DNA of 59,507 bases, from positions 1 through 59,507 of IMG/VR virus record IMGVR_UViG_3300022690_002018; one strand, written 5' to 3'. The DNA comes from a virus. Lineage: Duplodnaviria; Caudoviricetes. Numbering within the stretch: position 1 is the first letter of the stretch; each line of letters starts with the position of its first letter. Shown here one piece after another: positions 1 to 59,507 of the stretch. The notes under the pieces are model-generated. The model did not search any database, was not told where the DNA came from, and saw only the letters and a program-made list of their open reading frames with translations. Made by a program: the position numbers and the translations under genes.

Positions 1-144
1 TTCAATATTTTTCCTCGATATTGTCTCTATCACAAAAAAGTTGATGGGACCAAGGCTCGCCATCAACTTTTTATCCCAGCTAATATCCCATCATCCCACT
101 GGGACATTAGCTGGGATAAAAACGTCAAGATGGGGGTGCAATTC
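1..144. repeat. Terminal direct repeat, left copy (circular overlap)
   Basis: Bases 1-144 are identical to 59364-59507. Confidence 0.97.
35..122. repeat. Two abutting inverted repeats (hairpins)
   Basis: AAAAAGTTGATGG 35-47 pairs with 60-72; TTTTTATCCCAGCTAAT 68-84 pairs with 106-122. Confidence 0.85.
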
Positions 145-281
145 GATTAAGTACATGGATAACGGTTTCAATTGATTTACTCTCTTGAAGACTTAGACCA
201 TTCGTATAGATAGCAAGGTGCATCAAAGTAAGACGACACTCGCGGTATTTTTCAATGGGGTACTTATCTTCTGGCATCACC

Positions 282-770
282 TTAATCCCGACAAACAAAA
301 CAAGGTTTCTCTTTTAAACCGAGCCGACGATAATACTGGGCCATCGTACCATGTGCTATTACCTTGGAACGTTCATTTTTGCTATCAACACTTCGAACAT
401 AATATTCTCTGGCAAGATGCCAGGGTTCCTCTAACGTGACCAAATTCCGCAACCATTGAGAATTCCTAAATCCATAGAATTTAAGAACACTTATAATACT
501 TTCCGATTCAAAATGACTCAGATTGAGCCGATCACCTTCTTTGAATGAACTGGGAGTCAATACAAAGAGTCCTCTATGAGCAGCATAGAGGACAGGAACC
601 ACCGGCCCCATGTTCCACGCTTCAATGTCTTCTGGGAATAAAGATTTACCGTGCCACGCAAGATGCCACGCTTGCGCATAATAGATTAGTTTTTGAAATT
701 TCACAGCGGACACAGGAGACTTTTGAAACAATATTTCTTGGGCCACATCAAAACAGGTAAGATTAGGCAT
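282..770 (-). CDS. Panacea/DUF4065 (GepA/SocA-like) antitoxin-domain protein
   Basis: Signature KFQKLIYYAQAW...LFPEDIEAWNMGPVVPVLY...EEPW. Confidence 0.88.
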   Translation of the reverse strand: MPNLTCFDVAQEILFQKSPVSAVKFQKLIYYAQAWHLAWHGKSLFPEDIEAWNMGPVVPVLYAAHRGLFVLTPSSFKEGDRLNLSHFESESIISVLKFYGFRNSQWLRNLVTLEEPWHLAREYYVRSVDSKNERSKVIAHGTMAQYYRRLGLKEKPCFVCRD

Positions 771-966
771 GTTTTCCGAATATCCTTTTTATGCCTTTCT
801 TTACTCGTTCGAATAAAGAATCGTAATATTCAATAATAGTCTTACCTTTTGGATCACGACATGAATCGCAATGACTGCAAATATTCCACTCATTGTAAAA
901 CATACAAAAATAACCAATTATCTTACCGCAAACAGTACATCTCATTTCTTCTTTATTCTTCGTCAT
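763..966 (-). CDS. Small Zn-finger protein
   Basis: CTVC and CSHCDSC motifs; coupled to neighbouring genes. Confidence 0.6.
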   Translation of the reverse strand: MTKNKEEMRCTVCGKIIGYFCMFYNEWNICSHCDSCRDPKGKTIIEYYDSLFERVKKGIKRIFGKHA

Positions 967-1126
967 CTTCGCCTATCCAAATAGCGTGCTCATTGCAAGT
1001 AGGGCATGAATCCCATTCATCCTCACCGTACCACTCATCGCATTTAGGACACCAATACCCGCCAACATCGTCCGCCATTCTATTTCTATTATAATATCCT
1101 GTTTTCGGATTATAGATTTGCCCCAT
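953..1126 (-). CDS. Small acidic Zn-ribbon protein (57 aa, below ORF-track cutoff)
   Basis: Hand translation MGQIYNPK...WCPKCDEW...SCPTCNEHAIWIGEDDEE; fills the operon gap. Confidence 0.65.
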   Translation of the reverse strand: MGQIYNPKTGYYNRNRMADDVGGYWCPKCDEWYGEDEWDSCPTCNEHAIWIGEDDEE

Positions 1127-1130
1127 GAAT

Positions 1131-1370
1131 TTATCCCAGTTTTTCCAACGCTAAAATATTAACCAAGGAATCCTCGTAAGCCTTGCAGGCAATTTCATCC
1201 CTCTTGTCATATGTGAAATGAATAACATTTGAAGTTTTTAAGTCCTCAGCAATAGTGATCTGGCTACACCCATTGCCCTCAACGTACCGTAGTTTTGCAA
1301 TGCCATGTGTGTTAAATAAATAGGTGGCCCCCTCCGCATCAACAATCTTAAGCCATTTTGTTTTTATCAT
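1131..1370 (-). CDS. Hypothetical protein
   Basis: 79-aa ORF with GGAG RBS, in operon. Confidence 0.6.
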   Translation of the reverse strand: MIKTKWLKIVDAEGATYLFNTHGIAKLRYVEGNGCSQITIAEDLKTSNVIHFTYDKRDEIACKAYEDSLVNILALEKLG

Positions 1371-1452
1371 TCTTTATGCTCCATAGAAGACGCAAGAGCA
1401 GGACCACATACAGGCACGTATCTGAAAACCTACTCTTTAGTGCGTCAACTGT

Positions 1453-1761
1453 TTATTTTTTTTTAGACGTAGCTTTTTCACTGGGGGCAGCTAAATACAT
1501 CGCATCAAATTTTCGCATTTCCTTAGCATCCATAACGCCCACTTTAAACAGACCCTTTGCCATTTCATAGTCAGCTTTTTCACTGGGAGCAGCTAATTTT
1601 TCACTGGGAGCAGCTAATTTTTCACTGGGAGCAGCTAAATACAACGCATCAAATTCTCGCATCTCCCTATCATCAATAACGCCCCCTTTAAACAGAATCT
1701 TTGCCATTTCATACCCAGCTTCTACTATGGGGCTTTTCATTTTTTCTAAGGATACGTTCAT
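1453..1761 (-). CDS. Protein made of two HigA/COG2944-type antitoxin N-terminal segments, no HTH
   Basis: YEMAKxLFKxGVxDxxEMRxFDAxYL occurs twice, joined by LAAPSEK repeats. Confidence 0.65.
   Translation of the reverse strand: MNVSLEKMKSPIVEAGYEMAKILFKGGVIDDREMREFDALYLAAPSEKLAAPSEKLAAPSEKADYEMAKGLFKVGVMDAKEMRKFDAMYLAAPSEKATSKKK
1576..1638. repeat. 21-bp tandem repeat x3 encoding LAAPSEK
   Basis: TTTTTCACTGGGAGCAGCTAA at 1576, 1597 and 1618. Confidence 0.95.
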
Positions 1762-1762
1762 A

Positions 1763-1990
1763 TTACAAGTACGACTTAACACTGGATGCGTAACTCTTTA
1801 ACAATTCCAAATCTTCTACGGGAATCATCGCACACATAGGCACACCATACCGCGTAATGATCACAGGCTGTTTATAGCGTCCAACAGTATTCATTAGGGA
1901 AGGCAACGTTTGTCGTGCCTTTTCTATTCCCATGTAAGGATACCCATCAGGCCATTTAGGCTCTAACTTTTTACCCAAAAGAATACCCAA
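1763..1990 (-). CDS. Phd/YefM-family antitoxin-like protein
   Basis: IEKARQTLPSLMNTV...PVIITRYGVPMCAMIPVEDLE is a typical Phd/YefM pattern. Confidence 0.82.
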   Translation of the reverse strand: MGILLGKKLEPKWPDGYPYMGIEKARQTLPSLMNTVGRYKQPVIITRYGVPMCAMIPVEDLELLKSYASSVKSYL

Positions 1991-2522
1991 GAGCTAATGT
2001 GTAGGCTTGGTTTCGCATGGGCAGCGTATCACTCACTGTGGTGATAAAGCTCACGTGTTTACTCAGATTAAAAACACCTTTCAACGTAATGCCAGGATGC
2101 TTTGTGACAAAATTATGAACACTGCCGGAAAGGCTTACAAACTCATTAAATTGAAAGACTACTCCACCTGTGTACCCCATGTTTTTTTGAGATTCCATTT
2201 TCTTCGCTTTGCTCCAATCGTAATACAGTTCGAAGAATGGTTTGACTGGACCTATGAATACGCCTATCCCTTGAGTGAATCGAAACCGAAAACGACACTC
2301 TGCGGTCCGCATGGTTCTTAGTATGCTGTAAAACTTTTGACCTTCTTTGTATTTTACTTTGAGAAAATAATCAAAGTCTTTCGTAGAAATTCCATCGTCA
2401 GAACGTACGCCTAAGCTCACTTTCCAAGAATCAATCGTTTTTGTATTGGTTGTTTTTTGTACAGCTAAGACCGAAGGCATCATCGCTAATGCCATAGAGG
2501 CTATCAATAGTTTCTTCATCAT
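1971..2522 (-). CDS. Secreted outer-membrane beta-barrel-like protein (moron)
   Basis: Signal peptide MKKLLIASMALAMMPSVLA, alternating beta strands, C-terminal YTLALGYSFG. Confidence 0.65.
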   Translation of the reverse strand: MMKKLLIASMALAMMPSVLAVQKTTNTKTIDSWKVSLGVRSDDGISTKDFDYFLKVKYKEGQKFYSILRTMRTAECRFRFRFTQGIGVFIGPVKPFFELYYDWSKAKKMESQKNMGYTGGVVFQFNEFVSLSGSVHNFVTKHPGITLKGVFNLSKHVSFITTVSDTLPMRNQAYTLALGYSFG

Positions 2523-2542
2523 TTTATTTTTCCTTTTGAGTT

Positions 2543-2595
2543 TTTTATATAAACCGTAGACATTGATTGTGCCGATGTCTACGGTTTATATAAAA
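2543..2595. terminator. 21-bp inverted repeat; terminator-like or regulatory hairpin
   Basis: TTTTATATAAACCGTAGACAT (2543-2563) pairs with 2575-2595. Confidence 0.6.
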
Positions 2596-2628
2596 CAGTA
2601 AACATAGATAGTATTTAATAGCCGCTTA

Positions 2629-2856
2629 TTATCTCACAGAGTGCCTGTTTTTCCAATAAGACAAACATTCATACAGAAGCTCAGCAATTAATTCTAAGCG
2701 GTCTTCTATCCCCTCAAGGGCTTCAATACCTGCACCTTCTCCAACACTTTTCAATCCCTCCATACCTGTGTTTTCTTGGATATCAGCCCATATGCTTTGT
2801 CGTTCTTTAGTTTTATGAGCACGCATCTTATCTAATCGAGCTTCAATTTCTTTCAA
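2629..2856 (-). CDS. Hypothetical coiled-coil protein
   Basis: ORF 2629-2961; probable TTG start at 2856 after GGGGAG RBS. Confidence 0.55.
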   Translation of the reverse strand: MKEIEARLDKMRAHKTKERQSIWADIQENTGMEGLKSVGEGAGIEALEGIEDRLELIAELLYECLSYWKNRHSVR

Positions 2857-2872
2857 TTTCTTTCTCCCCTTA

Positions 2873-3154
2873 TTAATTAACGGTATCTGATCCTTCAACC
2901 ACCGTGGGTTTATCTCGATATGTTTCATTATAATATTCTTTAAATATAGCCATAGCATCAATCACTGTTTGTCCAAAAGAAATTAACGCTTTTGCCGCAT
3001 CACTAGTAAAGCGTCCGTGCATCAAATCCACTATCTGTTTCGAAACTTCATCCGAATCTTTAGAGTTAGTCATCCCTTTAATAATTAATCCCAGTAGTTG
3101 TTCATCGGGGTCTAATTGATTAAACAATTCTCCCTCAGTTTCTTTTATTTCCAT
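2873..3154 (-). CDS. Hypothetical protein, paralog of 3167-3451
   Basis: Shares LL..EV...LM..FT..AK.L...FK.YY...YR....V.G..TVN with its neighbour. Confidence 0.75.
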   Translation of the reverse strand: MEIKETEGELFNQLDPDEQLLGLIIKGMTNSKDSDEVSKQIVDLMHGRFTSDAAKALISFGQTVIDAMAIFKEYYNETYRDKPTVVEGSDTVN

Positions 3155-3166
3155 TTAATATTCTCC

Positions 3167-3451
3167 TCAGTTAACCGTATTAGTGCCTTTTACAAGCTTA
3201 GAATTCTCACGATAACTATTTCTGTAGTATTGTTTAAACATACCAATTGAGTGACATACATTGTCCATCAGCATTAGCAAGCCTTTGGCTTCACTCTCAG
3301 TAAAATGAAAATTCATTAACTTACCTAACTCCTCTGCGACTTCATCAGACATATCTTTTTTATTCCATTGTTTCATCATCAGTGCTAGCAATTTATCAGC
3401 ACCCGTTAATACGTCCAACATCTCATTTTGTAATTTGTCTACTGTTATCAT
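3167..3451 (-). CDS. Hypothetical protein, paralog of 2873-3154
   Basis: Same shared motifs; GGAGG RBS. Confidence 0.75.
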   Translation of the reverse strand: MITVDKLQNEMLDVLTGADKLLALMMKQWNKKDMSDEVAEELGKLMNFHFTESEAKGLLMLMDNVCHSIGMFKQYYRNSYRENSKLVKGTNTVN

Positions 3452-3550
3452 TTTTAAATCCCTCCCCCTTTAATGGAGGGCATAGGCAAGCTCGTCACGA
3501 GACGATGGGAACTACCTGTCATCGCCCTGAATAAGCTTTAATCTAAGTGC

Positions 3551-3691
3551 CTATGCCCCTTGAACGCGATTTAAATACTCATTGTATTCAATTTCTTCCG
3601 ATAGATTAGCAGTTAGAGAGCCAATATTGCTCAAATTTTCATCAATTTGCGTTACCAACTCATTTATCTCGTTTTGAAAATCCTTGTCCAT
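3551..3691 (-). CDS. Small acidic protein (46 aa)
   Basis: Hand translation MDKDFQNEINELV...; AAGGAG RBS. Confidence 0.6.
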   Translation of the reverse strand: MDKDFQNEINELVTQIDENLSNIGSLTANLSEEIEYNEYLNRVQGA

Positions 3692-3696
3692 TAACG

Positions 3697-3867
3697 TTAC
3701 TCCTTTGTTTTATGAATAAATTGTTCTATCATTTTCTTTAGTTTTGGAAAATCTTCGTGAAGCTGCTCAACAATACGGTCAGAGTCATATTGCCAATCAG
3801 GCAGACGCTTTAACACTTTTTCAAATTCTTCTAACGCTCCCTCAATCATTTGAAAATCCTTGTCCAT
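3697..3867 (-). CDS. Small protein (56 aa)
   Basis: Hand translation MDKDFQMIEGALEE...; shares its 5' end with 3551-3691. Confidence 0.6.
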   Translation of the reverse strand: MDKDFQMIEGALEEFEKVLKRLPDWQYDSDRIVEQLHEDFPKLKKMIEQFIHKTKE

Positions 3868-3900
3868 TAACGTTACTCTTTTGTTTTAACTTACCCTTTC

Positions 3901-3940
3901 AGAATATCAATGAATATTTATTATGTCAAGACTTCTTTAC
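3901..3940 (-). promoter_or_regulatory. Sigma70-like promoter with 16-bp operator
   Basis: TTGACA-17-TATTCT on minus strand; GTCAAGACTTCTTTAC at 3925-3940. Confidence 0.65.
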
Positions 3941-4405
3941 ATTCCCTTTAATCCGGCTACGCTTCTTGTATTTCCTAGAATAGGTAGCTTCAGCAATAGG
4001 ATGTGCAAAAAAAGGTTTGCCCTCTCTCCTGTCCTCCTCTATTTTTGCCGACTCTCGATATATCTCAGTAAACTGATCCACCTCAACAATAACTCCCAGT
4101 ACCTTGCCGCGACGTTTAAGGAAAACCCAATTACCGCTATGACATACTTCGTTCACTACCTCCGACATTTCTGCTCTAAACTTCCCCATACTTAAATGAA
4201 TCTCTGTTGGCTCTTTATCTACAAGAAAATGAGACGTGTCACATATCTCCTTAAAATCCTCTGCCCCAATCAACACAGCAAGAGGTCTATTCGGTGACAT
4301 AAGAATGATACGATGGCTGCCATATCCCACCTGGTTTAGTACTTCCCCCAAAGTCTCTCTTAATTCCGTCAGTTTCATAAATCGCGTTATTGGCGCACTT
4401 CCCAT
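3926..4405 (-). CDS. Tandem double Phd/YefM-domain protein
   Basis: LTELRETLGEVLNQV...PLAVLIGAEDF and MGKFRAEMSEVVNEV...KRRGKVLGVIVEVDQF. Confidence 0.78.
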   Translation of the reverse strand: MGSAPITRFMKLTELRETLGEVLNQVGYGSHRIILMSPNRPLAVLIGAEDFKEICDTSHFLVDKEPTEIHLSMGKFRAEMSEVVNEVCHSGNWVFLKRRGKVLGVIVEVDQFTEIYRESAKIEEDRREGKPFFAHPIAEATYSRKYKKRSRIKGNVKKS

Positions 4406-4511
4406 ATTCTTTTCTCCTATTTAATATTCAGTAAGTTCAGACAGTTTAACTGAAATAGGGATAATAATCAATCTCCGAAACGGGAATTCCCGGTTCGAAC
4501 CCAATTCTCAC

Positions 4512-4918
4512 AGATGCAAGTGTAACGATGTGGGATCGTTACATTAAAAATGTTATAAAACAATAACTTAAAAAATAATTTGTAATTATTCTCAAAATAA
4601 GAAATGCAAACAAGCCTTATAAAACAATAGGTTATCAATGTGTAACGATGTTACGATCTTATTCACCTAAAACCCCTGTAATATATAAATATAAATAAAT
4701 AATATAAGTAAATACTTCTTTACATGCTTTCTATTTTTTTTATATTTCTATACCTTTTGAGTGTGAATAAGATCGTAACATCGTTACACATTGATAACCT
4801 ATTGTTTTATAAAGACTTTCTCAAAGTGAGAATTAGTATAAATTTATCATAATCTATACTAAGTTACTGTTTTATAATAGTTTTTATGATACGATGTGAG
4901 GTCGTTACATTGGCATTT
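4512..4918. other. Putative replication origin: nested inverted repeats around an AT-rich core
   Basis: Perfect 50-bp IR (4617-4666 / 4763-4812) around a 96-bp AT-rich spacer; imperfect outer arms about 4512-4570 / 4860-4918; non-coding, at a divergence of transcription. Confidence 0.6.
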
Positions 4919-4951
4919 TATAGGGGATTATTGGCTATTAGAGCCTGAAAA

Positions 4952-5120
4952 GTAAAGAGAACTCTACAATACCGTTAACGGTCAGTTCATATGTAGAGTT
5001 TTCTTTACGTACAAAACTCTTTACAATCTGTTAATACGCCACTAATGGACTATTCATGATCGTAACATTCGGTAAAGAGTTTTGTACTTCTCTAGATATT
5101 ATACGTAAAGGGTTCTTTAC
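4952..5120. promoter_or_regulatory. Cluster of five 16-bp operator-like palindromes (GTAAAGAGCTCTTTAC-like)
   Basis: Copies start at 4952, 4993, 5009, 5072 and 5105. Confidence 0.75.
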
Positions 5121-5144
5121 ATCCTCCCTCAAATAAGCTATACT
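5116..5144 (+). promoter_or_regulatory. Sigma70-like promoter
   Basis: TTTACA-17-TATACT; the leader is duplicated at 5698-5753. Confidence 0.7.
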
Positions 5145-5180
5145 GATTAAGTGGGATAACAAAAACAAGGAAACCAAATA

Positions 5181-5690
5181 ATGAAAGACAGTATAGAAAA
5201 TCCTGAAATATTAAATATTGAGCTGCATCAAACACTCGAACAGACAGCACATGAATTCCATGAACAGTACGACGTTCCCGATCCTTTTAAGCACTTTATT
5301 TCTGATTTTTTAATGGAAATACACGCAGCTTATGTAAAGCTGCAAGTGCAAATTATTCAATTAAAAGGGAGAGAAAGCAAACCGATAAACCCTCCAAGGG
5401 TTAGAATTAGTTATGAGGAAGAACTATGCTATATATTGGACCGATTCAGTTTTGAAGCCATACAAAACTATCGATGGTTTTTAAATGACTCAGGCAGCAC
5501 CTTACCGAATTTAGAACTGGGCAAGTTAAACGCATTATTAAGCACCCTTCAAAGTACCCTGGGTTTGTTCAATAAAATGTTTAGTATGACAAGAAAAGAG
5601 TACGACCCCTCCTTCCAGGAAGAAGTAAACGATAGCTTTGGGGCACTGATGTGCGAAAAACAATACGGAATCAGACCGGATAATAAGTAA
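5181..5690 (+). CDS. Hypothetical early protein
   Basis: 169-aa ORF after promoter and AAGGA RBS. Confidence 0.7.
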   Translation: MKDSIENPEILNIELHQTLEQTAHEFHEQYDVPDPFKHFISDFLMEIHAAYVKLQVQIIQLKGRESKPINPPRVRISYEEELCYILDRFSFEAIQNYRWFLNDSGSTLPNLELGKLNALLSTLQSTLGLFNKMFSMTRKEYDPSFQEEVNDSFGALMCEKQYGIRPDNK

Positions 5691-5726
5691 AGAGCTCTTT
5701 ACATCCTAAGCCAAAAGGGCTATACT
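5687..5726 (+). promoter_or_regulatory. Perfect palindromic operator overlapping a sigma70-like promoter
   Basis: GTAAAGAGCTCTTTAC at 5687-5702; TTTACA-17-TATACT. Confidence 0.75.
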
Positions 5727-5763
5727 TATTAAGTGGGATAAACAAAAACAAGGAGATAAAGAG

Positions 5764-5883
5764 ATGGAAAACCAAAGCGAAGAAACTAAAAAAAGATATG
5801 AATGGTTAATTGAATTTTACAAATTTAATGAAACAATGGTACTTGAACTTAAAAAGCTAAAGAAAGAAGGGTGGAAAGCCTAG
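5764..5883 (+). CDS. Small protein (39 aa)
   Basis: Hand translation MENQSEETKKRYEWL...; AAGGAG RBS directly after the promoter. Confidence 0.55.
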   Translation: MENQSEETKKRYEWLIEFYKFNETMVLELKKLKKEGWKA

Positions 5884-5885
5884 TA

Positions 5886-6275
5886 ATGACCATCAATAAA
5901 GTATTTATCAATATACCCTTAAAACGCAGACCCATCCCCACGTTACTCAGTACGGACATGTCGCCAGAGAAACTGTTACAAATCATTGATGAACTGTTTG
6001 TTATGGCCTGTTCACTGTTTAAGGTAATGAAGGAAGGGGATATCAACCAGTACTTAGATGAACTTTTCGTAAAAGAAAAGGTTCAGCCAGGGGAAATAGA
6101 AAAACTTCAAGACGTTGTTTATCGAGCCTATAATCTGATGGGGTGCGCACGTCGATGTGCAATGACCATTCCGCTTGATAAAAAAGAACTGTCTGTTTTT
6201 ATCAACATCGCTCGCCGTCAATTAAAACAACTGGCCAATCGATTAGATGAGCTGGAGGAAAACAATGAACCATGA
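5886..6275 (+). CDS. Hypothetical protein
   Basis: ORF 5871-6275; ATG at 5886 follows the upstream stop. Confidence 0.65.
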   Translation: MTINKVFINIPLKRRPIPTLLSTDMSPEKLLQIIDELFVMACSLFKVMKEGDINQYLDELFVKEKVQPGEIEKLQDVVYRAYNLMGCARRCAMTIPLDKKELSVFINIARRQLKQLANRLDELEENNEP

Positions 6276-6407
6276 CTGGGAAAAACTTATTACAAAATCA
6301 CTGGGGAAGGGAATAGCTTTAATACTAAACACACTATTAGCAGCGATGAAATGGGTATGTATTGCTTACATTTTTAAATGGGTACTAGGGATATAAGGAG
6401 AAAGACC

Positions 6408-6614
6408 ATGGAATCTTTTAGTGAAGATTTTCAAACAATGTACGATGAAATAGACAGAGTAGTGGAAAAAATAGCACACAATTTTCTCTATAACTCAGGA
6501 GTTTCAGACGGACAGATAAATTACCTCTCACACATTATATGTAATCTAAAAGTAAACTGGACAGCACTTGAAAAATGCGTTGAAGATATATTAATTGAAC
6601 TTAAAAAGGAGTAA
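6408..6614 (+). CDS. Hypothetical protein
   Basis: AAGGAG RBS before MESFSEDF. Confidence 0.65.
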   Translation: MESFSEDFQTMYDEIDRVVEKIAHNFLYNSGVSDGQINYLSHIICNLKVNWTALEKCVEDILIELKKE

Positions 6615-6618
6615 AACC

Positions 6619-6798
6619 ATGGAAACAGAAAAACTACATTATTATGTAATGACGAAAGAGTACACTATCTTAATGGACACCCACACACGCAATTACGATC
6701 AAGCGTTAGCCTATGCTAACCTCGTATTGCCAAACATTACTAAAGAAAACAACATACGCGACTACGTTATCGGAACGTGTCGGGAGATTACAGTATAG
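6619..6798 (+). CDS. Hypothetical protein
   Basis: AAGGAG RBS before METEKLHY. Confidence 0.6.
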   Translation: METEKLHYYVMTKEYTILMDTHTRNYDQALAYANLVLPNITKENNIRDYVIGTCREITV

Positions 6799-7178
6799 TG
6801 GACATAGATACCAGAGGGATTTTACAAAAACAATATGAACGTACTAAACCTGTAAGGGCATTTCAACTTCCCTGGGGATGCGAAAGAAAAGGAATAGACC
6901 AAGTATATGCCATTCTAAGAGATTTTGAAAAATGGGCGAGTCAGTGCGGTTTGTTGGGCGTTAACGCTTGTCCTTTTTCAGATAAAGAAACAGCGTATTG
7001 GTCCCTTGAGGAACACTTTAGAACTGAACTATACCAAATAGAAATAATTGTAAAAAAAGATTGTGAGCATACCGAAATGATTGCAAAACCTAACGATTGG
7101 GTAATATACGAATATAAAAAATGCTTTAGTGTTTTTACTGACGATGAATTTAAAAAACAGTATAAACAAAAAAGATGA
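6777..7178 (+). CDS. AFQ-domain family protein (paralog 1)
   Basis: PVRAFQLP...FEKWA...PNDWVIYEY..CFSVFTDDEFKKQY. Confidence 0.7.
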   Translation: MSGDYSIVDIDTRGILQKQYERTKPVRAFQLPWGCERKGIDQVYAILRDFEKWASQCGLLGVNACPFSDKETAYWSLEEHFRTELYQIEIIVKKDCEHTEMIAKPNDWVIYEYKKCFSVFTDDEFKKQYKQKR

Positions 7179-7204
7179 AAAAGTCCCCTGGCGAACAATA
7201 TTAG

Positions 7205-7621
7205 ATGAACCAGAAAGAGAACACCATGAATGAAGACAATGACACGTTAACACAAGCAACTCATGATATTTTAGAAAACAGGACAGAAGCATGGGAGGTT
7301 TACGAAGGGCATCCCTACGATGTCGTTTTGAAAGCATTTGCATGCCTTTTTGAAGAACTGGAAAAACGGTTAAAAAGAGTTGAAGGTAGTATGAAAAAAA
7401 AACCACTCGTTCACTGGTCCTTAGAAGTGTCCCCTGTGCTGGACCGGCGAATAGATGAGATAGCAGAAGAATCAAACTCTACTAAGGAAAAAGTATTACA
7501 GAGAGCAATGATTTTGATAGATGTTGCCATGCAGGAACAGGAAAAGGGGAACCATTTGGCCATCGTGGACAAAGACGGCAAAATACTAAAAGACATTGTG
7601 GGCTTATGCGATGGCGATTAA
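7205..7621 (+). CDS. Protein with C-terminal ribbon-helix-helix (CopG-like) domain
   Basis: SLEVSPVLDRRIDEIAEESNSTKEKVLQRAMILI...IVGL. Confidence 0.7.
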   Translation: MNQKENTMNEDNDTLTQATHDILENRTEAWEVYEGHPYDVVLKAFACLFEELEKRLKRVEGSMKKKPLVHWSLEVSPVLDRRIDEIAEESNSTKEKVLQRAMILIDVAMQEQEKGNHLAIVDKDGKILKDIVGLCDGD

Positions 7622-8331
7622 CCTAACCCTGGAATAATTAATCTTTCCGTTATCCCCGCTTTCGTGCGAATATAAAGCTCCTCACCGTTAGCCAATCGAT
7701 CCATTAAAGAAACCGTAATGGAAAGTGCAGCACTCACTGCCTCCGCTTTATTGGCACAATGGAATTTTTCTTGTAGCTTTTCTGCATTTGTAATATCTCT
7801 TTCAGTTAACCCCATTGAGACTAACTTGCCACTCTTGGGTTTGCTGTTATCGAGAGGAGGGCTAACCTTCAAACAAGCGGCACATAGAGGATCGGCAACA
7901 CACTCTGGTATCTGCGGGTCAAGCGTTTGGCATTTACTGCAAATTCGCGCACTCCGCAGATCAGGGTTCTCGTAGATATTACCCATTACATATATATCTT
8001 TCTTATCATAATCAACAAGGGGTTTTCCCACTGGATAACCAGGAGAATTGATACATAATCTAAGGCTCGAATTATAAGCATTGTAGGAAACAAAACTTTG
8101 TTCGGCGTAGGAGGCTCCTTGATAATTAAATTTAAAAAACTTCTGTACCCTGTCACTGGTAGCGAGAATAAACACAATATCACCTTCCCACATTTCTTTG
8201 TCATCAGCATCAAACACGTTAGTGCTAGCCATGTAATTACAGTCCTGAGGATACCCGGGGTTACCCGTGATATATTCCATCTTTTGTGGAATGGGATGCC
8301 AACATCGCCATTTCAGAGTGTCAATCAGCAT
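7618..8331 (-). CDS. YopX-family protein with Zn finger and C-terminal RHH-like domain
   Basis: DKEMWEGDIV...VMGNIYENPDL (YopX); CSKC/CAAC; VSMGLTERD...NKAEAVSAAL...IIPGLG. Confidence 0.8.
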   Translation of the reverse strand: MLIDTLKWRCWHPIPQKMEYITGNPGYPQDCNYMASTNVFDADDKEMWEGDIVFILATSDRVQKFFKFNYQGASYAEQSFVSYNAYNSSLRLCINSPGYPVGKPLVDYDKKDIYVMGNIYENPDLRSARICSKCQTLDPQIPECVADPLCAACLKVSPPLDNSKPKSGKLVSMGLTERDITNAEKLQEKFHCANKAEAVSAALSITVSLMDRLANGEELYIRTKAGITERLIIPGLG

Positions 8332-8345
8332 TGTCTAGTACCTCT
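8271..8345. repeat. 75-bp direct repeat (second copy 10969-11043): RBS plus first 20 codons of both YopX genes
   Basis: Identical sequence encoding MLIDTLKWRCWHPIPQKMEY. Confidence 0.95.
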
Positions 8346-8400
8346 TTTTTTAGGGACTTATATACCTGCCTAGCCACAAAAAGCTTGACTAATTTTTACT

Positions 8401-9273
8401 CTATTTATTTTTAATAGTTTTCGGTTTTACAGGTGCATTTAATTGTAATATTTTATTCAGATACGGTAAGGCTTTTTTATCTCGTTTTGTAAAATATTTT
8501 GTCGATCTCTCAGGCATCCATATCTTAGCTACATGTTCTCTAAAAGCATGTAAATATTTTGCAGGATACATCTTAGCTTCTACTTCTCTTCCATCTTCAT
8601 ATTTATGCCAATAAGTAGGCATTTCGTCAGTATTAACGCCCTGATCCCTTAACCACTGCGCAAATATTAATCCTTGAGATATATCAGGAACCATATTACT
8701 AGGGAGGGTATACCCTTGTTGCTCTAAAGGAGCAATTAATACTAAAGTCATTTCTTGTAAGACAGAAAAATGATCTGCTGGGATGCGTCTCATATTTAGC
8801 ATATATCGTTTTAAATGGTATGGTAGCTCACTTTTTGGTGTTTTCCCCGAAAGCCAATCAAATACCCATTTAGAAACAGCTACAGCAAATTTTGGAGAGG
8901 CCCATTGTCCAAGATTCATAGCTACTTGGGGATGAACCCATGTTCCTTGAAGATTTGGTACTCCACCCTTAATAACATGAACTAATCCCGAAACGCGTAT
9001 ACGCGTTTCGGAAGATAGTTCCTCTAAAAACGCCTTTGTTGCAGGAAGTCTATACCAATTGTTGAACACCCTATTGCACGCTCTACACATAGCCGTAGCA
9101 TTTACATAGCCATCCTGAATTCTTTGGTAGATTATCTCACCTTCTTCTATGTGCTTAATAAGCGGGAATTCTAATTCTTGTTGCATATCTTCTTTCTCTA
9201 TAGGAGATACGACAGCTTTTGTCAATTCTTCTAAGCTAGCCTTTATTGGTTTTATGGTTCTATCTTTAGCCAT
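8401..9273 (-). CDS. KilA-N domain DNA-binding protein (IS passenger)
   Basis: DGYVNATAMC...QGTWVHPQVAMNLGQWASPKFAV. Confidence 0.92.
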   Translation of the reverse strand: MAKDRTIKPIKASLEELTKAVVSPIEKEDMQQELEFPLIKHIEEGEIIYQRIQDGYVNATAMCRACNRVFNNWYRLPATKAFLEELSSETRIRVSGLVHVIKGGVPNLQGTWVHPQVAMNLGQWASPKFAVAVSKWVFDWLSGKTPKSELPYHLKRYMLNMRRIPADHFSVLQEMTLVLIAPLEQQGYTLPSNMVPDISQGLIFAQWLRDQGVNTDEMPTYWHKYEDGREVEAKMYPAKYLHAFREHVAKIWMPERSTKYFTKRDKKALPYLNKILQLNAPVKPKTIKNK

Positions 9274-10192
9274 TGATTAACTCTTTATAACTGAGATACT
9301 TATTGTCCATTCTTTTAACAGTTGAACTGATAAAATCCATGGTGTTAAGGTGAGCGGTATTATGCCGAAAAGAGAACTCATTTACATAACGATGTAGATG
9401 TTTTTCGCTCATGTGGTGATATATTCCGCAATACCCTCTTTTCAACAACGCCCAAAAGCTTTCGATACCGTTAATGTGTGCTTGATCCCTAACATACTCA
9501 CCTACTGAATGGTTTACTGTTTTGTGTTGGTAGCTATTCATTCCTTTATAGGAAGCAAATTCATCGGTTACAACCGTTGATCCAGCTTTCACATTCGCAT
9601 AGATAAAACCTTGTAATGTTTTTGCCGTTGTATCCTTAATAGGTTTTGCTATTACTGTTCCGTGTTCGTCTAACATTCCAATAACGGGTATTTTCCCTAC
9701 AGGGCCACGGCCTTGATTTAGTTTTTTATCAGCATGCTTGTTCTTTTCTTTACCACCTACGTAAGTTTCATCAACTTGAACATTCGAGCCAGTATCTCCG
9801 CCATTGTTCTTACTGTTGACCCACATTTCACGGATACGTTGAGCTAAAAACCACGCTGATTTTTGAGTAATTCCTAATTCTCTGGCCATTTGTGTGGAGG
9901 GAATGCCCTTGCGAGCTGTTGTCATCATATAGATAGCCATCAACCATTTATGAAGTGGCAATTTAGACGCTTCGAGTATGGTTCCCGTACGCACGCTGAA
10001 ATGCTTTCTACACGTTTTACAACGATAAGCCATTGGTTTATGGTCTTTGCACTCTGATATATGGACGCTTCCACAATGGCCACAAATGGGATTGCTATTC
10101 CAAAGTTTTTGTTCAAAATATAGCCGAGCTGCATTTTCATTAGGGAATTGTTGAAAGAATTTGTATAGACTAATGGTTTCCGGTTTTGGCAT
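9266..10192 (-). CDS. IS1595-family DDE transposase
   Basis: Zn ribbon CGHC...CKTC; VQVDETYVGG; VVTDE; HINGIESFWALLKRG; YVNEFSFRHN. Confidence 0.96.
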   Translation of the reverse strand: MPKPETISLYKFFQQFPNENAARLYFEQKLWNSNPICGHCGSVHISECKDHKPMAYRCKTCRKHFSVRTGTILEASKLPLHKWLMAIYMMTTARKGIPSTQMARELGITQKSAWFLAQRIREMWVNSKNNGGDTGSNVQVDETYVGGKEKNKHADKKLNQGRGPVGKIPVIGMLDEHGTVIAKPIKDTTAKTLQGFIYANVKAGSTVVTDEFASYKGMNSYQHKTVNHSVGEYVRDQAHINGIESFWALLKRGYCGIYHHMSEKHLHRYVNEFSFRHNTAHLNTMDFISSTVKRMDNKYLSYKELING

Positions 10193-10282
10193 GTTACTTC
10201 CTTTTGCTATAGAAGTATATTAGCCAATTTTTCAGAATTAGTCAAGCTTTTTGTGGCTAGGCAGGTATATAAGTCCCTTTTT

Positions 10283-11029
10283 TTAATCGTCTACTTCATC
10301 CGCCACACGCCAACTGTGGCCCTCTCGAATAACCCATTGGCCTATGCGCACTTTTAAGCACTCCACTCGTTGTAGATTTCTAGGAGTCCAGATAAAGTTA
10401 CAATACCCATCGTAGTATGAACTGTAAGACCACGTACCCTCGTCAAAGGTTCCGTTCAGCTTTGCTAATTCCTGCATAGTACTTATATCAAAGTCATTTC
10501 TCGTTGGAATCTGAAATGCTTTAGTAGCATCGCCTTTGAGTTTGCTGTTAATTTCTTTCAGACACTCAGCGCAAAGAAAAGCAGTCAGTGTGTACGCAAT
10601 TGGAATCTTTGGATTAAGGGTGTGACACTGAGTGCAAATCGTCACAGTAAGTAGGTCGGGATGCTCATAGATGTTGCCGACCACGTGTCGCTGTTCTTTA
10701 TCAAAACAAACAAGGTCTTCCCCTTCTGAATCTTTAGGAGTATTGAACCATATTCTAATGCTCGTATGATTGGGATCGTAAGAGATTGAACCTCGACGAC
10801 AATAGCATTTTCCTTCATAATTGAATTTAAGATGGTCCACAGTTCTATCGGTAGTAAGAATAAAAACAATATCACTTTCCCATATCTCTTTATCATTGGC
10901 ATCAAACAAACCCGTGTTGGCCATGTAAGGGACATCCTCCTGCTTATAAGCCGTGCCCCACCCCAATGTATATTCCATCTTTTGTGGAATGGGATGCCAA
11001 CATCGCCATTTCAGAGTGTCAATCAGCAT
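10283..11029 (-). CDS. YopX-family protein with Zn finger and C-terminal AFQ domain (paralog 2)
   Basis: TGLFDANDKEIWESDIV...VVGNIYEHPDLL; CTQC/CAEC; KAFQIP...IGQWVIREG. Confidence 0.8.
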   Translation of the reverse strand: MLIDTLKWRCWHPIPQKMEYTLGWGTAYKQEDVPYMANTGLFDANDKEIWESDIVFILTTDRTVDHLKFNYEGKCYCRRGSISYDPNHTSIRIWFNTPKDSEGEDLVCFDKEQRHVVGNIYEHPDLLTVTICTQCHTLNPKIPIAYTLTAFLCAECLKEINSKLKGDATKAFQIPTRNDFDISTMQELAKLNGTFDEGTWSYSSYYDGYCNFIWTPRNLQRVECLKVRIGQWVIREGHSWRVADEVDD

Positions 11030-11270
11030 TGTCTAGTACCTCTCTACACACTTCTTCATGCGATATTGTTTTCTGGGGATGTTTTTCCATTTCTTCGAGT
11101 GCTTTGTCTGCCTGTCTTATATCGTCTATATCCTCGAAACCATCCATTAATTCAAAAAAGTTAGTAATCACATGCTGAGCAAATTCGCTTTCGGATATTT
11201 TATAATGATTGCATATTTTTTGTAAGTCTTCTTCGTCTTCCTCAGAAAGTTCAATCGTTAAGGTCTTCAT
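11019..11270 (-). CDS. RelB/CopG-like RHH antitoxin-like protein
   Basis: KTLTIELSEE...EDIDDIRQADKALEE...KTISHEEV, the typical RelB-like C-terminus. Confidence 0.75.
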   Translation of the reverse strand: MKTLTIELSEEDEEDLQKICNHYKISESEFAQHVITNFFELMDGFEDIDDIRQADKALEEMEKHPQKTISHEEVCREVLDNAD

Positions 11271-11526
11271 CCTTTTTCTCCTTTTTAATAAGTTCATAGT
11301 TTTTTCTAAAAACCTCATCAGCTATAATAGAAACTGTTCCATTATCAAGGATCATCCACTCGGATACCTCAACAAGACCGTCCGATAAAAATATGTGCCA
11401 TTCGTCTATCTCAAATTTTTTAAGATTACTATCCAGTGCCCATTTAAGGAAAAGTGTTGCCTCTCCTTTGGTTCTTTCCTTTGCTTGAAAAGCATTTATG
11501 ATGTGTTTATAGCGGTATTGAGACAT
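11251..11526 (-). CDS. AFQ-domain family protein (paralog 3)
   Basis: YRYKHIINAFQ...FLKWA...SEWMI...DEVFRKNYE. Confidence 0.7.
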   Translation of the reverse strand: MSQYRYKHIINAFQAKERTKGEATLFLKWALDSNLKKFEIDEWHIFLSDGLVEVSEWMILDNGTVSIIADEVFRKNYELIKKEKKDEDLND

Positions 11527-11527
11527 A

Positions 11528-11692
11528 TTATTTATTCCTCTTATCTATGTCGTCCGGTAAATTGTATTTTTCTTTAATCATATCAACGAGAAACTGTCTT
11601 ACTATTTCAGGGTCCATTTTCTTCAAGACTGTTTTTAATGGTTTTGATAAAGTAAGCATGATCGGATTATCAATATCACTTTCAATCGTCAT
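11528..11692 (-). CDS. Small RHH-like protein
   Basis: IMLTLSKPLKTVLKKM... strand-helix pattern; weak. Confidence 0.45.
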   Translation of the reverse strand: MTIESDIDNPIMLTLSKPLKTVLKKMDPEIVRQFLVDMIKEKYNLPDDIDKRNK

Positions 11693-11693
11693 A

Positions 11694-12002
11694 TTATTGT
11701 CCTTTCTTTTCATATTTTGAAAGGATGGTTTTAATCCCTTCCTGCACATAATGCCCCATGGGTACGTTCGTCTTTTTAGATAAGCGTTTGAGTCGTTTTT
11801 TAAGCGACTCAGGAACTCTTATCGTAAGTTTTGATACAGTACCCATAGCTTTTTTCTTAGTGACTACTTCCTTAGCAGCTGCTTCTTCTTTAAGGACTGC
11901 CTTTACCGCTTTAACGGCCTGTCTGCGTGTTACCTTACCCACTCTAGGCGGTCGAAGGATTTTAGTTGCTCTCTCCGTTGTTTTCTTCTTCTTGGTATTC
12001 AT
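11694..12002 (-). CDS. Basic protein with C-terminal RHH domain
   Basis: KLTIRVPESLKKRLKRLSKKTNVPMGHYVQEGI. Confidence 0.78.
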   Translation of the reverse strand: MNTKKKKTTERATKILRPPRVGKVTRRQAVKAVKAVLKEEAAAKEVVTKKKAMGTVSKLTIRVPESLKKRLKRLSKKTNVPMGHYVQEGIKTILSKYEKKGQ

Positions 12003-12480
12003 AGTTATTCTCCTTTTTAAGATGTAGTATATTAATAATTTCACTCTGTAAAATATCCAGTATAAAATGCAATAATGACATTCCCTTTTTGTCAGCGGCT
12101 TTTTCTAAGAAAAATTTAAACTTCGTATTCATCTCTACAGATAACTTTTCAATTTCAATAAGCTGAGGTGTGGCATCTGAAAAACTGATTCGGTGCATTG
12201 GGTGGCAATCCAGCTTATAATCTTCTCGGTAAACTTTCTGAAAATAAGTATGTGTCATTTTTTTAAAATGTGTAAGAAGGTCTCCGTATTCCATTTCCTG
12301 TTTATACGCTACAATCCAATCTCCAGGGAAAACCTTAACAGTCCCTTCTATAACAACGTTGGTAAGATTTACTTCAAAACCTTCTAGGCCCACCTTTTGT
12401 GCCCATTCTATAAAGGGTACGAGATCAAAATTATCTTCCGGTGGAATTTGAAACGCTTCAACAACTTCTATATATTTCAT
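11962..12480 (-). CDS. AFQ domain (paralog 4) fused to an RHH-like domain
   Basis: VVEAFQIPP...FIEWA...PGDWIV...FQKVY, then KLSVEMNTKFKFFLEKAADKKGMSLLHFI. Confidence 0.72.
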   Translation of the reverse strand: MKYIEVVEAFQIPPEDNFDLVPFIEWAQKVGLEGFEVNLTNVVIEGTVKVFPGDWIVAYKQEMEYGDLLTHFKKMTHTYFQKVYREDYKLDCHPMHRISFSDATPQLIEIEKLSVEMNTKFKFFLEKAADKKGMSLLHFILDILQSEIINILHLKKENNYEYQEEENNGESN

Positions 12481-12665
12481 TCATCCTCCAACAATCCCGC
12501 CACTTTAGCCTTGGGGTAATTTTCATATTCATCAATGTAATTATTAATAACTTCCAATATACATTCTTTATAATTTAACCCCTTAAGCTGACCACTATAC
12601 TTATCTGCAATTAATTTTATTCTCTTTAAAAGCAGTAAAGGAATGGGTATATTAACATCGGGCAT
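12477..12665 (-). CDS. Small RHH-like protein
   Basis: VNIPIPLLLLKRIKLIA...CILEVINNYIDEYE. Confidence 0.55.
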   Translation of the reverse strand: MPDVNIPIPLLLLKRIKLIADKYSGQLKGLNYKECILEVINNYIDEYENYPKAKVAGLLEDE

Positions 12666-13162
12666 TACTCATCGCCCTCACCTTCATTTTTTTCTTTCGC
12701 TAATAATACTGTTCTTACTACGGGTTTGTCGGCTCTATCCGGTTCGTCCTCTTTCTCTCCCTCCTCGTCTTCAAGAAGTGAACGTTTATACGTATTAAAA
12801 TCATCTAACGGTTCAAAAAAATCATACAATTCATCGATTCCGTTACTCAAAATAGTGAACATCAATTCAGGAACCGTCAAATTCATTTTACGAGCTCGCG
12901 TTTCTAAGTGCTGTGCAAGATTATTATTATAAGGAATTTCTGTTATTAGTATTCCACAAATAGTTAATGTGCGTTTTAATTCCTCTTTTTCTAGTATTTT
13001 TTCAAGTTTTTCAGTTAATGTTTCGATTGAATCGCTGTCGGTAGCACATTCCTCTTTTTTAATATGAAGGTCCGAGTAACAAACAATTTGATCCGGCTCT
13101 TTTTTTTCACCTAGATTTGATAGTTTAGCTGCCCGTAAGGGGGTTTTTTCTATTTCATTCAT
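12665..13162 (-). CDS. Acidic protein with possible RHH-like core
   Basis: LAQHLETRARKMNLTVPELMFTIL...LLEDE; shares LLEDE with the downstream gene. Confidence 0.55.
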   Translation of the reverse strand: MNEIEKTPLRAAKLSNLGEKKEPDQIVCYSDLHIKKEECATDSDSIETLTEKLEKILEKEELKRTLTICGILITEIPYNNNLAQHLETRARKMNLTVPELMFTILSNGIDELYDFFEPLDDFNTYKRSLLEDEEGEKEDEPDRADKPVVRTVLLAKEKNEGEGDE

Positions 13163-13184
13163 TCTATATTACTCCCGTAATGCT

Positions 13185-13421
13185 TCATTCAGATAGATAT
13201 TCAACGGTTAACCAGAAACCCAAAAAAAAAGCAATAGTCATTAGTAAAAACCCCCCTAGCCACCAGGGGTTTACGCGCAGAACATCTGAAAATTTAACAA
13301 CAACCCATCCAAGGAAGGTCATAATGGCTACAGCCAACAGGCTACAAAAAAAGGCTTTACTGAAGTTTTTTACAAGTTCTTTGCGTGTCATTTTTTTTTG
13401 CATCCCTTTTTTTTGCAGCAA
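13185..13421 (-). CDS. Small two-TM membrane protein
   Basis: Two hydrophobic stretches; first gene after the leftward promoter. Confidence 0.6.
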   Translation of the reverse strand: MLQKKGMQKKMTRKELVKNFSKAFFCSLLAVAIMTFLGWVVVKFSDVLRVNPWWLGGFLLMTIAFFLGFWLTVEYLSE

Positions 13422-13430
13422 CCCATTGAT

Positions 13431-13612
13431 AGTATGGCACTAAGGAATAATTGTCAACAACCTTTTACAAGTCACTCCTAGCTACCCCCCTAGCTTGCAA
13501 CCTAGCTACTTTGACCATTGAAAACAAAGGACTTTTTCTTATAATTAGCCAGTCCTTTTTAAAGCACTAGCTTATAAAAGATTGTTGACAATTATTACTT
13601 ACCTGCCATACT
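13431..13612. promoter_or_regulatory. Divergent pair of near-identical promoters (inverted duplication) with operators
   Basis: 13431-13472 is an imperfect inverted copy of 13569-13612; each has TTGACA...TGCCATACT and an operator-like 16-mer (13453-13468, 13574-13589). Confidence 0.7.
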
Positions 13613-13640
13613 GAGACCGGAATTAAGCTAAAAGGAGATT

Positions 13641-14003
13641 GTGATGAAGGCTCAAAAAACAGAAGACCTAGAAGATATAGAAGGCACAACAGGCAGCGGG
13701 AATGTTTTTAAGGACATGGGTTTCCCAGATGCTGATGAACGCTTAGCCAAAGCAAGATTAGCTATGCGCATTAACGGCATTCTTGAACAAAGAAAATTGA
13801 GCAAAGTCAAAGCGGCAAAAACTCTTGAAATAAACCAGACACAATTATTCGATTTAATGAACGGCAGGTTAAGTGGCTTTCCTATGAAAAGACTGCTTCA
13901 TTTCTTAAGGCGACTAAATCAAGATATAGACATGAAGATTAGCATTAAAGCTAGGCGTGGCCGACCAACGACGCACGGTAAGTTAGAAGCAACGATTAAC
14001 TGA
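13641..14003 (+). CDS. HTH_37/HigA-like XRE antitoxin-type regulator (orphan)
   Basis: GSGNVFKDMGFPDADERLAKARLA...LMNGRLSGF...RLLHFL. Confidence 0.88.
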   Translation: MMKAQKTEDLEDIEGTTGSGNVFKDMGFPDADERLAKARLAMRINGILEQRKLSKVKAAKTLEINQTQLFDLMNGRLSGFPMKRLLHFLRRLNQDIDMKISIKARRGRPTTHGKLEATIN

Positions 14004-14019
14004 GACACTACCCTATTTT

Positions 14020-16335
14020 TCATGATTTCTTTAACGCAATCCCTCGAACGCACCGAGTTATTTTCCCGTGGTCTCGTCGAGACACATTAAAATCAAGTCC
14101 TGGAAAATAGGTTGTCATGGAGTAACTGAAACTCTTACGACTTTTCACCTTCGTCATGCCACTGGCCAAAGACCAAGACACATACTTATCGTATAGTTCT
14201 TCCTTGCTGGTCATTGCGTCCCCCTTCAGCTCACAGCACTCATCAAAAAATGCCCTAAGCGGTTGTGTCCAGTTTTGCAACAGCTTCTTATGCTCTAAGC
14301 TACTGGGTGCTTCCATAATGCGCTGCTGATCCCACACACGCTTTAAACCGGCTAATATCCAATTAAATATACCACTCAACTCTGTTTTTAAACGGTTTAA
14401 CAGATTCACGTCTTCTTTGCCGAGAAAGCTTTTACCGAACGGAAAAACAACGAAGCGAGTGGCCAACGCCCCCGAGTGGTCAAAGAGATTAGGAAACTCA
14501 TTGCACACAATGTTAATTTTTTGCGTTCCTTCAATGATAAGATCGCTTTTGTATTTGCGTGAGATATCAATGCTGTCCCCTCCGCTGATGGTTTTGAGCA
14601 CATCCACAACACGGGCCGCCTTACGGCTATCCGTGGCACGCGCTTCAGGAATCAGAATAATGTATTTATTAACGATACCGGCCAGTCCAAAGTGCTCCGA
14701 CGGTTTATCAAGGGAGACGGTACAGCTTAACCCTTTAGTGACGCACTCTTGCAGTATCCTTATGATGATGGATTTACCGGCTCGTGGTGCACCCACAAAC
14801 ACACCAATCTTTTGTAGGAAGTTACCCTTGAGCAAACAATACCCCATCCATTGTTGAAGTTGAAATATTAATGCATCGTCGTTTTCCCATATGGATCGTA
14901 AGAATCCCAACCACCTAGGACACTCGGCTTGAATGTTTAAATCAAATATTCCTACGTCGTAACAAAATAAGCTAGCACAATAAGTTATGAAGCAATTTTC
15001 ATTCTTAACATAGGCTTCTGGCAAAAATAGACCATTCTGTAGAGGAATTGCCGAGGTGTTAAAGTGGGTGACAAAAAACTCAGGCTGATTATAGGATAAA
15101 ATACAAGGATTAATTAAATTGACTTGTTTAATGTACTTATATAAACCTTTAAGTCCTAGTTCAATTGTGGTCTGCTTAATGTCGTGATGTTGTAATTGCC
15201 GTTGATAGCGGGTTTTTAATAGCTCCCACGGCAACATTATCCATTTCGCTAATGAAGAACTGAACGAGTAACAGTTATCTTTATCGTCCATTAATAGACC
15301 TTCGGGATAATTTTGATTAAGAAAACAAGAATTATTTAAGGTGGTGTCTTTATCAGTATAGGGAATCACCACGGGTGGATTATCCACCGGCACTAAAGCG
15401 TGTGAGGTGTTTGGAGACGACGCACCGTCCACTGCTGTAAGCCCTGCCATGGCAGGTAATACGTAACTGGCGGCGTTAAAATTGGCTTGCTTCGCCAAGT
15501 GCATAAGATGGCCTGCGGTAGCCAGTGATTCATTTTGGTCAGTGACCGTTGACCATTTTTGGGCAATCTGTTCTTGTTGCCCTTCGTAGTGTGGGTCTTT
15601 CATGGACCACTCAACAAAATGCGCCAGCATCACCGGATCGCCTCCTGTGGCGTGATGGCAACTGAACATGAGAGTCAACCACTCGTCGTAGTTACTGAAA
15701 TTGATAGGATCAAGTATGTTCAGTAAGGCATTAACGTGTTCAGGACTGTATCTTGTAGTATTGGCGGTTTTTTTAGCACCTGCATAGCGCAATTTTTGTA
15801 CCAGGGCATCGGGCAACGAAGGAAGTGCGGTTAAATCACCCTTGTTATGCCAGGTATAATGCGTGCCGTTTGGGTGCAAACTGCCCGAAATCACTACATA
15901 CGACTTACCACTGTGCAACCAATCCACCCCTGGGAATTCTTTTATCTTTTTTCTTAATCGCACATCTTGAGGTACAGAGGCATAGATATGACAGCCCCCG
16001 CTACCCGTAATAACAGATGGATAGGTATTCAAAAGATCAAAGCCTATTAATTTACAAATGACTTCATAACTGTTAATTCCCTTTTTATAACCCCGTGGAT
16101 CGAAATCAATCACAATCTGCCCTGGCGGGACCACGTAGCCTAAGTTACAACCGGATTTAATCGCTTCGATTAATTCATCAAAAGGATACTGTTTATTTTT
16201 ATACCCTAGATCACGAGGACGTTTGGCAAGTTGGTGATTTTTTTCAGTATGAGGATCAATTAAGGGGAACAAAGAATAATTAGCATTAAAATAGGGTTCA
16301 ATATCTTCTACACGTACTTGTAGTTTATCGGGCAT
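14020..16335 (-). CDS. Bifunctional primase-polymerase / PriCT-2 / D5-like SF3 helicase
   Basis: VIDFDPR, TGSGGCHIY (prim-pol); NYDEWL..FVEWS (PriCT); LQQWMGYCL, GAPRAGKS Walker A. Confidence 0.92.
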   Translation of the reverse strand: MPDKLQVRVEDIEPYFNANYSLFPLIDPHTEKNHQLAKRPRDLGYKNKQYPFDELIEAIKSGCNLGYVVPPGQIVIDFDPRGYKKGINSYEVICKLIGFDLLNTYPSVITGSGGCHIYASVPQDVRLRKKIKEFPGVDWLHSGKSYVVISGSLHPNGTHYTWHNKGDLTALPSLPDALVQKLRYAGAKKTANTTRYSPEHVNALLNILDPINFSNYDEWLTLMFSCHHATGGDPVMLAHFVEWSMKDPHYEGQQEQIAQKWSTVTDQNESLATAGHLMHLAKQANFNAASYVLPAMAGLTAVDGASSPNTSHALVPVDNPPVVIPYTDKDTTLNNSCFLNQNYPEGLLMDDKDNCYSFSSSLAKWIMLPWELLKTRYQRQLQHHDIKQTTIELGLKGLYKYIKQVNLINPCILSYNQPEFFVTHFNTSAIPLQNGLFLPEAYVKNENCFITYCASLFCYDVGIFDLNIQAECPRWLGFLRSIWENDDALIFQLQQWMGYCLLKGNFLQKIGVFVGAPRAGKSIIIRILQECVTKGLSCTVSLDKPSEHFGLAGIVNKYIILIPEARATDSRKAARVVDVLKTISGGDSIDISRKYKSDLIIEGTQKINIVCNEFPNLFDHSGALATRFVVFPFGKSFLGKEDVNLLNRLKTELSGIFNWILAGLKRVWDQQRIMEAPSSLEHKKLLQNWTQPLRAFFDECCELKGDAMTSKEELYDKYVSWSLASGMTKVKSRKSFSYSMTTYFPGLDFNVSRRDHGKITRCVRGIALKKS

Positions 16336-16595
16336 CGTCGCCTACGTTCCTTGTTAAACCGTAAATAACTTAAAGGGGGGTTCAAGGCTAGAGACTTACG
16401 AATATGTTGTCAACAATTACAAACGGGGATGAGAGAGCAGGACGCTACAAGGAAGATAGGATACATAAATGCTGAACAATAAAACATCTAATAAAAAACC
16501 TGCTCTCCATACCATTCCAACACGGATTGATGTACTTGTCAATACTATTAAGTTTCATTGTTTCACTTAGTGAAGCTGTCGTGAAACTTTTGAAT

Positions 16596-16634
16596 GTAAA
16601 AAACTCTTGACATCTGTTCCAAAAGAGCCATACT
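16596..16634 (+). promoter_or_regulatory. Promoter plus operator for the replication operon
   Basis: GTAAAAAACTCTTGAC at 16596-16611; TTGACA-16-CATACT; leader AAAAACAAGGAG as at 5161 and 5744. Confidence 0.7.
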
Positions 16635-16659
16635 GAAATAGACTCAAAAACAAGGAGAG

Positions 16660-17070
16660 TTGGAAATGAATGACAAAACAATTGTAATCGATAACCCCAC
16701 TATAGAAATAGGTGGAGAAATTATAAAGATTGAAGGCTGTGAACTTGATTCTACCTTTCTACCCCATTTAAATGATAGAGCCATTATAAATATTGAATTA
16801 GCATTCGATCTTTTCGATGTAGCACATGTTTCAGAAGACATAATTTTGTGCATAGAACGTTATATCAAAGAAAAAAAACGCCCAAACGCTTTCTTATATT
16901 CTATGTTAAGCAATAATTTATATCAGGCATATTGCTCTGCCAATGGGAAACAGTTATTTGCTATTCCCGCTATTCTTCACTATCTCGCAACAAAGGTGTC
17001 CGAGGAATATTGGGGATCACCAGAGAAAGTAGAAAAATGGTTACACGAAGGGCCAGAAGATGGAAAATAA
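16660..17070 (+). CDS. Conserved phage hypothetical protein
   Basis: FLYSMLSNNL..A...YWGSPEKVEKWL motif. Confidence 0.7.
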   Translation: MEMNDKTIVIDNPTIEIGGEIIKIEGCELDSTFLPHLNDRAIINIELAFDLFDVAHVSEDIILCIERYIKEKKRPNAFLYSMLSNNLYQAYCSANGKQLFAIPAILHYLATKVSEEYWGSPEKVEKWLHEGPEDGK

Positions 17071-17296
17071 GGTAACAAAAAATAGGGTTCACAAACCGCA
17101 ATTTGATCGTAAGTACATCACTGGGTTACTTCAGGATATGGAAGGTATGTGTATGCTAATACAATCAATTATTGAGAGTACTCAATTTCGGTCTTCATCC
17201 TCAGAAAATAAAGACAAAATACTTACTAAATACTGCGTTCAATTTACCTATTTAGCAGAAAGAATTGACCACACACTACTTAACTTGTTAACTTGA
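17060..17296 (+). CDS. Hypothetical protein
   Basis: Translationally coupled ORF. Confidence 0.55.
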   Translation: MENKVTKNRVHKPQFDRKYITGLLQDMEGMCMLIQSIIESTQFRSSSSENKDKILTKYCVQFTYLAERIDHTLLNLLT

Positions 17297-17311
17297 TAGT
17301 GAAGTTAGACT

Positions 17312-18517
17312 ATGAATCTAAGTGACGTACTAAGACCCTCTAGTGCCCACCGTTGGTTAAAATGCACAGGCTCTGTTGAGTTGACATTAAAACTCACACC
17401 AGATTACCTGGCCTCTTTAACCAACGCAGCAGCCAAAGAAGGGCAACGGTTACATGAAAGAGCAGCAGACGTGCTCACGAATAATATGACACTGGAAACT
17501 ATTTCAGATGATGACAAGATACTAATACAACCCTATATCGACTACATAAACCACTACATAGATACTTATATTTCAGAACGGATTAGGTTAACTCCTCATC
17601 GATCTCAAAAGAGCATTCACGATAATCCAATACTTAATACATTTGGTTATGTTAATACGAATGATAACGACGAGCCTACGACAATGTGTGTGCTCGAAAC
17701 ACGTGTAAAAAAAACTTATTCCGATATAGAAATAGGCGGAACACCAGACTTTGCAAGCTGTCATACCAATGATACAGGCGTAACATACGTAACGATTGCC
17801 GATTTAAAAACTGGACAAATACCTGTACCTGTTATTGATAATGCTCAATTAAAATTATACGCGCTTTTATTTCTCAATTTCTTCAACTTTGTAAACCCCA
17901 AAACAAAACCATATTATATTAACTTTATGATTGCGCAAGCCAAATGCGAAGGTATAACAGAAGACCAAATAACCTATCAATCCTTAAAAGAATGGGAACA
18001 AGATACCGTAATCCCCGTATTAGAACAGATTAAAAATAAAAACTATACCTACAATCTAGGGGATCATTGCACCTATTGTCCAGCGCGTGCAATATGTCCT
18101 GAGCAGGAAAAGCAATTCAAAGCCGTACAATCCCAAACCAAAGAGATGATCAATGCCACCAATTTAGATTACCTTTTCTGGGTCGCAGAGAAAGAAAAAG
18201 AAGTTACTGACTATATAAAAACAGTCAAAGATTTCTTGATTCATGGCTTAACCAACAACACCATTAAGAGTAGTACTTATGCACTCACGCCGAAATTTGG
18301 TTATGCTAGATGGACCATAGACAGTGACAAAGTGATGGCTTGGATGGTAGAACGGGGAATTGATCCTATCATAAAAAAATTAATATCCCCTGCACAAGCT
18401 AAAAAAGAACTTATAGGGAATCTCCCTGCAAATATGACCGAACGCCCTTGCATTGGTTACAAGATTGAAAATTCACAAAAATTAGTTAATAAAGTGTTTA
18501 GTAAGATTGAAAAATGA
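17312..18517 (+). CDS. DUF2800 PD-(D/E)XK (Cas4-like) nuclease
   Basis: LRPSSAHRWLKCTGS, AAKEG, GGTPD, IADLKTG, NAQLKLYAL, GDHCTYCPARAICP. Confidence 0.9.
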   Translation: MNLSDVLRPSSAHRWLKCTGSVELTLKLTPDYLASLTNAAAKEGQRLHERAADVLTNNMTLETISDDDKILIQPYIDYINHYIDTYISERIRLTPHRSQKSIHDNPILNTFGYVNTNDNDEPTTMCVLETRVKKTYSDIEIGGTPDFASCHTNDTGVTYVTIADLKTGQIPVPVIDNAQLKLYALLFLNFFNFVNPKTKPYYINFMIAQAKCEGITEDQITYQSLKEWEQDTVIPVLEQIKNKNYTYNLGDHCTYCPARAICPEQEKQFKAVQSQTKEMINATNLDYLFWVAEKEKEVTDYIKTVKDFLIHGLTNNTIKSSTYALTPKFGYARWTIDSDKVMAWMVERGIDPIIKKLISPAQAKKELIGNLPANMTERPCIGYKIENSQKLVNKVFSKIEK

Positions 18518-18627
18518 CAATAGATTATACCTTTTCTCCTCTTACAGTCTGCCCTAAATGTTCAAGGGTATTTAACATGAAAAAATGTATGTATTGCCCT
18601 AAGTGTGGACTAAAGGCAGTCATATAA
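18514..18627 (+). CDS. Small Zn-ribbon protein (37 aa)
   Basis: Hand translation contains CPKC...YCPKCG; ATGA overlap with upstream stop. Confidence 0.55.
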   Translation: MTIDYTFSPLTVCPKCSRVFNMKKCMYCPKCGLKAVI

Positions 18628-18795
18628 AATGAAATATAAAACACATAGAAAGTTTGGAAAATTTCGATGTAAATGCTATGGCTGTAGTGACTTTCGCATT
18701 GGCCTTCTTATATTCACTTTTATGCCTGGAGTACTTTTTTTATACCCCTTTATAATAGCCCTACTAAACGCCCTAATAAACCTTATCTAAAATGA

Positions 18796-18824
18796 TTGAC
18801 AAAATGTAAATCCTTGTTTACTCT
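18796..18824 (+). promoter_or_regulatory. Promoter with operator in the spacer
   Basis: TTGACA-17-TACTCT; GTAAATCCTTGTTTAC at 18806-18821. Confidence 0.6.
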
Positions 18825-18861
18825 CTTTAACCCCTAATTTATAAGTTAAAGAGGAAATACA

Positions 18862-19689
18862 ATGACTCAACCTGCTCATAATCAAACCGATCCAAAAAAA
18901 TACTTAACCACTCCCGAATTTAGAATTTCATACCCTTATCTTTTTGTTCCCCGTCCTCCCATGAACCCAAACGATAAAGCAGCTTTCGCTATGATGATGC
19001 TGTTTTCAAAAGAATGTCAAAGAATGCCTGAAGTTTTTCAACTGGTCATTAATGCCCTACCTTCTGGTTATACCGTTGATAATTTACCCCCTGGTTTTAA
19101 ATGGCCCATTAAAGACGGCGATACGCTCATTAACGAAAAAACAGGCGTCCCTTTTAAAGATACCAACCCTGAAATGATTGGCCATTGGGTTGTTAAAGCA
19201 AAAACAAACTGGGCCGTTCCTATTGTGGATCGAGATTTAATCCCCATTGCAATAGAAAACGCAAATCAAATATATCCTGGATGTTACTGCCGCGCTCAAA
19301 TTACTGCGTCTTATTATAACAATGTACAACGTGGAATCGGTATATATTTTAGCATGGTACAAAAGACCAATGAAGGTAAGCAATTAGGTGACCGTCCTGA
19401 CGCATTGAAAGTATTTGCTGAACCATTGGCCACACAAGATGAAGCTGTAAAACCGCAAGCAGAACAGGCCGATGTTGCGCAGCAATATGCACCTCCGGTA
19501 ACGCAACCTCCTGTTGCTACTCAACCTCCTGTTGCTACTCAACCTCCTGTTGCTACTCAACCTCCTGTTGCTACTCAACCTCCTGTTGCTACTCAACCTC
19601 CTGTTGCTACTCAACCTCCTGTTGCCCAAGGTGCTCCGGTGGGAAGTGAAAATGCAGGTGTGTTGGACGCATTGAAAAAGGCACAATAA
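18862..19689 (+). CDS. DUF2815 single-stranded DNA-binding protein with Pro-rich repeat tail
   Basis: FRISYPYLFVPR, PIKDGD, IYPGCYCRA, VQKTNEGKQLG. Confidence 0.9.
   Translation: MTQPAHNQTDPKKYLTTPEFRISYPYLFVPRPPMNPNDKAAFAMMMLFSKECQRMPEVFQLVINALPSGYTVDNLPPGFKWPIKDGDTLINEKTGVPFKDTNPEMIGHWVVKAKTNWAVPIVDRDLIPIAIENANQIYPGCYCRAQITASYYNNVQRGIGIYFSMVQKTNEGKQLGDRPDALKVFAEPLATQDEAVKPQAEQADVAQQYAPPVTQPPVATQPPVATQPPVATQPPVATQPPVATQPPVATQPPVAQGAPVGSENAGVLDALKKAQ
19504..19625 (+). repeat. 18-bp tandem repeat (6 perfect + 1 partial) encoding QPPVAT
   Basis: CAACCTCCTGTTGCTACT units. Confidence 0.97.
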
Positions 19690-19695
19690 TAAATA

Positions 19696-21747
19696 ATGAA
19701 GCTCTACGTCCTTGATATTGAAACACGTTCAGAAATTGATTTATCTAAGTGCGGCATACGTAACTATGCAACACATGATTCAACGGATGTTTTGTGTCTG
19801 TGGATATACGATGTGGCTAACAAAAAGTTTTATCCATGGCATAGAACCATTGAAAGCCATACCGAAGAAGAAAGAGTACAATACGATTCGGATGAAGAAT
19901 TAAAAAGTATTCTAAAAAATGTTAATTTTAAAGATGCACTTTTTATTGTACACAACAGATCATTTGAAGAAAATATCTGGTATGAAATTCTGTATAAAAA
20001 ATACTGTTTCCCTAAGATAGAACAGACTCAATGGTTTTGTACCATGGCACAGGCTGCATTTAATGGCCTCCCTCAAAGCTTAGAGCAGTTAAGTTTACTT
20101 CTTAAATGCACTCATACAAAAGATAAAAAAGGTCATACACAAATGCTTAAAATGTGTAAACCAAGGAAGCCCACTAAAAACAATCCAGCAAAATGGGTAG
20201 AAACCTATGAAGATGTAAAAATCTTAAGTGAGTATTGTATGCAAGACGTACGTACTGACTACGAGTGTTTCAAACGAATGCCCATGATGACACCATCAGA
20301 ATATGCAGTATGGCTGTTGGATCAAAAAATTAATCGAATGGGTGTCCCTGTGGATGTACCCTTTATTCAGGGGGCTACTCAATTAATTGAAACGCTAAAA
20401 AAAAGAACCGACGCACGTTTAAAAGAAATAACCGAAGGGTACGTATCAACCGGAAAACAACAAGCGGCGATGGTCAAGTATTTTAATCTGCATAATATTC
20501 CTATTAAAGATTCAACCCGTGAAACAATGCAAAATTTGTTAACATCAAATGTTGTCCTTGAGTCTAAATATAAAGATACCTGGTTAGAAATTATTAATAT
20601 TCGATTAGGCGCACTCTATACCAGTTTGGCAAAATACGAAAAGATGAAACAAAGCGTTACGCCCAATGGAAGAATACATTACAACTTCAATTACTATGGC
20701 GCATCAACGGGCCGCTGGGCAGGCCGTGGAGTGCAATTACAGAATCTTCCCAGAGGTGAAGTAAACATAGATGAGCATACTTATCAGGAAGAAATTAAAA
20801 ATAAATTAACACTTGATAAAAACTTCCAAAAAGAAGTGATTACCAATCTTACGAGTCCCAAAGTAACAGAAGCTTATCCCTATACTTGTAAATTGTATGC
20901 AGCGAGTATCAGACACACCATTAATACAATGAGTGAACCTGACACACTTTTTTTCGATGGTGATCTTTCTAATATTGAAGCGCGTATATTGTTGTGGATA
21001 TCAAAAGATCAACTCCACTTAGACGACTATCGACAAGGAAAAGACATCTACAAACAATTTGCCGCTTCTGTTTATAATGTATTGATTAATGAAATAACCG
21101 AAGAACAACGCCGATTGGGTAAAACGGCGATTCTTGGGTTAGGTTTTGGAATGGGTGCTGATAAATTCATGAGAACAGCTAAAAATTATGGCATCACCCT
21201 TTCTCTCCCAGAAGCAACTAAAATTAAAAACATTTATCGTCAAACGTTTACTGCTGTTGTACAAGCGTGGGCCGTGACAGGGCGTTCTGCAATCGAAGCG
21301 TTAACCACGAGGAACATAATAGTTGATTTTACAGGAATTCGATGGGAGTATAAGCAACTTAATTCAACGCCTTTTTTGTGTTGTACGTTACCATCAGAAC
21401 GTGAAATTAAATACCCCTTTCCTCAGATGGTTAATAATGATTTATATTATAGTACCGTCAGTCCTTATGCTAAAAAATCCGAAAATGTAAAAACCTACGG
21501 CGCAAAATTAGTTGAGAATATAGTACAAGGCATTGGGCGAGATATCCTGGTTGAGGCCATGTTGCGACTGGATAGCAATGGGTATAAAATAATATTGACT
21601 GCTCACGATGAAATACTATGTCAAGTCAACAAACACGGCTCAGACTTAAATAAGTTTCTGGCATTAATGAAACAAACGCCGGAGTGGTGTTCTGACTTAC
21701 CGATAGAAGTGAGTGGGTGGGAAGGGCAATTTTATAAGAAGGATTAA
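19696..21747 (+). CDS. Family A DNA polymerase (APSE-like) with 3'-5' exonuclease
   Basis: LDIETRS, GASTGRWAG..QLQNLPRG, DLSNIEARIL, KLVENIVQ, AHDEI. Confidence 0.96.
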   Translation: MKLYVLDIETRSEIDLSKCGIRNYATHDSTDVLCLWIYDVANKKFYPWHRTIESHTEEERVQYDSDEELKSILKNVNFKDALFIVHNRSFEENIWYEILYKKYCFPKIEQTQWFCTMAQAAFNGLPQSLEQLSLLLKCTHTKDKKGHTQMLKMCKPRKPTKNNPAKWVETYEDVKILSEYCMQDVRTDYECFKRMPMMTPSEYAVWLLDQKINRMGVPVDVPFIQGATQLIETLKKRTDARLKEITEGYVSTGKQQAAMVKYFNLHNIPIKDSTRETMQNLLTSNVVLESKYKDTWLEIINIRLGALYTSLAKYEKMKQSVTPNGRIHYNFNYYGASTGRWAGRGVQLQNLPRGEVNIDEHTYQEEIKNKLTLDKNFQKEVITNLTSPKVTEAYPYTCKLYAASIRHTINTMSEPDTLFFDGDLSNIEARILLWISKDQLHLDDYRQGKDIYKQFAASVYNVLINEITEEQRRLGKTAILGLGFGMGADKFMRTAKNYGITLSLPEATKIKNIYRQTFTAVVQAWAVTGRSAIEALTTRNIIVDFTGIRWEYKQLNSTPFLCCTLPSEREIKYPFPQMVNNDLYYSTVSPYAKKSENVKTYGAKLVENIVQGIGRDILVEAMLRLDSNGYKIILTAHDEILCQVNKHGSDLNKFLALMKQTPEWCSDLPIEVSGWEGQFYKKD

Positions 21748-21758
21748 TAAGGTCTCGA

Positions 21759-22151
21759 ATGTCATACCATGAAATTACTTATAAGTGTATCTCTTGTCCT
21801 GCTACTTTCCATTCGCCAACTAGTCAGATACCTTTTACTTCTTTCAGAGCATTCAATTCCAATGCGTATATATGTGATGCGTGCAACATCTATCCTTCTA
21901 CAATAATATCGTGCTATTCCTGTTTACAAGAAATTCCTTTTTATTTTCAAGCCCCTCAATGTGAAATAGATGAAGTGCTAGAAAAAATGAACTATCTATG
22001 CGAAAACTGCATCGATTATAAAAAAACAATATTCTATGGAAAAAGCTATTTTAATGGAAAAATAGTTGAAAACGATGGGATCTTTATTCAAAAAGATAAA
22101 CTATTAGCAGACTACTATGTTAGAGAGTTACCTAGAGAAACAGATTGTTGA
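21759..22151 (+). CDS. Cys-rich (4x CxxC) protein
   Basis: CISC, CDAC, CYSC and CENC motifs. Confidence 0.6.
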   Translation: MSYHEITYKCISCPATFHSPTSQIPFTSFRAFNSNAYICDACNIYPSTIISCYSCLQEIPFYFQAPQCEIDEVLEKMNYLCENCIDYKKTIFYGKSYFNGKIVENDGIFIQKDKLLADYYVRELPRETDC

Positions 22152-22398
22152 ATACGCTAAGTATCATGGTTGGTGGGTGTCCAAGATGATCGATGCGTCG
22201 TGTCGCGGTGCACCGGATAGACGCATGATTTGGCCCAAGACAGGGTTAACAGTCCATGTTGAAATCAAACAACCAGGGGGTAGACTTTCTAAAGTGCAAA
22301 AAGAATATCACAAAAAATTAAAAAAACATCATCAAATAGTATGGACGGTCGATAGTATGGCTTTATTTATTAAAAAATTAAAAGGACTGGAATTGTGA
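22117..22398 (+). CDS. VRR-NUC domain nuclease
   Basis: ESYLEK, GAPDR, VEIKQPGGRLSKVQ. Confidence 0.9.
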   Translation: MLESYLEKQIVEYAKYHGWWVSKMIDASCRGAPDRRMIWPKTGLTVHVEIKQPGGRLSKVQKEYHKKLKKHHQIVWTVDSMALFIKKLKGLEL

Positions 22399-22634
22399 GT
22401 AAATACCGTAAAAAACTTATTGAAAAAGACGAAATTAATCTGGATGGCCACCCCTTATTGGATGGAGTACGAGCTAAATTCGGCGATGAATATTGTAAAA
22501 AACAGATAAAAGCATTATTAGATGATTCTCGCGAGCATGGTAACAACTCAGGAATGTTTGTCTCCCTAATGGGGATTATTCTTATACCTGTAGGTGCTTT
22601 AATCGGTTTTGTTATTTGTCAATTACTAAAATAG
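22395..22634 (+). CDS. Hypothetical protein with C-terminal TM helix
   Basis: Coupled ORF with hydrophobic C-terminus. Confidence 0.55.
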   Translation: MSKYRKKLIEKDEINLDGHPLLDGVRAKFGDEYCKKQIKALLDDSREHGNNSGMFVSLMGIILIPVGALIGFVICQLLK

Positions 22635-22797
22635 TGAGCATTTAATATGAATAAACTAAAACAACTTTTAATGCAACCGAAAATGCTAAAAAAGATACAA
22701 ATCATCCTTAAAAATACACTGGCTGTTGCCATCGTCGTAGAGGTTATCTGTATCGGAATCGTAATCATTGAATTCATTGTAGCGTAGGGACTGCATA

Positions 22798-23016
22798 ATG
22801 GACTTTGACCAAGCACTTATATCAACAGCGTATTATTATCCCATTATTTACTGGTGGTTAGCTTTTATATTTATATTATCTCAGATAGACAGCGATCCTG
22901 AAAATGGCTGTCATGCCTTACATATCTGTACGAGAGTCTTTATCTGTATATCAATCGCTTTCTTATGTATTTGTATCGGACGCATTCTTTCCCTTCTAAT
23001 ACATATACAATGTTAA
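22798..23016 (+). CDS. Small two-TM membrane protein
   Basis: Two hydrophobic segments. Confidence 0.5.
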   Translation: MDFDQALISTAYYYPIIYWWLAFIFILSQIDSDPENGCHALHICTRVFICISIAFLCICIGRILSLLIHIQC

Positions 23017-24350
23017 AACTTCACTCCTACCAAAAAGACTTAGTGGACTACATCGAAGAAAAAGGGAACGTAGGGCTTTTCTTAGAACCTGGTTTAGGTA
23101 AAACACTTATAACTTTGGCGTATATACTGAGACAAAAGCTACAAAACATTCCGTTTAAGGTATTGATTATTGCCCCTTTGCGCGTTATCTATGCGACATG
23201 GCCCTCTGAAATAAAGCGATGGGCTCCTTTTTCCATTTTATCTTATGAAATCCTGCATCAAAAGAATTCTTTCAAAGTAGGACCAGAAAACATTTCCTTG
23301 ATCAATCCCGATGGGCTCACTAAATTTTTTAAACACAATCCACATCAATTGTTTGATCTATTGGTTGTAGATGAATCCACGCTGTTTAAATCTCCTTCTA
23401 CCAAACGATTTAAAGTATTGAAAAAGCATCTACGAAATTTTAAACAACGCATTATACTAACGGGCACACCCATACCGAACGGCTATCTTAATTTGTGGAG
23501 TCAAATATACATACTGGATGAAGGGAAAACATTGGAAAAATCTTATACTCAATATAAGAAAATCTATTTTTATTCTGACTACATGGGATATGTATGGACG
23601 TTAAGAGCAGGATATGAAAAACTAATACAAAATAAACTAACACATTGCGTCTCTCTAAAGGCGAAAAACCTAGTTGATTTACCGGATCGTATTGATCGAA
23701 TTGAACACAGTCAATTGCCAAACAAACACTTTAGCCAATACGAACAACTTCGAAAAGATTTTGTCCTTGAACTTGAAAATAAAACCCTCATTGCCCCTAA
23801 TGTATTGGTCAAGCTGATTAAATGCCAACAGTTTTCAAATGGGTGTATCTACGATGAGGATAAGAATAAAATAGAAATCCATACAGAAAAAATAGAAGCT
23901 CTTCTTCAACTGCTTGAAAATCTAGGAGGTGAAAGCGTTCTGATCTTCTATACGTTTAATTCTGATTTGTATCTACTTCAAAAATATCTAAAGGATTGTA
24001 CCCTTACGATTCTCTGTGGAAAAACCAGTCCAAAAGAGACGCAGCGCATCATTGAACATTGGAATAGCCAGAAAATAAACATTCTATGTGCTCAACCAAG
24101 TGCAATGGCCCACGGATTAAACCTACAGCAAGGAGGACATCACGTTATCTGGTTTGGGCTGACTTACAATTTAGAAACCTATCAACAGGCCAATGCTCGT
24201 ATCTATCGTCAATACCAAAAAGAAAACGTAATCGTTCACCATCTATTAATGCGAGGAACCATTGACGAAACCATTTATAGAATACTAGCCAATAAGGAGA
24301 TCACTCAGCATACCTTTATGGATACATTGAAAAAAACGTTTGTTTATTAA
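23010..24350 (+). CDS. SNF2-like (SF2) helicase
   Basis: LHSYQ, PGLGKT, VVDES, LTGTP, HGLNLQ, YQQANARIYRQ. Confidence 0.95.
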   Translation: MLKLHSYQKDLVDYIEEKGNVGLFLEPGLGKTLITLAYILRQKLQNIPFKVLIIAPLRVIYATWPSEIKRWAPFSILSYEILHQKNSFKVGPENISLINPDGLTKFFKHNPHQLFDLLVVDESTLFKSPSTKRFKVLKKHLRNFKQRIILTGTPIPNGYLNLWSQIYILDEGKTLEKSYTQYKKIYFYSDYMGYVWTLRAGYEKLIQNKLTHCVSLKAKNLVDLPDRIDRIEHSQLPNKHFSQYEQLRKDFVLELENKTLIAPNVLVKLIKCQQFSNGCIYDEDKNKIEIHTEKIEALLQLLENLGGESVLIFYTFNSDLYLLQKYLKDCTLTILCGKTSPKETQRIIEHWNSQKINILCAQPSAMAHGLNLQQGGHHVIWFGLTYNLETYQQANARIYRQYQKENVIVHHLLMRGTIDETIYRILANKEITQHTFMDTLKKTFVY

Positions 24351-24742
24351 CGATCTGGGTCTATATAGGTATGTTTTAAAGCACACCTATCAAATAACAC
24401 ATTTTGTTCTTGGGTAACATCTAAGTATGAAAAACTAAAATCACAATATGAAAAATCTGTTTCAAAAGTTATTTCAGGATCTCCAAGGCTAGCATGTCTA
24501 AAATTACAATGGTAGAATATAGCTCCGCGTAGCTGCGCATTGTCTAAACGCGCATAACTAAAATTACACCCATGAAATTGAGCTGAATTAAGAACTGATC
24601 TCTCTAAATTAGCATACGATAAATCTAAATTATTTAAAGTAAAGGAATGATCTATTATTGCCTGTTTACCGCACTTTGGGTCTATTAACCACTTTTCATG
24701 TTCTTCTATTATCTTATTAATTTCATATTGTTGAGGGCCCAT
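24347..24742 (-). CDS. Pentapeptide-repeat protein
   Basis: IIEEHEKWL followed by LDLSY-ANLER-SVLNS-AQFHG-CNFSY-ARLDN repeats. Confidence 0.88.
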   Translation of the reverse strand: MGPQQYEINKIIEEHEKWLIDPKCGKQAIIDHSFTLNNLDLSYANLERSVLNSAQFHGCNFSYARLDNAQLRGAIFYHCNFRHASLGDPEITFETDFSYCDFSFSYLDVTQEQNVLFDRCALKHTYIDPDR

Positions 24743-24745
24743 TCT

Positions 24746-24991
24746 TTAATCTTCCGGAAAAAAGGAAGCACCACTAGACCTAAGAGCCTCTTGGGTATTT
24801 TCTTCTAAACTTTTTATAGTTAAACTTAAATGGAAGTGGAGATGAACGGCTGTTTCCATATTTAAAACTTTGTTTAGTACTCTAACTAACATTCTAGGAG
24901 ATGTCTGCACACCGACAAAAACATATCCAGGGGTATTATGTTTTTTTAATAGTTCCTCTAATTCTTTTTTAAAATCATTATCGTCTAGCAT
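24746..24991 (-). CDS. Hypothetical protein, paralog of 24994-25236
   Basis: FxKELExLLxKxN....VFVGV shared. Confidence 0.7.
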   Translation of the reverse strand: MLDDNDFKKELEELLKKHNTPGYVFVGVQTSPRMLVRVLNKVLNMETAVHLHFHLSLTIKSLEENTQEALRSSGASFFPED

Positions 24992-24993
24992 CT

Positions 24994-25236
24994 CTAATCT
25001 TCCTTTATAACGTGTAAGTTAACTTTTGGACTTACGAAATTACGATATCCGATTTCCATTTGCCGTAGCATTAAGTGCAATTGAGTATAGATCAAATTAA
25101 ATTCTTGAAAATTCACAGTAACAACGCAGCTTTCAATGTTACCAGTATCACTAGCCACCCCAACGAAAACACTGCTCTTAAGGTTGTATTTTTGTAATAG
25201 TGTCTCTAATTCCTTTTCAAATTCAGTATTATTCAT
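24994..25236 (-). CDS. Hypothetical protein, paralog of 24746-24991
   Basis: Same shared N-terminal motif. Confidence 0.7.
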   Translation of the reverse strand: MNNTEFEKELETLLQKYNLKSSVFVGVASDTGNIESCVVTVNFQEFNLIYTQLHLMLRQMEIGYRNFVSPKVNLHVIKED

Positions 25237-25674
25237 CTAACCACTCCAATCTTCGGTAATTTTTCTTTCATCGCAAATATTACTTTTAGAAGTAATTAAA
25301 GCGCAATGTCCGCCGTAAAAACTCCCTGCACTATTTCTATAAATTATAGAGGCATCCCCTCTAGTGGTTTTTATAGCATAACCGAATATCTCATCTTTAT
25401 TTTCTTCGGTTTTTTTAATATCCTCTGTAGATATGCACCTGACTGCTAAGACAACGGCATCTAAAAGAAAGGCTACGCCTTCTATATCTTCAAACCAACT
25501 GTCAGAACAGCCACTTTCATCAAGTAGGTACACCAAATCGCCCCCATCTGTCCACTCTAACTCACCTCCATTAGCTTCTGATGCTCTAAAAGTGGGAGAC
25601 GTTTTAAAGCGTAAACATTGCTGATCTTCACTGAGATATATCTTTGTAATGAATTTTCCTACCAGCTCGTGCAT
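25237..25674 (-). CDS. Conserved phage hypothetical protein
   Basis: LVGKFITKI...GCSDSWFEDIEG...YAIKTTRG...RNSAGSFYGG. Confidence 0.7.
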   Translation of the reverse strand: MHELVGKFITKIYLSEDQQCLRFKTSPTFRASEANGGELEWTDGGDLVYLLDESGCSDSWFEDIEGVAFLLDAVVLAVRCISTEDIKKTEENKDEIFGYAIKTTRGDASIIYRNSAGSFYGGHCALITSKSNICDERKITEDWSG

Positions 25675-25705
25675 TACCTACTCTTTTTATATTTATAACA
25701 AGACT

Positions 25706-25745
25706 ATGTTAGTCAATCTAACTTAAGATGTAAAGAGTTTTTTAC
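25706..25745 (-). promoter_or_regulatory. Promoter plus operator
   Basis: GTAAAGAGTTTTTTAC at 25730-25745; minus-strand TTTACA-17-TAACAT. Confidence 0.6.
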
Positions 25746-26000
25746 TTAGGGAGAAGATAGGCGAGGGTATAGATCAATTCGAAGCTCAGAGGCATCAAGA
25801 CCTAATATATCGGCCAAAGGCAGAACGTAGGCGGGACTGACCCCGTATTTACTTGTCTTGCGCCAGAAATAATAGAGCTGTCGACTTATTCCCATAGTTT
25901 TAAAAAAAACTGCCTTGGTTCCGCAGTGGTCAATACCACGTTGCAATTCAGCAAGTGAACGTTCCCTAATTTCTTTCGGACTGTGGGTTTCAAGTTCCAT
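25746..26000 (-). CDS. Cro/YdaS-like HTH regulator
   Basis: MGISRQLYYFW...VSPAYVLPLADILGLDASELRIDLYP. Confidence 0.78.
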   Translation of the reverse strand: MELETHSPKEIRERSLAELQRGIDHCGTKAVFFKTMGISRQLYYFWRKTSKYGVSPAYVLPLADILGLDASELRIDLYPRLSSP

Positions 26001-26119
26001 GGTTCGTGTATATCCTTTTTTATGTGTTTCTTTAGAATGGTTTTAATTTTTAATCTCTCAGCAACATACACGTCAGAAAGCGTTGGCTTATCCTTTATTT
26101 CCATAGCGATATCTGATTC

Positions 26120-26159
26120 ATTATATTATAAAGGGTGTGATAAGTAAATAGAATTTTAC
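26120..26159 (-). promoter_or_regulatory. Promoter plus operator upstream of the Cro-like gene
   Basis: Minus-strand TTTACT-17-TATAAT; GTAAATAGAATTTTAC at 26144-26159. Confidence 0.65.
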
Positions 26160-26309
26160 ATCGTAAAAAAAAGAACGCCAAAGTTTCACCCTTGACGTTC
26201 CGATTGCATACCAGTACATGACCTTCAATATCAATAATTGGAGAATTAATGAAAAAAACAAAAGGCCATATCCAATATAAAACCATTCTATTAAGACAAG
26301 GTTAGAATG

Positions 26310-26822
26310 TCAAGTATTCTTTCCCATCAAAATAGTTTTAATCTGTGACCCATGGCTTGAACCAAAATAATAGGTAATGGACGATATCCAAGCACCTCCT
26401 AAACTCCCTATCATCACATCCACGATTTCCCGATGGGTAGATGGGAGAGAGAGGAACAGCATGGCAGCAAAACACCCAAAGAAGCCCACTGTCAGCAAAA
26501 TAGAAAGGATGGCTGGTATTTTATCTTTCACGACTATTTCACGCTGACGAGCACTGTCTCGATCTAAGGACGCTATTTTCTTCTCAGACAATCCAATTTG
26601 GGCCATCTCTTTTTTAAATTCAGTGTCCAGTTTTTTCATGCTCAACAGCATGGAAGGGGAGGCATTGAGTAAGGTATCCTCTAAGCTTTCATCCGATGCG
26701 TTTTCATCGCCTAAGAGAACCTTTTTAATGGCAGTCGCTGCCATGCCGCCCAACGGACCGCCTAGCATGGTTCCCAAGAAAGGAGCCACTGAGCCGACTA
26801 TTTTTTTAATACTTTCCCACAC
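26310..26822 (-). CDS. Holin (3TM/GTA-holin-like)
   Basis: VAPFLGTMLGGPLGG, DRDSARQRE, TM helices, YYFGSSHGS. Confidence 0.8.
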   Translation of the reverse strand: MWESIKKIVGSVAPFLGTMLGGPLGGMAATAIKKVLLGDENASDESLEDTLLNASPSMLLSMKKLDTEFKKEMAQIGLSEKKIASLDRDSARQREIVVKDKIPAILSILLTVGFFGCFAAMLFLSLPSTHREIVDVMIGSLGGAWISSITYYFGSSHGSQIKTILMGKNT

Positions 26823-26824
26823 AA

Positions 26825-27109
26825 CTATTTATCTCCTGGCTCTCTTTTATAAAGAGGAACAAAAGGTCTCATCATTGGCAACCCCATATCTCTAAGTTCC
26901 TTTTCAGTTTTAAGAAATTTATCATACTCACCTATTTCATAGGCTAAGGTAATGTTATCTTCTTTTGCGCCTGTGAAAAAATCAATCATACTTTTACGAG
27001 CAGTATGCCCATCAAATACCCTAATCTCTCTTACTGCGTTTAAATTAATCAACCCATATGAAGACGATATGTCATCAAAACTATAGTCAAACCGAAACCA
27101 ATTTTTCAT
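26825..27109 (-). CDS. Hypothetical protein
   Basis: AAGGAG RBS before MKNWFRF. Confidence 0.6.
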   Translation of the reverse strand: MKNWFRFDYSFDDISSSYGLINLNAVREIRVFDGHTARKSMIDFFTGAKEDNITLAYEIGEYDKFLKTEKELRDMGLPMMRPFVPLYKREPGDK

Positions 27110-27129
27110 TATTTCTCCTTTTGTTAAAG

Positions 27130-27198
27130 TGGTCGGATGTGGGAGTTGCACCCACATTACTGGCTATGCCTGCACTTACTCGTTAGATGAATCCGACC
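27130..27198 (-). pseudogene. tRNA-like element with a degenerate anticodon arm
   Basis: Acceptor stem GGTCGGAT/ATCCGACC and T arm GTGGG-TGCAACT-CCCAC; no 7-nt anticodon loop. Confidence 0.5.
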
Positions 27199-27218
27199 TT
27201 ATCTGTATTTCCTTTTTA

Positions 27219-27290
27219 CGTCGATACGGGGAATCGAACCCTGCTTACAAGCGTGACAAGCTTGTTTCTTAGCCACTAGAAGATATCGAC
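27219..27290 (-). tRNA. tRNA-Asp (GTC)
   Basis: GTCGATA/TATCGAC acceptor stem; CAAGC-TTGTCAC-GCTTG anticodon arm; TTCGATT T loop; G discriminator. Confidence 0.88.
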
Positions 27291-27436
27291 CTCATTAATG
27301 TGTATCTCTCCAATTGAATTGCCTTGTAACTCTCCCAATTTTACGCTTTTAAGAGTAATAATAGGAATGTTAAATTCAGCACACCGTTTATCAAACAGAT
27401 GACCTGACCGCATTGTATTTCTACGATAGATTGGAA

Positions 27437-27793
27437 TCATTTTACCTTCTTATACTGACGTTCAAATTCCTTTGGTGTATAGACGGTAAAACATCGAGAG
27501 TATTCTTTAACAACCCAGTTTCCTTGATAAATACGTATTGCCGCTTTATCAAATAAGCATACATCGATATACGCATTACTTGGCGTTTCTGTACCCCCTT
27601 TTATAAAGGTTACATTCCAATAATCGGGTATTTCATCCCCACAAAACTTATGTACATAACGTAATCCTTGTTTTGTTGCCCATGCTTTAAATTCTACAAG
27701 GTTGTTGTCAGCCACATCAAACGCGTCTTCACCCTTCCATTCTATGGGCAATTGAAACGCCTCTACTGAAACCATTCTATTGTATTTTGACAT
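27437..27793 (-). CDS. AFQ-domain family protein (paralog 5)
   Basis: SVEAFQLP...FKAWA...GNWVVKEYSRCFTVYTPKEFERQY; closest to 6777-7178. Confidence 0.72.
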   Translation of the reverse strand: MSKYNRMVSVEAFQLPIEWKGEDAFDVADNNLVEFKAWATKQGLRYVHKFCGDEIPDYWNVTFIKGGTETPSNAYIDVCLFDKAAIRIYQGNWVVKEYSRCFTVYTPKEFERQYKKVK

Positions 27794-27816
27794 TTAATTT
27801 TTCCTTTAATTATTTT

Positions 27817-28458
27817 CTAGGATAATAAAGCCCCATCACTTTCTATATTTAATATCAGTTCTTCTTCACTATTATCAAGATCATAATCACTCCCTCCATC
27901 TCTCCTATGTGGCTCTGGTAAGAAAGTATAGCGACGACAATGTCCCACATTAATAAACGAAAAACAGATGCTCACTGTGGCCAAACAAAAAGACAGGATC
28001 GCTAAGACCATAAAGGCAGTTACACTCTTAAAGACTTTCACATCCCCTTGGGTGACAGCACCAACCATTGCAAATATTGCTCCTAAACGGAAGCTCTGCT
28101 GACCCAGATCAACGACCGCTGCTATTGCATTCCAAGTGTTCCTTGTCGGATGATTTGGGCGAAACTCCAAGTTACCCATCGACATCCCTGTGTTATAAGA
28201 ATGTGAAAGCATAGATATCAGTGCAGAGCCAACAGCGATCATCCAAAGTGCAGGAATGGATACGGGAATTTGAAACGGATGATGATGCACTATACCAATA
28301 ACGACCACTTCCGTTAATAAGAATATCATCCTAGACACGTTACTGATGGTGCGAATAGATGTAACCCAACAATAACGCCCAACAGACGGTTTATGGTAGA
28401 AGGCCGACTTACTAATTAAAACATTCTCATCTTCTTGAACAGTTACTATTTTTCTCAT
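27817..28458 (-). CDS. Multi-pass membrane protein with acidic C-terminal tail (moron)
   Basis: About four hydrophobic segments; tail DYDLDNSEEELILNIESDGALLS. Confidence 0.65.
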   Translation of the reverse strand: MRKIVTVQEDENVLISKSAFYHKPSVGRYCWVTSIRTISNVSRMIFLLTEVVVIGIVHHHPFQIPVSIPALWMIAVGSALISMLSHSYNTGMSMGNLEFRPNHPTRNTWNAIAAVVDLGQQSFRLGAIFAMVGAVTQGDVKVFKSVTAFMVLAILSFCLATVSICFSFINVGHCRRYTFLPEPHRRDGGSDYDLDNSEEELILNIESDGALLS

Positions 28459-28505
28459 TTGAATTTATATCCTTTTTATTTGTTTACCTTCTCTATGGAC
28501 AGAAT

Positions 28506-28733
28506 TTATTTTTCCCCAAGAAGCCCTGGTATAAGTATCTGTGTTTGTCTCCCTTTCTTACCATGAATCATAATTTTATCACCCTGCTCTATTGCCATCA
28601 CTAACGCATATTGAAGGTCAACGGCTCGTCGAATAACATCTGAACGACTGGGCGCACCTATTTTTTCCACTGTTTCGTCGGCTTGATCAATGGTTATTGC
28701 TCTCATTCGAACTTGGATCATTTTTGATTTCAT
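28506..28733 (-). CDS. RHH (CopG-like) protein
   Basis: MIQVRM...SRSDVIRRAVDL...ILIPGL; same subfamily as the C-termini of 7205-7621 and 7618-8331. Confidence 0.78.
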   Translation of the reverse strand: MKSKMIQVRMRAITIDQADETVEKIGAPSRSDVIRRAVDLQYALVMAIEQGDKIMIHGKKGRQTQILIPGLLGEK

Positions 28734-28750
28734 ATCTTTTTCCTTATTTC

Positions 28751-28822
28751 TGTCGGTACGGGGAATCGAACCCCGCTTACAAGGATGAAAACCTTGTTTC
28801 CTAACCACTAGAAGATACCGAC
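28751..28822 (-). tRNA. tRNA-Glu (TTC)
   Basis: GTCGGTA/TACCGAC acceptor stem; CAAGG-TTTTCAT-CCTTG anticodon arm; TTCGATT T loop. Confidence 0.9.
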
Positions 28823-28827
28823 TCAAG

Positions 28828-28901
28828 TAGCGGGGGTAGGATTTGAACCTACGACCTTCGGCTTATGAGACCAATAAGCTACCTAACTGCTCTACCCCGC
28901 A
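28828..28901 (-). tRNA. tRNA-Met (CAT), initiator-like
   Basis: TGCGGGGTAGAGCAG...CTCATAA...GGTTCAAATCC...CCCCGCTA with an unpaired 1:72 position. Confidence 0.88.
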
Positions 28902-28908
28902 TTGTGTT

Positions 28909-29400
28909 TTAGTCGTTTAATAATACTCTATATCGCTTACCGCGTTCAGCGTCAGGATTAGTACAATAGATACATCCTTTTTCAACTAAGTGTTTAAACT
29001 GTCTTAATATGTTTTTATTATAGGTTAGAATCCCCATTTTTCTATACACTTTAACAACATCATTTGCGTGCATACCGTTTTGTTTATCAGATTCTTCTAT
29101 TAATTTTAAAGTAGTATTTAATGATACATCAGTTTGCCTAGGCTTTTCATATTGGCACTGAAAAACATTTTCAAAAAACTCCGATTCTTCAGTTATGAAC
29201 TCTCCATCAGACTTTTTTACAACATAATCTAGGGGACATGCAAAATATGAACTGCAGATTCTTACACCTGAGTTAGATATCTCAAATTCAGTTAATCCAT
29301 TTTGAGTCGCCCATATTAAAAAAGGCTTTACATCCCATTTCTCAGAAGAAGGTAGTTTAATAGCTTCCACAACATTTAACTTTCTATGATATAAACTCAT
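28909..29400 (-). CDS. AFQ domain (paralog 6) fused to a winged-helix-like domain
   Basis: YHRKLNVVEAIKLP...FLIWA...PLDYVVK...EFFENVF, then ILRQFKHLVEKGCI...RGKRYRV. Confidence 0.68.
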   Translation of the reverse strand: MSLYHRKLNVVEAIKLPSSEKWDVKPFLIWATQNGLTEFEISNSGVRICSSYFACPLDYVVKKSDGEFITEESEFFENVFQCQYEKPRQTDVSLNTTLKLIEESDKQNGMHANDVVKVYRKMGILTYNKNILRQFKHLVEKGCIYCTNPDAERGKRYRVLLND

Positions 29401-29411
29401 AAAACAGTCTC

Positions 29412-29906
29412 CTATAAATCCGCAATACCATATTTTTTATACGCTTTAATGAAGTGGCGAACCGTCCCCTTACCAAGTCCCGTGTTGTAGTACGTCTTCC
29501 AATACTGCCCGAGTCCTTTAACGTTATCCGCTTCCGGTAGAGCTTCCGCATTGCGAAAATAATGTACTCTGGCCATACAAGTTGCTAGATATAAATCTCC
29601 GATCATAAAGCGTGATTCGCTGCGTATGTCTTTGCCAAAACGACGATAAAACATATCCGCTAATTCTTTCCTTGGGTTAATAAAATTAGCCCAAATGTCA
29701 TTATAGGTAGCTGGCTCCATTTGATATATGCCTTCAGCGGGTCCGTTTATTTGAACTAAATAATGTCCCATGGCACTTTCAACTGCTGCGGTCCCAAGTA
29801 ATAAGTTAATAGCAGCAGGCGTATCTATCATCTCAGAATAAGTGGATAGTTCCCTCAACAAAGGCATTATCACGTTTTCTTTTAAATCTTGTGGATTAAT
29901 TCCCAT
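29412..29906 (-). CDS. Endolysin (lysozyme/transglycosylase-like)
   Basis: LLLGTAAVES, GIYQMEPATYNDIW, YWKTYYNTGLGKG. Confidence 0.78.
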   Translation of the reverse strand: MGINPQDLKENVIMPLLRELSTYSEMIDTPAAINLLLGTAAVESAMGHYLVQINGPAEGIYQMEPATYNDIWANFINPRKELADMFYRRFGKDIRSESRFMIGDLYLATCMARVHYFRNAEALPEADNVKGLGQYWKTYYNTGLGKGTVRHFIKAYKKYGIADL

Positions 29907-30030
29907 GGTTTTATCTCCTTTTAGTAAGAAAGCCTGCCTCTTTTACCCTGGGACAAGGGCAAGCAAGATAAACCAAATGAAAAATCTCACTGTTCAAAGA
30001 AGCAGCACTTTCACGATCCATCATATCAAA

Positions 30031-30071
30031 GTAAAAAAGTGTTGACAAGTTGGGTAATCTTGTGTGAGAAT
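30031..30071 (+). promoter_or_regulatory. Promoter plus operator for the secreted-protein pair
   Basis: GTAAAAAAGTGTTGAC at 30031-30046; TTGACA...TGTGAGAAT. Confidence 0.55.
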
Positions 30072-30104
30072 GCCTACATTGTCAAAAACATTAAGGAAAA
30101 CCAA

Positions 30105-30512
30105 ATGAAAAAATTACTATTACTTTTAACCGGAATTTTGATGTCGTGTAGTGTGTATGCGCAAACATTTTCAACAGCTCATTTTACAACGTCTTTGCTG
30201 CCAACAGATGAGCCTATTTTGATTAAGTATGCTGGCAAACAGATGGGGCCATTTTTTTGTCATTTTCAAACAGGAGGGGACAATATCCCGATAACAATAA
30301 GTGGAATAAATGCAAAACCTTTGGACCAAGGAGACGGTCCATACGATAAATTGGGATCTTACACAATTCATTATCCTGGTATTACTAGGTTTCACCTTAG
30401 CCTAACGGGAATCATGCAAACGGAACAACCTTCTGTATTGATACAAAATAATGACTACACGCCAACTTCAAGAGAACATTCGACTTTAATTATAAAATGT
30501 GGAGAACCGTAA
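30105..30512 (+). CDS. Secreted protein A (moron)
   Basis: Signal peptide MKKLLLLLTGILMSCSVYA; CHFQTGGDNIPI. Confidence 0.78.
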   Translation: MKKLLLLLTGILMSCSVYAQTFSTAHFTTSLLPTDEPILIKYAGKQMGPFFCHFQTGGDNIPITISGINAKPLDQGDGPYDKLGSYTIHYPGITRFHLSLTGIMQTEQPSVLIQNNDYTPTSREHSTLIIKCGEP

Positions 30513-30513
30513 C

Positions 30514-30915
30514 ATGAAAAAACTACTATTAATATTAACAGCATTAATATCTTGTAACGTTTTTGCTAATACATTAATTTTACAAAAAACACTGCTACCA
30601 ACAGACGACCCCATTATTTTTGAACATATGTATAACAAAGATGATGTGGTTTGCTATTTCCAAACAGGGGGTGACAATATACCGATCAATGTATCACCGT
30701 TTAATTTTAAAATGAATCCAAAAGAAGCCGCCTACAGTGCTAAACCAGGGGATCATGTGATTAAATACCCTGGGGCAACCGCATTGTATTTTGGTGCGTT
30801 ACCCATCAATCCTGAAGTACCCATGCGTTATATAATTAGTAATAATGATTTCTCACCCTCGTCATTAACACATTCGTTACTGGTAGTCACTTGTTGGAGT
30901 CATCCTTATTCTTAG
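30514..30915 (+). CDS. Secreted protein B, paralog of A
   Basis: Signal peptide MKKLLLILTALISCNVFA; CYFQTGGDNIPI. Confidence 0.78.
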   Translation: MKKLLLILTALISCNVFANTLILQKTLLPTDDPIIFEHMYNKDDVVCYFQTGGDNIPINVSPFNFKMNPKEAAYSAKPGDHVIKYPGATALYFGALPINPEVPMRYIISNNDFSPSSLTHSLLVVTCWSHPYS

Positions 30916-30928
30916 AGAAACCTAGATA

Positions 30929-30961
30929 ATAAATGCTGCCTTTGAAATGGGCAGCATTTAT
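30929..30961. terminator. Probable bidirectional terminator
   Basis: ATAAATGCTGCC / GGCAGCATTTAT hairpin between convergent genes. Confidence 0.75.
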
Positions 30962-30978
30962 AAAGTTAGTGGTTTGTA

Positions 30979-32847
30979 TCACAATATTGTAGTATAAGTA
31001 GCTTTTTCAGTTATTGCCGGAATCTGAACAACGCCACCATTTCCAACAGGAACAAAATTATTACCACTAGAAAAATCAACATCACCTAGAACACTTGATC
31101 CTGTACTTACAGCACCAGTACCAAAATTACCGCCATTAAGAAAACGAGCGGAAGAGGAATGCTGTACCTCAATATCAGCACTTCCACTACCTGTAATTGT
31201 TATTATCTCTATTCGGCAAGAAGAACTAAAGTTTATAAATAAACCGAAATTAGCACCTGTTCCTTGGTCATTATCTATTGCTTTAACATCGCCCAAACCT
31301 GTTAAGTGGCTACTGCCTTCTACGTTTATTCCTCCGTCATTATCGGCTGAAAGTAATAATGTATTCACTGTCAACGCAGACGCATTAAATACATGAATAC
31401 CAAGACCCTGATTCGTCAAAACAATCATTGTATCCGCATCCATTTGGCTACTCAATCTTACTGAAATAGCCCCTTGCGTAACAGTTGATACATTCCCGCA
31501 GACAATGATTACATCAGAATCTAAATGCGTCGCTTCGATGTCCATTCCTTGTGATTCACAGCCATTTGTAATCAACGAATTTTTAACAATGATAGAAGAA
31601 TTTTTACACCTTAACCCTTCATCACCCGTTGCTGCTAAATAACCCGTACTGCTTTCACGAGAACTTAAAGTCGATTCATTCAAATTAATCGCATTGGGCG
31701 AAGCACCCGATGTTGTGGGCACACCCAGAAAACCCTCAAACGTAACCGATGCTTTGTTTAGTTTAAGAATAGCAGAATTAGCGAGTCCATCGGCTTCTGA
31801 AAGAATAAGATTGTTTAAACCGCCAAGAAAGGTAGAATCTACAAATAAACGCGAATCAGTCGTAAAGTCTAATCGAGACGGAAGGAACGTTACATTCCCA
31901 CTGGCAATATCAGCAGCCAGTGGCCTATTAGGATTATTGGGGTCTCGAAACGTATTTTCTACCGTAAGGGACACACCAGAAGAACCCGTAACCTTCCAAA
32001 CACCCTCGTGTTTGCGGTTATGTTCCTTATCCGCGTTTGAACCCGCAGGCGTAGTATCGTGGATAATAACGTAATCACCATTTTGCAAAAATCCTGGAAC
32101 AGAAGTAGATAAAGTATAAGTAACAGAATACGCCCCTGGCGATCCACTGGCATTATTAGCCGAAAGAATAACAACAGTAGTAAAGAGTTCACCTTCAACA
32201 ATAATGCGAGAGCCTTCAGAATGAGTCAACGTGGTTGTTTGAGTCTCCGTCACCTTTCCAATTATCTTAATACGAACCAGTACATTATCAAGAATATATT
32301 GATTACGAACAGATTCTACTGCGTCAAAAAACGTAGAAAACTGTTGACCTGCTCCTACCGTAATCGTCTTATTCTCTGTAATCATTCGGCTATTGCTACT
32401 GGAAGATATAATAAAATGGTTTTCTGTAAAACGAAAAGTGAGTTCGTACAATTCACCTTGGACAATCTCACCTGAAACTAAATCCAACCCATCGAGCATC
32501 TTAATGTCTTTCACACCCAAACTATCAACAGAGACGGTAACCGTTCCTGTACCATCATTAGTTTGGCTAGAAAAAAATCGAACACGCAACCCATCAAAAA
32601 AACTGGTAGGAATAGGAAAAATAGGATTGACTCTATTTAGGATTCGAGAATTTGCCGTTGCTCCCTCATCCGTGTAAAAATCACCCATCGCCACAAGATT
32701 AGACATGCTTTTAATCATTTGGTCTTGAGGTCCAGGGATTGTTTGTGCCGTTTTTTCAATAACGTTTCGCATTTCGTCATTAATGGAATTAAATTGAACG
32801 GCTGGCAACTCATCAATACCGTCTTGTTTAGCAGGGATATTATCCAT
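30979..32847 (-). CDS. Tail fibre/tailspike with beta-helix-like C-terminus
   Basis: Last gene of the baseplate operon; GLRVRF, KTITVGAGQQFST and repetitive beta-rich C-terminus. Confidence 0.8.
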   Translation of the reverse strand: MDNIPAKQDGIDELPAVQFNSINDEMRNVIEKTAQTIPGPQDQMIKSMSNLVAMGDFYTDEGATANSRILNRVNPIFPIPTSFFDGLRVRFFSSQTNDGTGTVTVSVDSLGVKDIKMLDGLDLVSGEIVQGELYELTFRFTENHFIISSSSNSRMITENKTITVGAGQQFSTFFDAVESVRNQYILDNVLVRIKIIGKVTETQTTTLTHSEGSRIIVEGELFTTVVILSANNASGSPGAYSVTYTLSTSVPGFLQNGDYVIIHDTTPAGSNADKEHNRKHEGVWKVTGSSGVSLTVENTFRDPNNPNRPLAADIASGNVTFLPSRLDFTTDSRLFVDSTFLGGLNNLILSEADGLANSAILKLNKASVTFEGFLGVPTTSGASPNAINLNESTLSSRESSTGYLAATGDEGLRCKNSSIIVKNSLITNGCESQGMDIEATHLDSDVIIVCGNVSTVTQGAISVRLSSQMDADTMIVLTNQGLGIHVFNASALTVNTLLLSADNDGGINVEGSSHLTGLGDVKAIDNDQGTGANFGLFINFSSSCRIEIITITGSGSADIEVQHSSSARFLNGGNFGTGAVSTGSSVLGDVDFSSGNNFVPVGNGGVVQIPAITEKATYTTIL

Positions 32848-32858
32848 TTTCTACACTC

Positions 32859-33467
32859 CTATAATACATATTCAAAAATCAAAACAACGTTGGCCGGACT
32901 AAATTTCCTAAACAAACATTCAATTAATGTTTTTGGCCCAGACGCAAAACACAAAGGAAAAGGAATCGGGAACAGGCAATCGTTAATAATTGTAGGCAAT
33001 TGTATAATCATTGTAAAGCGAGCAAAGGGAGTTCTAGTACAAAAAGGCAGAGGAAAGGGTAAAGGAAAAGTGATACATTCCGGTAAATGCTTTATGACTA
33101 CCTGAACTCCCAACAACAACCCTAAATCAATGTAATCCTGTTCAGTAAGCAGGGCGATTCCTAATTTTATAATGACGTTTCGTCGGCGTTCTTCTAAAGG
33201 CTCCTTCCCCGTAAAGCAATCGTCTGGGATACCTACCATACTTTCCCATTCCGAAATTAAATCCGTCGTGTTTCGAATGTCGTGTTGTCTTGACAACTCT
33301 TTAATCGAGCTTTCATCGCGTACAAATTCACTGGCTAATCCCAGCAATAACTTTTTTAATGTCGTTTTCTCAATATTCTTTGCCTCAAAAATAGGACCAT
33401 TCGGCAAGTAATCCGAAATACTTTTAGAATGTTCTTTTTGAGTATGGCATGTAAAGTCATTGCGCAT
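32859..33467 (-). CDS. Baseplate protein YmfQ/DUF2313 (Mu gp48-like)
   Basis: YLPNG, LISEWESMVGIPDDC, LEERRRNV, IECLFRKFSPAN. Confidence 0.9.
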   Translation of the reverse strand: MRNDFTCHTQKEHSKSISDYLPNGPIFEAKNIEKTTLKKLLLGLASEFVRDESSIKELSRQHDIRNTTDLISEWESMVGIPDDCFTGKEPLEERRRNVIIKLGIALLTEQDYIDLGLLLGVQVVIKHLPECITFPLPFPLPFCTRTPFARFTMIIQLPTIINDCLFPIPFPLCFASGPKTLIECLFRKFSPANVVLIFEYVL

Positions 33468-33479
33468 ATTGATTTACTT

Positions 33480-34841
33480 TTATGTTAAGTTAAAAATAAC
33501 ATTACCAAGGACAGCGATTTCGTCATTGTCTACTTCAATGTCTCCGTTAGGCGTACTCAGTTCAAAATCCGTTACTTTACTTCCCGTATCGTCAAATGCC
33601 TCAAAAACAGCACATTGATATAGAAATTGACTCATGGACGAACCAATAGGGTTTTGTTCCTTAAACAATTGCACTAAATTTGCCTTAACGGCTTCTCGCA
33701 AAGAAGAAGAATCGGGTACAAACACCGTAAAAATAAAATCAATCACTTTTGATCGCAATACTGGAAATATCACATTACCACTGGCAGGATCAATTAAACC
33801 CGTAGGATCACTACCGTTTACTGTACCCGCTAAAACATGCGCTGGTTTTATTTCTAAAACAGCGGCCTTTGCTAATCGTCGATCCGTTAGTGTTGGTATA
33901 ATGGTAGGGTCGTTATCCTTCGTAAAAAACACAGTAATATCGCCAGGGAGAGGGAAAGCCTCACGAACCAGTACCCGAGTAACGCCAGCGACAGTTTTAA
34001 CTTGTTGTTCTATTTGAGCTACATTGTAAAAACTGACAGGATTCTGATATCTATCAATGATTCGATTACGTAGGTCTTCATCCGATTCTAAGTCTTCTCC
34101 ACCACTAATTGTACTAAACTGAACAAATCCTGCACTATCAACGCCCGCTATGGGTGTAGTAAGCGTTAATGACGTTCCTGATTCTTGGTTGGCAATCTGC
34201 CCAAAATCTTGTGATTCTAAGGACACCGTAATACCGGTGAATTCAGCTTTAAGACTGCCGGTTGCAGGAGTAACTGGCGTTCCAATAATCCCATAAGTAA
34301 AGGTATCTTCACCCGTAGAAATTATTGTAAACTGTCCGTTATATTCAGGTTGATCCGCTCCTGAAATAATAACGGCTAACCCCGTCGCGTATTCATGCGG
34401 TGTCTCAGTTATTACGGTTACAATTTGCCCAATTCGAGTTAAAATACTAATATCTCTATTTAAATCTTTAATCTCAACCGTACCATTGGATGTATAAAGC
34501 GTTTGATCTTGCGTTTGAAAGTCAGTCCCGTTAGGAATAACTGACCCTGGCGTGCCGCCTATGGTAATTGGTCCCTCAGCAATAGTGGCTGCTTTTCTAA
34601 ATATATTCTTATAACTACCCCACCGTTCTAAAAACTGGCCTGTAGCAGTGTCCATAAACATTTCTGTCTCAAGAACTTGAAGCTGTAAGAAAAAATCAAA
34701 AACTCGACCTGAAAGGCCAAATGCTAAAGCACCAATAAATGAATTTCTTAAAAACGGATTTGATTGGGGAAGCTGCGCCCGTATATCATTCTTTATACGG
34801 TCGGTAATTTCCTTCCTATTATCGGGTATCTCAATTGACAT
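33480..34841 (-). CDS. Baseplate J-like protein (Mu gp47-like)
   Basis: FMDTATGQFLERWG, GGEDLESDEDLRNRII, VAGVTRV. Confidence 0.93.
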   Translation of the reverse strand: MSIEIPDNRKEITDRIKNDIRAQLPQSNPFLRNSFIGALAFGLSGRVFDFFLQLQVLETEMFMDTATGQFLERWGSYKNIFRKAATIAEGPITIGGTPGSVIPNGTDFQTQDQTLYTSNGTVEIKDLNRDISILTRIGQIVTVITETPHEYATGLAVIISGADQPEYNGQFTIISTGEDTFTYGIIGTPVTPATGSLKAEFTGITVSLESQDFGQIANQESGTSLTLTTPIAGVDSAGFVQFSTISGGEDLESDEDLRNRIIDRYQNPVSFYNVAQIEQQVKTVAGVTRVLVREAFPLPGDITVFFTKDNDPTIIPTLTDRRLAKAAVLEIKPAHVLAGTVNGSDPTGLIDPASGNVIFPVLRSKVIDFIFTVFVPDSSSLREAVKANLVQLFKEQNPIGSSMSQFLYQCAVFEAFDDTGSKVTDFELSTPNGDIEVDNDEIAVLGNVIFNLT

Positions 34842-35394
34842 TTTCCAACACCCCCGTATTATTCCAAATTTTAAATAAACGACTGTCTACGCGATCATTA
34901 AAGCGAAACAGTATAATATTCAGCAATAGCGCCCCATTTTCTTTCGACCCTACGACTTCAACGGATTTTAATAAATTGTCTTCAACCATCCATTCCAAGG
35001 CTTGATTGGTATAGTCCACTGCGGCGTTTACTTCCGTCTGTGTCAATCGCGCTTGAAACAGCAACCACAACTTCGACCCGATTTCAAAATTACCTATCTC
35101 ATTGGCTTCATTGCCAATCCAGCCGCGCCGTCTTTCAGGAACAACTTGCTCAGAAGCCGAGGCCCGTCGTTCACAAAATAACGTCATCTTTAGGGCCGTG
35201 TCAAAACTGGATTCGTGCGCAATATCCCCATTCTCATCAATATCGATATCAAACAGTTCTTGTTGACCAACTATCTCAGAAGATGAAACAAAACAAAGCG
35301 GAAATTTAATAGGAAATTTACAGCTTTTAAATACATTACGTAAACGCTTTGTTACTGTAATGTCTATAGCGCTTTCTGATTCTTCTAAGTGCAT
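34831..35394 (-). CDS. Mu gp46-like baseplate protein
   Basis: LFCERRA, RRGWIG, GSKLWLL, ALEWMVED. Confidence 0.9.
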   Translation of the reverse strand: MHLEESESAIDITVTKRLRNVFKSCKFPIKFPLCFVSSSEIVGQQELFDIDIDENGDIAHESSFDTALKMTLFCERRASASEQVVPERRRGWIGNEANEIGNFEIGSKLWLLFQARLTQTEVNAAVDYTNQALEWMVEDNLLKSVEVVGSKENGALLLNIILFRFNDRVDSRLFKIWNNTGVLENVN

Positions 35395-35405
35395 TTTTTC
35401 CTCGA

Positions 35406-35984
35406 TTATAAAGGGGGTCCGCTGTTAACAGCCCCCGCTGTAACACCACTGTGAACATGCGTTTTCAACGAAATAGTCCCCGTCACCACATCATCACTCG
35501 CCGTTAAAGTACCTGTAATATTAACATCTCCATCGATATTAATCGTGGTCGCTTTAATCTCTACATTCGTTGCACTTTCAATGCTAACGTCTTCCGCCGA
35601 TTTTATAATAACGCCTTTCGTGGAAGTAACAATGATATTCCCTTCCGCATCAAATTTAACCGAGCTTTTTGTCAAGAGATTCCCTATCTCAATTTCTCCT
35701 GGCTTTAGTCCCTTGGCTCGATCTTGTGGAAGATAAAAAATAGCCGTTCGATTCTCCTCGTCCCCCAGGACAGTCCACATAAGACCCGTTGAGTTTATGG
35801 GTGGGTTATAGCTGATTCCATAGATTGAAACGACCTCAACATTGGCTATTTTTCCAAAATACTGTACCTGTACAACTTGGTAATTGTGCCTATCCTCTGC
35901 CGATTTTGTCACCGCGCAACGACGAACCAGATTGGTTATTTTGTTGGAAAGATTACTAATTAAAGCGTAAATATGTGACGACAT
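35406..35984 (-). CDS. Baseplate spike (Mu gp45-like)
   Basis: YGISYNPP, LKPGE, C-terminal ISLKTHVHSGV. Confidence 0.9.
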   Translation of the reverse strand: MSSHIYALISNLSNKITNLVRRCAVTKSAEDRHNYQVVQVQYFGKIANVEVVSIYGISYNPPINSTGLMWTVLGDEENRTAIFYLPQDRAKGLKPGEIEIGNLLTKSSVKFDAEGNIIVTSTKGVIIKSAEDVSIESATNVEIKATTINIDGDVNITGTLTASDDVVTGTISLKTHVHSGVTAGAVNSGPPL

Positions 35985-37153
35985 TATAAATCCCCACTGC
36001 CAGAAAGATTACTGTTGGCTGTTCCCATATTATTAGCTTGCTGTTTCAACTTGTTCACTTCCAATAACGCGGTATATACATCTTGAGGAACTAAGGTTAA
36101 CGTCGTGGTGGAACCGGCCCCCAACGTAAAATTATAAACAATTTCTGAAACAATCAAATCCGCATTAATGGCCGCGAACTCATCGCGTACTTTGACCAAT
36201 TGACCTCGTTCCCAAATCACACCACTACTGCTCACAAAGCCTTGAACCACGGGGGAGTATTTAGTCGTTCGAGCGATCCGTAACGCATTCTCCCATTTGG
36301 CCATTTTGGTCGCAATATCAACCGTCAGGGAATTGCCTGGAACAATAGAAAACTTTCGCGTCTTACGAATCTTATCGTCCACAAGACCCTGACCGGCTTG
36401 ATTGAATAAAGCTCCTACCTCATCTTTACCACACACATCAAGAGAAGGTTCGCCAATATTTAGTTCTGCGCAAGACTGTGACAAATTACTTTGCGAGGTC
36501 ACATCGTAAAGATTAAAGCGATGGCTATTATCATACGTAACACTCCCACTAATCACATTATTACTTTCAGGAAGGGCGCGTAAGTTAAGAATTTCCCCAT
36601 TACGAGAAGGGTTTTCAACACGAGTGAGTAGGATATTCCCATTCCCGTCATTGCTTATTAAGACTTGGCGTTCTTCAGCGTATTTATTAATAAAAGCAAA
36701 CCCCGATTCAGCGTGCTTTAAAGCCGCGATGTCATTAGATTTAAAACCTTCAATCCCACTAGTAGCATCAATAATTTTAATGTCTGTAATGCCCAAAAAA
36801 TCAAGAACTTTCTGTATCACCTCTTTAAGCTCAAATGGCCCCACCAATTCAATATCTTTAAGATGTGAATCTAGGATATCTTCCGTTTTATCCCGTCCCG
36901 CAATCCGAATCGTATGGCTTTTACTGGAATAATTAACTCGAATCGAATCGACGAAACCGTTAGCAACAGGGAGGGTGATAGTCCCATTTCTGATAAGCAC
37001 TTCCACTTTATCGCCCGCAGAAAAAGGGAAATCATTATTATTACTACTGGTTGCTTCAAATTCAAATTTACCAGAAATGGCTTGCAGGCTATTTGAAACT
37101 CGAATAGTGGTAAAGTTTTCAAAGTTTTGACCGTTTAATCTCAGCAGCAACAT
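35984..37153 (-). CDS. Baseplate hub (Mu GpP/gp44-like)
   Basis: IAGRDKTEDILD, VVQGF...WERGQLVKVRDE. Confidence 0.9.
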   Translation of the reverse strand: MLLLRLNGQNFENFTTIRVSNSLQAISGKFEFEATSSNNNDFPFSAGDKVEVLIRNGTITLPVANGFVDSIRVNYSSKSHTIRIAGRDKTEDILDSHLKDIELVGPFELKEVIQKVLDFLGITDIKIIDATSGIEGFKSNDIAALKHAESGFAFINKYAEERQVLISNDGNGNILLTRVENPSRNGEILNLRALPESNNVISGSVTYDNSHRFNLYDVTSQSNLSQSCAELNIGEPSLDVCGKDEVGALFNQAGQGLVDDKIRKTRKFSIVPGNSLTVDIATKMAKWENALRIARTTKYSPVVQGFVSSSGVIWERGQLVKVRDEFAAINADLIVSEIVYNFTLGAGSTTTLTLVPQDVYTALLEVNKLKQQANNMGTANSNLSGSGDL

Positions 37154-37158
37154 ACCCG

Positions 37159-38343
37159 TTATCTCGTTAAAATACTAAAATCACCATCAATAAACGATGG
37201 GTTGAACACCATATTAAGAGCCAATAGCTCATTCTCTAAATCTGTATCTCCATAATTATTAAAAGCAATTAATGCTACGGGTTGAGTTTGAACATTCACC
37301 GTATCAATACGAAACAAATTTACCGATTGTTCATTGAAAATAGAATTCACCGTATTACGCAAATCTTCCAGTTTATCAAGACTAACATTCGTCCCTCGAT
37401 TGCTATTTACTACATCATTAAACGCAGTATCTAATTGCTCTTGAACCTCCAATAAATCATCTTCCAAGGTAAAATCAATCAAAGACGCTTGGTTATAAGC
37501 TGCGCTCAAAGACATAGTGCGCATAAAATCCACATTGGCTTTTCGATTGTTTTGCCGTTGTTGGTTTGAAGGAGTATCACTGTCTAAATCAATACCAGTA
37601 CGATTGAAATCAAAACCAGAAGATAGAAAGTCAAATGCACTCTGAGGATTATCAAATAAATTTTGAATCTGATTAAATAAATCCTCTGAGCTGTCCGTAA
37701 ATCCCGTAGGATTCCTAACAAAGTTAACGACATTGGCTTCAAACTGTTTTAACGATTCTTCAAACTCATCCGTATTAGCCGATTGTCCTTTGGCCGATAA
37801 TGTACTGTTAAAGAAATCCCCTGTATTAAGATACTGATTAATCGCATCTTGAAAGTTCCCAAAGATATCCTTTGGTGTCTGAAATTCCCCAACGAAATCA
37901 TCTTTAACAGAACCGTTTACATCGCTTGAGTTTTGTTCTGCCAGGGCATTAGAAACAAAGGTTTCGGGTAAAGGCTGAGACTGTGCAACGGCTTCTTGAA
38001 ACGTTAAATCAAGAACGGCCATTCCGGTCTTTTGCAAATCTTCATTAATGGAATAGGGTAACGGCGTAACCGTTACGCGACCGTATAAAGGGTGCAATAA
38101 GATACCTTGCCCTGGCCGTTCCAGTTCCTGTAATAGGTTTTCTCGCTTAATTAAGTAATCGTCGCCTGTAATAATGGCTTTGATTTTAAAAATTCGATTA
38201 TCCAGTCCTAAATCTTCCACAAAACGTCTATCGGATCGAACAAACTCATGACTCACCACCTTACGACCACCCGTAGTCGTCCCCTTCTTCATTAAAAAAG
38301 GAATGTTTTGATAACTGGCGGCATGTAAATCATCAGGTAACAC
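37159..38343 (-). CDS. Mu GpN-like DNA circularization / tail protein
   Basis: ASYQNIPF, GGRKVVSHEF, FVEDLG, GILLHPLYG. Confidence 0.92.
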   Translation of the reverse strand: MLPDDLHAASYQNIPFLMKKGTTTGGRKVVSHEFVRSDRRFVEDLGLDNRIFKIKAIITGDDYLIKRENLLQELERPGQGILLHPLYGRVTVTPLPYSINEDLQKTGMAVLDLTFQEAVAQSQPLPETFVSNALAEQNSSDVNGSVKDDFVGEFQTPKDIFGNFQDAINQYLNTGDFFNSTLSAKGQSANTDEFEESLKQFEANVVNFVRNPTGFTDSSEDLFNQIQNLFDNPQSAFDFLSSGFDFNRTGIDLDSDTPSNQQRQNNRKANVDFMRTMSLSAAYNQASLIDFTLEDDLLEVQEQLDTAFNDVVNSNRGTNVSLDKLEDLRNTVNSIFNEQSVNLFRIDTVNVQTQPVALIAFNNYGDTDLENELLALNMVFNPSFIDGDFSILTR

Positions 38344-40070
38344 TACACCGCTCCATGGGCCGCTAAAGGCATCGTTGTTCCAACATCAACATTCGGTGAA
38401 CTGCTACTATGGGTCATCCGATCAATTTGAAGATCACTTTTACTGGTAATACCGATATTGATATTGGCTTCTAACCCTTCACTTAATGCGGGGAAGGCTG
38501 CGGATAATGCCGCTGTCAATGCGTCTACGCCCCCTCCAGGGGAAGTTAATGGAACTGTCCCCATGGGCATAACTGGACCCAATAATTTAGTTGTTGCTAA
38601 TCCAGTTGGCCCTAGCATTTTTGTAGCCAATCCAGTTGGCCCTAGCATTTTTGTAGTCAGCGTTCCCGTTGCATCAAGTGCACCAAAGGCAGGGAACATC
38701 TTTTTCAACCCCTCCCCAATGCTGTTAAAAAATTTCTTAATAGCGTTGCCCTTTGACAGCAACCAATCAAACGATTTAACAATCCATTGCATAGACGCTT
38801 TAATTATCTTAGTAAGCAACGGAAAGTGTTCCTGTGCTGCAGCACTCATTGCATGGAATACCTGTTTTGCTTTATTGGACAACCACGTAAACGCCCCCGC
38901 ACCTTTTAGCCATTGAAAAAGTTTTTTAAACCCCCACGCCAATAAAACAACAGCCCCAACAATTAATATAATAGCTAATAACAAGGGAGCCATAGCAAGT
39001 TCAGTTAAAATGATAGTACCCCTAAACAGAGCAACAATTATTTTTAAAGAAATTAAAGTAATGCGTAATGCAATAGCTGCTTTTCTTAAGAACCACATTG
39101 TACTGGCAGCTATTTTTATTATATTCCCTACAAAACGGATAGCAGTTCCTAATATAAAGGTAGTGACCATCATGGCTAGAAAGCCTGCAATAGCGAAGCC
39201 AATGACTTTAATTAGGGTTCCGTATTTTTCAATATAAGAATCAAAGTTTTTTTCAATCTTCATCACAATATCACGAAATTTAAAAGCAGCATGTGTTAAA
39301 TGAATTTGTTTTGCAACATATTCCCCAGTGACTGCGCTTAAAACTTGAAGGGAATCCCTTACCATCCTAAAAGAACCGGCAATCGAGTGAGCACCTTGTT
39401 CCTGCATCTTAAAGAATGTTCCCCCCTTCGAAGTCATTATAATAATAGCTTTTCTATAGGTTTTGAAATGCACCTGCCCTGCTGCAATCGCCTTCATAGT
39501 TTCTGCTGTTGTTTTCTTTAAAATGCCTCCAAGAACTGAAATGATAGGAGTTGTTTTCATCAACCCTCTCATAAAGATTCTTTGAACTTTATCCCCAGCA
39601 AATATCGCCGCATAATTTCTAGCTAAGGCTTCTACTGTTAGGGACGTACCCGACGTAATATCGGTCAGTCGACTTAACACCCCAGGGATTTGTTCTGCTT
39701 GGCCCTTAACTGCAAGAAAAGACCCCGCTGCCCTTCCTAATTCTAATGTAGTCGCCGCCCCAAATCGTTGAGACAAAGCGGTCAAACTCTTAAACAGTTC
39801 CTCCGCTTTCTTCTTATTTCCGATCATAGTCCGAAAACCAATATTCATAGTTTGAAATTGCGCTGCTGTATGAAATAGTGCTGCACCCAACCCAACAACT
39901 GGCAATGCTACTTTTCTAAAAATTCCACGACTAATACTTTGAAATTTCTCTGCTGTTTCAGATAATTTTTCAAATTTCTTAGTAACTTCAGCGGTTGATT
40001 TAGCAATATTGCGAGCCGTTTGACTGAATTTATCAATTGCTTGGATTATAAATGTTACATCAAAAGCCAT
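38343..40070 (-). CDS. Tape measure protein
   Basis: IQAIDKFS start, helical and hydrophobic body, position after the chaperone; TKMLGPTGLA repeats near the C-terminus. Confidence 0.88.
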   Translation of the reverse strand: MAFDVTFIIQAIDKFSQTARNIAKSTAEVTKKFEKLSETAEKFQSISRGIFRKVALPVVGLGAALFHTAAQFQTMNIGFRTMIGNKKKAEELFKSLTALSQRFGAATTLELGRAAGSFLAVKGQAEQIPGVLSRLTDITSGTSLTVEALARNYAAIFAGDKVQRIFMRGLMKTTPIISVLGGILKKTTAETMKAIAAGQVHFKTYRKAIIIMTSKGGTFFKMQEQGAHSIAGSFRMVRDSLQVLSAVTGEYVAKQIHLTHAAFKFRDIVMKIEKNFDSYIEKYGTLIKVIGFAIAGFLAMMVTTFILGTAIRFVGNIIKIAASTMWFLRKAAIALRITLISLKIIVALFRGTIILTELAMAPLLLAIILIVGAVVLLAWGFKKLFQWLKGAGAFTWLSNKAKQVFHAMSAAAQEHFPLLTKIIKASMQWIVKSFDWLLSKGNAIKKFFNSIGEGLKKMFPAFGALDATGTLTTKMLGPTGLATKMLGPTGLATTKLLGPVMPMGTVPLTSPGGGVDALTAALSAAFPALSEGLEANINIGITSKSDLQIDRMTHSSSSPNVDVGTTMPLAAHGAV

Positions 40071-40071
40071 A

Positions 40072-40260
40072 TCACACCTTCATCGCCCGTTGTATTTCGG
40101 CTTCAAATTTATTAGCAAAGGAAATATGTTGCTTTATCTGTGATAAGGACATATTTTGCAAAGTATGATAATCCAACGCACCCTTATAATAGACCATCAG
40201 TCGCGCTATTTGTTCATCTAGCGCGTCGAAAGTTTCTTGAGAACAGAAGTCATCAAAAAA
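40072..40260 (-). CDS. -1 frameshift extension of the tail assembly chaperone
   Basis: Slippery TTTTTTG at 40254-40260 opens ...DDFCSQETFDALDEQIARLMVYYKG...AMKV*, ending just before the tape measure gene. Confidence 0.75.
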   Translation of the reverse strand, partial: FFDDFCSQETFDALDEQIARLMVYYKGALDYHTLQNMSLSQIKQHISFANKFEAEIQRAMKV

Positions 40261-40736
40261 GTTTCACAATACACCCCCATAAAGACCTCTAAGTCTTCAA
40301 TTGAGAGGTTATCGTAATGGGTTGAAGTCAACGCAACACTTCCATCAATCTTTACCAATTCTGAATACCCTGAACCACAAATTAATTCTTTAAATTCTTC
40401 CTGGAATTCGTAAAAGTCCTCGTCACTCGTATAAAGCATTAACATAATTTCTGCACTGGTTATCTTAAGAGGTGCATCTTCCTGCCCATCTTCCTGCCCA
40501 TCTTCTGCCTTTTCTTTAGACTTACTCACTGCTGCTAATCCAGGATTGGTAGCTATTAAAGACTTTCCCATATTCATATAAGCCTTCATTAATACTTGAA
40601 CAAAATGAAGTGTTAATTTCTTCTGTTTAACTGTAGGTCTCGAACACACTAAACGGGTACTTTCTTGTGCAACGTCTTCTTTATCTTTGTACTTTATAGG
40701 ACGATTTAACGTAATCTCTACCGTATCTTGATACAT
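40218..40736 (-). CDS. Tail assembly chaperone
   Basis: EITLNRPIKY; between tube and tape measure genes; slippery site at the 3' end. Confidence 0.8.
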   Translation of the reverse strand: MYQDTVEITLNRPIKYKDKEDVAQESTRLVCSRPTVKQKKLTLHFVQVLMKAYMNMGKSLIATNPGLAAVSKSKEKAEDGQEDGQEDAPLKITSAEIMLMLYTSDEDFYEFQEEFKELICGSGYSELVKIDGSVALTSTHYDNLSIEDLEVFMGVYCETFLMTSVLKKLSTR

Positions 40737-41125
40737 TATGCCGCTGCTCTCCCGTGGAATTCTAACGAAATAGAACCCTCATTTTTAAGATTCACTTCAT
40801 AATTATTAGTCAATGCCATTTGGGCAAAGTTACGGTGTAACTCACTCCCAGGGCCGCCTGTGATTTCAATACGGTTACCATCTCGACTGGTTTTCCAAAT
40901 ACGCGCATTTTCAATATTTTTATCCGTATTATAAACATCAAATTTAACCATACTGAACTTAGTTTCCGCATTATCAAAAAAGACATTTTCCACAGAAGAC
41001 CCGCCAGCAGACTGCGTTTTAACAGATTGCTCGCCAATGCCTTCGTCGTACGAGAGTGAATTGGGAATGATAGCGACTGCTAACCCATTCACTTCAACCT
41101 GGGGATTTGCTAAACCAGTACCCAT
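40736..41125 (-). CDS. Tail tube protein
   Basis: 129 aa directly after the sheaths; ends EGSISLEFHG. Confidence 0.8.
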   Translation of the reverse strand: MGTGLANPQVEVNGLAVAIIPNSLSYDEGIGEQSVKTQSAGGSSVENVFFDNAETKFSMVKFDVYNTDKNIENARIWKTSRDGNRIEITGGPGSELHRNFAQMALTNNYEVNLKNEGSISLEFHGRAAA

Positions 41126-41137
41126 AATATAATCCTC

Positions 41138-42769
41138 TTATCCATTGGTAGAAAACGTAAGTTCAAGTGTGCCAACAATTTCTCGAAGCTGAGTAACGAT
41201 AGGAATCAATGCAAAAATAATCACTTTTCCAGCTTCTAAATCTAATGTGACTGTAAGATTGTCTTTAAAAAACTTGGTTGCCCTTTCGCCCAATTGGGTA
41301 AGAACAAACTCAGGGCCAGCTAAATCCCGATATAACCCTCCTATAAACGCCTTGATAGAAGATACATTGGCTTGATTTCGATTTGACACTAAATCACCTT
41401 CTGTCAATCGAGACTGGGCATATCGAGATTTTAAATTATTGAAAAAATATTCCCGAACATTTGACATGGTATCGACGGCATTTAAAAAGAAAAAGGATTT
41501 ATCCGGTTTTCCATTTGTATTCGTTTTATAAAGCGTTACCGCATCTAACGATACTATTTTAGTATCAGCATCGTTATTTTCTAACATACTTAGCCCAACT
41601 TCTTGTAATTCTCTAATTTGTTTATTTTCAAAACCTGCATCTTCTCTAATCACAGGGAGGAGATCAAACGGGGTATTGAAATATGGAAGACTGGCTAATG
41701 CGGGACCGCCAAAATTGTCCAGTGCTCCACTAGTAGAAGTAACAAACTGTGATATATCTGCTCCTTCAGTTAATCGCAATCCTCGAATCGCCCCTATTTG
41801 AGAAGCAATCACATAATCTAATTCAACCAATGCAGACCCTTCTTGCGGTAAAATCCCGGTAGGACCTAATGTCTCCGCATTGGCATAAAGCGATATCACT
41901 CGTGTATCTAAAGATTCACCTTGTATTTTTTGATCTCCGAAACTTTGAGTAAATGAAATAATGGCTTGCCCGTCTCGTATTTCATTATCCGAATTGAAAC
42001 GAGTTTCTAAATCTTCAATCAAGGGTCTCCAACTATCTGCCGGGGTTCCAGTATCCTCATCATACGTTTGAGGCCAAACAATGGTCTGATATCGTTGACG
42101 TGCGATATCTTGAAATATACTCGTAAGATCGGGATTGGCAGTTGTTCCAGCAAAGCCAACAATCTCAACAGTAATTCCAAGAGGAATCTTTATAGTTTGG
42201 ATAGTAATATGTCTTGCCTCATTACCAGTATTAGCACCATTTAGCTCAATTACCCCTAAGCCTATATCGGTAGCAATAATGGGAACCGTTAAATCCGCAT
42301 TGATAAGATTAGGTAAGTTAGCGCCAAAAAAAGAAGCACCAGTAGAGCCTTTGGGCACTGGTAAAGTAAACGTATGGTTCCTTTTTGACCCAATTGCAAC
42401 AATAAATTCTCCATCTTCCGTAGAAGTCCCTAAAAAATTCAGCTCTGCATCTAACGCATCTCCTGCTGCATCCGGCAACACAAACGCATCAAAACGGGTA
42501 ACAGGGTTTACTAATCGAGCTTCCCGTAGCATAGCTGTAATAATAGAACGAGGACCATATAGAATACTATTTCCCTTTTCATCATCGGGAACGTTATTAA
42601 CAAGTTTTCCAGCCGTTGCAGGGTCAAACGTTCCAGCAGGATTACCGCTACCTACCGTTCCACCGTTCTTTATCATTTGTCCTACAAATAATATTTTTTG
42701 AGGTGTATTAGATACTCGCGTTCTCGCAGGGATAATATCTAGATTTATTTTAGGAGAACTAAATGTCAT
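41138..42769 (-). CDS. Tail sheath protein, paralog A (Mu GpL-like)
   Basis: QKILFVGQM, YGPRS, VTLYKTN..G.PD, VDTMSNVREY. Confidence 0.9.
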   Translation of the reverse strand: MTFSSPKINLDIIPARTRVSNTPQKILFVGQMIKNGGTVGSGNPAGTFDPATAGKLVNNVPDDEKGNSILYGPRSIITAMLREARLVNPVTRFDAFVLPDAAGDALDAELNFLGTSTEDGEFIVAIGSKRNHTFTLPVPKGSTGASFFGANLPNLINADLTVPIIATDIGLGVIELNGANTGNEARHITIQTIKIPLGITVEIVGFAGTTANPDLTSIFQDIARQRYQTIVWPQTYDEDTGTPADSWRPLIEDLETRFNSDNEIRDGQAIISFTQSFGDQKIQGESLDTRVISLYANAETLGPTGILPQEGSALVELDYVIASQIGAIRGLRLTEGADISQFVTSTSGALDNFGGPALASLPYFNTPFDLLPVIREDAGFENKQIRELQEVGLSMLENNDADTKIVSLDAVTLYKTNTNGKPDKSFFFLNAVDTMSNVREYFFNNLKSRYAQSRLTEGDLVSNRNQANVSSIKAFIGGLYRDLAGPEFVLTQLGERATKFFKDNLTVTLDLEAGKVIIFALIPIVTQLREIVGTLELTFSTNG

Positions 42770-42831
42770 TTTTTTAAACCATCTATTCTAATTTAAAGAT
42801 TAACTAAACCAATACTCATAATGTAATCCCC

Positions 42832-44460
42832 TTATCCATCGATAGCAAACGTAAGTTGTAATTCGCCAACAATTTCACGAAGCTGAGTAACAATAAGAAC
42901 CAAAGCAAAAATAGTCACTTTTCCAGCTTCTAAATCTAATGTGACTGTAAGATTGTCTTTAAAAAACTTGGTTGCCCTTTCGCCCAGTTGAGTAAGGACA
43001 AATTCAGAACCGGCTAAATCCTGATATAGACCACCCATGAACGCTTTAATAGAGGGTTCGTTGGCTTGATTACGACCTGTTGCTAAATCACCTTCTGTTA
43101 ATCGAGACTGAGCATATCTAGATTTTAAATTATTGAAAAAATATTCCCGAACATTTGACATGGTATCGACGGCATTTAAAAATAAAAATGATTTATCGGG
43201 ATTGCCAGTCGCATTTGTTTTGTAAAGTGTGAGTGCATCTAAAGATACTATTTTAGTTTCAGTATCATTATTTTCCAGTATACTTAGCCCAACTGCTTGT
43301 AAGTCTTTAATCTCAATATCTATAAATCCTTCATCTTCTCTAATCACAGGAAGAAGATCAAAAGGCGTATTAAAATAAGGAAGACTCGCTGATGCAGGGC
43401 CGCCAAAATTGTCCAGTGCCCCATTAGAAGCGTTAACAAATCTTGAAATATCCGCTCCTTCGGTTAAGCGCAATGCTCGAATCGCCCCAATCTGGGAAGC
43501 AATGACATAATCTAATTCAACCAATGCAGACCCTTCTTGGGGCAACAAGCCGCTAGGACTCTGAGTCACTGCATTAGCATAAAGTGATAACACTCTGGTA
43601 TCTAAAACTTCAGCTTGTGTTAGTTGCGCCCCAGCAGGTCTGGTAAATGAAATTATCCCTTGCCCATCGCGTATCCCATCATCCGAATTAAAACGCTTTT
43701 CTAAATCCCTAATCAACGGAATCCAACTGTTTTCCACTGTTACCAAATCTTCATCATAGGTTTGAGGCCAAACAATCGTCTGATATCGTTGACGTTCAAT
43801 GGCCGGAAATACAAATCCAAGAACAGGGTCACCCGTTGTGCCGGAAAAGAAATTAATTAAAACGTTAATCCCAGGGGGAATTTTTATGGTTTGAATCGTA
43901 ACATGCCCTGTTTCAAAACCCGTATTAGCTCCCTCTAACTGAATTACCCCGGGGCCACTACTTATAGCCTTGAGTGGAACCGTTAAATCTGCATTGATAA
44001 GAGAGGGTAAATTATCAGTAAAAAACCCATCACCAGAACCCTCGGGTACTGCTAAAGTGAAGGTATGATTCCTTTTTGATCCAAGGGCAACAATAAATTC
44101 TCCATCTTCTGTAGAGGTTCCTGTAAACGTTATGTCTGCGAATAAAACACCTCCCCCTGCATCTGGCAACACAAAAGCATCAAAACGAGTAATAGGATTC
44201 ACTTTACGACCTTCACGTAGCATCGCCGCAATAATTGAACGCGGGCCATATAGAATATTATTTGCTTTTTCATCATCAGGCACATTGGCAACAAGTTTCC
44301 CCTCCGTCCCAGGATCAAACGTTCCAGCAGGATTGCCACTGCTTATAGTTCCGCTGAACTTTATCATTTGACCTACAAACAGTATTTTTTGAGGCGTATT
44401 AGAGACTCGCGTTCCCCCAGGAACAATATTAAGACTTATTTTAGGAGAGGTAAACGTCAT
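42832..44460 (-). CDS. Tail sheath protein, paralog B
   Basis: Same motifs; full length (542 aa). Confidence 0.9.
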   Translation of the reverse strand: MTFTSPKISLNIVPGGTRVSNTPQKILFVGQMIKFSGTISSGNPAGTFDPGTEGKLVANVPDDEKANNILYGPRSIIAAMLREGRKVNPITRFDAFVLPDAGGGVLFADITFTGTSTEDGEFIVALGSKRNHTFTLAVPEGSGDGFFTDNLPSLINADLTVPLKAISSGPGVIQLEGANTGFETGHVTIQTIKIPPGINVLINFFSGTTGDPVLGFVFPAIERQRYQTIVWPQTYDEDLVTVENSWIPLIRDLEKRFNSDDGIRDGQGIISFTRPAGAQLTQAEVLDTRVLSLYANAVTQSPSGLLPQEGSALVELDYVIASQIGAIRALRLTEGADISRFVNASNGALDNFGGPASASLPYFNTPFDLLPVIREDEGFIDIEIKDLQAVGLSILENNDTETKIVSLDALTLYKTNATGNPDKSFLFLNAVDTMSNVREYFFNNLKSRYAQSRLTEGDLATGRNQANEPSIKAFMGGLYQDLAGSEFVLTQLGERATKFFKDNLTVTLDLEAGKVTIFALVLIVTQLREIVGELQLTFAIDG

Positions 44461-44475
44461 TTTTTAAATCCTATG

Positions 44476-46116
44476 TTAACCATTAACTGAAAATGAAAGT
44501 TGTAATTCGCCAACAATTTCTCGAAGCTGAGTAACGATAGGAATCAATGCAAAAATAATCACTTTTCCAGCTTCTAAATCCAGGGTTACTTCTAAGTTGT
44601 CTTTAAAAAACTTGGTTGCATTTTCGCCCAATTGAGTAAGGACAAATTCAGAACCGGCTAAATCCTGATATAGACCGCTCATGAACGCTTTAATAGAGCG
44701 TTCATTGGCTTGATTTCTATCACGAATTAAATCACCTTCTGTCAATCGAGACTGGGCATATCGAGATTTTAAATTATTGAAAAAATATTCCCGAACATTT
44801 GACATGGTATCGACAGCATTTAAAAAGAAAAAAGATTTATCGGGATTGCCAGTCGCATTTGTTTTGTAAAGTGTTTCAGCATCTAACGATACTATTTTAG
44901 TATCAGCATCGTTATTTTCTAACATACTTAGCCCAACCGCTTGTAAGTCTTTAATCTCAATATTAGAAAAGCCATTCTCAATAATCACAGGAAGAAGATC
45001 AAAAGGCGTATTAAAATAAGGAAGACTGGCTAATGCGGGACCACCAAAATTGTCCAGTGCACCGCTGGTAGAAGTAACAAATCGTGAAATGTCAGCTCCT
45101 TCAGTTAGGCGCAATCCTCGAATTGCCCCAATCTGAGAAGCGATGACATAATTTAATTCCGCAATCGCAGAACTGATTTGTGGTAAAGGTAGACCAGGGT
45201 TAAATACAAACCTATTTGCATATATCGAAATAACCCGAGTATCCAATGCCTGCGCTTGAGCTGTATGATCCGCCACACTTAAAGTAAGGCTAATAATCCC
45301 CTGACCGTCTAAAATCACATTATCTAAATTAAATCTGGTTTCTAATTCGTCAATTAATATTTTATAACTCAATTCCTTACTAGAAAGGTTCTGGTCATAT
45401 GTTTCGGGCCATACAATTGTCTGATAGCGTTTATCGCCAATATCCGTAAAAATATTGGTTAAAGTTGGGTTAGTAGGAGTGCCTCCAGGAAGGATATTAG
45501 GTACAGCGGTAACGGCTGTAATCCCTGGAGGAAGTGCAAGAATCTTAATAGTAAGATTTTCTGCTTCAAGCCCTCGATTGGCTGTTAATAAATCTATTTG
45601 TCCTGCCCCAAAATCAGTGGCCACTACAGGAACGGTTAAATCAGCATTTATTAGGGGGGGCAACCCTGCCGAAATTACAGCAACCGAATCACCTTTTAAT
45701 ATATTTAAACTAAACGTATGATTTATTTTAGAACCTATTACTAAAGTAGCCGTACCGTTTTCGGTAGCAGTTCCCGTAAAAAAAGTAACCCTATAAGAAA
45801 AATTTGAATCTACCGTACTGTCTGGCAACACAAACGCATCAATTCGAGTAACCGGATTAACTTTTCTGGCTTCACGTATCATGGCCGCGATAATGGAACG
45901 AGGACCGTATAGTGCATTATTCCCTACTTCATCATCAGGAACGTTAGTGACCAATGTTCCCAAGACCGGATCAAACGTGCCAATGGGATTATTAGTCAAA
46001 TCACTCGCATTGTTTCTAATCATTTGGCCAACCAATAAAACCTTTTGATCGGTATTCTTAATACGACTTCCCGCAGGAATAATATCAATATTTACTTTGG
46101 GAGAACTAAACGTCAC
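44476..46116 (-). CDS. Tail sheath protein, paralog C
   Basis: Same motifs; full length (546 aa); most divergent central region. Confidence 0.9.
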   Translation of the reverse strand: MTFSSPKVNIDIIPAGSRIKNTDQKVLLVGQMIRNNASDLTNNPIGTFDPVLGTLVTNVPDDEVGNNALYGPRSIIAAMIREARKVNPVTRIDAFVLPDSTVDSNFSYRVTFFTGTATENGTATLVIGSKINHTFSLNILKGDSVAVISAGLPPLINADLTVPVVATDFGAGQIDLLTANRGLEAENLTIKILALPPGITAVTAVPNILPGGTPTNPTLTNIFTDIGDKRYQTIVWPETYDQNLSSKELSYKILIDELETRFNLDNVILDGQGIISLTLSVADHTAQAQALDTRVISIYANRFVFNPGLPLPQISSAIAELNYVIASQIGAIRGLRLTEGADISRFVTSTSGALDNFGGPALASLPYFNTPFDLLPVIIENGFSNIEIKDLQAVGLSMLENNDADTKIVSLDAETLYKTNATGNPDKSFFFLNAVDTMSNVREYFFNNLKSRYAQSRLTEGDLIRDRNQANERSIKAFMSGLYQDLAGSEFVLTQLGENATKFFKDNLEVTLDLEAGKVIIFALIPIVTQLREIVGELQLSFSVNG

Positions 46117-46324
46117 TTTTCGAATCCTTTACCTTTTTTACAGATTTTTTACTATCGGATTTTTCAGGACTAATGAGTTCAACACAATGATCATGCTTGG
46201 AATCTTCAAATCGTCTACGCCAATACGAATCCAAAATATTACCATCACGACTCTTTACCCTAATAACGGAACCTTTTTTATGTCCTCGTAAATTATAATT
46301 CAATTTTAATTGTACTGTTTCCAC
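46106..46324 (-). CDS. DUF2635-like small protein (Mu gp38-like)
   Basis: YWRRRFED motif directly upstream of the sheath; GTG start after GAGG. Confidence 0.7.
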   Translation of the reverse strand: METVQLKLNYNLRGHKKGSVIRVKSRDGNILDSYWRRRFEDSKHDHCVELISPEKSDSKKSVKKVKDSKSDV

Positions 46325-46349
46325 AATATAACCTCGCGAATAGAATAAC

Positions 46350-47444
46350 TTATAATTGCTCACTATCCAAGTCAACAACCGCTGTCAATTCAGGGCTTAA
46401 ACCATCCGGTGTATCCTGTTTAATATTCAAATCTATTTCCCTAAAGGCAACACTCAACTCAGGCTCTACAATATCACAACTGTTAATATACGCCGTAATT
46501 TCAAACAAATACTGATGCACATAATACGGCCCAGTATACGCTGCTATCCCATCTTCAACAAACGACATCAAGTAAACATTTGTTTCGTTTACCTGAAATA
46601 CAAAATTAACGCCAAGAATCGATTTAAAAATTAAACGTCGAATATCTTGCGCTTCATCTCTTGCACCACGGGCAGCAATTTCATCTTTCGTCGGGAAGAA
46701 TACATATAAGGAATACTGTTCAAACATTTGTTGACGATACTCAATACCTGCTACCGGCGAATAAGTGGTATCATTATCGAACTGACGATTTTTAGTTGTT
46801 GATGTTCTCCCTGGAATGACAAAAAGCCAAAGGTCGTCAGTAAACGGTTGTTTACTATAAGCTGCTATAATGCGATCTATATCAACGCCCCCCGAAATTC
46901 TAAAATTCTTTTTTGCTGAAATAAGTCCGTGCGCGGGGCTAATGGGCGTCCCCACTAAAATATAAGTAAAAGTTGTTGTCGTCGGCACTGAAACCACTAC
47001 AAAAACTCCGTTGTACCCTCGATCTTTTCCATCGAAAACAATAATAGTCCCAGTAGCAGGTGTAACGGGCGTAGTGGCGATTTGATAAGTAAAGGTTTTT
47101 CGATTGGGAACGCTTAGTAAGTCAAATGCACCGTTATACTCCAGCTGATCGGCTCCTTCGATTTCAATTACTTTTTGAAAACCTTCTGTTAAATCATGAT
47201 TTTCAAAAGTAACGCCCGTCACAATATCGTCCACGCGCGTTAAGCTCTCAAGGGTCAATGGGGATAACGCCCCACTAATATGAACGAGATCATTTACTGC
47301 TAATCCGTGATCTACGGTCGTCGTAACGGTAGCCGTTGAGCCACTGCGCGTAATCTCCGTGACAGGAACCGTATCGCTGAACTTATCCGTTAAAATCGGA
47401 AGAACCGCAATAAGTTGATTGATAATAGTAGATACTTTAGCCAT
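46350..47444 (-). CDS. Tail completion/terminator-like protein with two inserted beta domains
   Basis: Position; YVHQYLFE...AFREIDL C-terminus; repeated HGL/YNG/TFTY modules. Confidence 0.7.
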   Translation of the reverse strand: MAKVSTIINQLIAVLPILTDKFSDTVPVTEITRSGSTATVTTTVDHGLAVNDLVHISGALSPLTLESLTRVDDIVTGVTFENHDLTEGFQKVIEIEGADQLEYNGAFDLLSVPNRKTFTYQIATTPVTPATGTIIVFDGKDRGYNGVFVVVSVPTTTTFTYILVGTPISPAHGLISAKKNFRISGGVDIDRIIAAYSKQPFTDDLWLFVIPGRTSTTKNRQFDNDTTYSPVAGIEYRQQMFEQYSLYVFFPTKDEIAARGARDEAQDIRRLIFKSILGVNFVFQVNETNVYLMSFVEDGIAAYTGPYYVHQYLFEITAYINSCDIVEPELSVAFREIDLNIKQDTPDGLSPELTAVVDLDSEQL

Positions 47445-47995
47445 TATTTAACCTTGATACTCATCCCTTCTTTAGTAATAGTCGCCTTTACATTTTGTCC
47501 AATGTACTGCTTATAATAATTCAGTACGACCTTGGTAGACTCCGTAATAGCGGGTTTTAAGTAAGGACGTTTGCCAATTCTAGCTTTCCCTGGACCCGCT
47601 GTTGTCCCGCCCAATTCTAATATACGTGCATAAGATACTTCAAAACCTTTCCAACGCCCCGCCATAACTGGACCCCCTGCACCAAAATGAAGCTGCTGGC
47701 CCTTAACTAGAAAAGATACGGAATCTTTTAATCGCCCCGTAAAGTTTGCGGGAGATTCGCCAATAGCAGACGCTCGATGTCTCCTAAAGGGGCCGGTACG
47801 AGACTCAGGAGGAAATCGCCAATGATAAATACGTCCCGTCTTGGGAGGTTTTAAAATCTTAGTACGCGCCAGTTTGGTAAGATGCACACCTATTAAGTAA
47901 TTAGCATGCCGAATCCCTAACATCGTCGCCTCTGTCAGTTTCTCAATCTGTTTTAATCTTCTCGCACTTCCTGGCGTTAAACCTGTTGGCATCAC
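47444..47995 (-). CDS. HK97 gp10-like neck/tail-completion protein
   Basis: HRASAIGESPANFTGRL, YARILELG, RPYLKPA. Confidence 0.82.
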   Translation of the reverse strand: MMPTGLTPGSARRLKQIEKLTEATMLGIRHANYLIGVHLTKLARTKILKPPKTGRIYHWRFPPESRTGPFRRHRASAIGESPANFTGRLKDSVSFLVKGQQLHFGAGGPVMAGRWKGFEVSYARILELGGTTAGPGKARIGKRPYLKPAITESTKVVLNYYKQYIGQNVKATITKEGMSIKVK

Positions 47996-48384
47996 TACAC
48001 CTTCGTTACTTCAATATTATCCGGTCCACGAATAGTACAGTTCAATCGATGGTAGGTATTCGATTGCTGTAGATTCTCCGCTTCAATAATTCGATATCTA
48101 TTATTTTCAAATACAACAAAATCTTCAAACGTTACTCCTGGAATGAAACGTATAATAAAAACATGAGTAATCCGCTGAAGAATATTAAATTCATCAAAAA
48201 ATTGCGTTCCTGTTTTGGTATCAACATTCGCCCAGACCGTTCGCTGATTAATAAATTGTTCATTAAAATCAACCGTCTCTGTCTTTATGGGGGTGATTTC
48301 ACGTAAAAAGATATCAATACGTTTATTTAAAGCCGCAATACACGCTTGCTCTTTCTTTCTCTGAATCTTAATACATTTAGGCAT
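47995..48384 (-). CDS. Head closure / head-tail adaptor (SPP1 gp16-like)
   Basis: LNKRIDI, TVWANV, THVFIIRF, NRYRII. Confidence 0.85.
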   Translation of the reverse strand: MPKCIKIQRKKEQACIAALNKRIDIFLREITPIKTETVDFNEQFINQRTVWANVDTKTGTQFFDEFNILQRITHVFIIRFIPGVTFEDFVVFENNRYRIIEAENLQQSNTYHRLNCTIRGPDNIEVTKV

Positions 48385-48385
48385 A

Positions 48386-49057
48386 TCAACATAACCATTC
48401 GTTTTGCAACTTGTAAATTATAAAATCACTGTAAAGCATTTGAGACGCTTGGGGTAATGATGATGCACCAATACAGATACAGGCACAATCTCCTCGATTT
48501 TCATACAAAAAAGCAATGTGCTGCATAAGTCCTATCTTGATTGCATCGGGAATATCAATAGTTACTGGCGGCCCATAGCCTGTTGTAATAAAAATCTCAA
48601 CAGGACGAGGGACATCACAGTCAACGGTAGGGAAGTCGTCCACAGGAAAAATAAAGGGATAATGTGAGTTATTGCCCTCATTCACTTCAAACTCTGAAGG
48701 ATCCCACGTAATAGAAAGGCCATTTTCTAAAAAATTAATAGCAATCACTTCCCGTAAAGGAAAACGTCGAATCTCAAGACAATTTTTACCACCCGTTGTG
48801 TGACAATCACCGAAAAATGGAAAAAAGCTATTTGAATGTGGAAACCCTGAACACAGAATAGTATACGTCTTTTCCGTTAAATCCTGACCCGTAAAGGCTT
48901 CAAATATACGAGTAGCAGCACGAATCAATTGCTTAATTAAATCATCATCTTCAGTATTAGCTACTTTTAAATAGCTCTTTACTTCAATCAGGGTAACAGC
49001 AAGATCGGTGGATTGCTCGTCCAACTTATAATCGCAATGTACAAATTGGCCACTCAT
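48386..49057 (-). CDS. Head-tail connector (gp6-like)
   Basis: VTLIEVKSYLKV..DDDLI..LIRAA; IPDAIK...AFLYENRG. Confidence 0.88.
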   Translation of the reverse strand: MSGQFVHCDYKLDEQSTDLAVTLIEVKSYLKVANTEDDDLIKQLIRAATRIFEAFTGQDLTEKTYTILCSGFPHSNSFFPFFGDCHTTGGKNCLEIRRFPLREVIAINFLENGLSITWDPSEFEVNEGNNSHYPFIFPVDDFPTVDCDVPRPVEIFITTGYGPPVTIDIPDAIKIGLMQHIAFLYENRGDCACICIGASSLPQASQMLYSDFIIYKLQNEWLC

Positions 49058-49063
49058 TAAAGG

Positions 49064-49363
49064 TTACTTTTTAGGTTTTTCTTTCTTCGTATGCACAACT
49101 TCTTTGGTTTCTTTCTCTTGCATATTCGCTGGCGTTTGTTCAATTTTCTCTTGCACACTGGCTGGAGTTTGTTCAACTTTACCTTCTATTTTTGCATAAC
49201 CGGCTGCTATCATCTGCTTAACGTCCTTTTCAGGTAAATTTGTTTGAACCTCACCTTTTTCAAAATGTAAAATCTTATCAACATACACTATACGCCTCCC
49301 TACTTGTTTCTTTTCATAACGTTTAAACTGCCAAACACATTTTTTTAAAAATTTAATTTCCAT
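49064..49363 (-). CDS. Small head-associated hypothetical protein
   Basis: IKFLK...MIAAGYA pattern; EQTPA..QEK duplicated. Confidence 0.65.
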   Translation of the reverse strand: MEIKFLKKCVWQFKRYEKKQVGRRIVYVDKILHFEKGEVQTNLPEKDVKQMIAAGYAKIEGKVEQTPASVQEKIEQTPANMQEKETKEVVHTKKEKPKK

Positions 49364-49390
49364 AATTACCTCTATCGTGTTAATAAAATA

Positions 49391-49795
49391 TTAATCAGTT
49401 TCAGAATGCCTTAAGTGATCCGACACCACCAAAACACCTACCCGCCCAAACGTAGTTAAATCCGACGTAATGACTTCAGCACTGATAAATCTTTTTTTAC
49501 CGATATAGCCCTGGCTGTCTAATGAATTCGTCCCTACTATTTCTAAATTTGGTCCTATTAAGTCTTCTTGAGGAACTGTTCCATGAGTAGCTGCTACCTC
49601 ACTGTCCCCATGGCGGATAATCAATGCGTGATCCCCATCCGTCGAATCGTCTGCAGTGAAGATATAAACTTCTACTGACTGAGAACCCGCTGTGTCAAAC
49701 GAAATCCCACCTAAAAGACTACCATTAGAATTGATTTGAATGATATCAAAAATGAACTGTTTTTTTGTTATTGAATGTAAATCTCGTGCAGTCAT
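49391..49795 (-). CDS. Capsid decoration-like protein, paralog 5
   Basis: DTAGSQSVE, HGD, GYIGKKRFISA. Confidence 0.75.
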   Translation of the reverse strand: MTARDLHSITKKQFIFDIIQINSNGSLLGGISFDTAGSQSVEVYIFTADDSTDGDHALIIRHGDSEVAATHGTVPQEDLIGPNLEIVGTNSLDSQGYIGKKRFISAEVITSDLTTFGRVGVLVVSDHLRHSETD

Positions 49796-49807
49796 TAAAG
49801 TAGCTCC

Positions 49808-50236
49808 TTAAAATAAAACTTCTTCATCAAGAGGGGTATGTCTACCAGTATCTACAATGACAAAGCACCCTATAAATTGGCCAACAGTAACGTTAGTAGC
49901 CGTTACTGCCACACTAATAAACCTTTTTTTGCCAATATAACCTTGACGAAACATTTGACTTGCACCCCCTGAGTTTAAAATTTGAAGGGATGGGCCTACT
50001 AATTGATCGACGGGAACATCGACATGTTGAGCAAAATTATTCGTATCGCCATGGCGGGGAACCAATAAAAAATCGCCATCGGTAGCAAGCGTCGTGTTGA
50101 AAAAAAGAAATTCTGCTGATCCAAGACCCGCAAGGTCTAGACTAAGGTCTCCGCTAAACGTACCATTCGATACTAAGTCGGAAATTGTAAATAAAATCGC
50201 TTGTCTAATAACTGAATGAATTTCACTGTTAGCCAT
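49808..50236 (-). CDS. Capsid decoration-like protein, paralog 4
   Basis: DLAGLGSAE, HGD, GYIGKKRFISV. Confidence 0.75.
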   Translation of the reverse strand: MANSEIHSVIRQAILFTISDLVSNGTFSGDLSLDLAGLGSAEFLFFNTTLATDGDFLLVPRHGDTNNFAQHVDVPVDQLVGPSLQILNSGGASQMFRQGYIGKKRFISVAVTATNVTVGQFIGCFVIVDTGRHTPLDEEVLF

Positions 50237-50265
50237 TTTTCTATTCTCCGTTTTTAACTTATAAT

Positions 50266-50694
50266 TTAAGGTAGCGCACTGGTAGGGGCACGCCTGGGAG
50301 TATTGAGAATAATAAAAGCCCCTAATAACTCACCTCCGCCAGCAATAATGGTAGAAACAATATGGGCACTTAAAAACCTTTTCTGGCCAACATATCCACC
50401 GCGCAACAAATTATCATTTCCATCAGCTTCTACTATCTTAAGTGGACTTCCAAGAAACTCATTACTAGGAACCGTGCTATGGTTACCTACAACATTAGTA
50501 TCACCATGGAGAAGAATCAGTTCATAATCCCCATCGACAACTGATAGAAAATGATTAAAAAACAAGACTTCTACAGATTCAAAACCAGCAGTATCCACTG
50601 CAATATTCCCAAAATGAGTAGTATTTATACTTAACTCATCAATTTTAAAAATATTTTGTTGCAGAATAATTGAATTAATGTCTTTAGTGGCCAT
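50266..50694 (-). CDS. Capsid decoration-like protein, paralog 3
   Basis: DTAGFESVE, HGD, GYVGQKRFLSA. Confidence 0.75.
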   Translation of the reverse strand: MATKDINSIILQQNIFKIDELSINTTHFGNIAVDTAGFESVEVLFFNHFLSVVDGDYELILLHGDTNVVGNHSTVPSNEFLGSPLKIVEADGNDNLLRGGYVGQKRFLSAHIVSTIIAGGGELLGAFIILNTPRRAPTSALP

Positions 50695-50718
50695 GGATGC
50701 ACCTTTTTTAAGTTATTT

Positions 50719-51129
50719 TTATACACTTACAATAGAATGCCGTGGAGAATCGGCTACTGCTATCACTCCGACATGGCGACCAGAAGTAACACCGGAAGCA
50801 ATAATATTAGCACTAAGAAAGCGTTTCTTTCCGATATAACCTTGCTGCAAAATCTCATTGCCAGAAGAAATAATTAATTGTGATCCTAATAAATCCTCAT
50901 CCAAAACATCCGTATGTGAGCTAAAAACATTAGTATCACCGTGTTTCACAACCAAGATAAAAGTACCATCGCCTGCATCATCCGTACTTACCATAACGAT
51001 TTCTACGGATTCAAAACCCGTAGTATCCACTACCAGGTTTCCGTCCGTTTTAACTCCATTCGAGGTTAACTGATCAATACGAAACAGAAAACTTGTAATT
51101 ACCTTCGAATGGAGTTCAGTAGCCGTCAT
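50719..51129 (-). CDS. Capsid decoration-like protein, paralog 2
   Basis: DTTGFESVE, HGD, GYIGKKRFLSA. Confidence 0.75.
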   Translation of the reverse strand: MTATELHSKVITSFLFRIDQLTSNGVKTDGNLVVDTTGFESVEIVMVSTDDAGDGTFILVVKHGDTNVFSSHTDVLDEDLLGSQLIISSGNEILQQGYIGKKRFLSANIIASGVTSGRHVGVIAVADSPRHSIVSV

Positions 51130-51141
51130 AATTAGTCCACC

Positions 51142-51570
51142 TTAAAAACTGGGAGTGACATTAGGATTAATTGGATTTCGAATCGCACCATCTACAATGG
51201 CAATTATTATCATATCCGCTTGTGCCGTTCCTCCAACTGCGCGTAAAACAGGTCGAACAAAAAGCTTATGCCCGATATACCCTACCATTCGGGTAACCGA
51301 CAAGCCGCCGAACGATAATGAAGTACCTGCTTCCGTACCCAACATAAATTCTTGAGGAACATCTACAAAGCCCGTATCACTAATATCACTGTCTTGCATA
51401 AACAGAGTCCACGTGCCCAATCCAATCGTCAACGCTATCATCATAAATTCAATGGATTGTAACCCAACAGTTGACAATGGGGCCCCAAGGTGTAACCCCG
51501 GAGTAATGAAAGTTGTGTTCGGCAATGAAGTTATCGAATCAATACGACTGTGTAAATCCTTACTAGGCAT
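51142..51570 (-). CDS. Capsid decoration-like protein, paralog 1
   Basis: STVGLQSIE, QDSD, GYIGHKLFVR; directly after the major capsid gene. Confidence 0.75.
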   Translation of the reverse strand: MPSKDLHSRIDSITSLPNTTFITPGLHLGAPLSTVGLQSIEFMMIALTIGLGTWTLFMQDSDISDTGFVDVPQEFMLGTEAGTSLSFGGLSVTRMVGYIGHKLFVRPVLRAVGGTAQADMIIIAIVDGAIRNPINPNVTPSF

Positions 51571-51581
51571 TAGTCAGTTTC

Positions 51582-52874
51582 CTATACTGCGAGTTTCAAT
51601 TTCACGAACGCATCAAACAGTACAACTTGCGCACCCGTTTGTTTCTTCCAAATAAAGCGTACTTTACAAGAATCAGCCAGAGTGAATGGATCGCGAATTA
51701 AGGTCATTGAAAACCCGTCAACGATATTGTATCCACGTCTAAAGTCACCATAGATGATGGGAAAGTTGTCCGCAACACCAGTATCGGGCATGTCAATAAC
51801 CGAAATAAAAGGTTCGCCCGCAATAGTCGCTGGAATACCGCGTTCTAAACCAACATTTAGATTGAATAGGTACGCGTCCGTGCTGTCTTTTAGTTTACGG
51901 ACAGCAGCAATGGTACGTCGATTCAATGCAAACATTGGGTTTTGACCAGACTTTAACTCTCCAACTAAAGTAATGAGATTGTCACCGTCAAAATTGTTAG
52001 AAATACCCGAATTAATAAAAGGAATTTGTGTATTGAACATAAACCCTTCAGGCTGATTAACGGAATCTCCATTCACAAAGGCTTCGCCTTCTACCTGAGC
52101 AAATGTTTCGACTACATCTTGTCTAATTTCTTCTTCCATATTGAAAGCAGAATCATTCAACATTTCAGTGGTAGCTTGAACCACCGCAACCAATTTGTTT
52201 ACTTTGATTCGGTTTTCGCCATAAGTGGAATTACTTTGCGCTTTTGTGGCTGCTTCCCCAATGAACTCCGCATTGACCAGGCTTTCGCGTAAAGGAATTA
52301 CGAGTTCACCCGCTGACGTAGTTCGAATTCGAGAAATTTGACGAATAGGAGAAATCTCAGTAATTAACTTAAGAATCTCAGCTACAAATTCAGGGGGTGC
52401 TAAGAATCCACCCAAATCATTAACGTCAGTACGAAGTAACTTAACTTCTTCTGGTGTAAAGACAGAGGCTTCGTGGGGAATATATTGACCGCTTTTGTTT
52501 TCAACGGCCTGTTGTGGATTTTCCCAGGCTTTGCCATAGCGACAAAACTTTATAAAGGCTTTTAACTCTTTTTCACCCTTTTTATAGTTGGGAGAATTGA
52601 TCGGTAAACGAGTAAGCTTTGTTTCAAATTCTACAAGCTTCGCTTCCATTTCTTCGTATTTCTTAGATTTTTCTTCGGCAGCCACCACAATAGCGGTATT
52701 CGCTGCGTCTAATTCTTTTAGCTTAGTTTCGCAGTTGTCAGTAATTTGTTTGATTTCACCTTCAGATTTAACGTTTTTTTCAACGGTTTCGCGCAAGGTA
52801 GATAACGCTTCAGCAAAATTTTGCATATCAGTTTTATCAACTGATTCAACGGCTACAGTAGACATTTTTCCCAT
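51582..52874 (-). CDS. Major capsid protein, HK97 family
   Basis: GGFLAPPEF, SPIRQI, EGEAFVNGD..NQPEG, IIYGDFRRGYNIVD, RDPFT. Confidence 0.96.
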   Translation of the reverse strand: MGKMSTVAVESVDKTDMQNFAEALSTLRETVEKNVKSEGEIKQITDNCETKLKELDAANTAIVVAAEEKSKKYEEMEAKLVEFETKLTRLPINSPNYKKGEKELKAFIKFCRYGKAWENPQQAVENKSGQYIPHEASVFTPEEVKLLRTDVNDLGGFLAPPEFVAEILKLITEISPIRQISRIRTTSAGELVIPLRESLVNAEFIGEAATKAQSNSTYGENRIKVNKLVAVVQATTEMLNDSAFNMEEEIRQDVVETFAQVEGEAFVNGDSVNQPEGFMFNTQIPFINSGISNNFDGDNLITLVGELKSGQNPMFALNRRTIAAVRKLKDSTDAYLFNLNVGLERGIPATIAGEPFISVIDMPDTGVADNFPIIYGDFRRGYNIVDGFSMTLIRDPFTLADSCKVRFIWKKQTGAQVVLFDAFVKLKLAV

Positions 52875-52907
52875 TCCTTAATGTGAGTTATTAAGTAATA
52901 AAGAATC

Positions 52908-53138
52908 TTATTTGTTGGATTCTTTACTAATATGTGATGCGAGATATACGCTCGCACTTTTGGAAAAAACGCCTGACTCTCTCAATGCTTTTTCAAATTC
53001 TCTTTTCGAACCTTTATAACAATTAACAGGTTCTTTAATACATAACGCAAGATAGCTATTCGCTTCTTTAGAAAAAACGCTTGACTCACTCAATGCTTTT
53101 TCAAACTCTTGCGCTAATATATTAACACCCTGATTCAT
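52908..53138 (-). CDS. Small protein made of two copies of a prohead-protease C-terminal-like motif
   Basis: QEFEKALSESSVFSKEANSYLA and REFEKALRESGVFSKSASVYLA. Confidence 0.65.
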   Translation of the reverse strand: MNQGVNILAQEFEKALSESSVFSKEANSYLALCIKEPVNCYKGSKREFEKALRESGVFSKSASVYLASHISKESNK

Positions 53139-53142
53139 AATT

Positions 53143-54219
53143 CTACAACCCTAACAACGCTTTCATTGCAGTTATTTCTTTTATAATCGTACTTTTTTCT
53201 TGTTTAAAGCATATGTCGCCATTTCTTTCTAACTTTCTTTCAATAAAACGCTCCATAAAATATCGTAAATCTTCTGGCCCAAACGCTTTAGCTTGCTTTA
53301 AAAAATAAAAAATATCTTCCTTTGTCATGGATTTTGCATGATCTAAATCCCAACATTTATTATCTTGGAAAGGACTTTCACGTCCCATTTTTTTATAATA
53401 CTGTTCTACATGCCGAATAACTGAGGGTCGATCCGAACTTGGAATATCTACCCCGCCTCGCGCACCTAATAATATAGCCGTTGATTCGAATATCGCACGA
53501 GGGATAGCCATCAATTTACCATCAATAACGTCCGCAAAAGCAAGTTTATAGATACAAAGCGCATTTGGGTCTGCCTCATTAAACCAAAAAAAAGAATCTG
53601 CGTACTTGTCCGACAATAAATCTTCAGAACCAATAAATTTTCGTACCCGTTTAAGAGCTTCTACTCTGTCCCAGGGATAGGTTGAATCTGCTAAGGGTAA
53701 ATCTTTAAAACCAATAACCGATTTAATGTCTGTAATTTCTGCTTTCTCATTCGCTGGGAAAGTGACAAAACTCACTTCAAACAGATTAATCTCTTTAAGG
53801 GTACGCACACCAGAGCGACTAATATCAGAATCTTCGACTTGAAAACCAATGGACATACGATTAATAATGTCAGCCTTAATGAGAGCAACCACATCCTTCA
53901 CTAAGCTATGCTCTTTAGGCATAACGGCTTTAATGAATAAACCTTTTTCATCTTCCACCGCTTTAATGATCCTACCAATCGGCTTATGGGCATCATGCTG
54001 CCATAAAATTTTGATATTCTTGCCGCTTTTACCTTTTAGTGTTTTTGCAAACGCACCTCTTTCGATAACGTCATTCGTAAAATCTTTATTGTTAAAAGTA
54101 CTGGCATAGCCCGTTACACGAACCATATCGTCGTCTTCGTCGTCATGGTCCCCTTTTTTTTCAAATTCAAAAGGAAAAGTTAGATGCTCTAATTTCAAAG
54201 AAGAATTGGTAGATTCCAT
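53143..54219 (-). CDS. Prohead protease, HK97 family, with C-terminal extension
   Basis: GYASTFNNKD, ILWQHD..KPIG, MSIGF, LFEVSFVTFPAN. Confidence 0.95.
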   Translation of the reverse strand: MESTNSSLKLEHLTFPFEFEKKGDHDDEDDDMVRVTGYASTFNNKDFTNDVIERGAFAKTLKGKSGKNIKILWQHDAHKPIGRIIKAVEDEKGLFIKAVMPKEHSLVKDVVALIKADIINRMSIGFQVEDSDISRSGVRTLKEINLFEVSFVTFPANEKAEITDIKSVIGFKDLPLADSTYPWDRVEALKRVRKFIGSEDLLSDKYADSFFWFNEADPNALCIYKLAFADVIDGKLMAIPRAIFESTAILLGARGGVDIPSSDRPSVIRHVEQYYKKMGRESPFQDNKCWDLDHAKSMTKEDIFYFLKQAKAFGPEDLRYFMERFIERKLERNGDICFKQEKSTIIKEITAMKALLGL

Positions 54220-54229
54220 AGTAAAAAAT

Positions 54230-54271
54230 CCTTTACGTATAAATAGCACTGCACCGACAGTTTATAACATT
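54230..54271. repeat. 42-bp direct repeat (second copy 54622-54663) flanking an inserted gene
   Basis: CCTTTACGTATAAATAGCACTGCACCGACAGTTTATAACATT twice; encodes the MuF C-terminus NVINCRCSAIYT*. Confidence 0.95.
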
Positions 54272-54272
54272 T

Positions 54273-54614
54273 TTAAGGCGTAAATTCCTCTGAAGATGAA
54301 TAATCTTCACCGTAATCATCTCCAATATTAATTATACCGTGTATGTCTTGATCCCAAAACTGTGGTATTTTGTCTTTACCTTCTTCAAATAAGTTCATTG
54401 GCCAAAACTTATTAACTTTTTCAGGACTGCGCATTCCAAGTAAAGAAAGAATCAATACAAAACAGCATTCTATGATAGTACTTACACTAAAAAACAGCAC
54501 TACTTTTTTCTGATCACCAGAATCCATATGATTAGCAATATTTAAAAAATAACAGGATGTCCCAATCACCACTAGACTGACAACAAAGAAAAGTCCGTAA
54601 TGCCTTTTTCGCAT
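54273..54614 (-). CDS. Inserted two-TM membrane protein with acidic tail (moron)
   Basis: Two hydrophobic helices; tail GDDYGEDYSSSEEFTP; lies between the 42-bp repeats. Confidence 0.65.
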   Translation of the reverse strand: MRKRHYGLFFVVSLVVIGTSCYFLNIANHMDSGDQKKVVLFFSVSTIIECCFVLILSLLGMRSPEKVNKFWPMNLFEEGKDKIPQFWDQDIHGIINIGDDYGEDYSSSEEFTP

Positions 54615-54624
54615 AATGATACCT

Positions 54625-55371
54625 TTACGTATAAATAGCACTGCACCGACAGTTTATAACATTGCTAGGCCCCGCACCTAAACTGGTATCACCTGGTCGC
54701 ATTAATCGTTCGTTCCCCACAATAAAAGGTTTATCAATCGGCCTAACTTGCCCATCTGCTAGAAAATGGTTGCGACGAATTCTATTATCTAAAATACCTA
54801 CCCATTGCTTTTGCGTTACATTCGGCTGAGTAATGACAAGCTGCTGTTTTGTTTCCTCTGTAATATCTTGCGTTTCCGACATGGCAATCGTATCCACTCG
54901 GCCCACTAAAATCTTATTGTATTGCTGAAATGCTAAATCAGCCAACTCACTGATGTCAAGAACGCGCCCCGTTTCAATCGAAGCAGAAATAATATCTCGT
55001 ATCTTATCAATAAGCTGACCATTGGTTGTGTTAATAATAAAAGATATTTGGCGAGGAAGTGTGGTAGCGATGTATGCGTCGATCCCTTCGTCTGCCTGTC
55101 GTAAGTCCTCGTCTTGCTTTTGTTGTTCAATAAATTCTTTTCGAAAAGCAGCTACTGTGCGTTTATAAGCTGCAAGAAGAACCCGAGTTAAGGAAGGACG
55201 AAGGACCACCGCATTGAGAATAACCCCTGTTTTTCTAAATTGGCTTCTAAAATCTCGCATGTATCGCCCAAACACACGCCGTAGAGCCGATTTTAATTTG
55301 GCTTCTAATGCTAATTTTAATCGATTATCTCTATTCGCGAGAGCACGCGCTTGCCTAGATACCGTCGCCAT
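54625..55371 (-). CDS. Head morphogenesis protein (MuF / SPP1 gp7-like), short form
   Basis: TIAMSET, KQWVGILDNRIRRNH, PGD...NVINCRC. Confidence 0.9.
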   Translation of the reverse strand: MATVSRQARALANRDNRLKLALEAKLKSALRRVFGRYMRDFRSQFRKTGVILNAVVLRPSLTRVLLAAYKRTVAAFRKEFIEQQKQDEDLRQADEGIDAYIATTLPRQISFIINTTNGQLIDKIRDIISASIETGRVLDISELADLAFQQYNKILVGRVDTIAMSETQDITEETKQQLVITQPNVTQKQWVGILDNRIRRNHFLADGQVRPIDKPFIVGNERLMRPGDTSLGAGPSNVINCRCSAIYT

Positions 55372-56803
55372 AAGCTGCTTTCGCTTTTTCCAACAGCTCA
55401 CCGGCTAATAAAGGCTTACCATCCGAATTAACAATATCAATTAACTTGGTATCGTCGTCTTTCGGTGGTGGTTGTTCCGTGGAAGGGTCCGTTAAGGAAG
55501 CCGCTTCAGACACTGGGATCAATGTAGCCGAGATATAAACGTCGTCTCCCCCTTCTTTCAGGTCGTCTCTACCCAGCATTTGTCTAATTTCATTTAATGT
55601 CAGTACGTTAAGGTCTTTAATCTTATTTAATTCGGCATTACGACGCGGTTCCAATGCAGGAAGTTTCCCTTCTTCAAACGTAATTTGTAAACCGTTTGAA
55701 TTGGGATAGCGAGGCATTAAAAATAATGTCAGTTCCTTGAAAATACCCTTAGCCAAAGGAATGACTGCATTATCATAAAGTGTCAGTACAGAGTTTTCTA
55801 AATTATTCAGCGTCATCGTATCGGCACTCACCAAGGGGAGAGGAACTTTAAGTCCTGCTACAATGGTGTCAAAGACAGCTCGACGTAAAACGTCAAAATC
55901 CATGTCTAAGTTACTTTGTGTCATCTTCGTAAATTTCAAATTCATCGATAGAAAAGCACGACCCGCATTTTTAGCCCCCGTATAAAAACGCTTTATTTGA
56001 TTTCTAATTTCATTCTGTTTGTCTTGGCTCAAAAGAAGCGCATCATTATCCGGTGTAAAAATTCCACCGACAGTAGTTCCTCGCTTCAGCAAGCTATTAT
56101 TATGAATGGACGCACTAAGGTATTGCTCTATTTCAATTCCTAAAGGCGTTAAGGGAGAAAACCCACGTAAAGAATGGAGGACAGGGGAGAAATCCTTAAT
56201 ATGCCATAGCTCTCTATCACCACTGTTATGAACAAAACGCATCTGACCATTAATCTCAACACGCTCAAAAACAAAAGAAATTTTATCTGAATCAATTGTA
56301 AACCGTCCAGGGAAATCGTCAATTCCTGATTCATCTACCGTTACCTGAGCTGGATTAACAACAAAAAGTTCCAGTGGAGGACGCGTAATATTTCCCGTCG
56401 CCATTATAAAGACTTCACCCGTAACGTAAAAAAAAGTCGAAATGCCTTTTAAAAATTTATCCTGTGTCATTTGTGCATTGGGTCTTTTCAATAATTCCAA
56501 AACCGGATGAGGGATAAATTGTTCAGCCTGATTCTCTATCGCTGGTGGAATCGTGGCAAATTCTTCCGTCACTCGATCCACCGCCAGGGCCACAGGGGCA
56601 ACCGTTCGATAGTATTGTAAAGAGATGTGAGGACTTAGGCTGGTATTAACACTAAACCCCTCGTTCCCTCCCAGGAAACCAGCAGGAAATAAAGCAGCAT
56701 CTTTGAAATTAAGTAAAGAAGTCCCGTAAATTTGATTGATTTGATTTTCTAAAGAAAAAGCTTTTTGTTTCCGTGTAAAGATTCGTTTTAAAATATTAGC
56801 CAC
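55355..56803 (-). CDS. Portal protein, HK97 family
   Basis: HPVLELLKRPN, RGFSPL, GAKNAG, LTLNEIRQMLG, EGGD. Confidence 0.94.
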   Translation of the reverse strand: MANILKRIFTRKQKAFSLENQINQIYGTSLLNFKDAALFPAGFLGGNEGFSVNTSLSPHISLQYYRTVAPVALAVDRVTEEFATIPPAIENQAEQFIPHPVLELLKRPNAQMTQDKFLKGISTFFYVTGEVFIMATGNITRPPLELFVVNPAQVTVDESGIDDFPGRFTIDSDKISFVFERVEINGQMRFVHNSGDRELWHIKDFSPVLHSLRGFSPLTPLGIEIEQYLSASIHNNSLLKRGTTVGGIFTPDNDALLLSQDKQNEIRNQIKRFYTGAKNAGRAFLSMNLKFTKMTQSNLDMDFDVLRRAVFDTIVAGLKVPLPLVSADTMTLNNLENSVLTLYDNAVIPLAKGIFKELTLFLMPRYPNSNGLQITFEEGKLPALEPRRNAELNKIKDLNVLTLNEIRQMLGRDDLKEGGDDVYISATLIPVSEAASLTDPSTEQPPPKDDDTKLIDIVNSDGKPLLAGELLEKAKAAYGDGI

Positions 56804-56804
56804 T

Positions 56805-58181
56805 CTAACAACTCACTATCATAGGTTCATCGCCTAAACGTTTACGGATAAAATTAAATGCGCCACTGGTTCCGTCAATTACATCATCATGACTTTGCGT
56901 TTCCGTACCGAAACTCTCCGATTCTGCAAAAAAAGATTCATTCCAATGACCCCGCACTACTTTAACGCGTTTCGCGGACGCAATCGAACTGAATGATTTA
57001 TAACGAGTCAATTTATCTTTAGTTTCTATCTCTAATCGAACTTCACACCCTGGCGCACCCTGTACGATATCATCTAACAAAAAAGCAGCTTCCGCTTTTC
57101 CGGCTTGTCCCGGGTCTTGCGCTAACACGCATACAGTAAATGGTTCTTTCTTAGCAATATCAATAATTCTCTGTTTTACCATGTGCGGGCCTTCCCAAAA
57201 TTGAATCATATCAAGAATGTAATACCCTCCGTCAACGTAACACATTTTAAGACCAACGGTGGCATCGGGACTTCGATTCCGCGAAGTCATTTCAGAAGCC
57301 GCCCGATCCCAATAACGCACCGTAAAACTGTTTACCGGAGGAATATCAACAATCTCTACCCAGTCTCGACTAAACCAGTCGCCCCGTTGTGCAACCAGTT
57401 TCCAATTTCCCTCTAATAAACGTCGGCGTTCAATGGGAACCATCGACCGAAGATTCGCTAAATATTCTGGGTTAACTTCTAATAGTTTCGGATTATCAAA
57501 AATATTCGCTGAAACAAACGTAAAAGATTTTGCGCCACAATCTTCACCGTATTTTTTAAATGCTTCTTCTTCAGTGTCTGTCCAAAAAAGATTATCTCCA
57601 ATCGTTATTACCCACCGAACAACCCCAGAGCGATCTTCATCAGGGAAACCGTCTTTTTTTAGCCACCAATCAATATAATTTTTAATCCATGAATCATGAA
57701 TTGGATTGCAAGTACATCTAATATAAGGGACGATCCCAGAACTTGAACGATTCCTGCTCCATAGATAACTAAATTGTGTTTGTGTAAAATTTTGCAGTTC
57801 ATCAAAGCATAATAATCCAATCTGTGCCCCTTGGTAATCGTATTTGTTGTGCTCATACAACATGTGACAAAACTTAATCTTCATACCGGATGGAAACTCT
57901 ATTTCCATTTTACTGTCTCTAAATTTCGCCATTCCTTTATAAAGACGTTGCGCTTCTTCCCATAAGCCCCCTTGCGTTCGAATTTGAGGAGAGCTGCGCC
58001 GAAAAATAGAGACCCCAAACAGACCGTTGTTCACATGACGAAGGGCTTCGATTAAAAGGGCCATGGTCTTACCCGCACCGGCGGCCCCGCCATAAAAGAC
58101 TACATCTGCCGAGGAGGCCATGAAGGCCGTTTGCTTGCCGGTTTGCGGTTCAAAAACAATTCTATCGGTTTCCATTGGCAA
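56805..58181 (-). CDS. terL: Terminase large subunit
   Basis: YGGAAGAGKT Walker A, CFDEL Walker B, TCNP, RYWDRAA, HDDVIDG nuclease motif. Confidence 0.95.
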   Translation of the reverse strand: MPMETDRIVFEPQTGKQTAFMASSADVVFYGGAAGAGKTMALLIEALRHVNNGLFGVSIFRRSSPQIRTQGGLWEEAQRLYKGMAKFRDSKMEIEFPSGMKIKFCHMLYEHNKYDYQGAQIGLLCFDELQNFTQTQFSYLWSRNRSSSGIVPYIRCTCNPIHDSWIKNYIDWWLKKDGFPDEDRSGVVRWVITIGDNLFWTDTEEEAFKKYGEDCGAKSFTFVSANIFDNPKLLEVNPEYLANLRSMVPIERRRLLEGNWKLVAQRGDWFSRDWVEIVDIPPVNSFTVRYWDRAASEMTSRNRSPDATVGLKMCYVDGGYYILDMIQFWEGPHMVKQRIIDIAKKEPFTVCVLAQDPGQAGKAEAAFLLDDIVQGAPGCEVRLEIETKDKLTRYKSFSSIASAKRVKVVRGHWNESFFAESESFGTETQSHDDVIDGTSGAFNFIRKRLGDEPMIVSC

Positions 58182-58196
58182 TGTAAGAAAACCCTA

Positions 58197-58613
58197 TTAA
58201 CCTTCCAGTGGCAACGTAAGCTGCTCTGGTTCCGATTTACCTCTCCTAACCCTTCCCGAGCGTCTATCCATTTCATCGAGTCTTTGTATTTCTTTACTCA
58301 AAAGCTCTTCATGAAGCCTTGCTATTTTTATGTCCTCTTTTAACCCTGGCGACTCAACAGCATCGTCATCGTACTCTGGGAGTATGAGACCTTTTTTATC
58401 AAATGCAAAATAGGGGGCTACTCGTTCAATGGCTTCCTCCACCCTTTTACTATCCACTATTTTTAAATAGTGGTGTTGCGGTTTATCTTCTGGTTTTTCT
58501 TTTATACAACATATTTCTCGTATTTCTTCTCGTACCCAATTATTAAATTCCTTGAGTAACAGCCAATGCAGTTCCATAGTTTTTTTCCTTATTTTAGTGT
58601 TTATCACGCCCAT
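58197..58613 (-). CDS. Hypothetical protein between the terminase subunits
   Basis: 138-aa ORF in operon orientation. Confidence 0.55.
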   Translation of the reverse strand: MGVINTKIRKKTMELHWLLLKEFNNWVREEIREICCIKEKPEDKPQHHYLKIVDSKRVEEAIERVAPYFAFDKKGLILPEYDDDAVESPGLKEDIKIARLHEELLSKEIQRLDEMDRRSGRVRRGKSEPEQLTLPLEG

Positions 58614-59121
58614 TATCGGGCAGGTTTACAATGACCTGAATAGACCTTTCGGGCTCACTGTCTTCTTTGGTAGGAGGTCCGTACTCTTTGGGCCAGCAAC
58701 GTTCCAGCAACTTAATCGCGGCTTTCCAATTAGATTCTGCCTCAGAATTTGCCACTTTCCAAACAACCTTTAAGGCGCGTTGTTGTGCCCTGGCAGTGGC
58801 AAATTCTAATTTTTTGTACAAATCAACAAGCTCGAAGGGCGCGTCACTCTCTAGAGATTTTCGATACCAATTGCTCTGGGTACTACTCGGTATGCCCGCA
58901 ACTCCAAACGCACGCGCGTCGGACAAACCCATTTCTTTTGCTTGTAAAACGATACTCACTGTATTGGCATTTAGATATTTCGGTCTCGGCCCTGTTTTTT
59001 TCTTAATGGCTTTGCGTTTATAGGGCTGTTTTTTTTTAGCTTTCGTTTCTTCAGGCATCGAATTGATCTCTTTTAAAAAGTAACGGGTTCTTGACATTAA
59101 AACGCCTTTAGTATAACGCAT
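58594..59121 (-). CDS. terS: Terminase small subunit-like protein
   Basis: GPRPK, HTH (AGIPSSTQSNW), NWKAAIKLLERCWPKEYG, VNLPDNGR. Confidence 0.75.
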   Translation of the reverse strand: MRYTKGVLMSRTRYFLKEINSMPEETKAKKKQPYKRKAIKKKTGPRPKYLNANTVSIVLQAKEMGLSDARAFGVAGIPSSTQSNWYRKSLESDAPFELVDLYKKLEFATARAQQRALKVVWKVANSEAESNWKAAIKLLERCWPKEYGPPTKEDSEPERSIQVIVNLPDNGRDKH

Positions 59122-59212
59122 TGATTAAATGGAGGTCAAAAGTGTCCAGATTGAATCTGGACAGTGGAGTAATACGCCATGCTCCCCGTTGTTTAAACAT
59201 GGTTTTGGCATG

Positions 59213-59256
59213 GTTGCATTAGTTTTACTGCAACGTTGCATTAGTTTTACTGCAAC
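59213..59256. repeat. 22-bp tandem repeat x2 with palindromic ends
   Basis: GTTGCATTAGTTTTACTGCAAC at 59213 and 59235. Confidence 0.9.
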
Positions 59257-59363
59257 GTTGTGTGGCTTTCCAATTAAACCTCAAGGCATAATTTACAAAA
59301 CCTTGAGATATCAATAAATATGTAATTAAATCAAATAGTTAATATCAAGGTATTTCAAGGTAT

Positions 59364-59507
59364 TTCAATATTTTTCCTCGATATTGTCTCTATCACAAAA
59401 AAGTTGATGGGACCAAGGCTCGCCATCAACTTTTTATCCCAGCTAATATCCCATCATCCCACTGGGACATTAGCTGGGATAAAAACGTCAAGATGGGGGT
59501 GCAATTC
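59364..59507. repeat. Terminal direct repeat, right copy
   Basis: Identical to 1-144. Confidence 0.97.

Follow-up and report, generated by a model that had tools for sequence, protein, structure and literature searches.

Three tandem tail sheath paralogs in a Mu-type contractile-tailed phage and their possible assembly into one sheath

Background

The contractile sheath of phages is generally regarded as a homopolymer; exceptions have been documented for eCIS particles, for one group of jumbo phages, and for T4-like phages of Campylobacter. In the Photorhabdus virulence cassette PlPVC1, an eCIS particle, the sheath starts with Pvc4 and continues with Pvc2 and Pvc3 in alternation, the three together forming one sheath through conserved handshakes, with an extra knob on Pvc3. 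Afp2, Afp3, and Afp4 are likewise described as a multi-copy sheath group, and Afp1 and Afp5 are two tube paralogs. The original prediction for the locus studied here cited Afp and PVC as systems with three sheath paralogs, and the published descriptions (Pvc2/3/4 and Afp2/3/4) agree.

Phages with capsids and more than one sheath protein have also been described. The Pseudomonas jumbo phage PaBG has two sheath paralogs (38% identity) that arose by gene duplication and that both appear in the virion proteome table; the primary reference for this “two-component tail sheath” is Kurochkina et al. 2018. Campylobacter phages CP220 and CPt10, members of the Eucampyvirinae, encode several Gp18 homologs, more than one of which is present in virion gel bands, as well as several tube paralogs, and the authors of the CP220 work left undecided whether sheath types mix within one virion. 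Because capsid-bearing multi-sheath phages are in print, eCIS particles are neither the only nor the closest precedent. The premise that phages normally use one sheath gene holds within the phage group considered here (0 of 77 loci, see below) but is incomplete in view of PaBG and CP220/CPt10. In the single-sheath phage Mu, the virion contains 415 copies of the MCP vs. 180 of the sheath protein, and the first and last sheath rings contact BW1 gp46 and the terminator gp37.

In this article, we analyse a phage genome from a sediment metagenome in which three sheath genes lie side by side. The window, i.e., the whole stretch of DNA that was analysed (59,507 nt), has a 144-bp repeat at its two ends, which indicates a complete 59.5-kb genome. 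The sheath belongs to the same protein family as gp39 of phage Mu (9khy) and gp20 of the Agrobacterium phage Milano (8fop), and the gene order is the same (sheath, tube, tape measure, simple baseplate). Unlike Mu and Milano, each of which has a single sheath protein, this phage has three, and unlike Mu it is not a transposable phage; in addition to the terminal repeat it encodes a replication set with a primase, a DNA polymerase, and helicases. The side-by-side arrangement of three paralogs resembles PlPVC1 and Afp, the mixed sheath being demonstrated in PVC and predicted here. In contrast to eCIS, which lack capsid and packaging genes but have two tube paralogs, the genome encodes TerL, TerS, portal, protease, and MCP, as expected of the capsid-bearing phage that was predicted, together with one tube protein. 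The paralogs are 66–77% identical and nearly equal in length, with no obvious specialised insertion such as the Pvc3 knob of PVC.

Like CP220/CPt10 and PaBG, the window is a capsid-bearing phage genome with at least two sheath homologs, more than one of which has been detected in virions of PaBG and CP220. The CP220 genome differs in being 177 kb long and T4-like, with sheath homologs of phrog_23 rather than phrog_165; its two true homologs, CPT_0034c and CPT_0053, share 27% identity and lie ~22 kb apart, each beside a mobile element, and no similarity between CPT_0052 and CPT_0053 could be detected. The two PaBG copies, in a jumbo genome, are gene products 76 and 213 and consequently not adjacent, unlike the three tandem genes here. 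The contrast is thus between dispersed genes of 27–38% identity in genomes of >170 kb and a tight tandem array of 66–77% identity in 59.5 kb. Our literature search, in which few subscription journals were covered, found no tandem triple sheath array in a Mu-type tail. We consider the array rare but not unprecedented; multi-sheath phages are known, and nothing is overturned.

Results

The array, designated S1-S2-S3, runs head to tail on the minus strand (41138–46116), and its features are collected in Table 1. The prediction of three intact sheath ORFs of 542–546 aa in a row is borne out (546, 542, and 543 aa), the GTG start of S1 being backed by N-terminal alignment with S2 and S3.

Table 1. 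Features of the sheath array and the adjoining tail module
Feature	Coordinates	Strand	Remarks
S1, first sheath paralog	44476..46116	-	546 aa, GTG start; 11-nt overlap with upstream 90-aa ORF; phrog_165 E 2.9e-34
S2, second sheath paralog	42832..44460	-	542 aa; phrog_165 E about 1.2e-30
S3, third sheath paralog	41138..42769	-	543 aa; directly upstream of tube gene; phrog_165 E 3.6e-39
S1-S2 spacer	44461..44475	-	15 nt; AGGA Shine-Dalgarno-like motif
S2-S3 spacer	42770..42831	-	62 nt; first 34 nt (42798-42831) a tube-start remnant; mini-ORF 42793-42819
S1 putative external extension domain	45475..45819	-	~residues 100-214, boundaries approximate; Milano gp20 SED mapping
S2 putative external extension domain	43834..44160	-	~residues 101-209, approximate; Milano gp20 SED mapping
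S3 putative external extension domain	42140..42469	-	~residues 101-210, approximate; Milano gp20 SED mapping
S1 C-terminal homogenised block	44476..45126	-	From ~residue 331
S2 C-terminal homogenised block	42832..43482	-	dS drop and mosaic
S3 C-terminal homogenised block	41138..41788	-	dS drop and mosaic
Predicted tail tube gene, single	40736..41125	-	129 aa; predicted-structure matches; 66-67% identical homologs behind single sheath in L072, L074
Putative tail assembly chaperone	40218..40736	-	172-aa ORF between tube and tape measure; assigned by position; homolog in L074
Tape measure protein, single	38343..40070	-	575 aa; PF20155 E 6e-9 (under curated cut-off); phrog_9959 E 2e-14
Mu-like baseplate set, single	32859..38343	-	Hub/tube-initiator, hub, 192-aa ORF, three wedge subunits; PF07157 DNA_circ_N; phrog_184, 177, 180, 6, 203
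Upstream neighbours, 90-aa and 364-aa ORFs	46106..47444	-	Conserved order in relatives L071-L075

All three paralogs match phrog_165 “tail sheath” in PHROGs, and a family profile built from 58 sequences matches the sheaths of phage Mu (9khy_a, E 6e-29) and Milano (gp20, 8fop_T, E 1e-23), so the predicted label of a Mu-GpL-like sheath is correct. Membership in the Mu gp39/gpL-type sheath family, which falls in the Pfam Phage_sheath_1 group, by profile match is accompanied by the siting of the array directly upstream of the tube gene in the tail module. A Pfam search with S1–S3 gave no match at E<=0.01; some of their relatives carry precomputed PF17481 or PF04984 annotations. Domains were placed by profile alignment to the Mu and Milano sequences, from which the expected layout would comprise an N-arm, an inner handshake domain, a body, an external domain, and a C-arm. 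The external extension domain of S1–S3 probably corresponds to the SED of Milano gp20 (residues 91–203) and to the outward-facing domain III of Mu.

The 129-aa ORF, which begins 12 nt after the S3 stop, has no sequence match in Pfam, PHROGs, or the PDB. In an Atlas search against structure clusters, its predicted structure matches PF10618 Tail_tube (TM 0.72), the PhiTE tube (0.72), and T4 gp19 (0.74), and on this modelled fold we take it to be the tail tube. The 172-aa ORF that follows has no family match in Pfam or PHROGs. An all-vs-all blastp comparison of the 94 ORFs (E<=1e-4) found no paralogs of the tube, tape measure, or baseplate genes, which agrees with the prediction of a single set of each. 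The layout is operon-like, with one strand, 15-nt and 62-nt spacers, and Shine-Dalgarno-like motifs, and there is no excess of promoter or terminator signals within the array (20 found vs. 22.1 expected and 3 vs. 6.1, respectively, i.e., at or below chance).

Logan contigs, produced by an independent assembler, bridge the upstream/S1, S1/S2, S2/S3, and S3/tube junctions with 0 differences. In particular, the S1-S2 spacer is bridged by contig record 6 (44159–44538, 0 differences) and the S2-S3 spacer by record 4 (41816–42944). The matched public runs are all DNA and come from one study; one of them, X3, contributed 18–24-nt pieces and gave no sign that the phage is present in it. At the start of the S2-S3 spacer, 28 of 34 nt match the sequence that follows the S3 stop, i.e., the ribosome-binding site and first codons of the tube gene. 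Of 118,947 windows of the genome, only 2 score this high, one in the spacer and the other at the genuine start of the tube gene. The tube-start remnant is a scar of tandem duplication.

The three copies are monophyletic in the tree of the N-terminal and middle parts (support 0.965), in the C-terminal tree (0.938), in the external-domain tree (0.788), and in a tree that includes P0122 (0.942). Since S1–S3 form one clade, the duplications are two and lineage-specific; two successive tandem duplications turned one Mu-type sheath gene into a three-gene array. In the N-terminal and middle tree, S2 is sister to S3 (support 1.0), with S1 branching outside this pair.

Arrays of several sheath genes are not a regular feature of this phage group. 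A second full-length sheath copy is present in 0 of 5 whole related records and in 0 of 77 related external loci, a count made without the genomic context of the nearer relatives P0004–P0012 (47–61% identity; P0004 61%, P0005 55%). Among the 117 non-window matches listed, no two share the same longest-contig value, as read from the table, which is indirect evidence on the gene contexts of P0004–P0012. In loci L071–L075, the order is a homolog of the 364-aa ORF, a homolog of the 90-aa ORF, and one sheath gene, followed in L072 by the tube gene. Because such relatives function with one sheath, the extra copies are not needed by the design of the tail. A tblastn search of 50,697 phage records returned only 2 distant Mu-like matches (24.6%), a scan of GTDB genomes gave 5 distant loci (27–38%), and a metagenome scan gave 5 short contigs (44–52%).

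Amino acid identity between the copies is 66% for S1-S2, 69% for S1-S3, and 77% for S2-S3, and the corresponding nucleotide identities are 71, 71, and 80%. The differences are distributed unevenly along the protein. The predicted divergence of residues 100–330 is confirmed (41–71% amino acid identity), and the most diverged part is the putative external extension domain (41–68%), where S1 is 41–46% identical to S2 and S3, and S2 is 68% identical to S3. Thus the region that varies most among the copies would be a domain that is external in solved homologs, as supported by the mapping to the Milano gp20 SED. The N-arm, which varies throughout the family (entropy 1.85 bits), is 48–65% identical between S1 and S2/S3 vs. 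74% between S2 and S3. In the tube-contact helix region (aligned to Mu residues 72–86), only 1–2 of 18 positions differ between copies. The C-terminal part has 78–88% amino acid identity and 82–97% nucleotide identity in 30-codon windows, with 85–88% in the handshake part; the copies are alike here as predicted, but “nearly identical” was an overstatement.

The external domain of S1 has no detectable donor, since a search of 1.84 billion representatives gave a best match of 52%. The protein that gives this match, P0122, was considered as an S1-type ortholog and ruled out: it groups with P0004 outside the S1–S3 clade. Weak matches of the S1 external domain to LysM-repeat, filamin-repeat, and Ig proteins were also recorded.

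All three copies are held by purifying selection. Pairwise dN/dS, for which a domain-by-domain check had been proposed, is 0.14–0.26 for all regions and all pairs, although dS is 0.75–2.3. Of 96 family-conserved columns (>=90% conserved in 55 relatives), each copy keeps 90–92, with 5, 4, and 6 departures, and S1, S2, and S3 are about equally far from outgroups.

The C-terminal ~215 residues, comprising the inner handshake domain and the adjoining body, have been homogenised by gene conversion. In this block, dS drops to 0.41–0.53 from 1.2–2.3 upstream, the informative sites form a mosaic (54 runs vs. 89.0 +/- 5.4 expected, a result reached in 0 of 20,000 shuffles), and the tree pairs S1 with S2 (support 0.873), in conflict with the N-terminal and middle tree. 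The Logan contigs break within the homogenised blocks. The similarity of the C-terminal parts had implicitly been ascribed to functional constraint; constraint does operate, but the dS drop and the mosaic runs indicate that gene conversion acts as well.

Discussion

The most likely reading of the array, and one to which we give about even chances as the best overall account of the duplications, the retained copies, the gene-converted core, and the diverged surface, is that the three proteins co-polymerise in one sheath. Two tandem duplications produced the co-oriented array of three Mu-type sheath genes, and purifying selection has since kept all copies intact. The inner, assembly-critical part, made up of the region of the tube-contact helix together with the body and handshake domain at the C-terminus, is kept alike by constraint, and also by repeated gene conversion over the last ~215 codons. 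The external extension domain, by homology mapping, and the body segment next to it have drifted far apart. In the model that we favour, the three sheath genes would share a transcript with the tube gene and all three proteins would be produced; with interchangeable handshake arms and tube-binding parts, they would co-polymerise around the single tube. The predicted outcome is a single contractile sheath whose outer surface is heterogeneous, with the subunits mixed either at random or in ordered layers. By analogy, PlPVC1, PaBG, and CP220 may serve as precedents for mixed sheaths.

Points against co-assembly are that relatives build their tail with one sheath protein, that the paralogs are equal in length and have no obvious Pvc3-like knob, and that contig depth is lower over parts of the array (see below). 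Selection statistics cannot separate co-assembly from alternative use or redundancy.

Incorporation of several sheath proteins in this phage remains a prediction from genes. If it is correct, a Mu-type tail with three closely related subunits of equal length would offer the most accessible natural setting in which to ask how much subunit heterogeneity a sheath lattice tolerates and which parts of the subunit have to remain interchangeable. The abrupt change at ~residue 330, from a gene-converted core to an outer part free to diverge, already points to an answer. Because this split marks the external domain as a swappable module, it also offers a hint for engineering the surfaces of tailocin and eCIS delivery particles.

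Among the alternatives to a mixed sheath, redundancy of the duplicates fares best, and we consider it unlikely rather than negligible. Here any one copy would build the tail, and the array would persist through weak selection, e.g., for dosage, or through conversion and recombination that regenerate it. Relatives need one copy only, contig depth hints at possible copy-number heterogeneity, and the genome is duplication-prone, as shown by further tandem paralog sets (five phrog_5707 copies and several pairs). However, pure redundancy normally leads to loss of copies, and the duplications are old, as the dS values indicate, yet the low dN/dS and the family-conserved residues have been kept. Selection for dosage, on the other hand, would favour identical copies rather than 41–46% identity in one domain, and a single MCP gene suffices for a protein that, by the Mu copy numbers, is more abundant than the sheath.

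It is quite unlikely, in our judgement, that the subunits are specialised by position as in PVC, with one paralog, for which S1 is the candidate, forming either the ring that sits on the baseplate or the one that ends the sheath below the terminator, while the trunk would consist of the others. Of the three, S1 diverges most in the N-arm and begins with a GTG codon that is coupled to the ORF before it, PlPVC1 has a dedicated initiator in Pvc4 next to the alternating Pvc2 and Pvc3, and the first and last rings of Mu make different contacts. Against this stand the variability of the N-arm across the whole family, the strong homogenisation of the C-terminal handshake domain and C-arm, where special contacts would be seated, and the ability of related phages to start and end the sheath with a single protein. 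A second tube paralog, as in the Afp1/5 pair, is also absent.

A related extension of the mixed-sheath proposal, which we offer as an improbable speculation, is an ordered three-component lattice that would hold the external domains at defined positions, e.g., for docking or adhesion, in combination with a capsid decorated by the phrog_5707 family, whose five copies lie nearby, and with gene conversion keeping the core interchangeable while the surface modules diverge. If true, patterned virion surfaces built from sets of paralogs would be a strategy undescribed for simple Mu-type tails.

Alternative tails, in which each virion or infection would mainly use one paralog and the phage would mix sheath surfaces as a form of bet-hedging, appear very unlikely. 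The authors of the CP220 work raised this option and the external domains differ strongly, but the three genes lie on one strand with short spacers and no promoter or terminator signal between them, and no switch was found: a scan of the 20 larger ORFs gave no match to a recombinase, invertase, or reverse transcriptase. In addition, the near-identical assembly interfaces would make it hard to exclude the other paralogs from a growing sheath.

Mis-assembly, in which an assembler would have chained the sheath genes of related strains and which had been named among the observations that would undo the prediction, is almost certainly not the explanation. The record was assembled from a metagenome, the phage occurs in a single run that probably represents the sample it came from, and no long read reaches across the array. 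Even so, the sheath-end/sheath-start junctions are error-free in a second assembly and would be absent from single-copy genomes, the copies are 71–80% identical in nucleotides with a longest exact repeat of 87 nt and no common 99-mer, and the tube-start remnant is the mark of an evolutionary event rather than the product of an assembler. The depth of the Logan contigs, which is unreliable as a measure of copy number, is 23–28 over S2- and S3-specific segments vs. 43–70 over the flanks; part of the population could carry fewer copies.

Sheath array and tail module

The virus record is 59,507 bp long and complete (IMG/VR class direct terminal repeats, CheckV completeness estimate 100%), and we computed an exact 144-bp repeat at its two ends. 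The three tandem tail-sheath paralogs that it carries, S1, S2 and S3, are separated by spacers of 15 nt (S1-S2) and 62 nt (S2-S3), and a 129-aa ORF starts 12 nt past S3. Amino acid identities are 66% for S1-S2, 69% for S1-S3 and 77% for S2-S3, with nucleotide identities of 71%, 71% and 80%, respectively. A Pfam search of the three proteins gave no match at E<=0.01; all three match phrog_165 'tail sheath' in PHROGs (E 1e-31 to 4e-39), and a 58-member family profile matches the solved sheaths of phage Mu (9khy_a, E 6e-29; described as a Mu structure in PMC11915804) and phage Milano (8fop_T, E 1e-23). The same module contains a tube gene recognised at fold level only (TM 0.72-0.74 to tail-tube clusters), one tape measure gene and a Mu-like baseplate (phrog_184, 177, 180, 6, 203), all of them single-copy, i.e., without a paralog among the 94 ORFs (blastp E<=1e-4). 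The ORFs, the PHROGs matches and this lack of paralogs bear out the original prediction of three intact tandem sheath genes accompanied by one tube, one tape measure and one baseplate.

Upstream of the array are head-tail connector genes, followed by the MCP, protease, portal and both terminase subunits, while the other genome arm encodes a primase, DNA polymerase, helicase, exonuclease, SSB and three tRNAs, the latter located between the replication and tail modules. With capsid and replication genes of its own, the element is a phage, neither an eCIS (a tail-only particle of the Afp/PVC type) nor a transposable Mu. A conserved 364-aa ORF upstream of the sheaths has a 67-residue stretch (phrog_9998, 49% identity) in common with the baseplate wedge protein, and also matches tail-fibre and virion-structural proteins weakly.

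Positions of features in the virus record
Feature	Positions	Strand	Remarks
S1	44476-46116	-	ORF, 546 aa, GTG start
S2	42832-44460	-	ORF, 542 aa
S3	41138-42769	-	ORF, 543 aa
S1 residues 95-220	45457-45834		external domain region
Tube/S3 junction			Logan record 1, 0 differences
S2/S3 junction	41816-42944		extent of Logan record 4, 0 differences
S1/S2 junction	44159-44538		extent of Logan record 6, 0 differences
S1/upstream junction			Logan record 8, 0 differences
364-aa ORF	46350-47444
Baseplate wedge protein	33480-34841		phrog_6
Five-paralog array	49391-51570	-	phrog_5707, 134-142 aa
tRNA genes Asp-GTC, Glu-TTC, Met-CAT	27219-27290, 28751-28901	-
290-aa ORF	8401-9273		phrog_6287 'BstA abortive infection system, replication inhibitor', E 1e-52; phage-borne defence-type gene
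Adjacent paralog pair	2873-3451		32% identity
Adjacent paralog pair	24746-25236		48% identity
Adjacent paralog pair	30039-30915		39% identity
Dispersed paralog pair	7618-8331 / 10283-11029		48% identity, phrog_98

Authenticity and origin of the array

A single public run, probably the source sample, contains 92% of the region's sampled words. The Logan contigs of that one run, produced by a different assembler from that of the record, bridge 4 of the 4 junctions with zero differences, one by one and in a single sample, the whole array being contained in no one read or contig. Breaks between these contigs are confined to the conserved C-terminal blocks. Exact matches between any two copies reach at most 87 nt, with no 99-mer in common, so ordinary reads resolve S1, S2 and S3. 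The S2-S3 spacer opens with a degraded copy of the sequence downstream of S3, namely the ribosome-binding site and first seven codons of the tube gene. The match to the tube start is 28/34 nt, and only two of 118,947 genome windows score as high, one being the spacer and the other the genuine tube start. Judged from its sequence, this remnant is a scar left by a tandem duplication in which the duplicated unit extended to just past the start of the tube gene. Given the error-free bridging by another assembler's contigs and a scar that an assembler would not make, it is extremely improbable that the array is an assembly artefact.

Logan depth is 69.7 over the 5' part of S1 and upstream, 53.5 at the S1/S2 junction, 23 in the middle of S2, 27.8 over the S2/S3 junction and the 5' part of S3, and 43.4 on the tube side, i.e., 23-28 over S2- and S3-specific segments compared to 43-70 in the flanks, where contig depth is not a copy-number measure. 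Such uneven depths would fit a population with variable sheath copy number.

Trees of 58 family members were built separately for the N-terminal/middle, C-terminal and external-domain parts. S1, S2 and S3 form one clade in all three (support 0.965, 0.938 and 0.788, respectively); in the first, S2+S3 has support 1.0 and the nearest outside protein, the sheath relative P0004 (61% identity), is sister to the clade (0.887). This monophyly places both duplications within this phage lineage. The copy-number survey took in 77 external loci, 1.3-21.5 kb long (67 from IMG/VR, 5 from metagenomes, 5 from MAGs), with closer relatives at 49-61% left out, and a second full-length sheath was found in 0 of the 77. 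One sheath match occurs in 75; the remaining two are one gene in two pieces (L065) and one 628-aa gene (L023). A single sheath match was likewise obtained in each of five related whole records (completeness at least 92% for four of these), and locus L072 (47% identity) shows the full order of 364-aa gene, 90-aa gene, single sheath and tube. One 14,260-bp IMG/VR contig has the same sheath locus at both ends in opposite orientation with identical statistics (L019/L020), which is probably a fold-back assembly artefact of that record and not a second copy.

Divergence by domain

Milano gp20 is described as three parts: residues 1-23 and 381-503 form the inner handshake domain, residues 24-90 and 204-380 the body domain and residues 91-203 the external extension domain (PMC10811340). 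In Mu gp39 the tube is contacted by an inner-wall-domain helix (residues 72-86), and rings are joined to each other through a handshake of the N- and C-arms; domain III, which faces outward, is described as the part whose structure diverges among myophages and CISs (PMC11915804). Our mapping of these domains is by homology only and approximate; over Milano residues 26-225 the alignment to the family profile is nearly one to one.

Pairwise identity of the sheath copies by domain (approximate boundaries)
Segment	S1-S2	S1-S3	S2-S3
N-arm	48%	65%	74%
First body segment (includes tube-contact helix region)	70%	71%	83%
External domain	41%	46%	68%
Middle body	54%	59%	71%
Last body segment	85%	87%	78%
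C-terminal handshake part	88%	87%	85%

Among the 18 residues aligned to the Mu tube-contact helix, 1-2 positions differ between copies. The best match to the S1 external domain among 1.84 billion representatives is at 52%, with none closer; it was ruled out as an S1-type sheath because it groups outside the S1-S3 clade. Over S1 residues 95-220 the same domain gives weak multi-stretch matches (E 1e-7 to 2e-5) to a 10x LysM-repeat protein as well as to filamin-repeat proteins and Ig-domain proteins; these matches may be compositional.

The 628-aa sheath of L023 (positions 7998-9884 of that locus) has an internally duplicated external beta-sandwich domain of ~100 residues, and PF17481, the Pfam 'sheath beta-sandwich domain', is present on P0124, a protein like that of L023. 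The module duplicated there is the same one that diverges among S1-S3, which makes the external domain the evolvable module of the sheath family.

Selection and gene conversion

Up to approximately codon 330, dS is 1.2-2.3 between S1 and the other copies and 0.75-0.83 between S2 and S3, which implies that the copies are old. Pairwise dN/dS is 0.14-0.26 in all regions. Of the 96 family columns with conservation of 90% or more in 55 relatives, only 4-6 are altered in any one copy, and the distances of the three to outgroups are about equal. By these measures none of the copies is decaying.

From approximately codon 331 to the end, dS is 0.41-0.53 for all pairs. The 133 informative sites of this C-terminal block fall into long alternating runs that unite S1+S2, S1+S3 or S2+S3, with 54 runs, a number reached by 0 of 20,000 shuffles (89.0 +/- 5.4 runs after shuffling), the longest comprising 11 sites (P = 0.0014). 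Such clustering is lacking in the first 320 codons (207 runs vs 220.3 +/- 8.2, P = 0.06). The C-terminal tree pairs S1 with S2 (0.873), as opposed to S2 with S3 elsewhere. The drop in dS, the mosaic runs and the conflict between trees together indicate that the C-terminal likeness arises from repeated short-tract gene conversion in addition to constraint.

A possible mixed sheath and its precedents

S1, S2 and S3 are three intact, selected, co-oriented genes with an interchangeable core and a divergent outer domain. Short spacers, SD-like motifs before each start, and no excess in the region of promoter-like sites (20 vs 22.1 expected) or terminator-like sites (3 vs 6.1 expected) suggest that the genes are co-transcribed. 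All three proteins would then polymerise around the single tube into a sheath with a mixed outer surface, the most likely reading, to which we give about an even chance. The original prediction of a mixed sheath is plausible, and its novelty was overstated; it did not mention two precedents among phages. In PaBG, two sheath proteins of 38% identity, attributed to duplication, both appear in the table of virion proteins (PMC7412058). Multiple homologs of Gp18 and of Gp19 occur in CP220/CPt10, with CPT_0034, CPT_0052 and CPT_0053 among the virion bands, and the authors leave open whether sheath types mix within one virion (PMC2853527). In the CP220 record, CPT_0034c and CPT_0053 (both phrog_23, 27% identical) lie ~22 kb apart, each adjoining mobile elements, and we detected no similarity between CPT_0052 and CPT_0053.

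Redundancy of the three copies is the alternative that fares best, although we consider it unlikely. Somewhat less probable is a division of labour by layer as in PlPVC1, where Pvc4 starts the sheath on the baseplate, layers of Pvc2 and Pvc3 alternate, and a knob present on Pvc3 only is thought to dock fibres (PMC12546770). Afp likewise has multi-copy groups, Afp2/3/4 and Afp1/5 (PMC6899500). The phage resembles these eCIS in having three sheath paralogs and differs from them in two respects, the presence of capsid and packaging genes and the single tube. Alternative homopolymeric tails, each built mainly from one of the three proteins, are improbable.

A full-text literature search of incomplete coverage found no tandem sheath triple in a Mu-type tail. 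As a variant among multi-sheath phages, this small phage with a simple baseplate has an old, closely spaced tandem triple that selection maintains, in which a gene-converted core is paired with a diverging surface domain.

Other paralog sets

A second tandem array, flanked by the MCP gene on one side and the head-tail adaptor on the other, consists of five paralogs that are 25-45% identical and have no Pfam or PDB match. The Atlas provides a weak lead, PF21190 Bbp16, on 10-16% of members of neighbouring clusters; we take Bbp16 to be a capsid cement protein. In 26 related loci that include both the MCP and the adaptor, tblastn found 0 copies in 11, 1 in 12 and 2 in 3 (two of these three being the same contig), and the five-copy state also seems special to this phage. 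With three adjacent paralog pairs and one dispersed pair elsewhere, the genome seems prone to retaining duplications.
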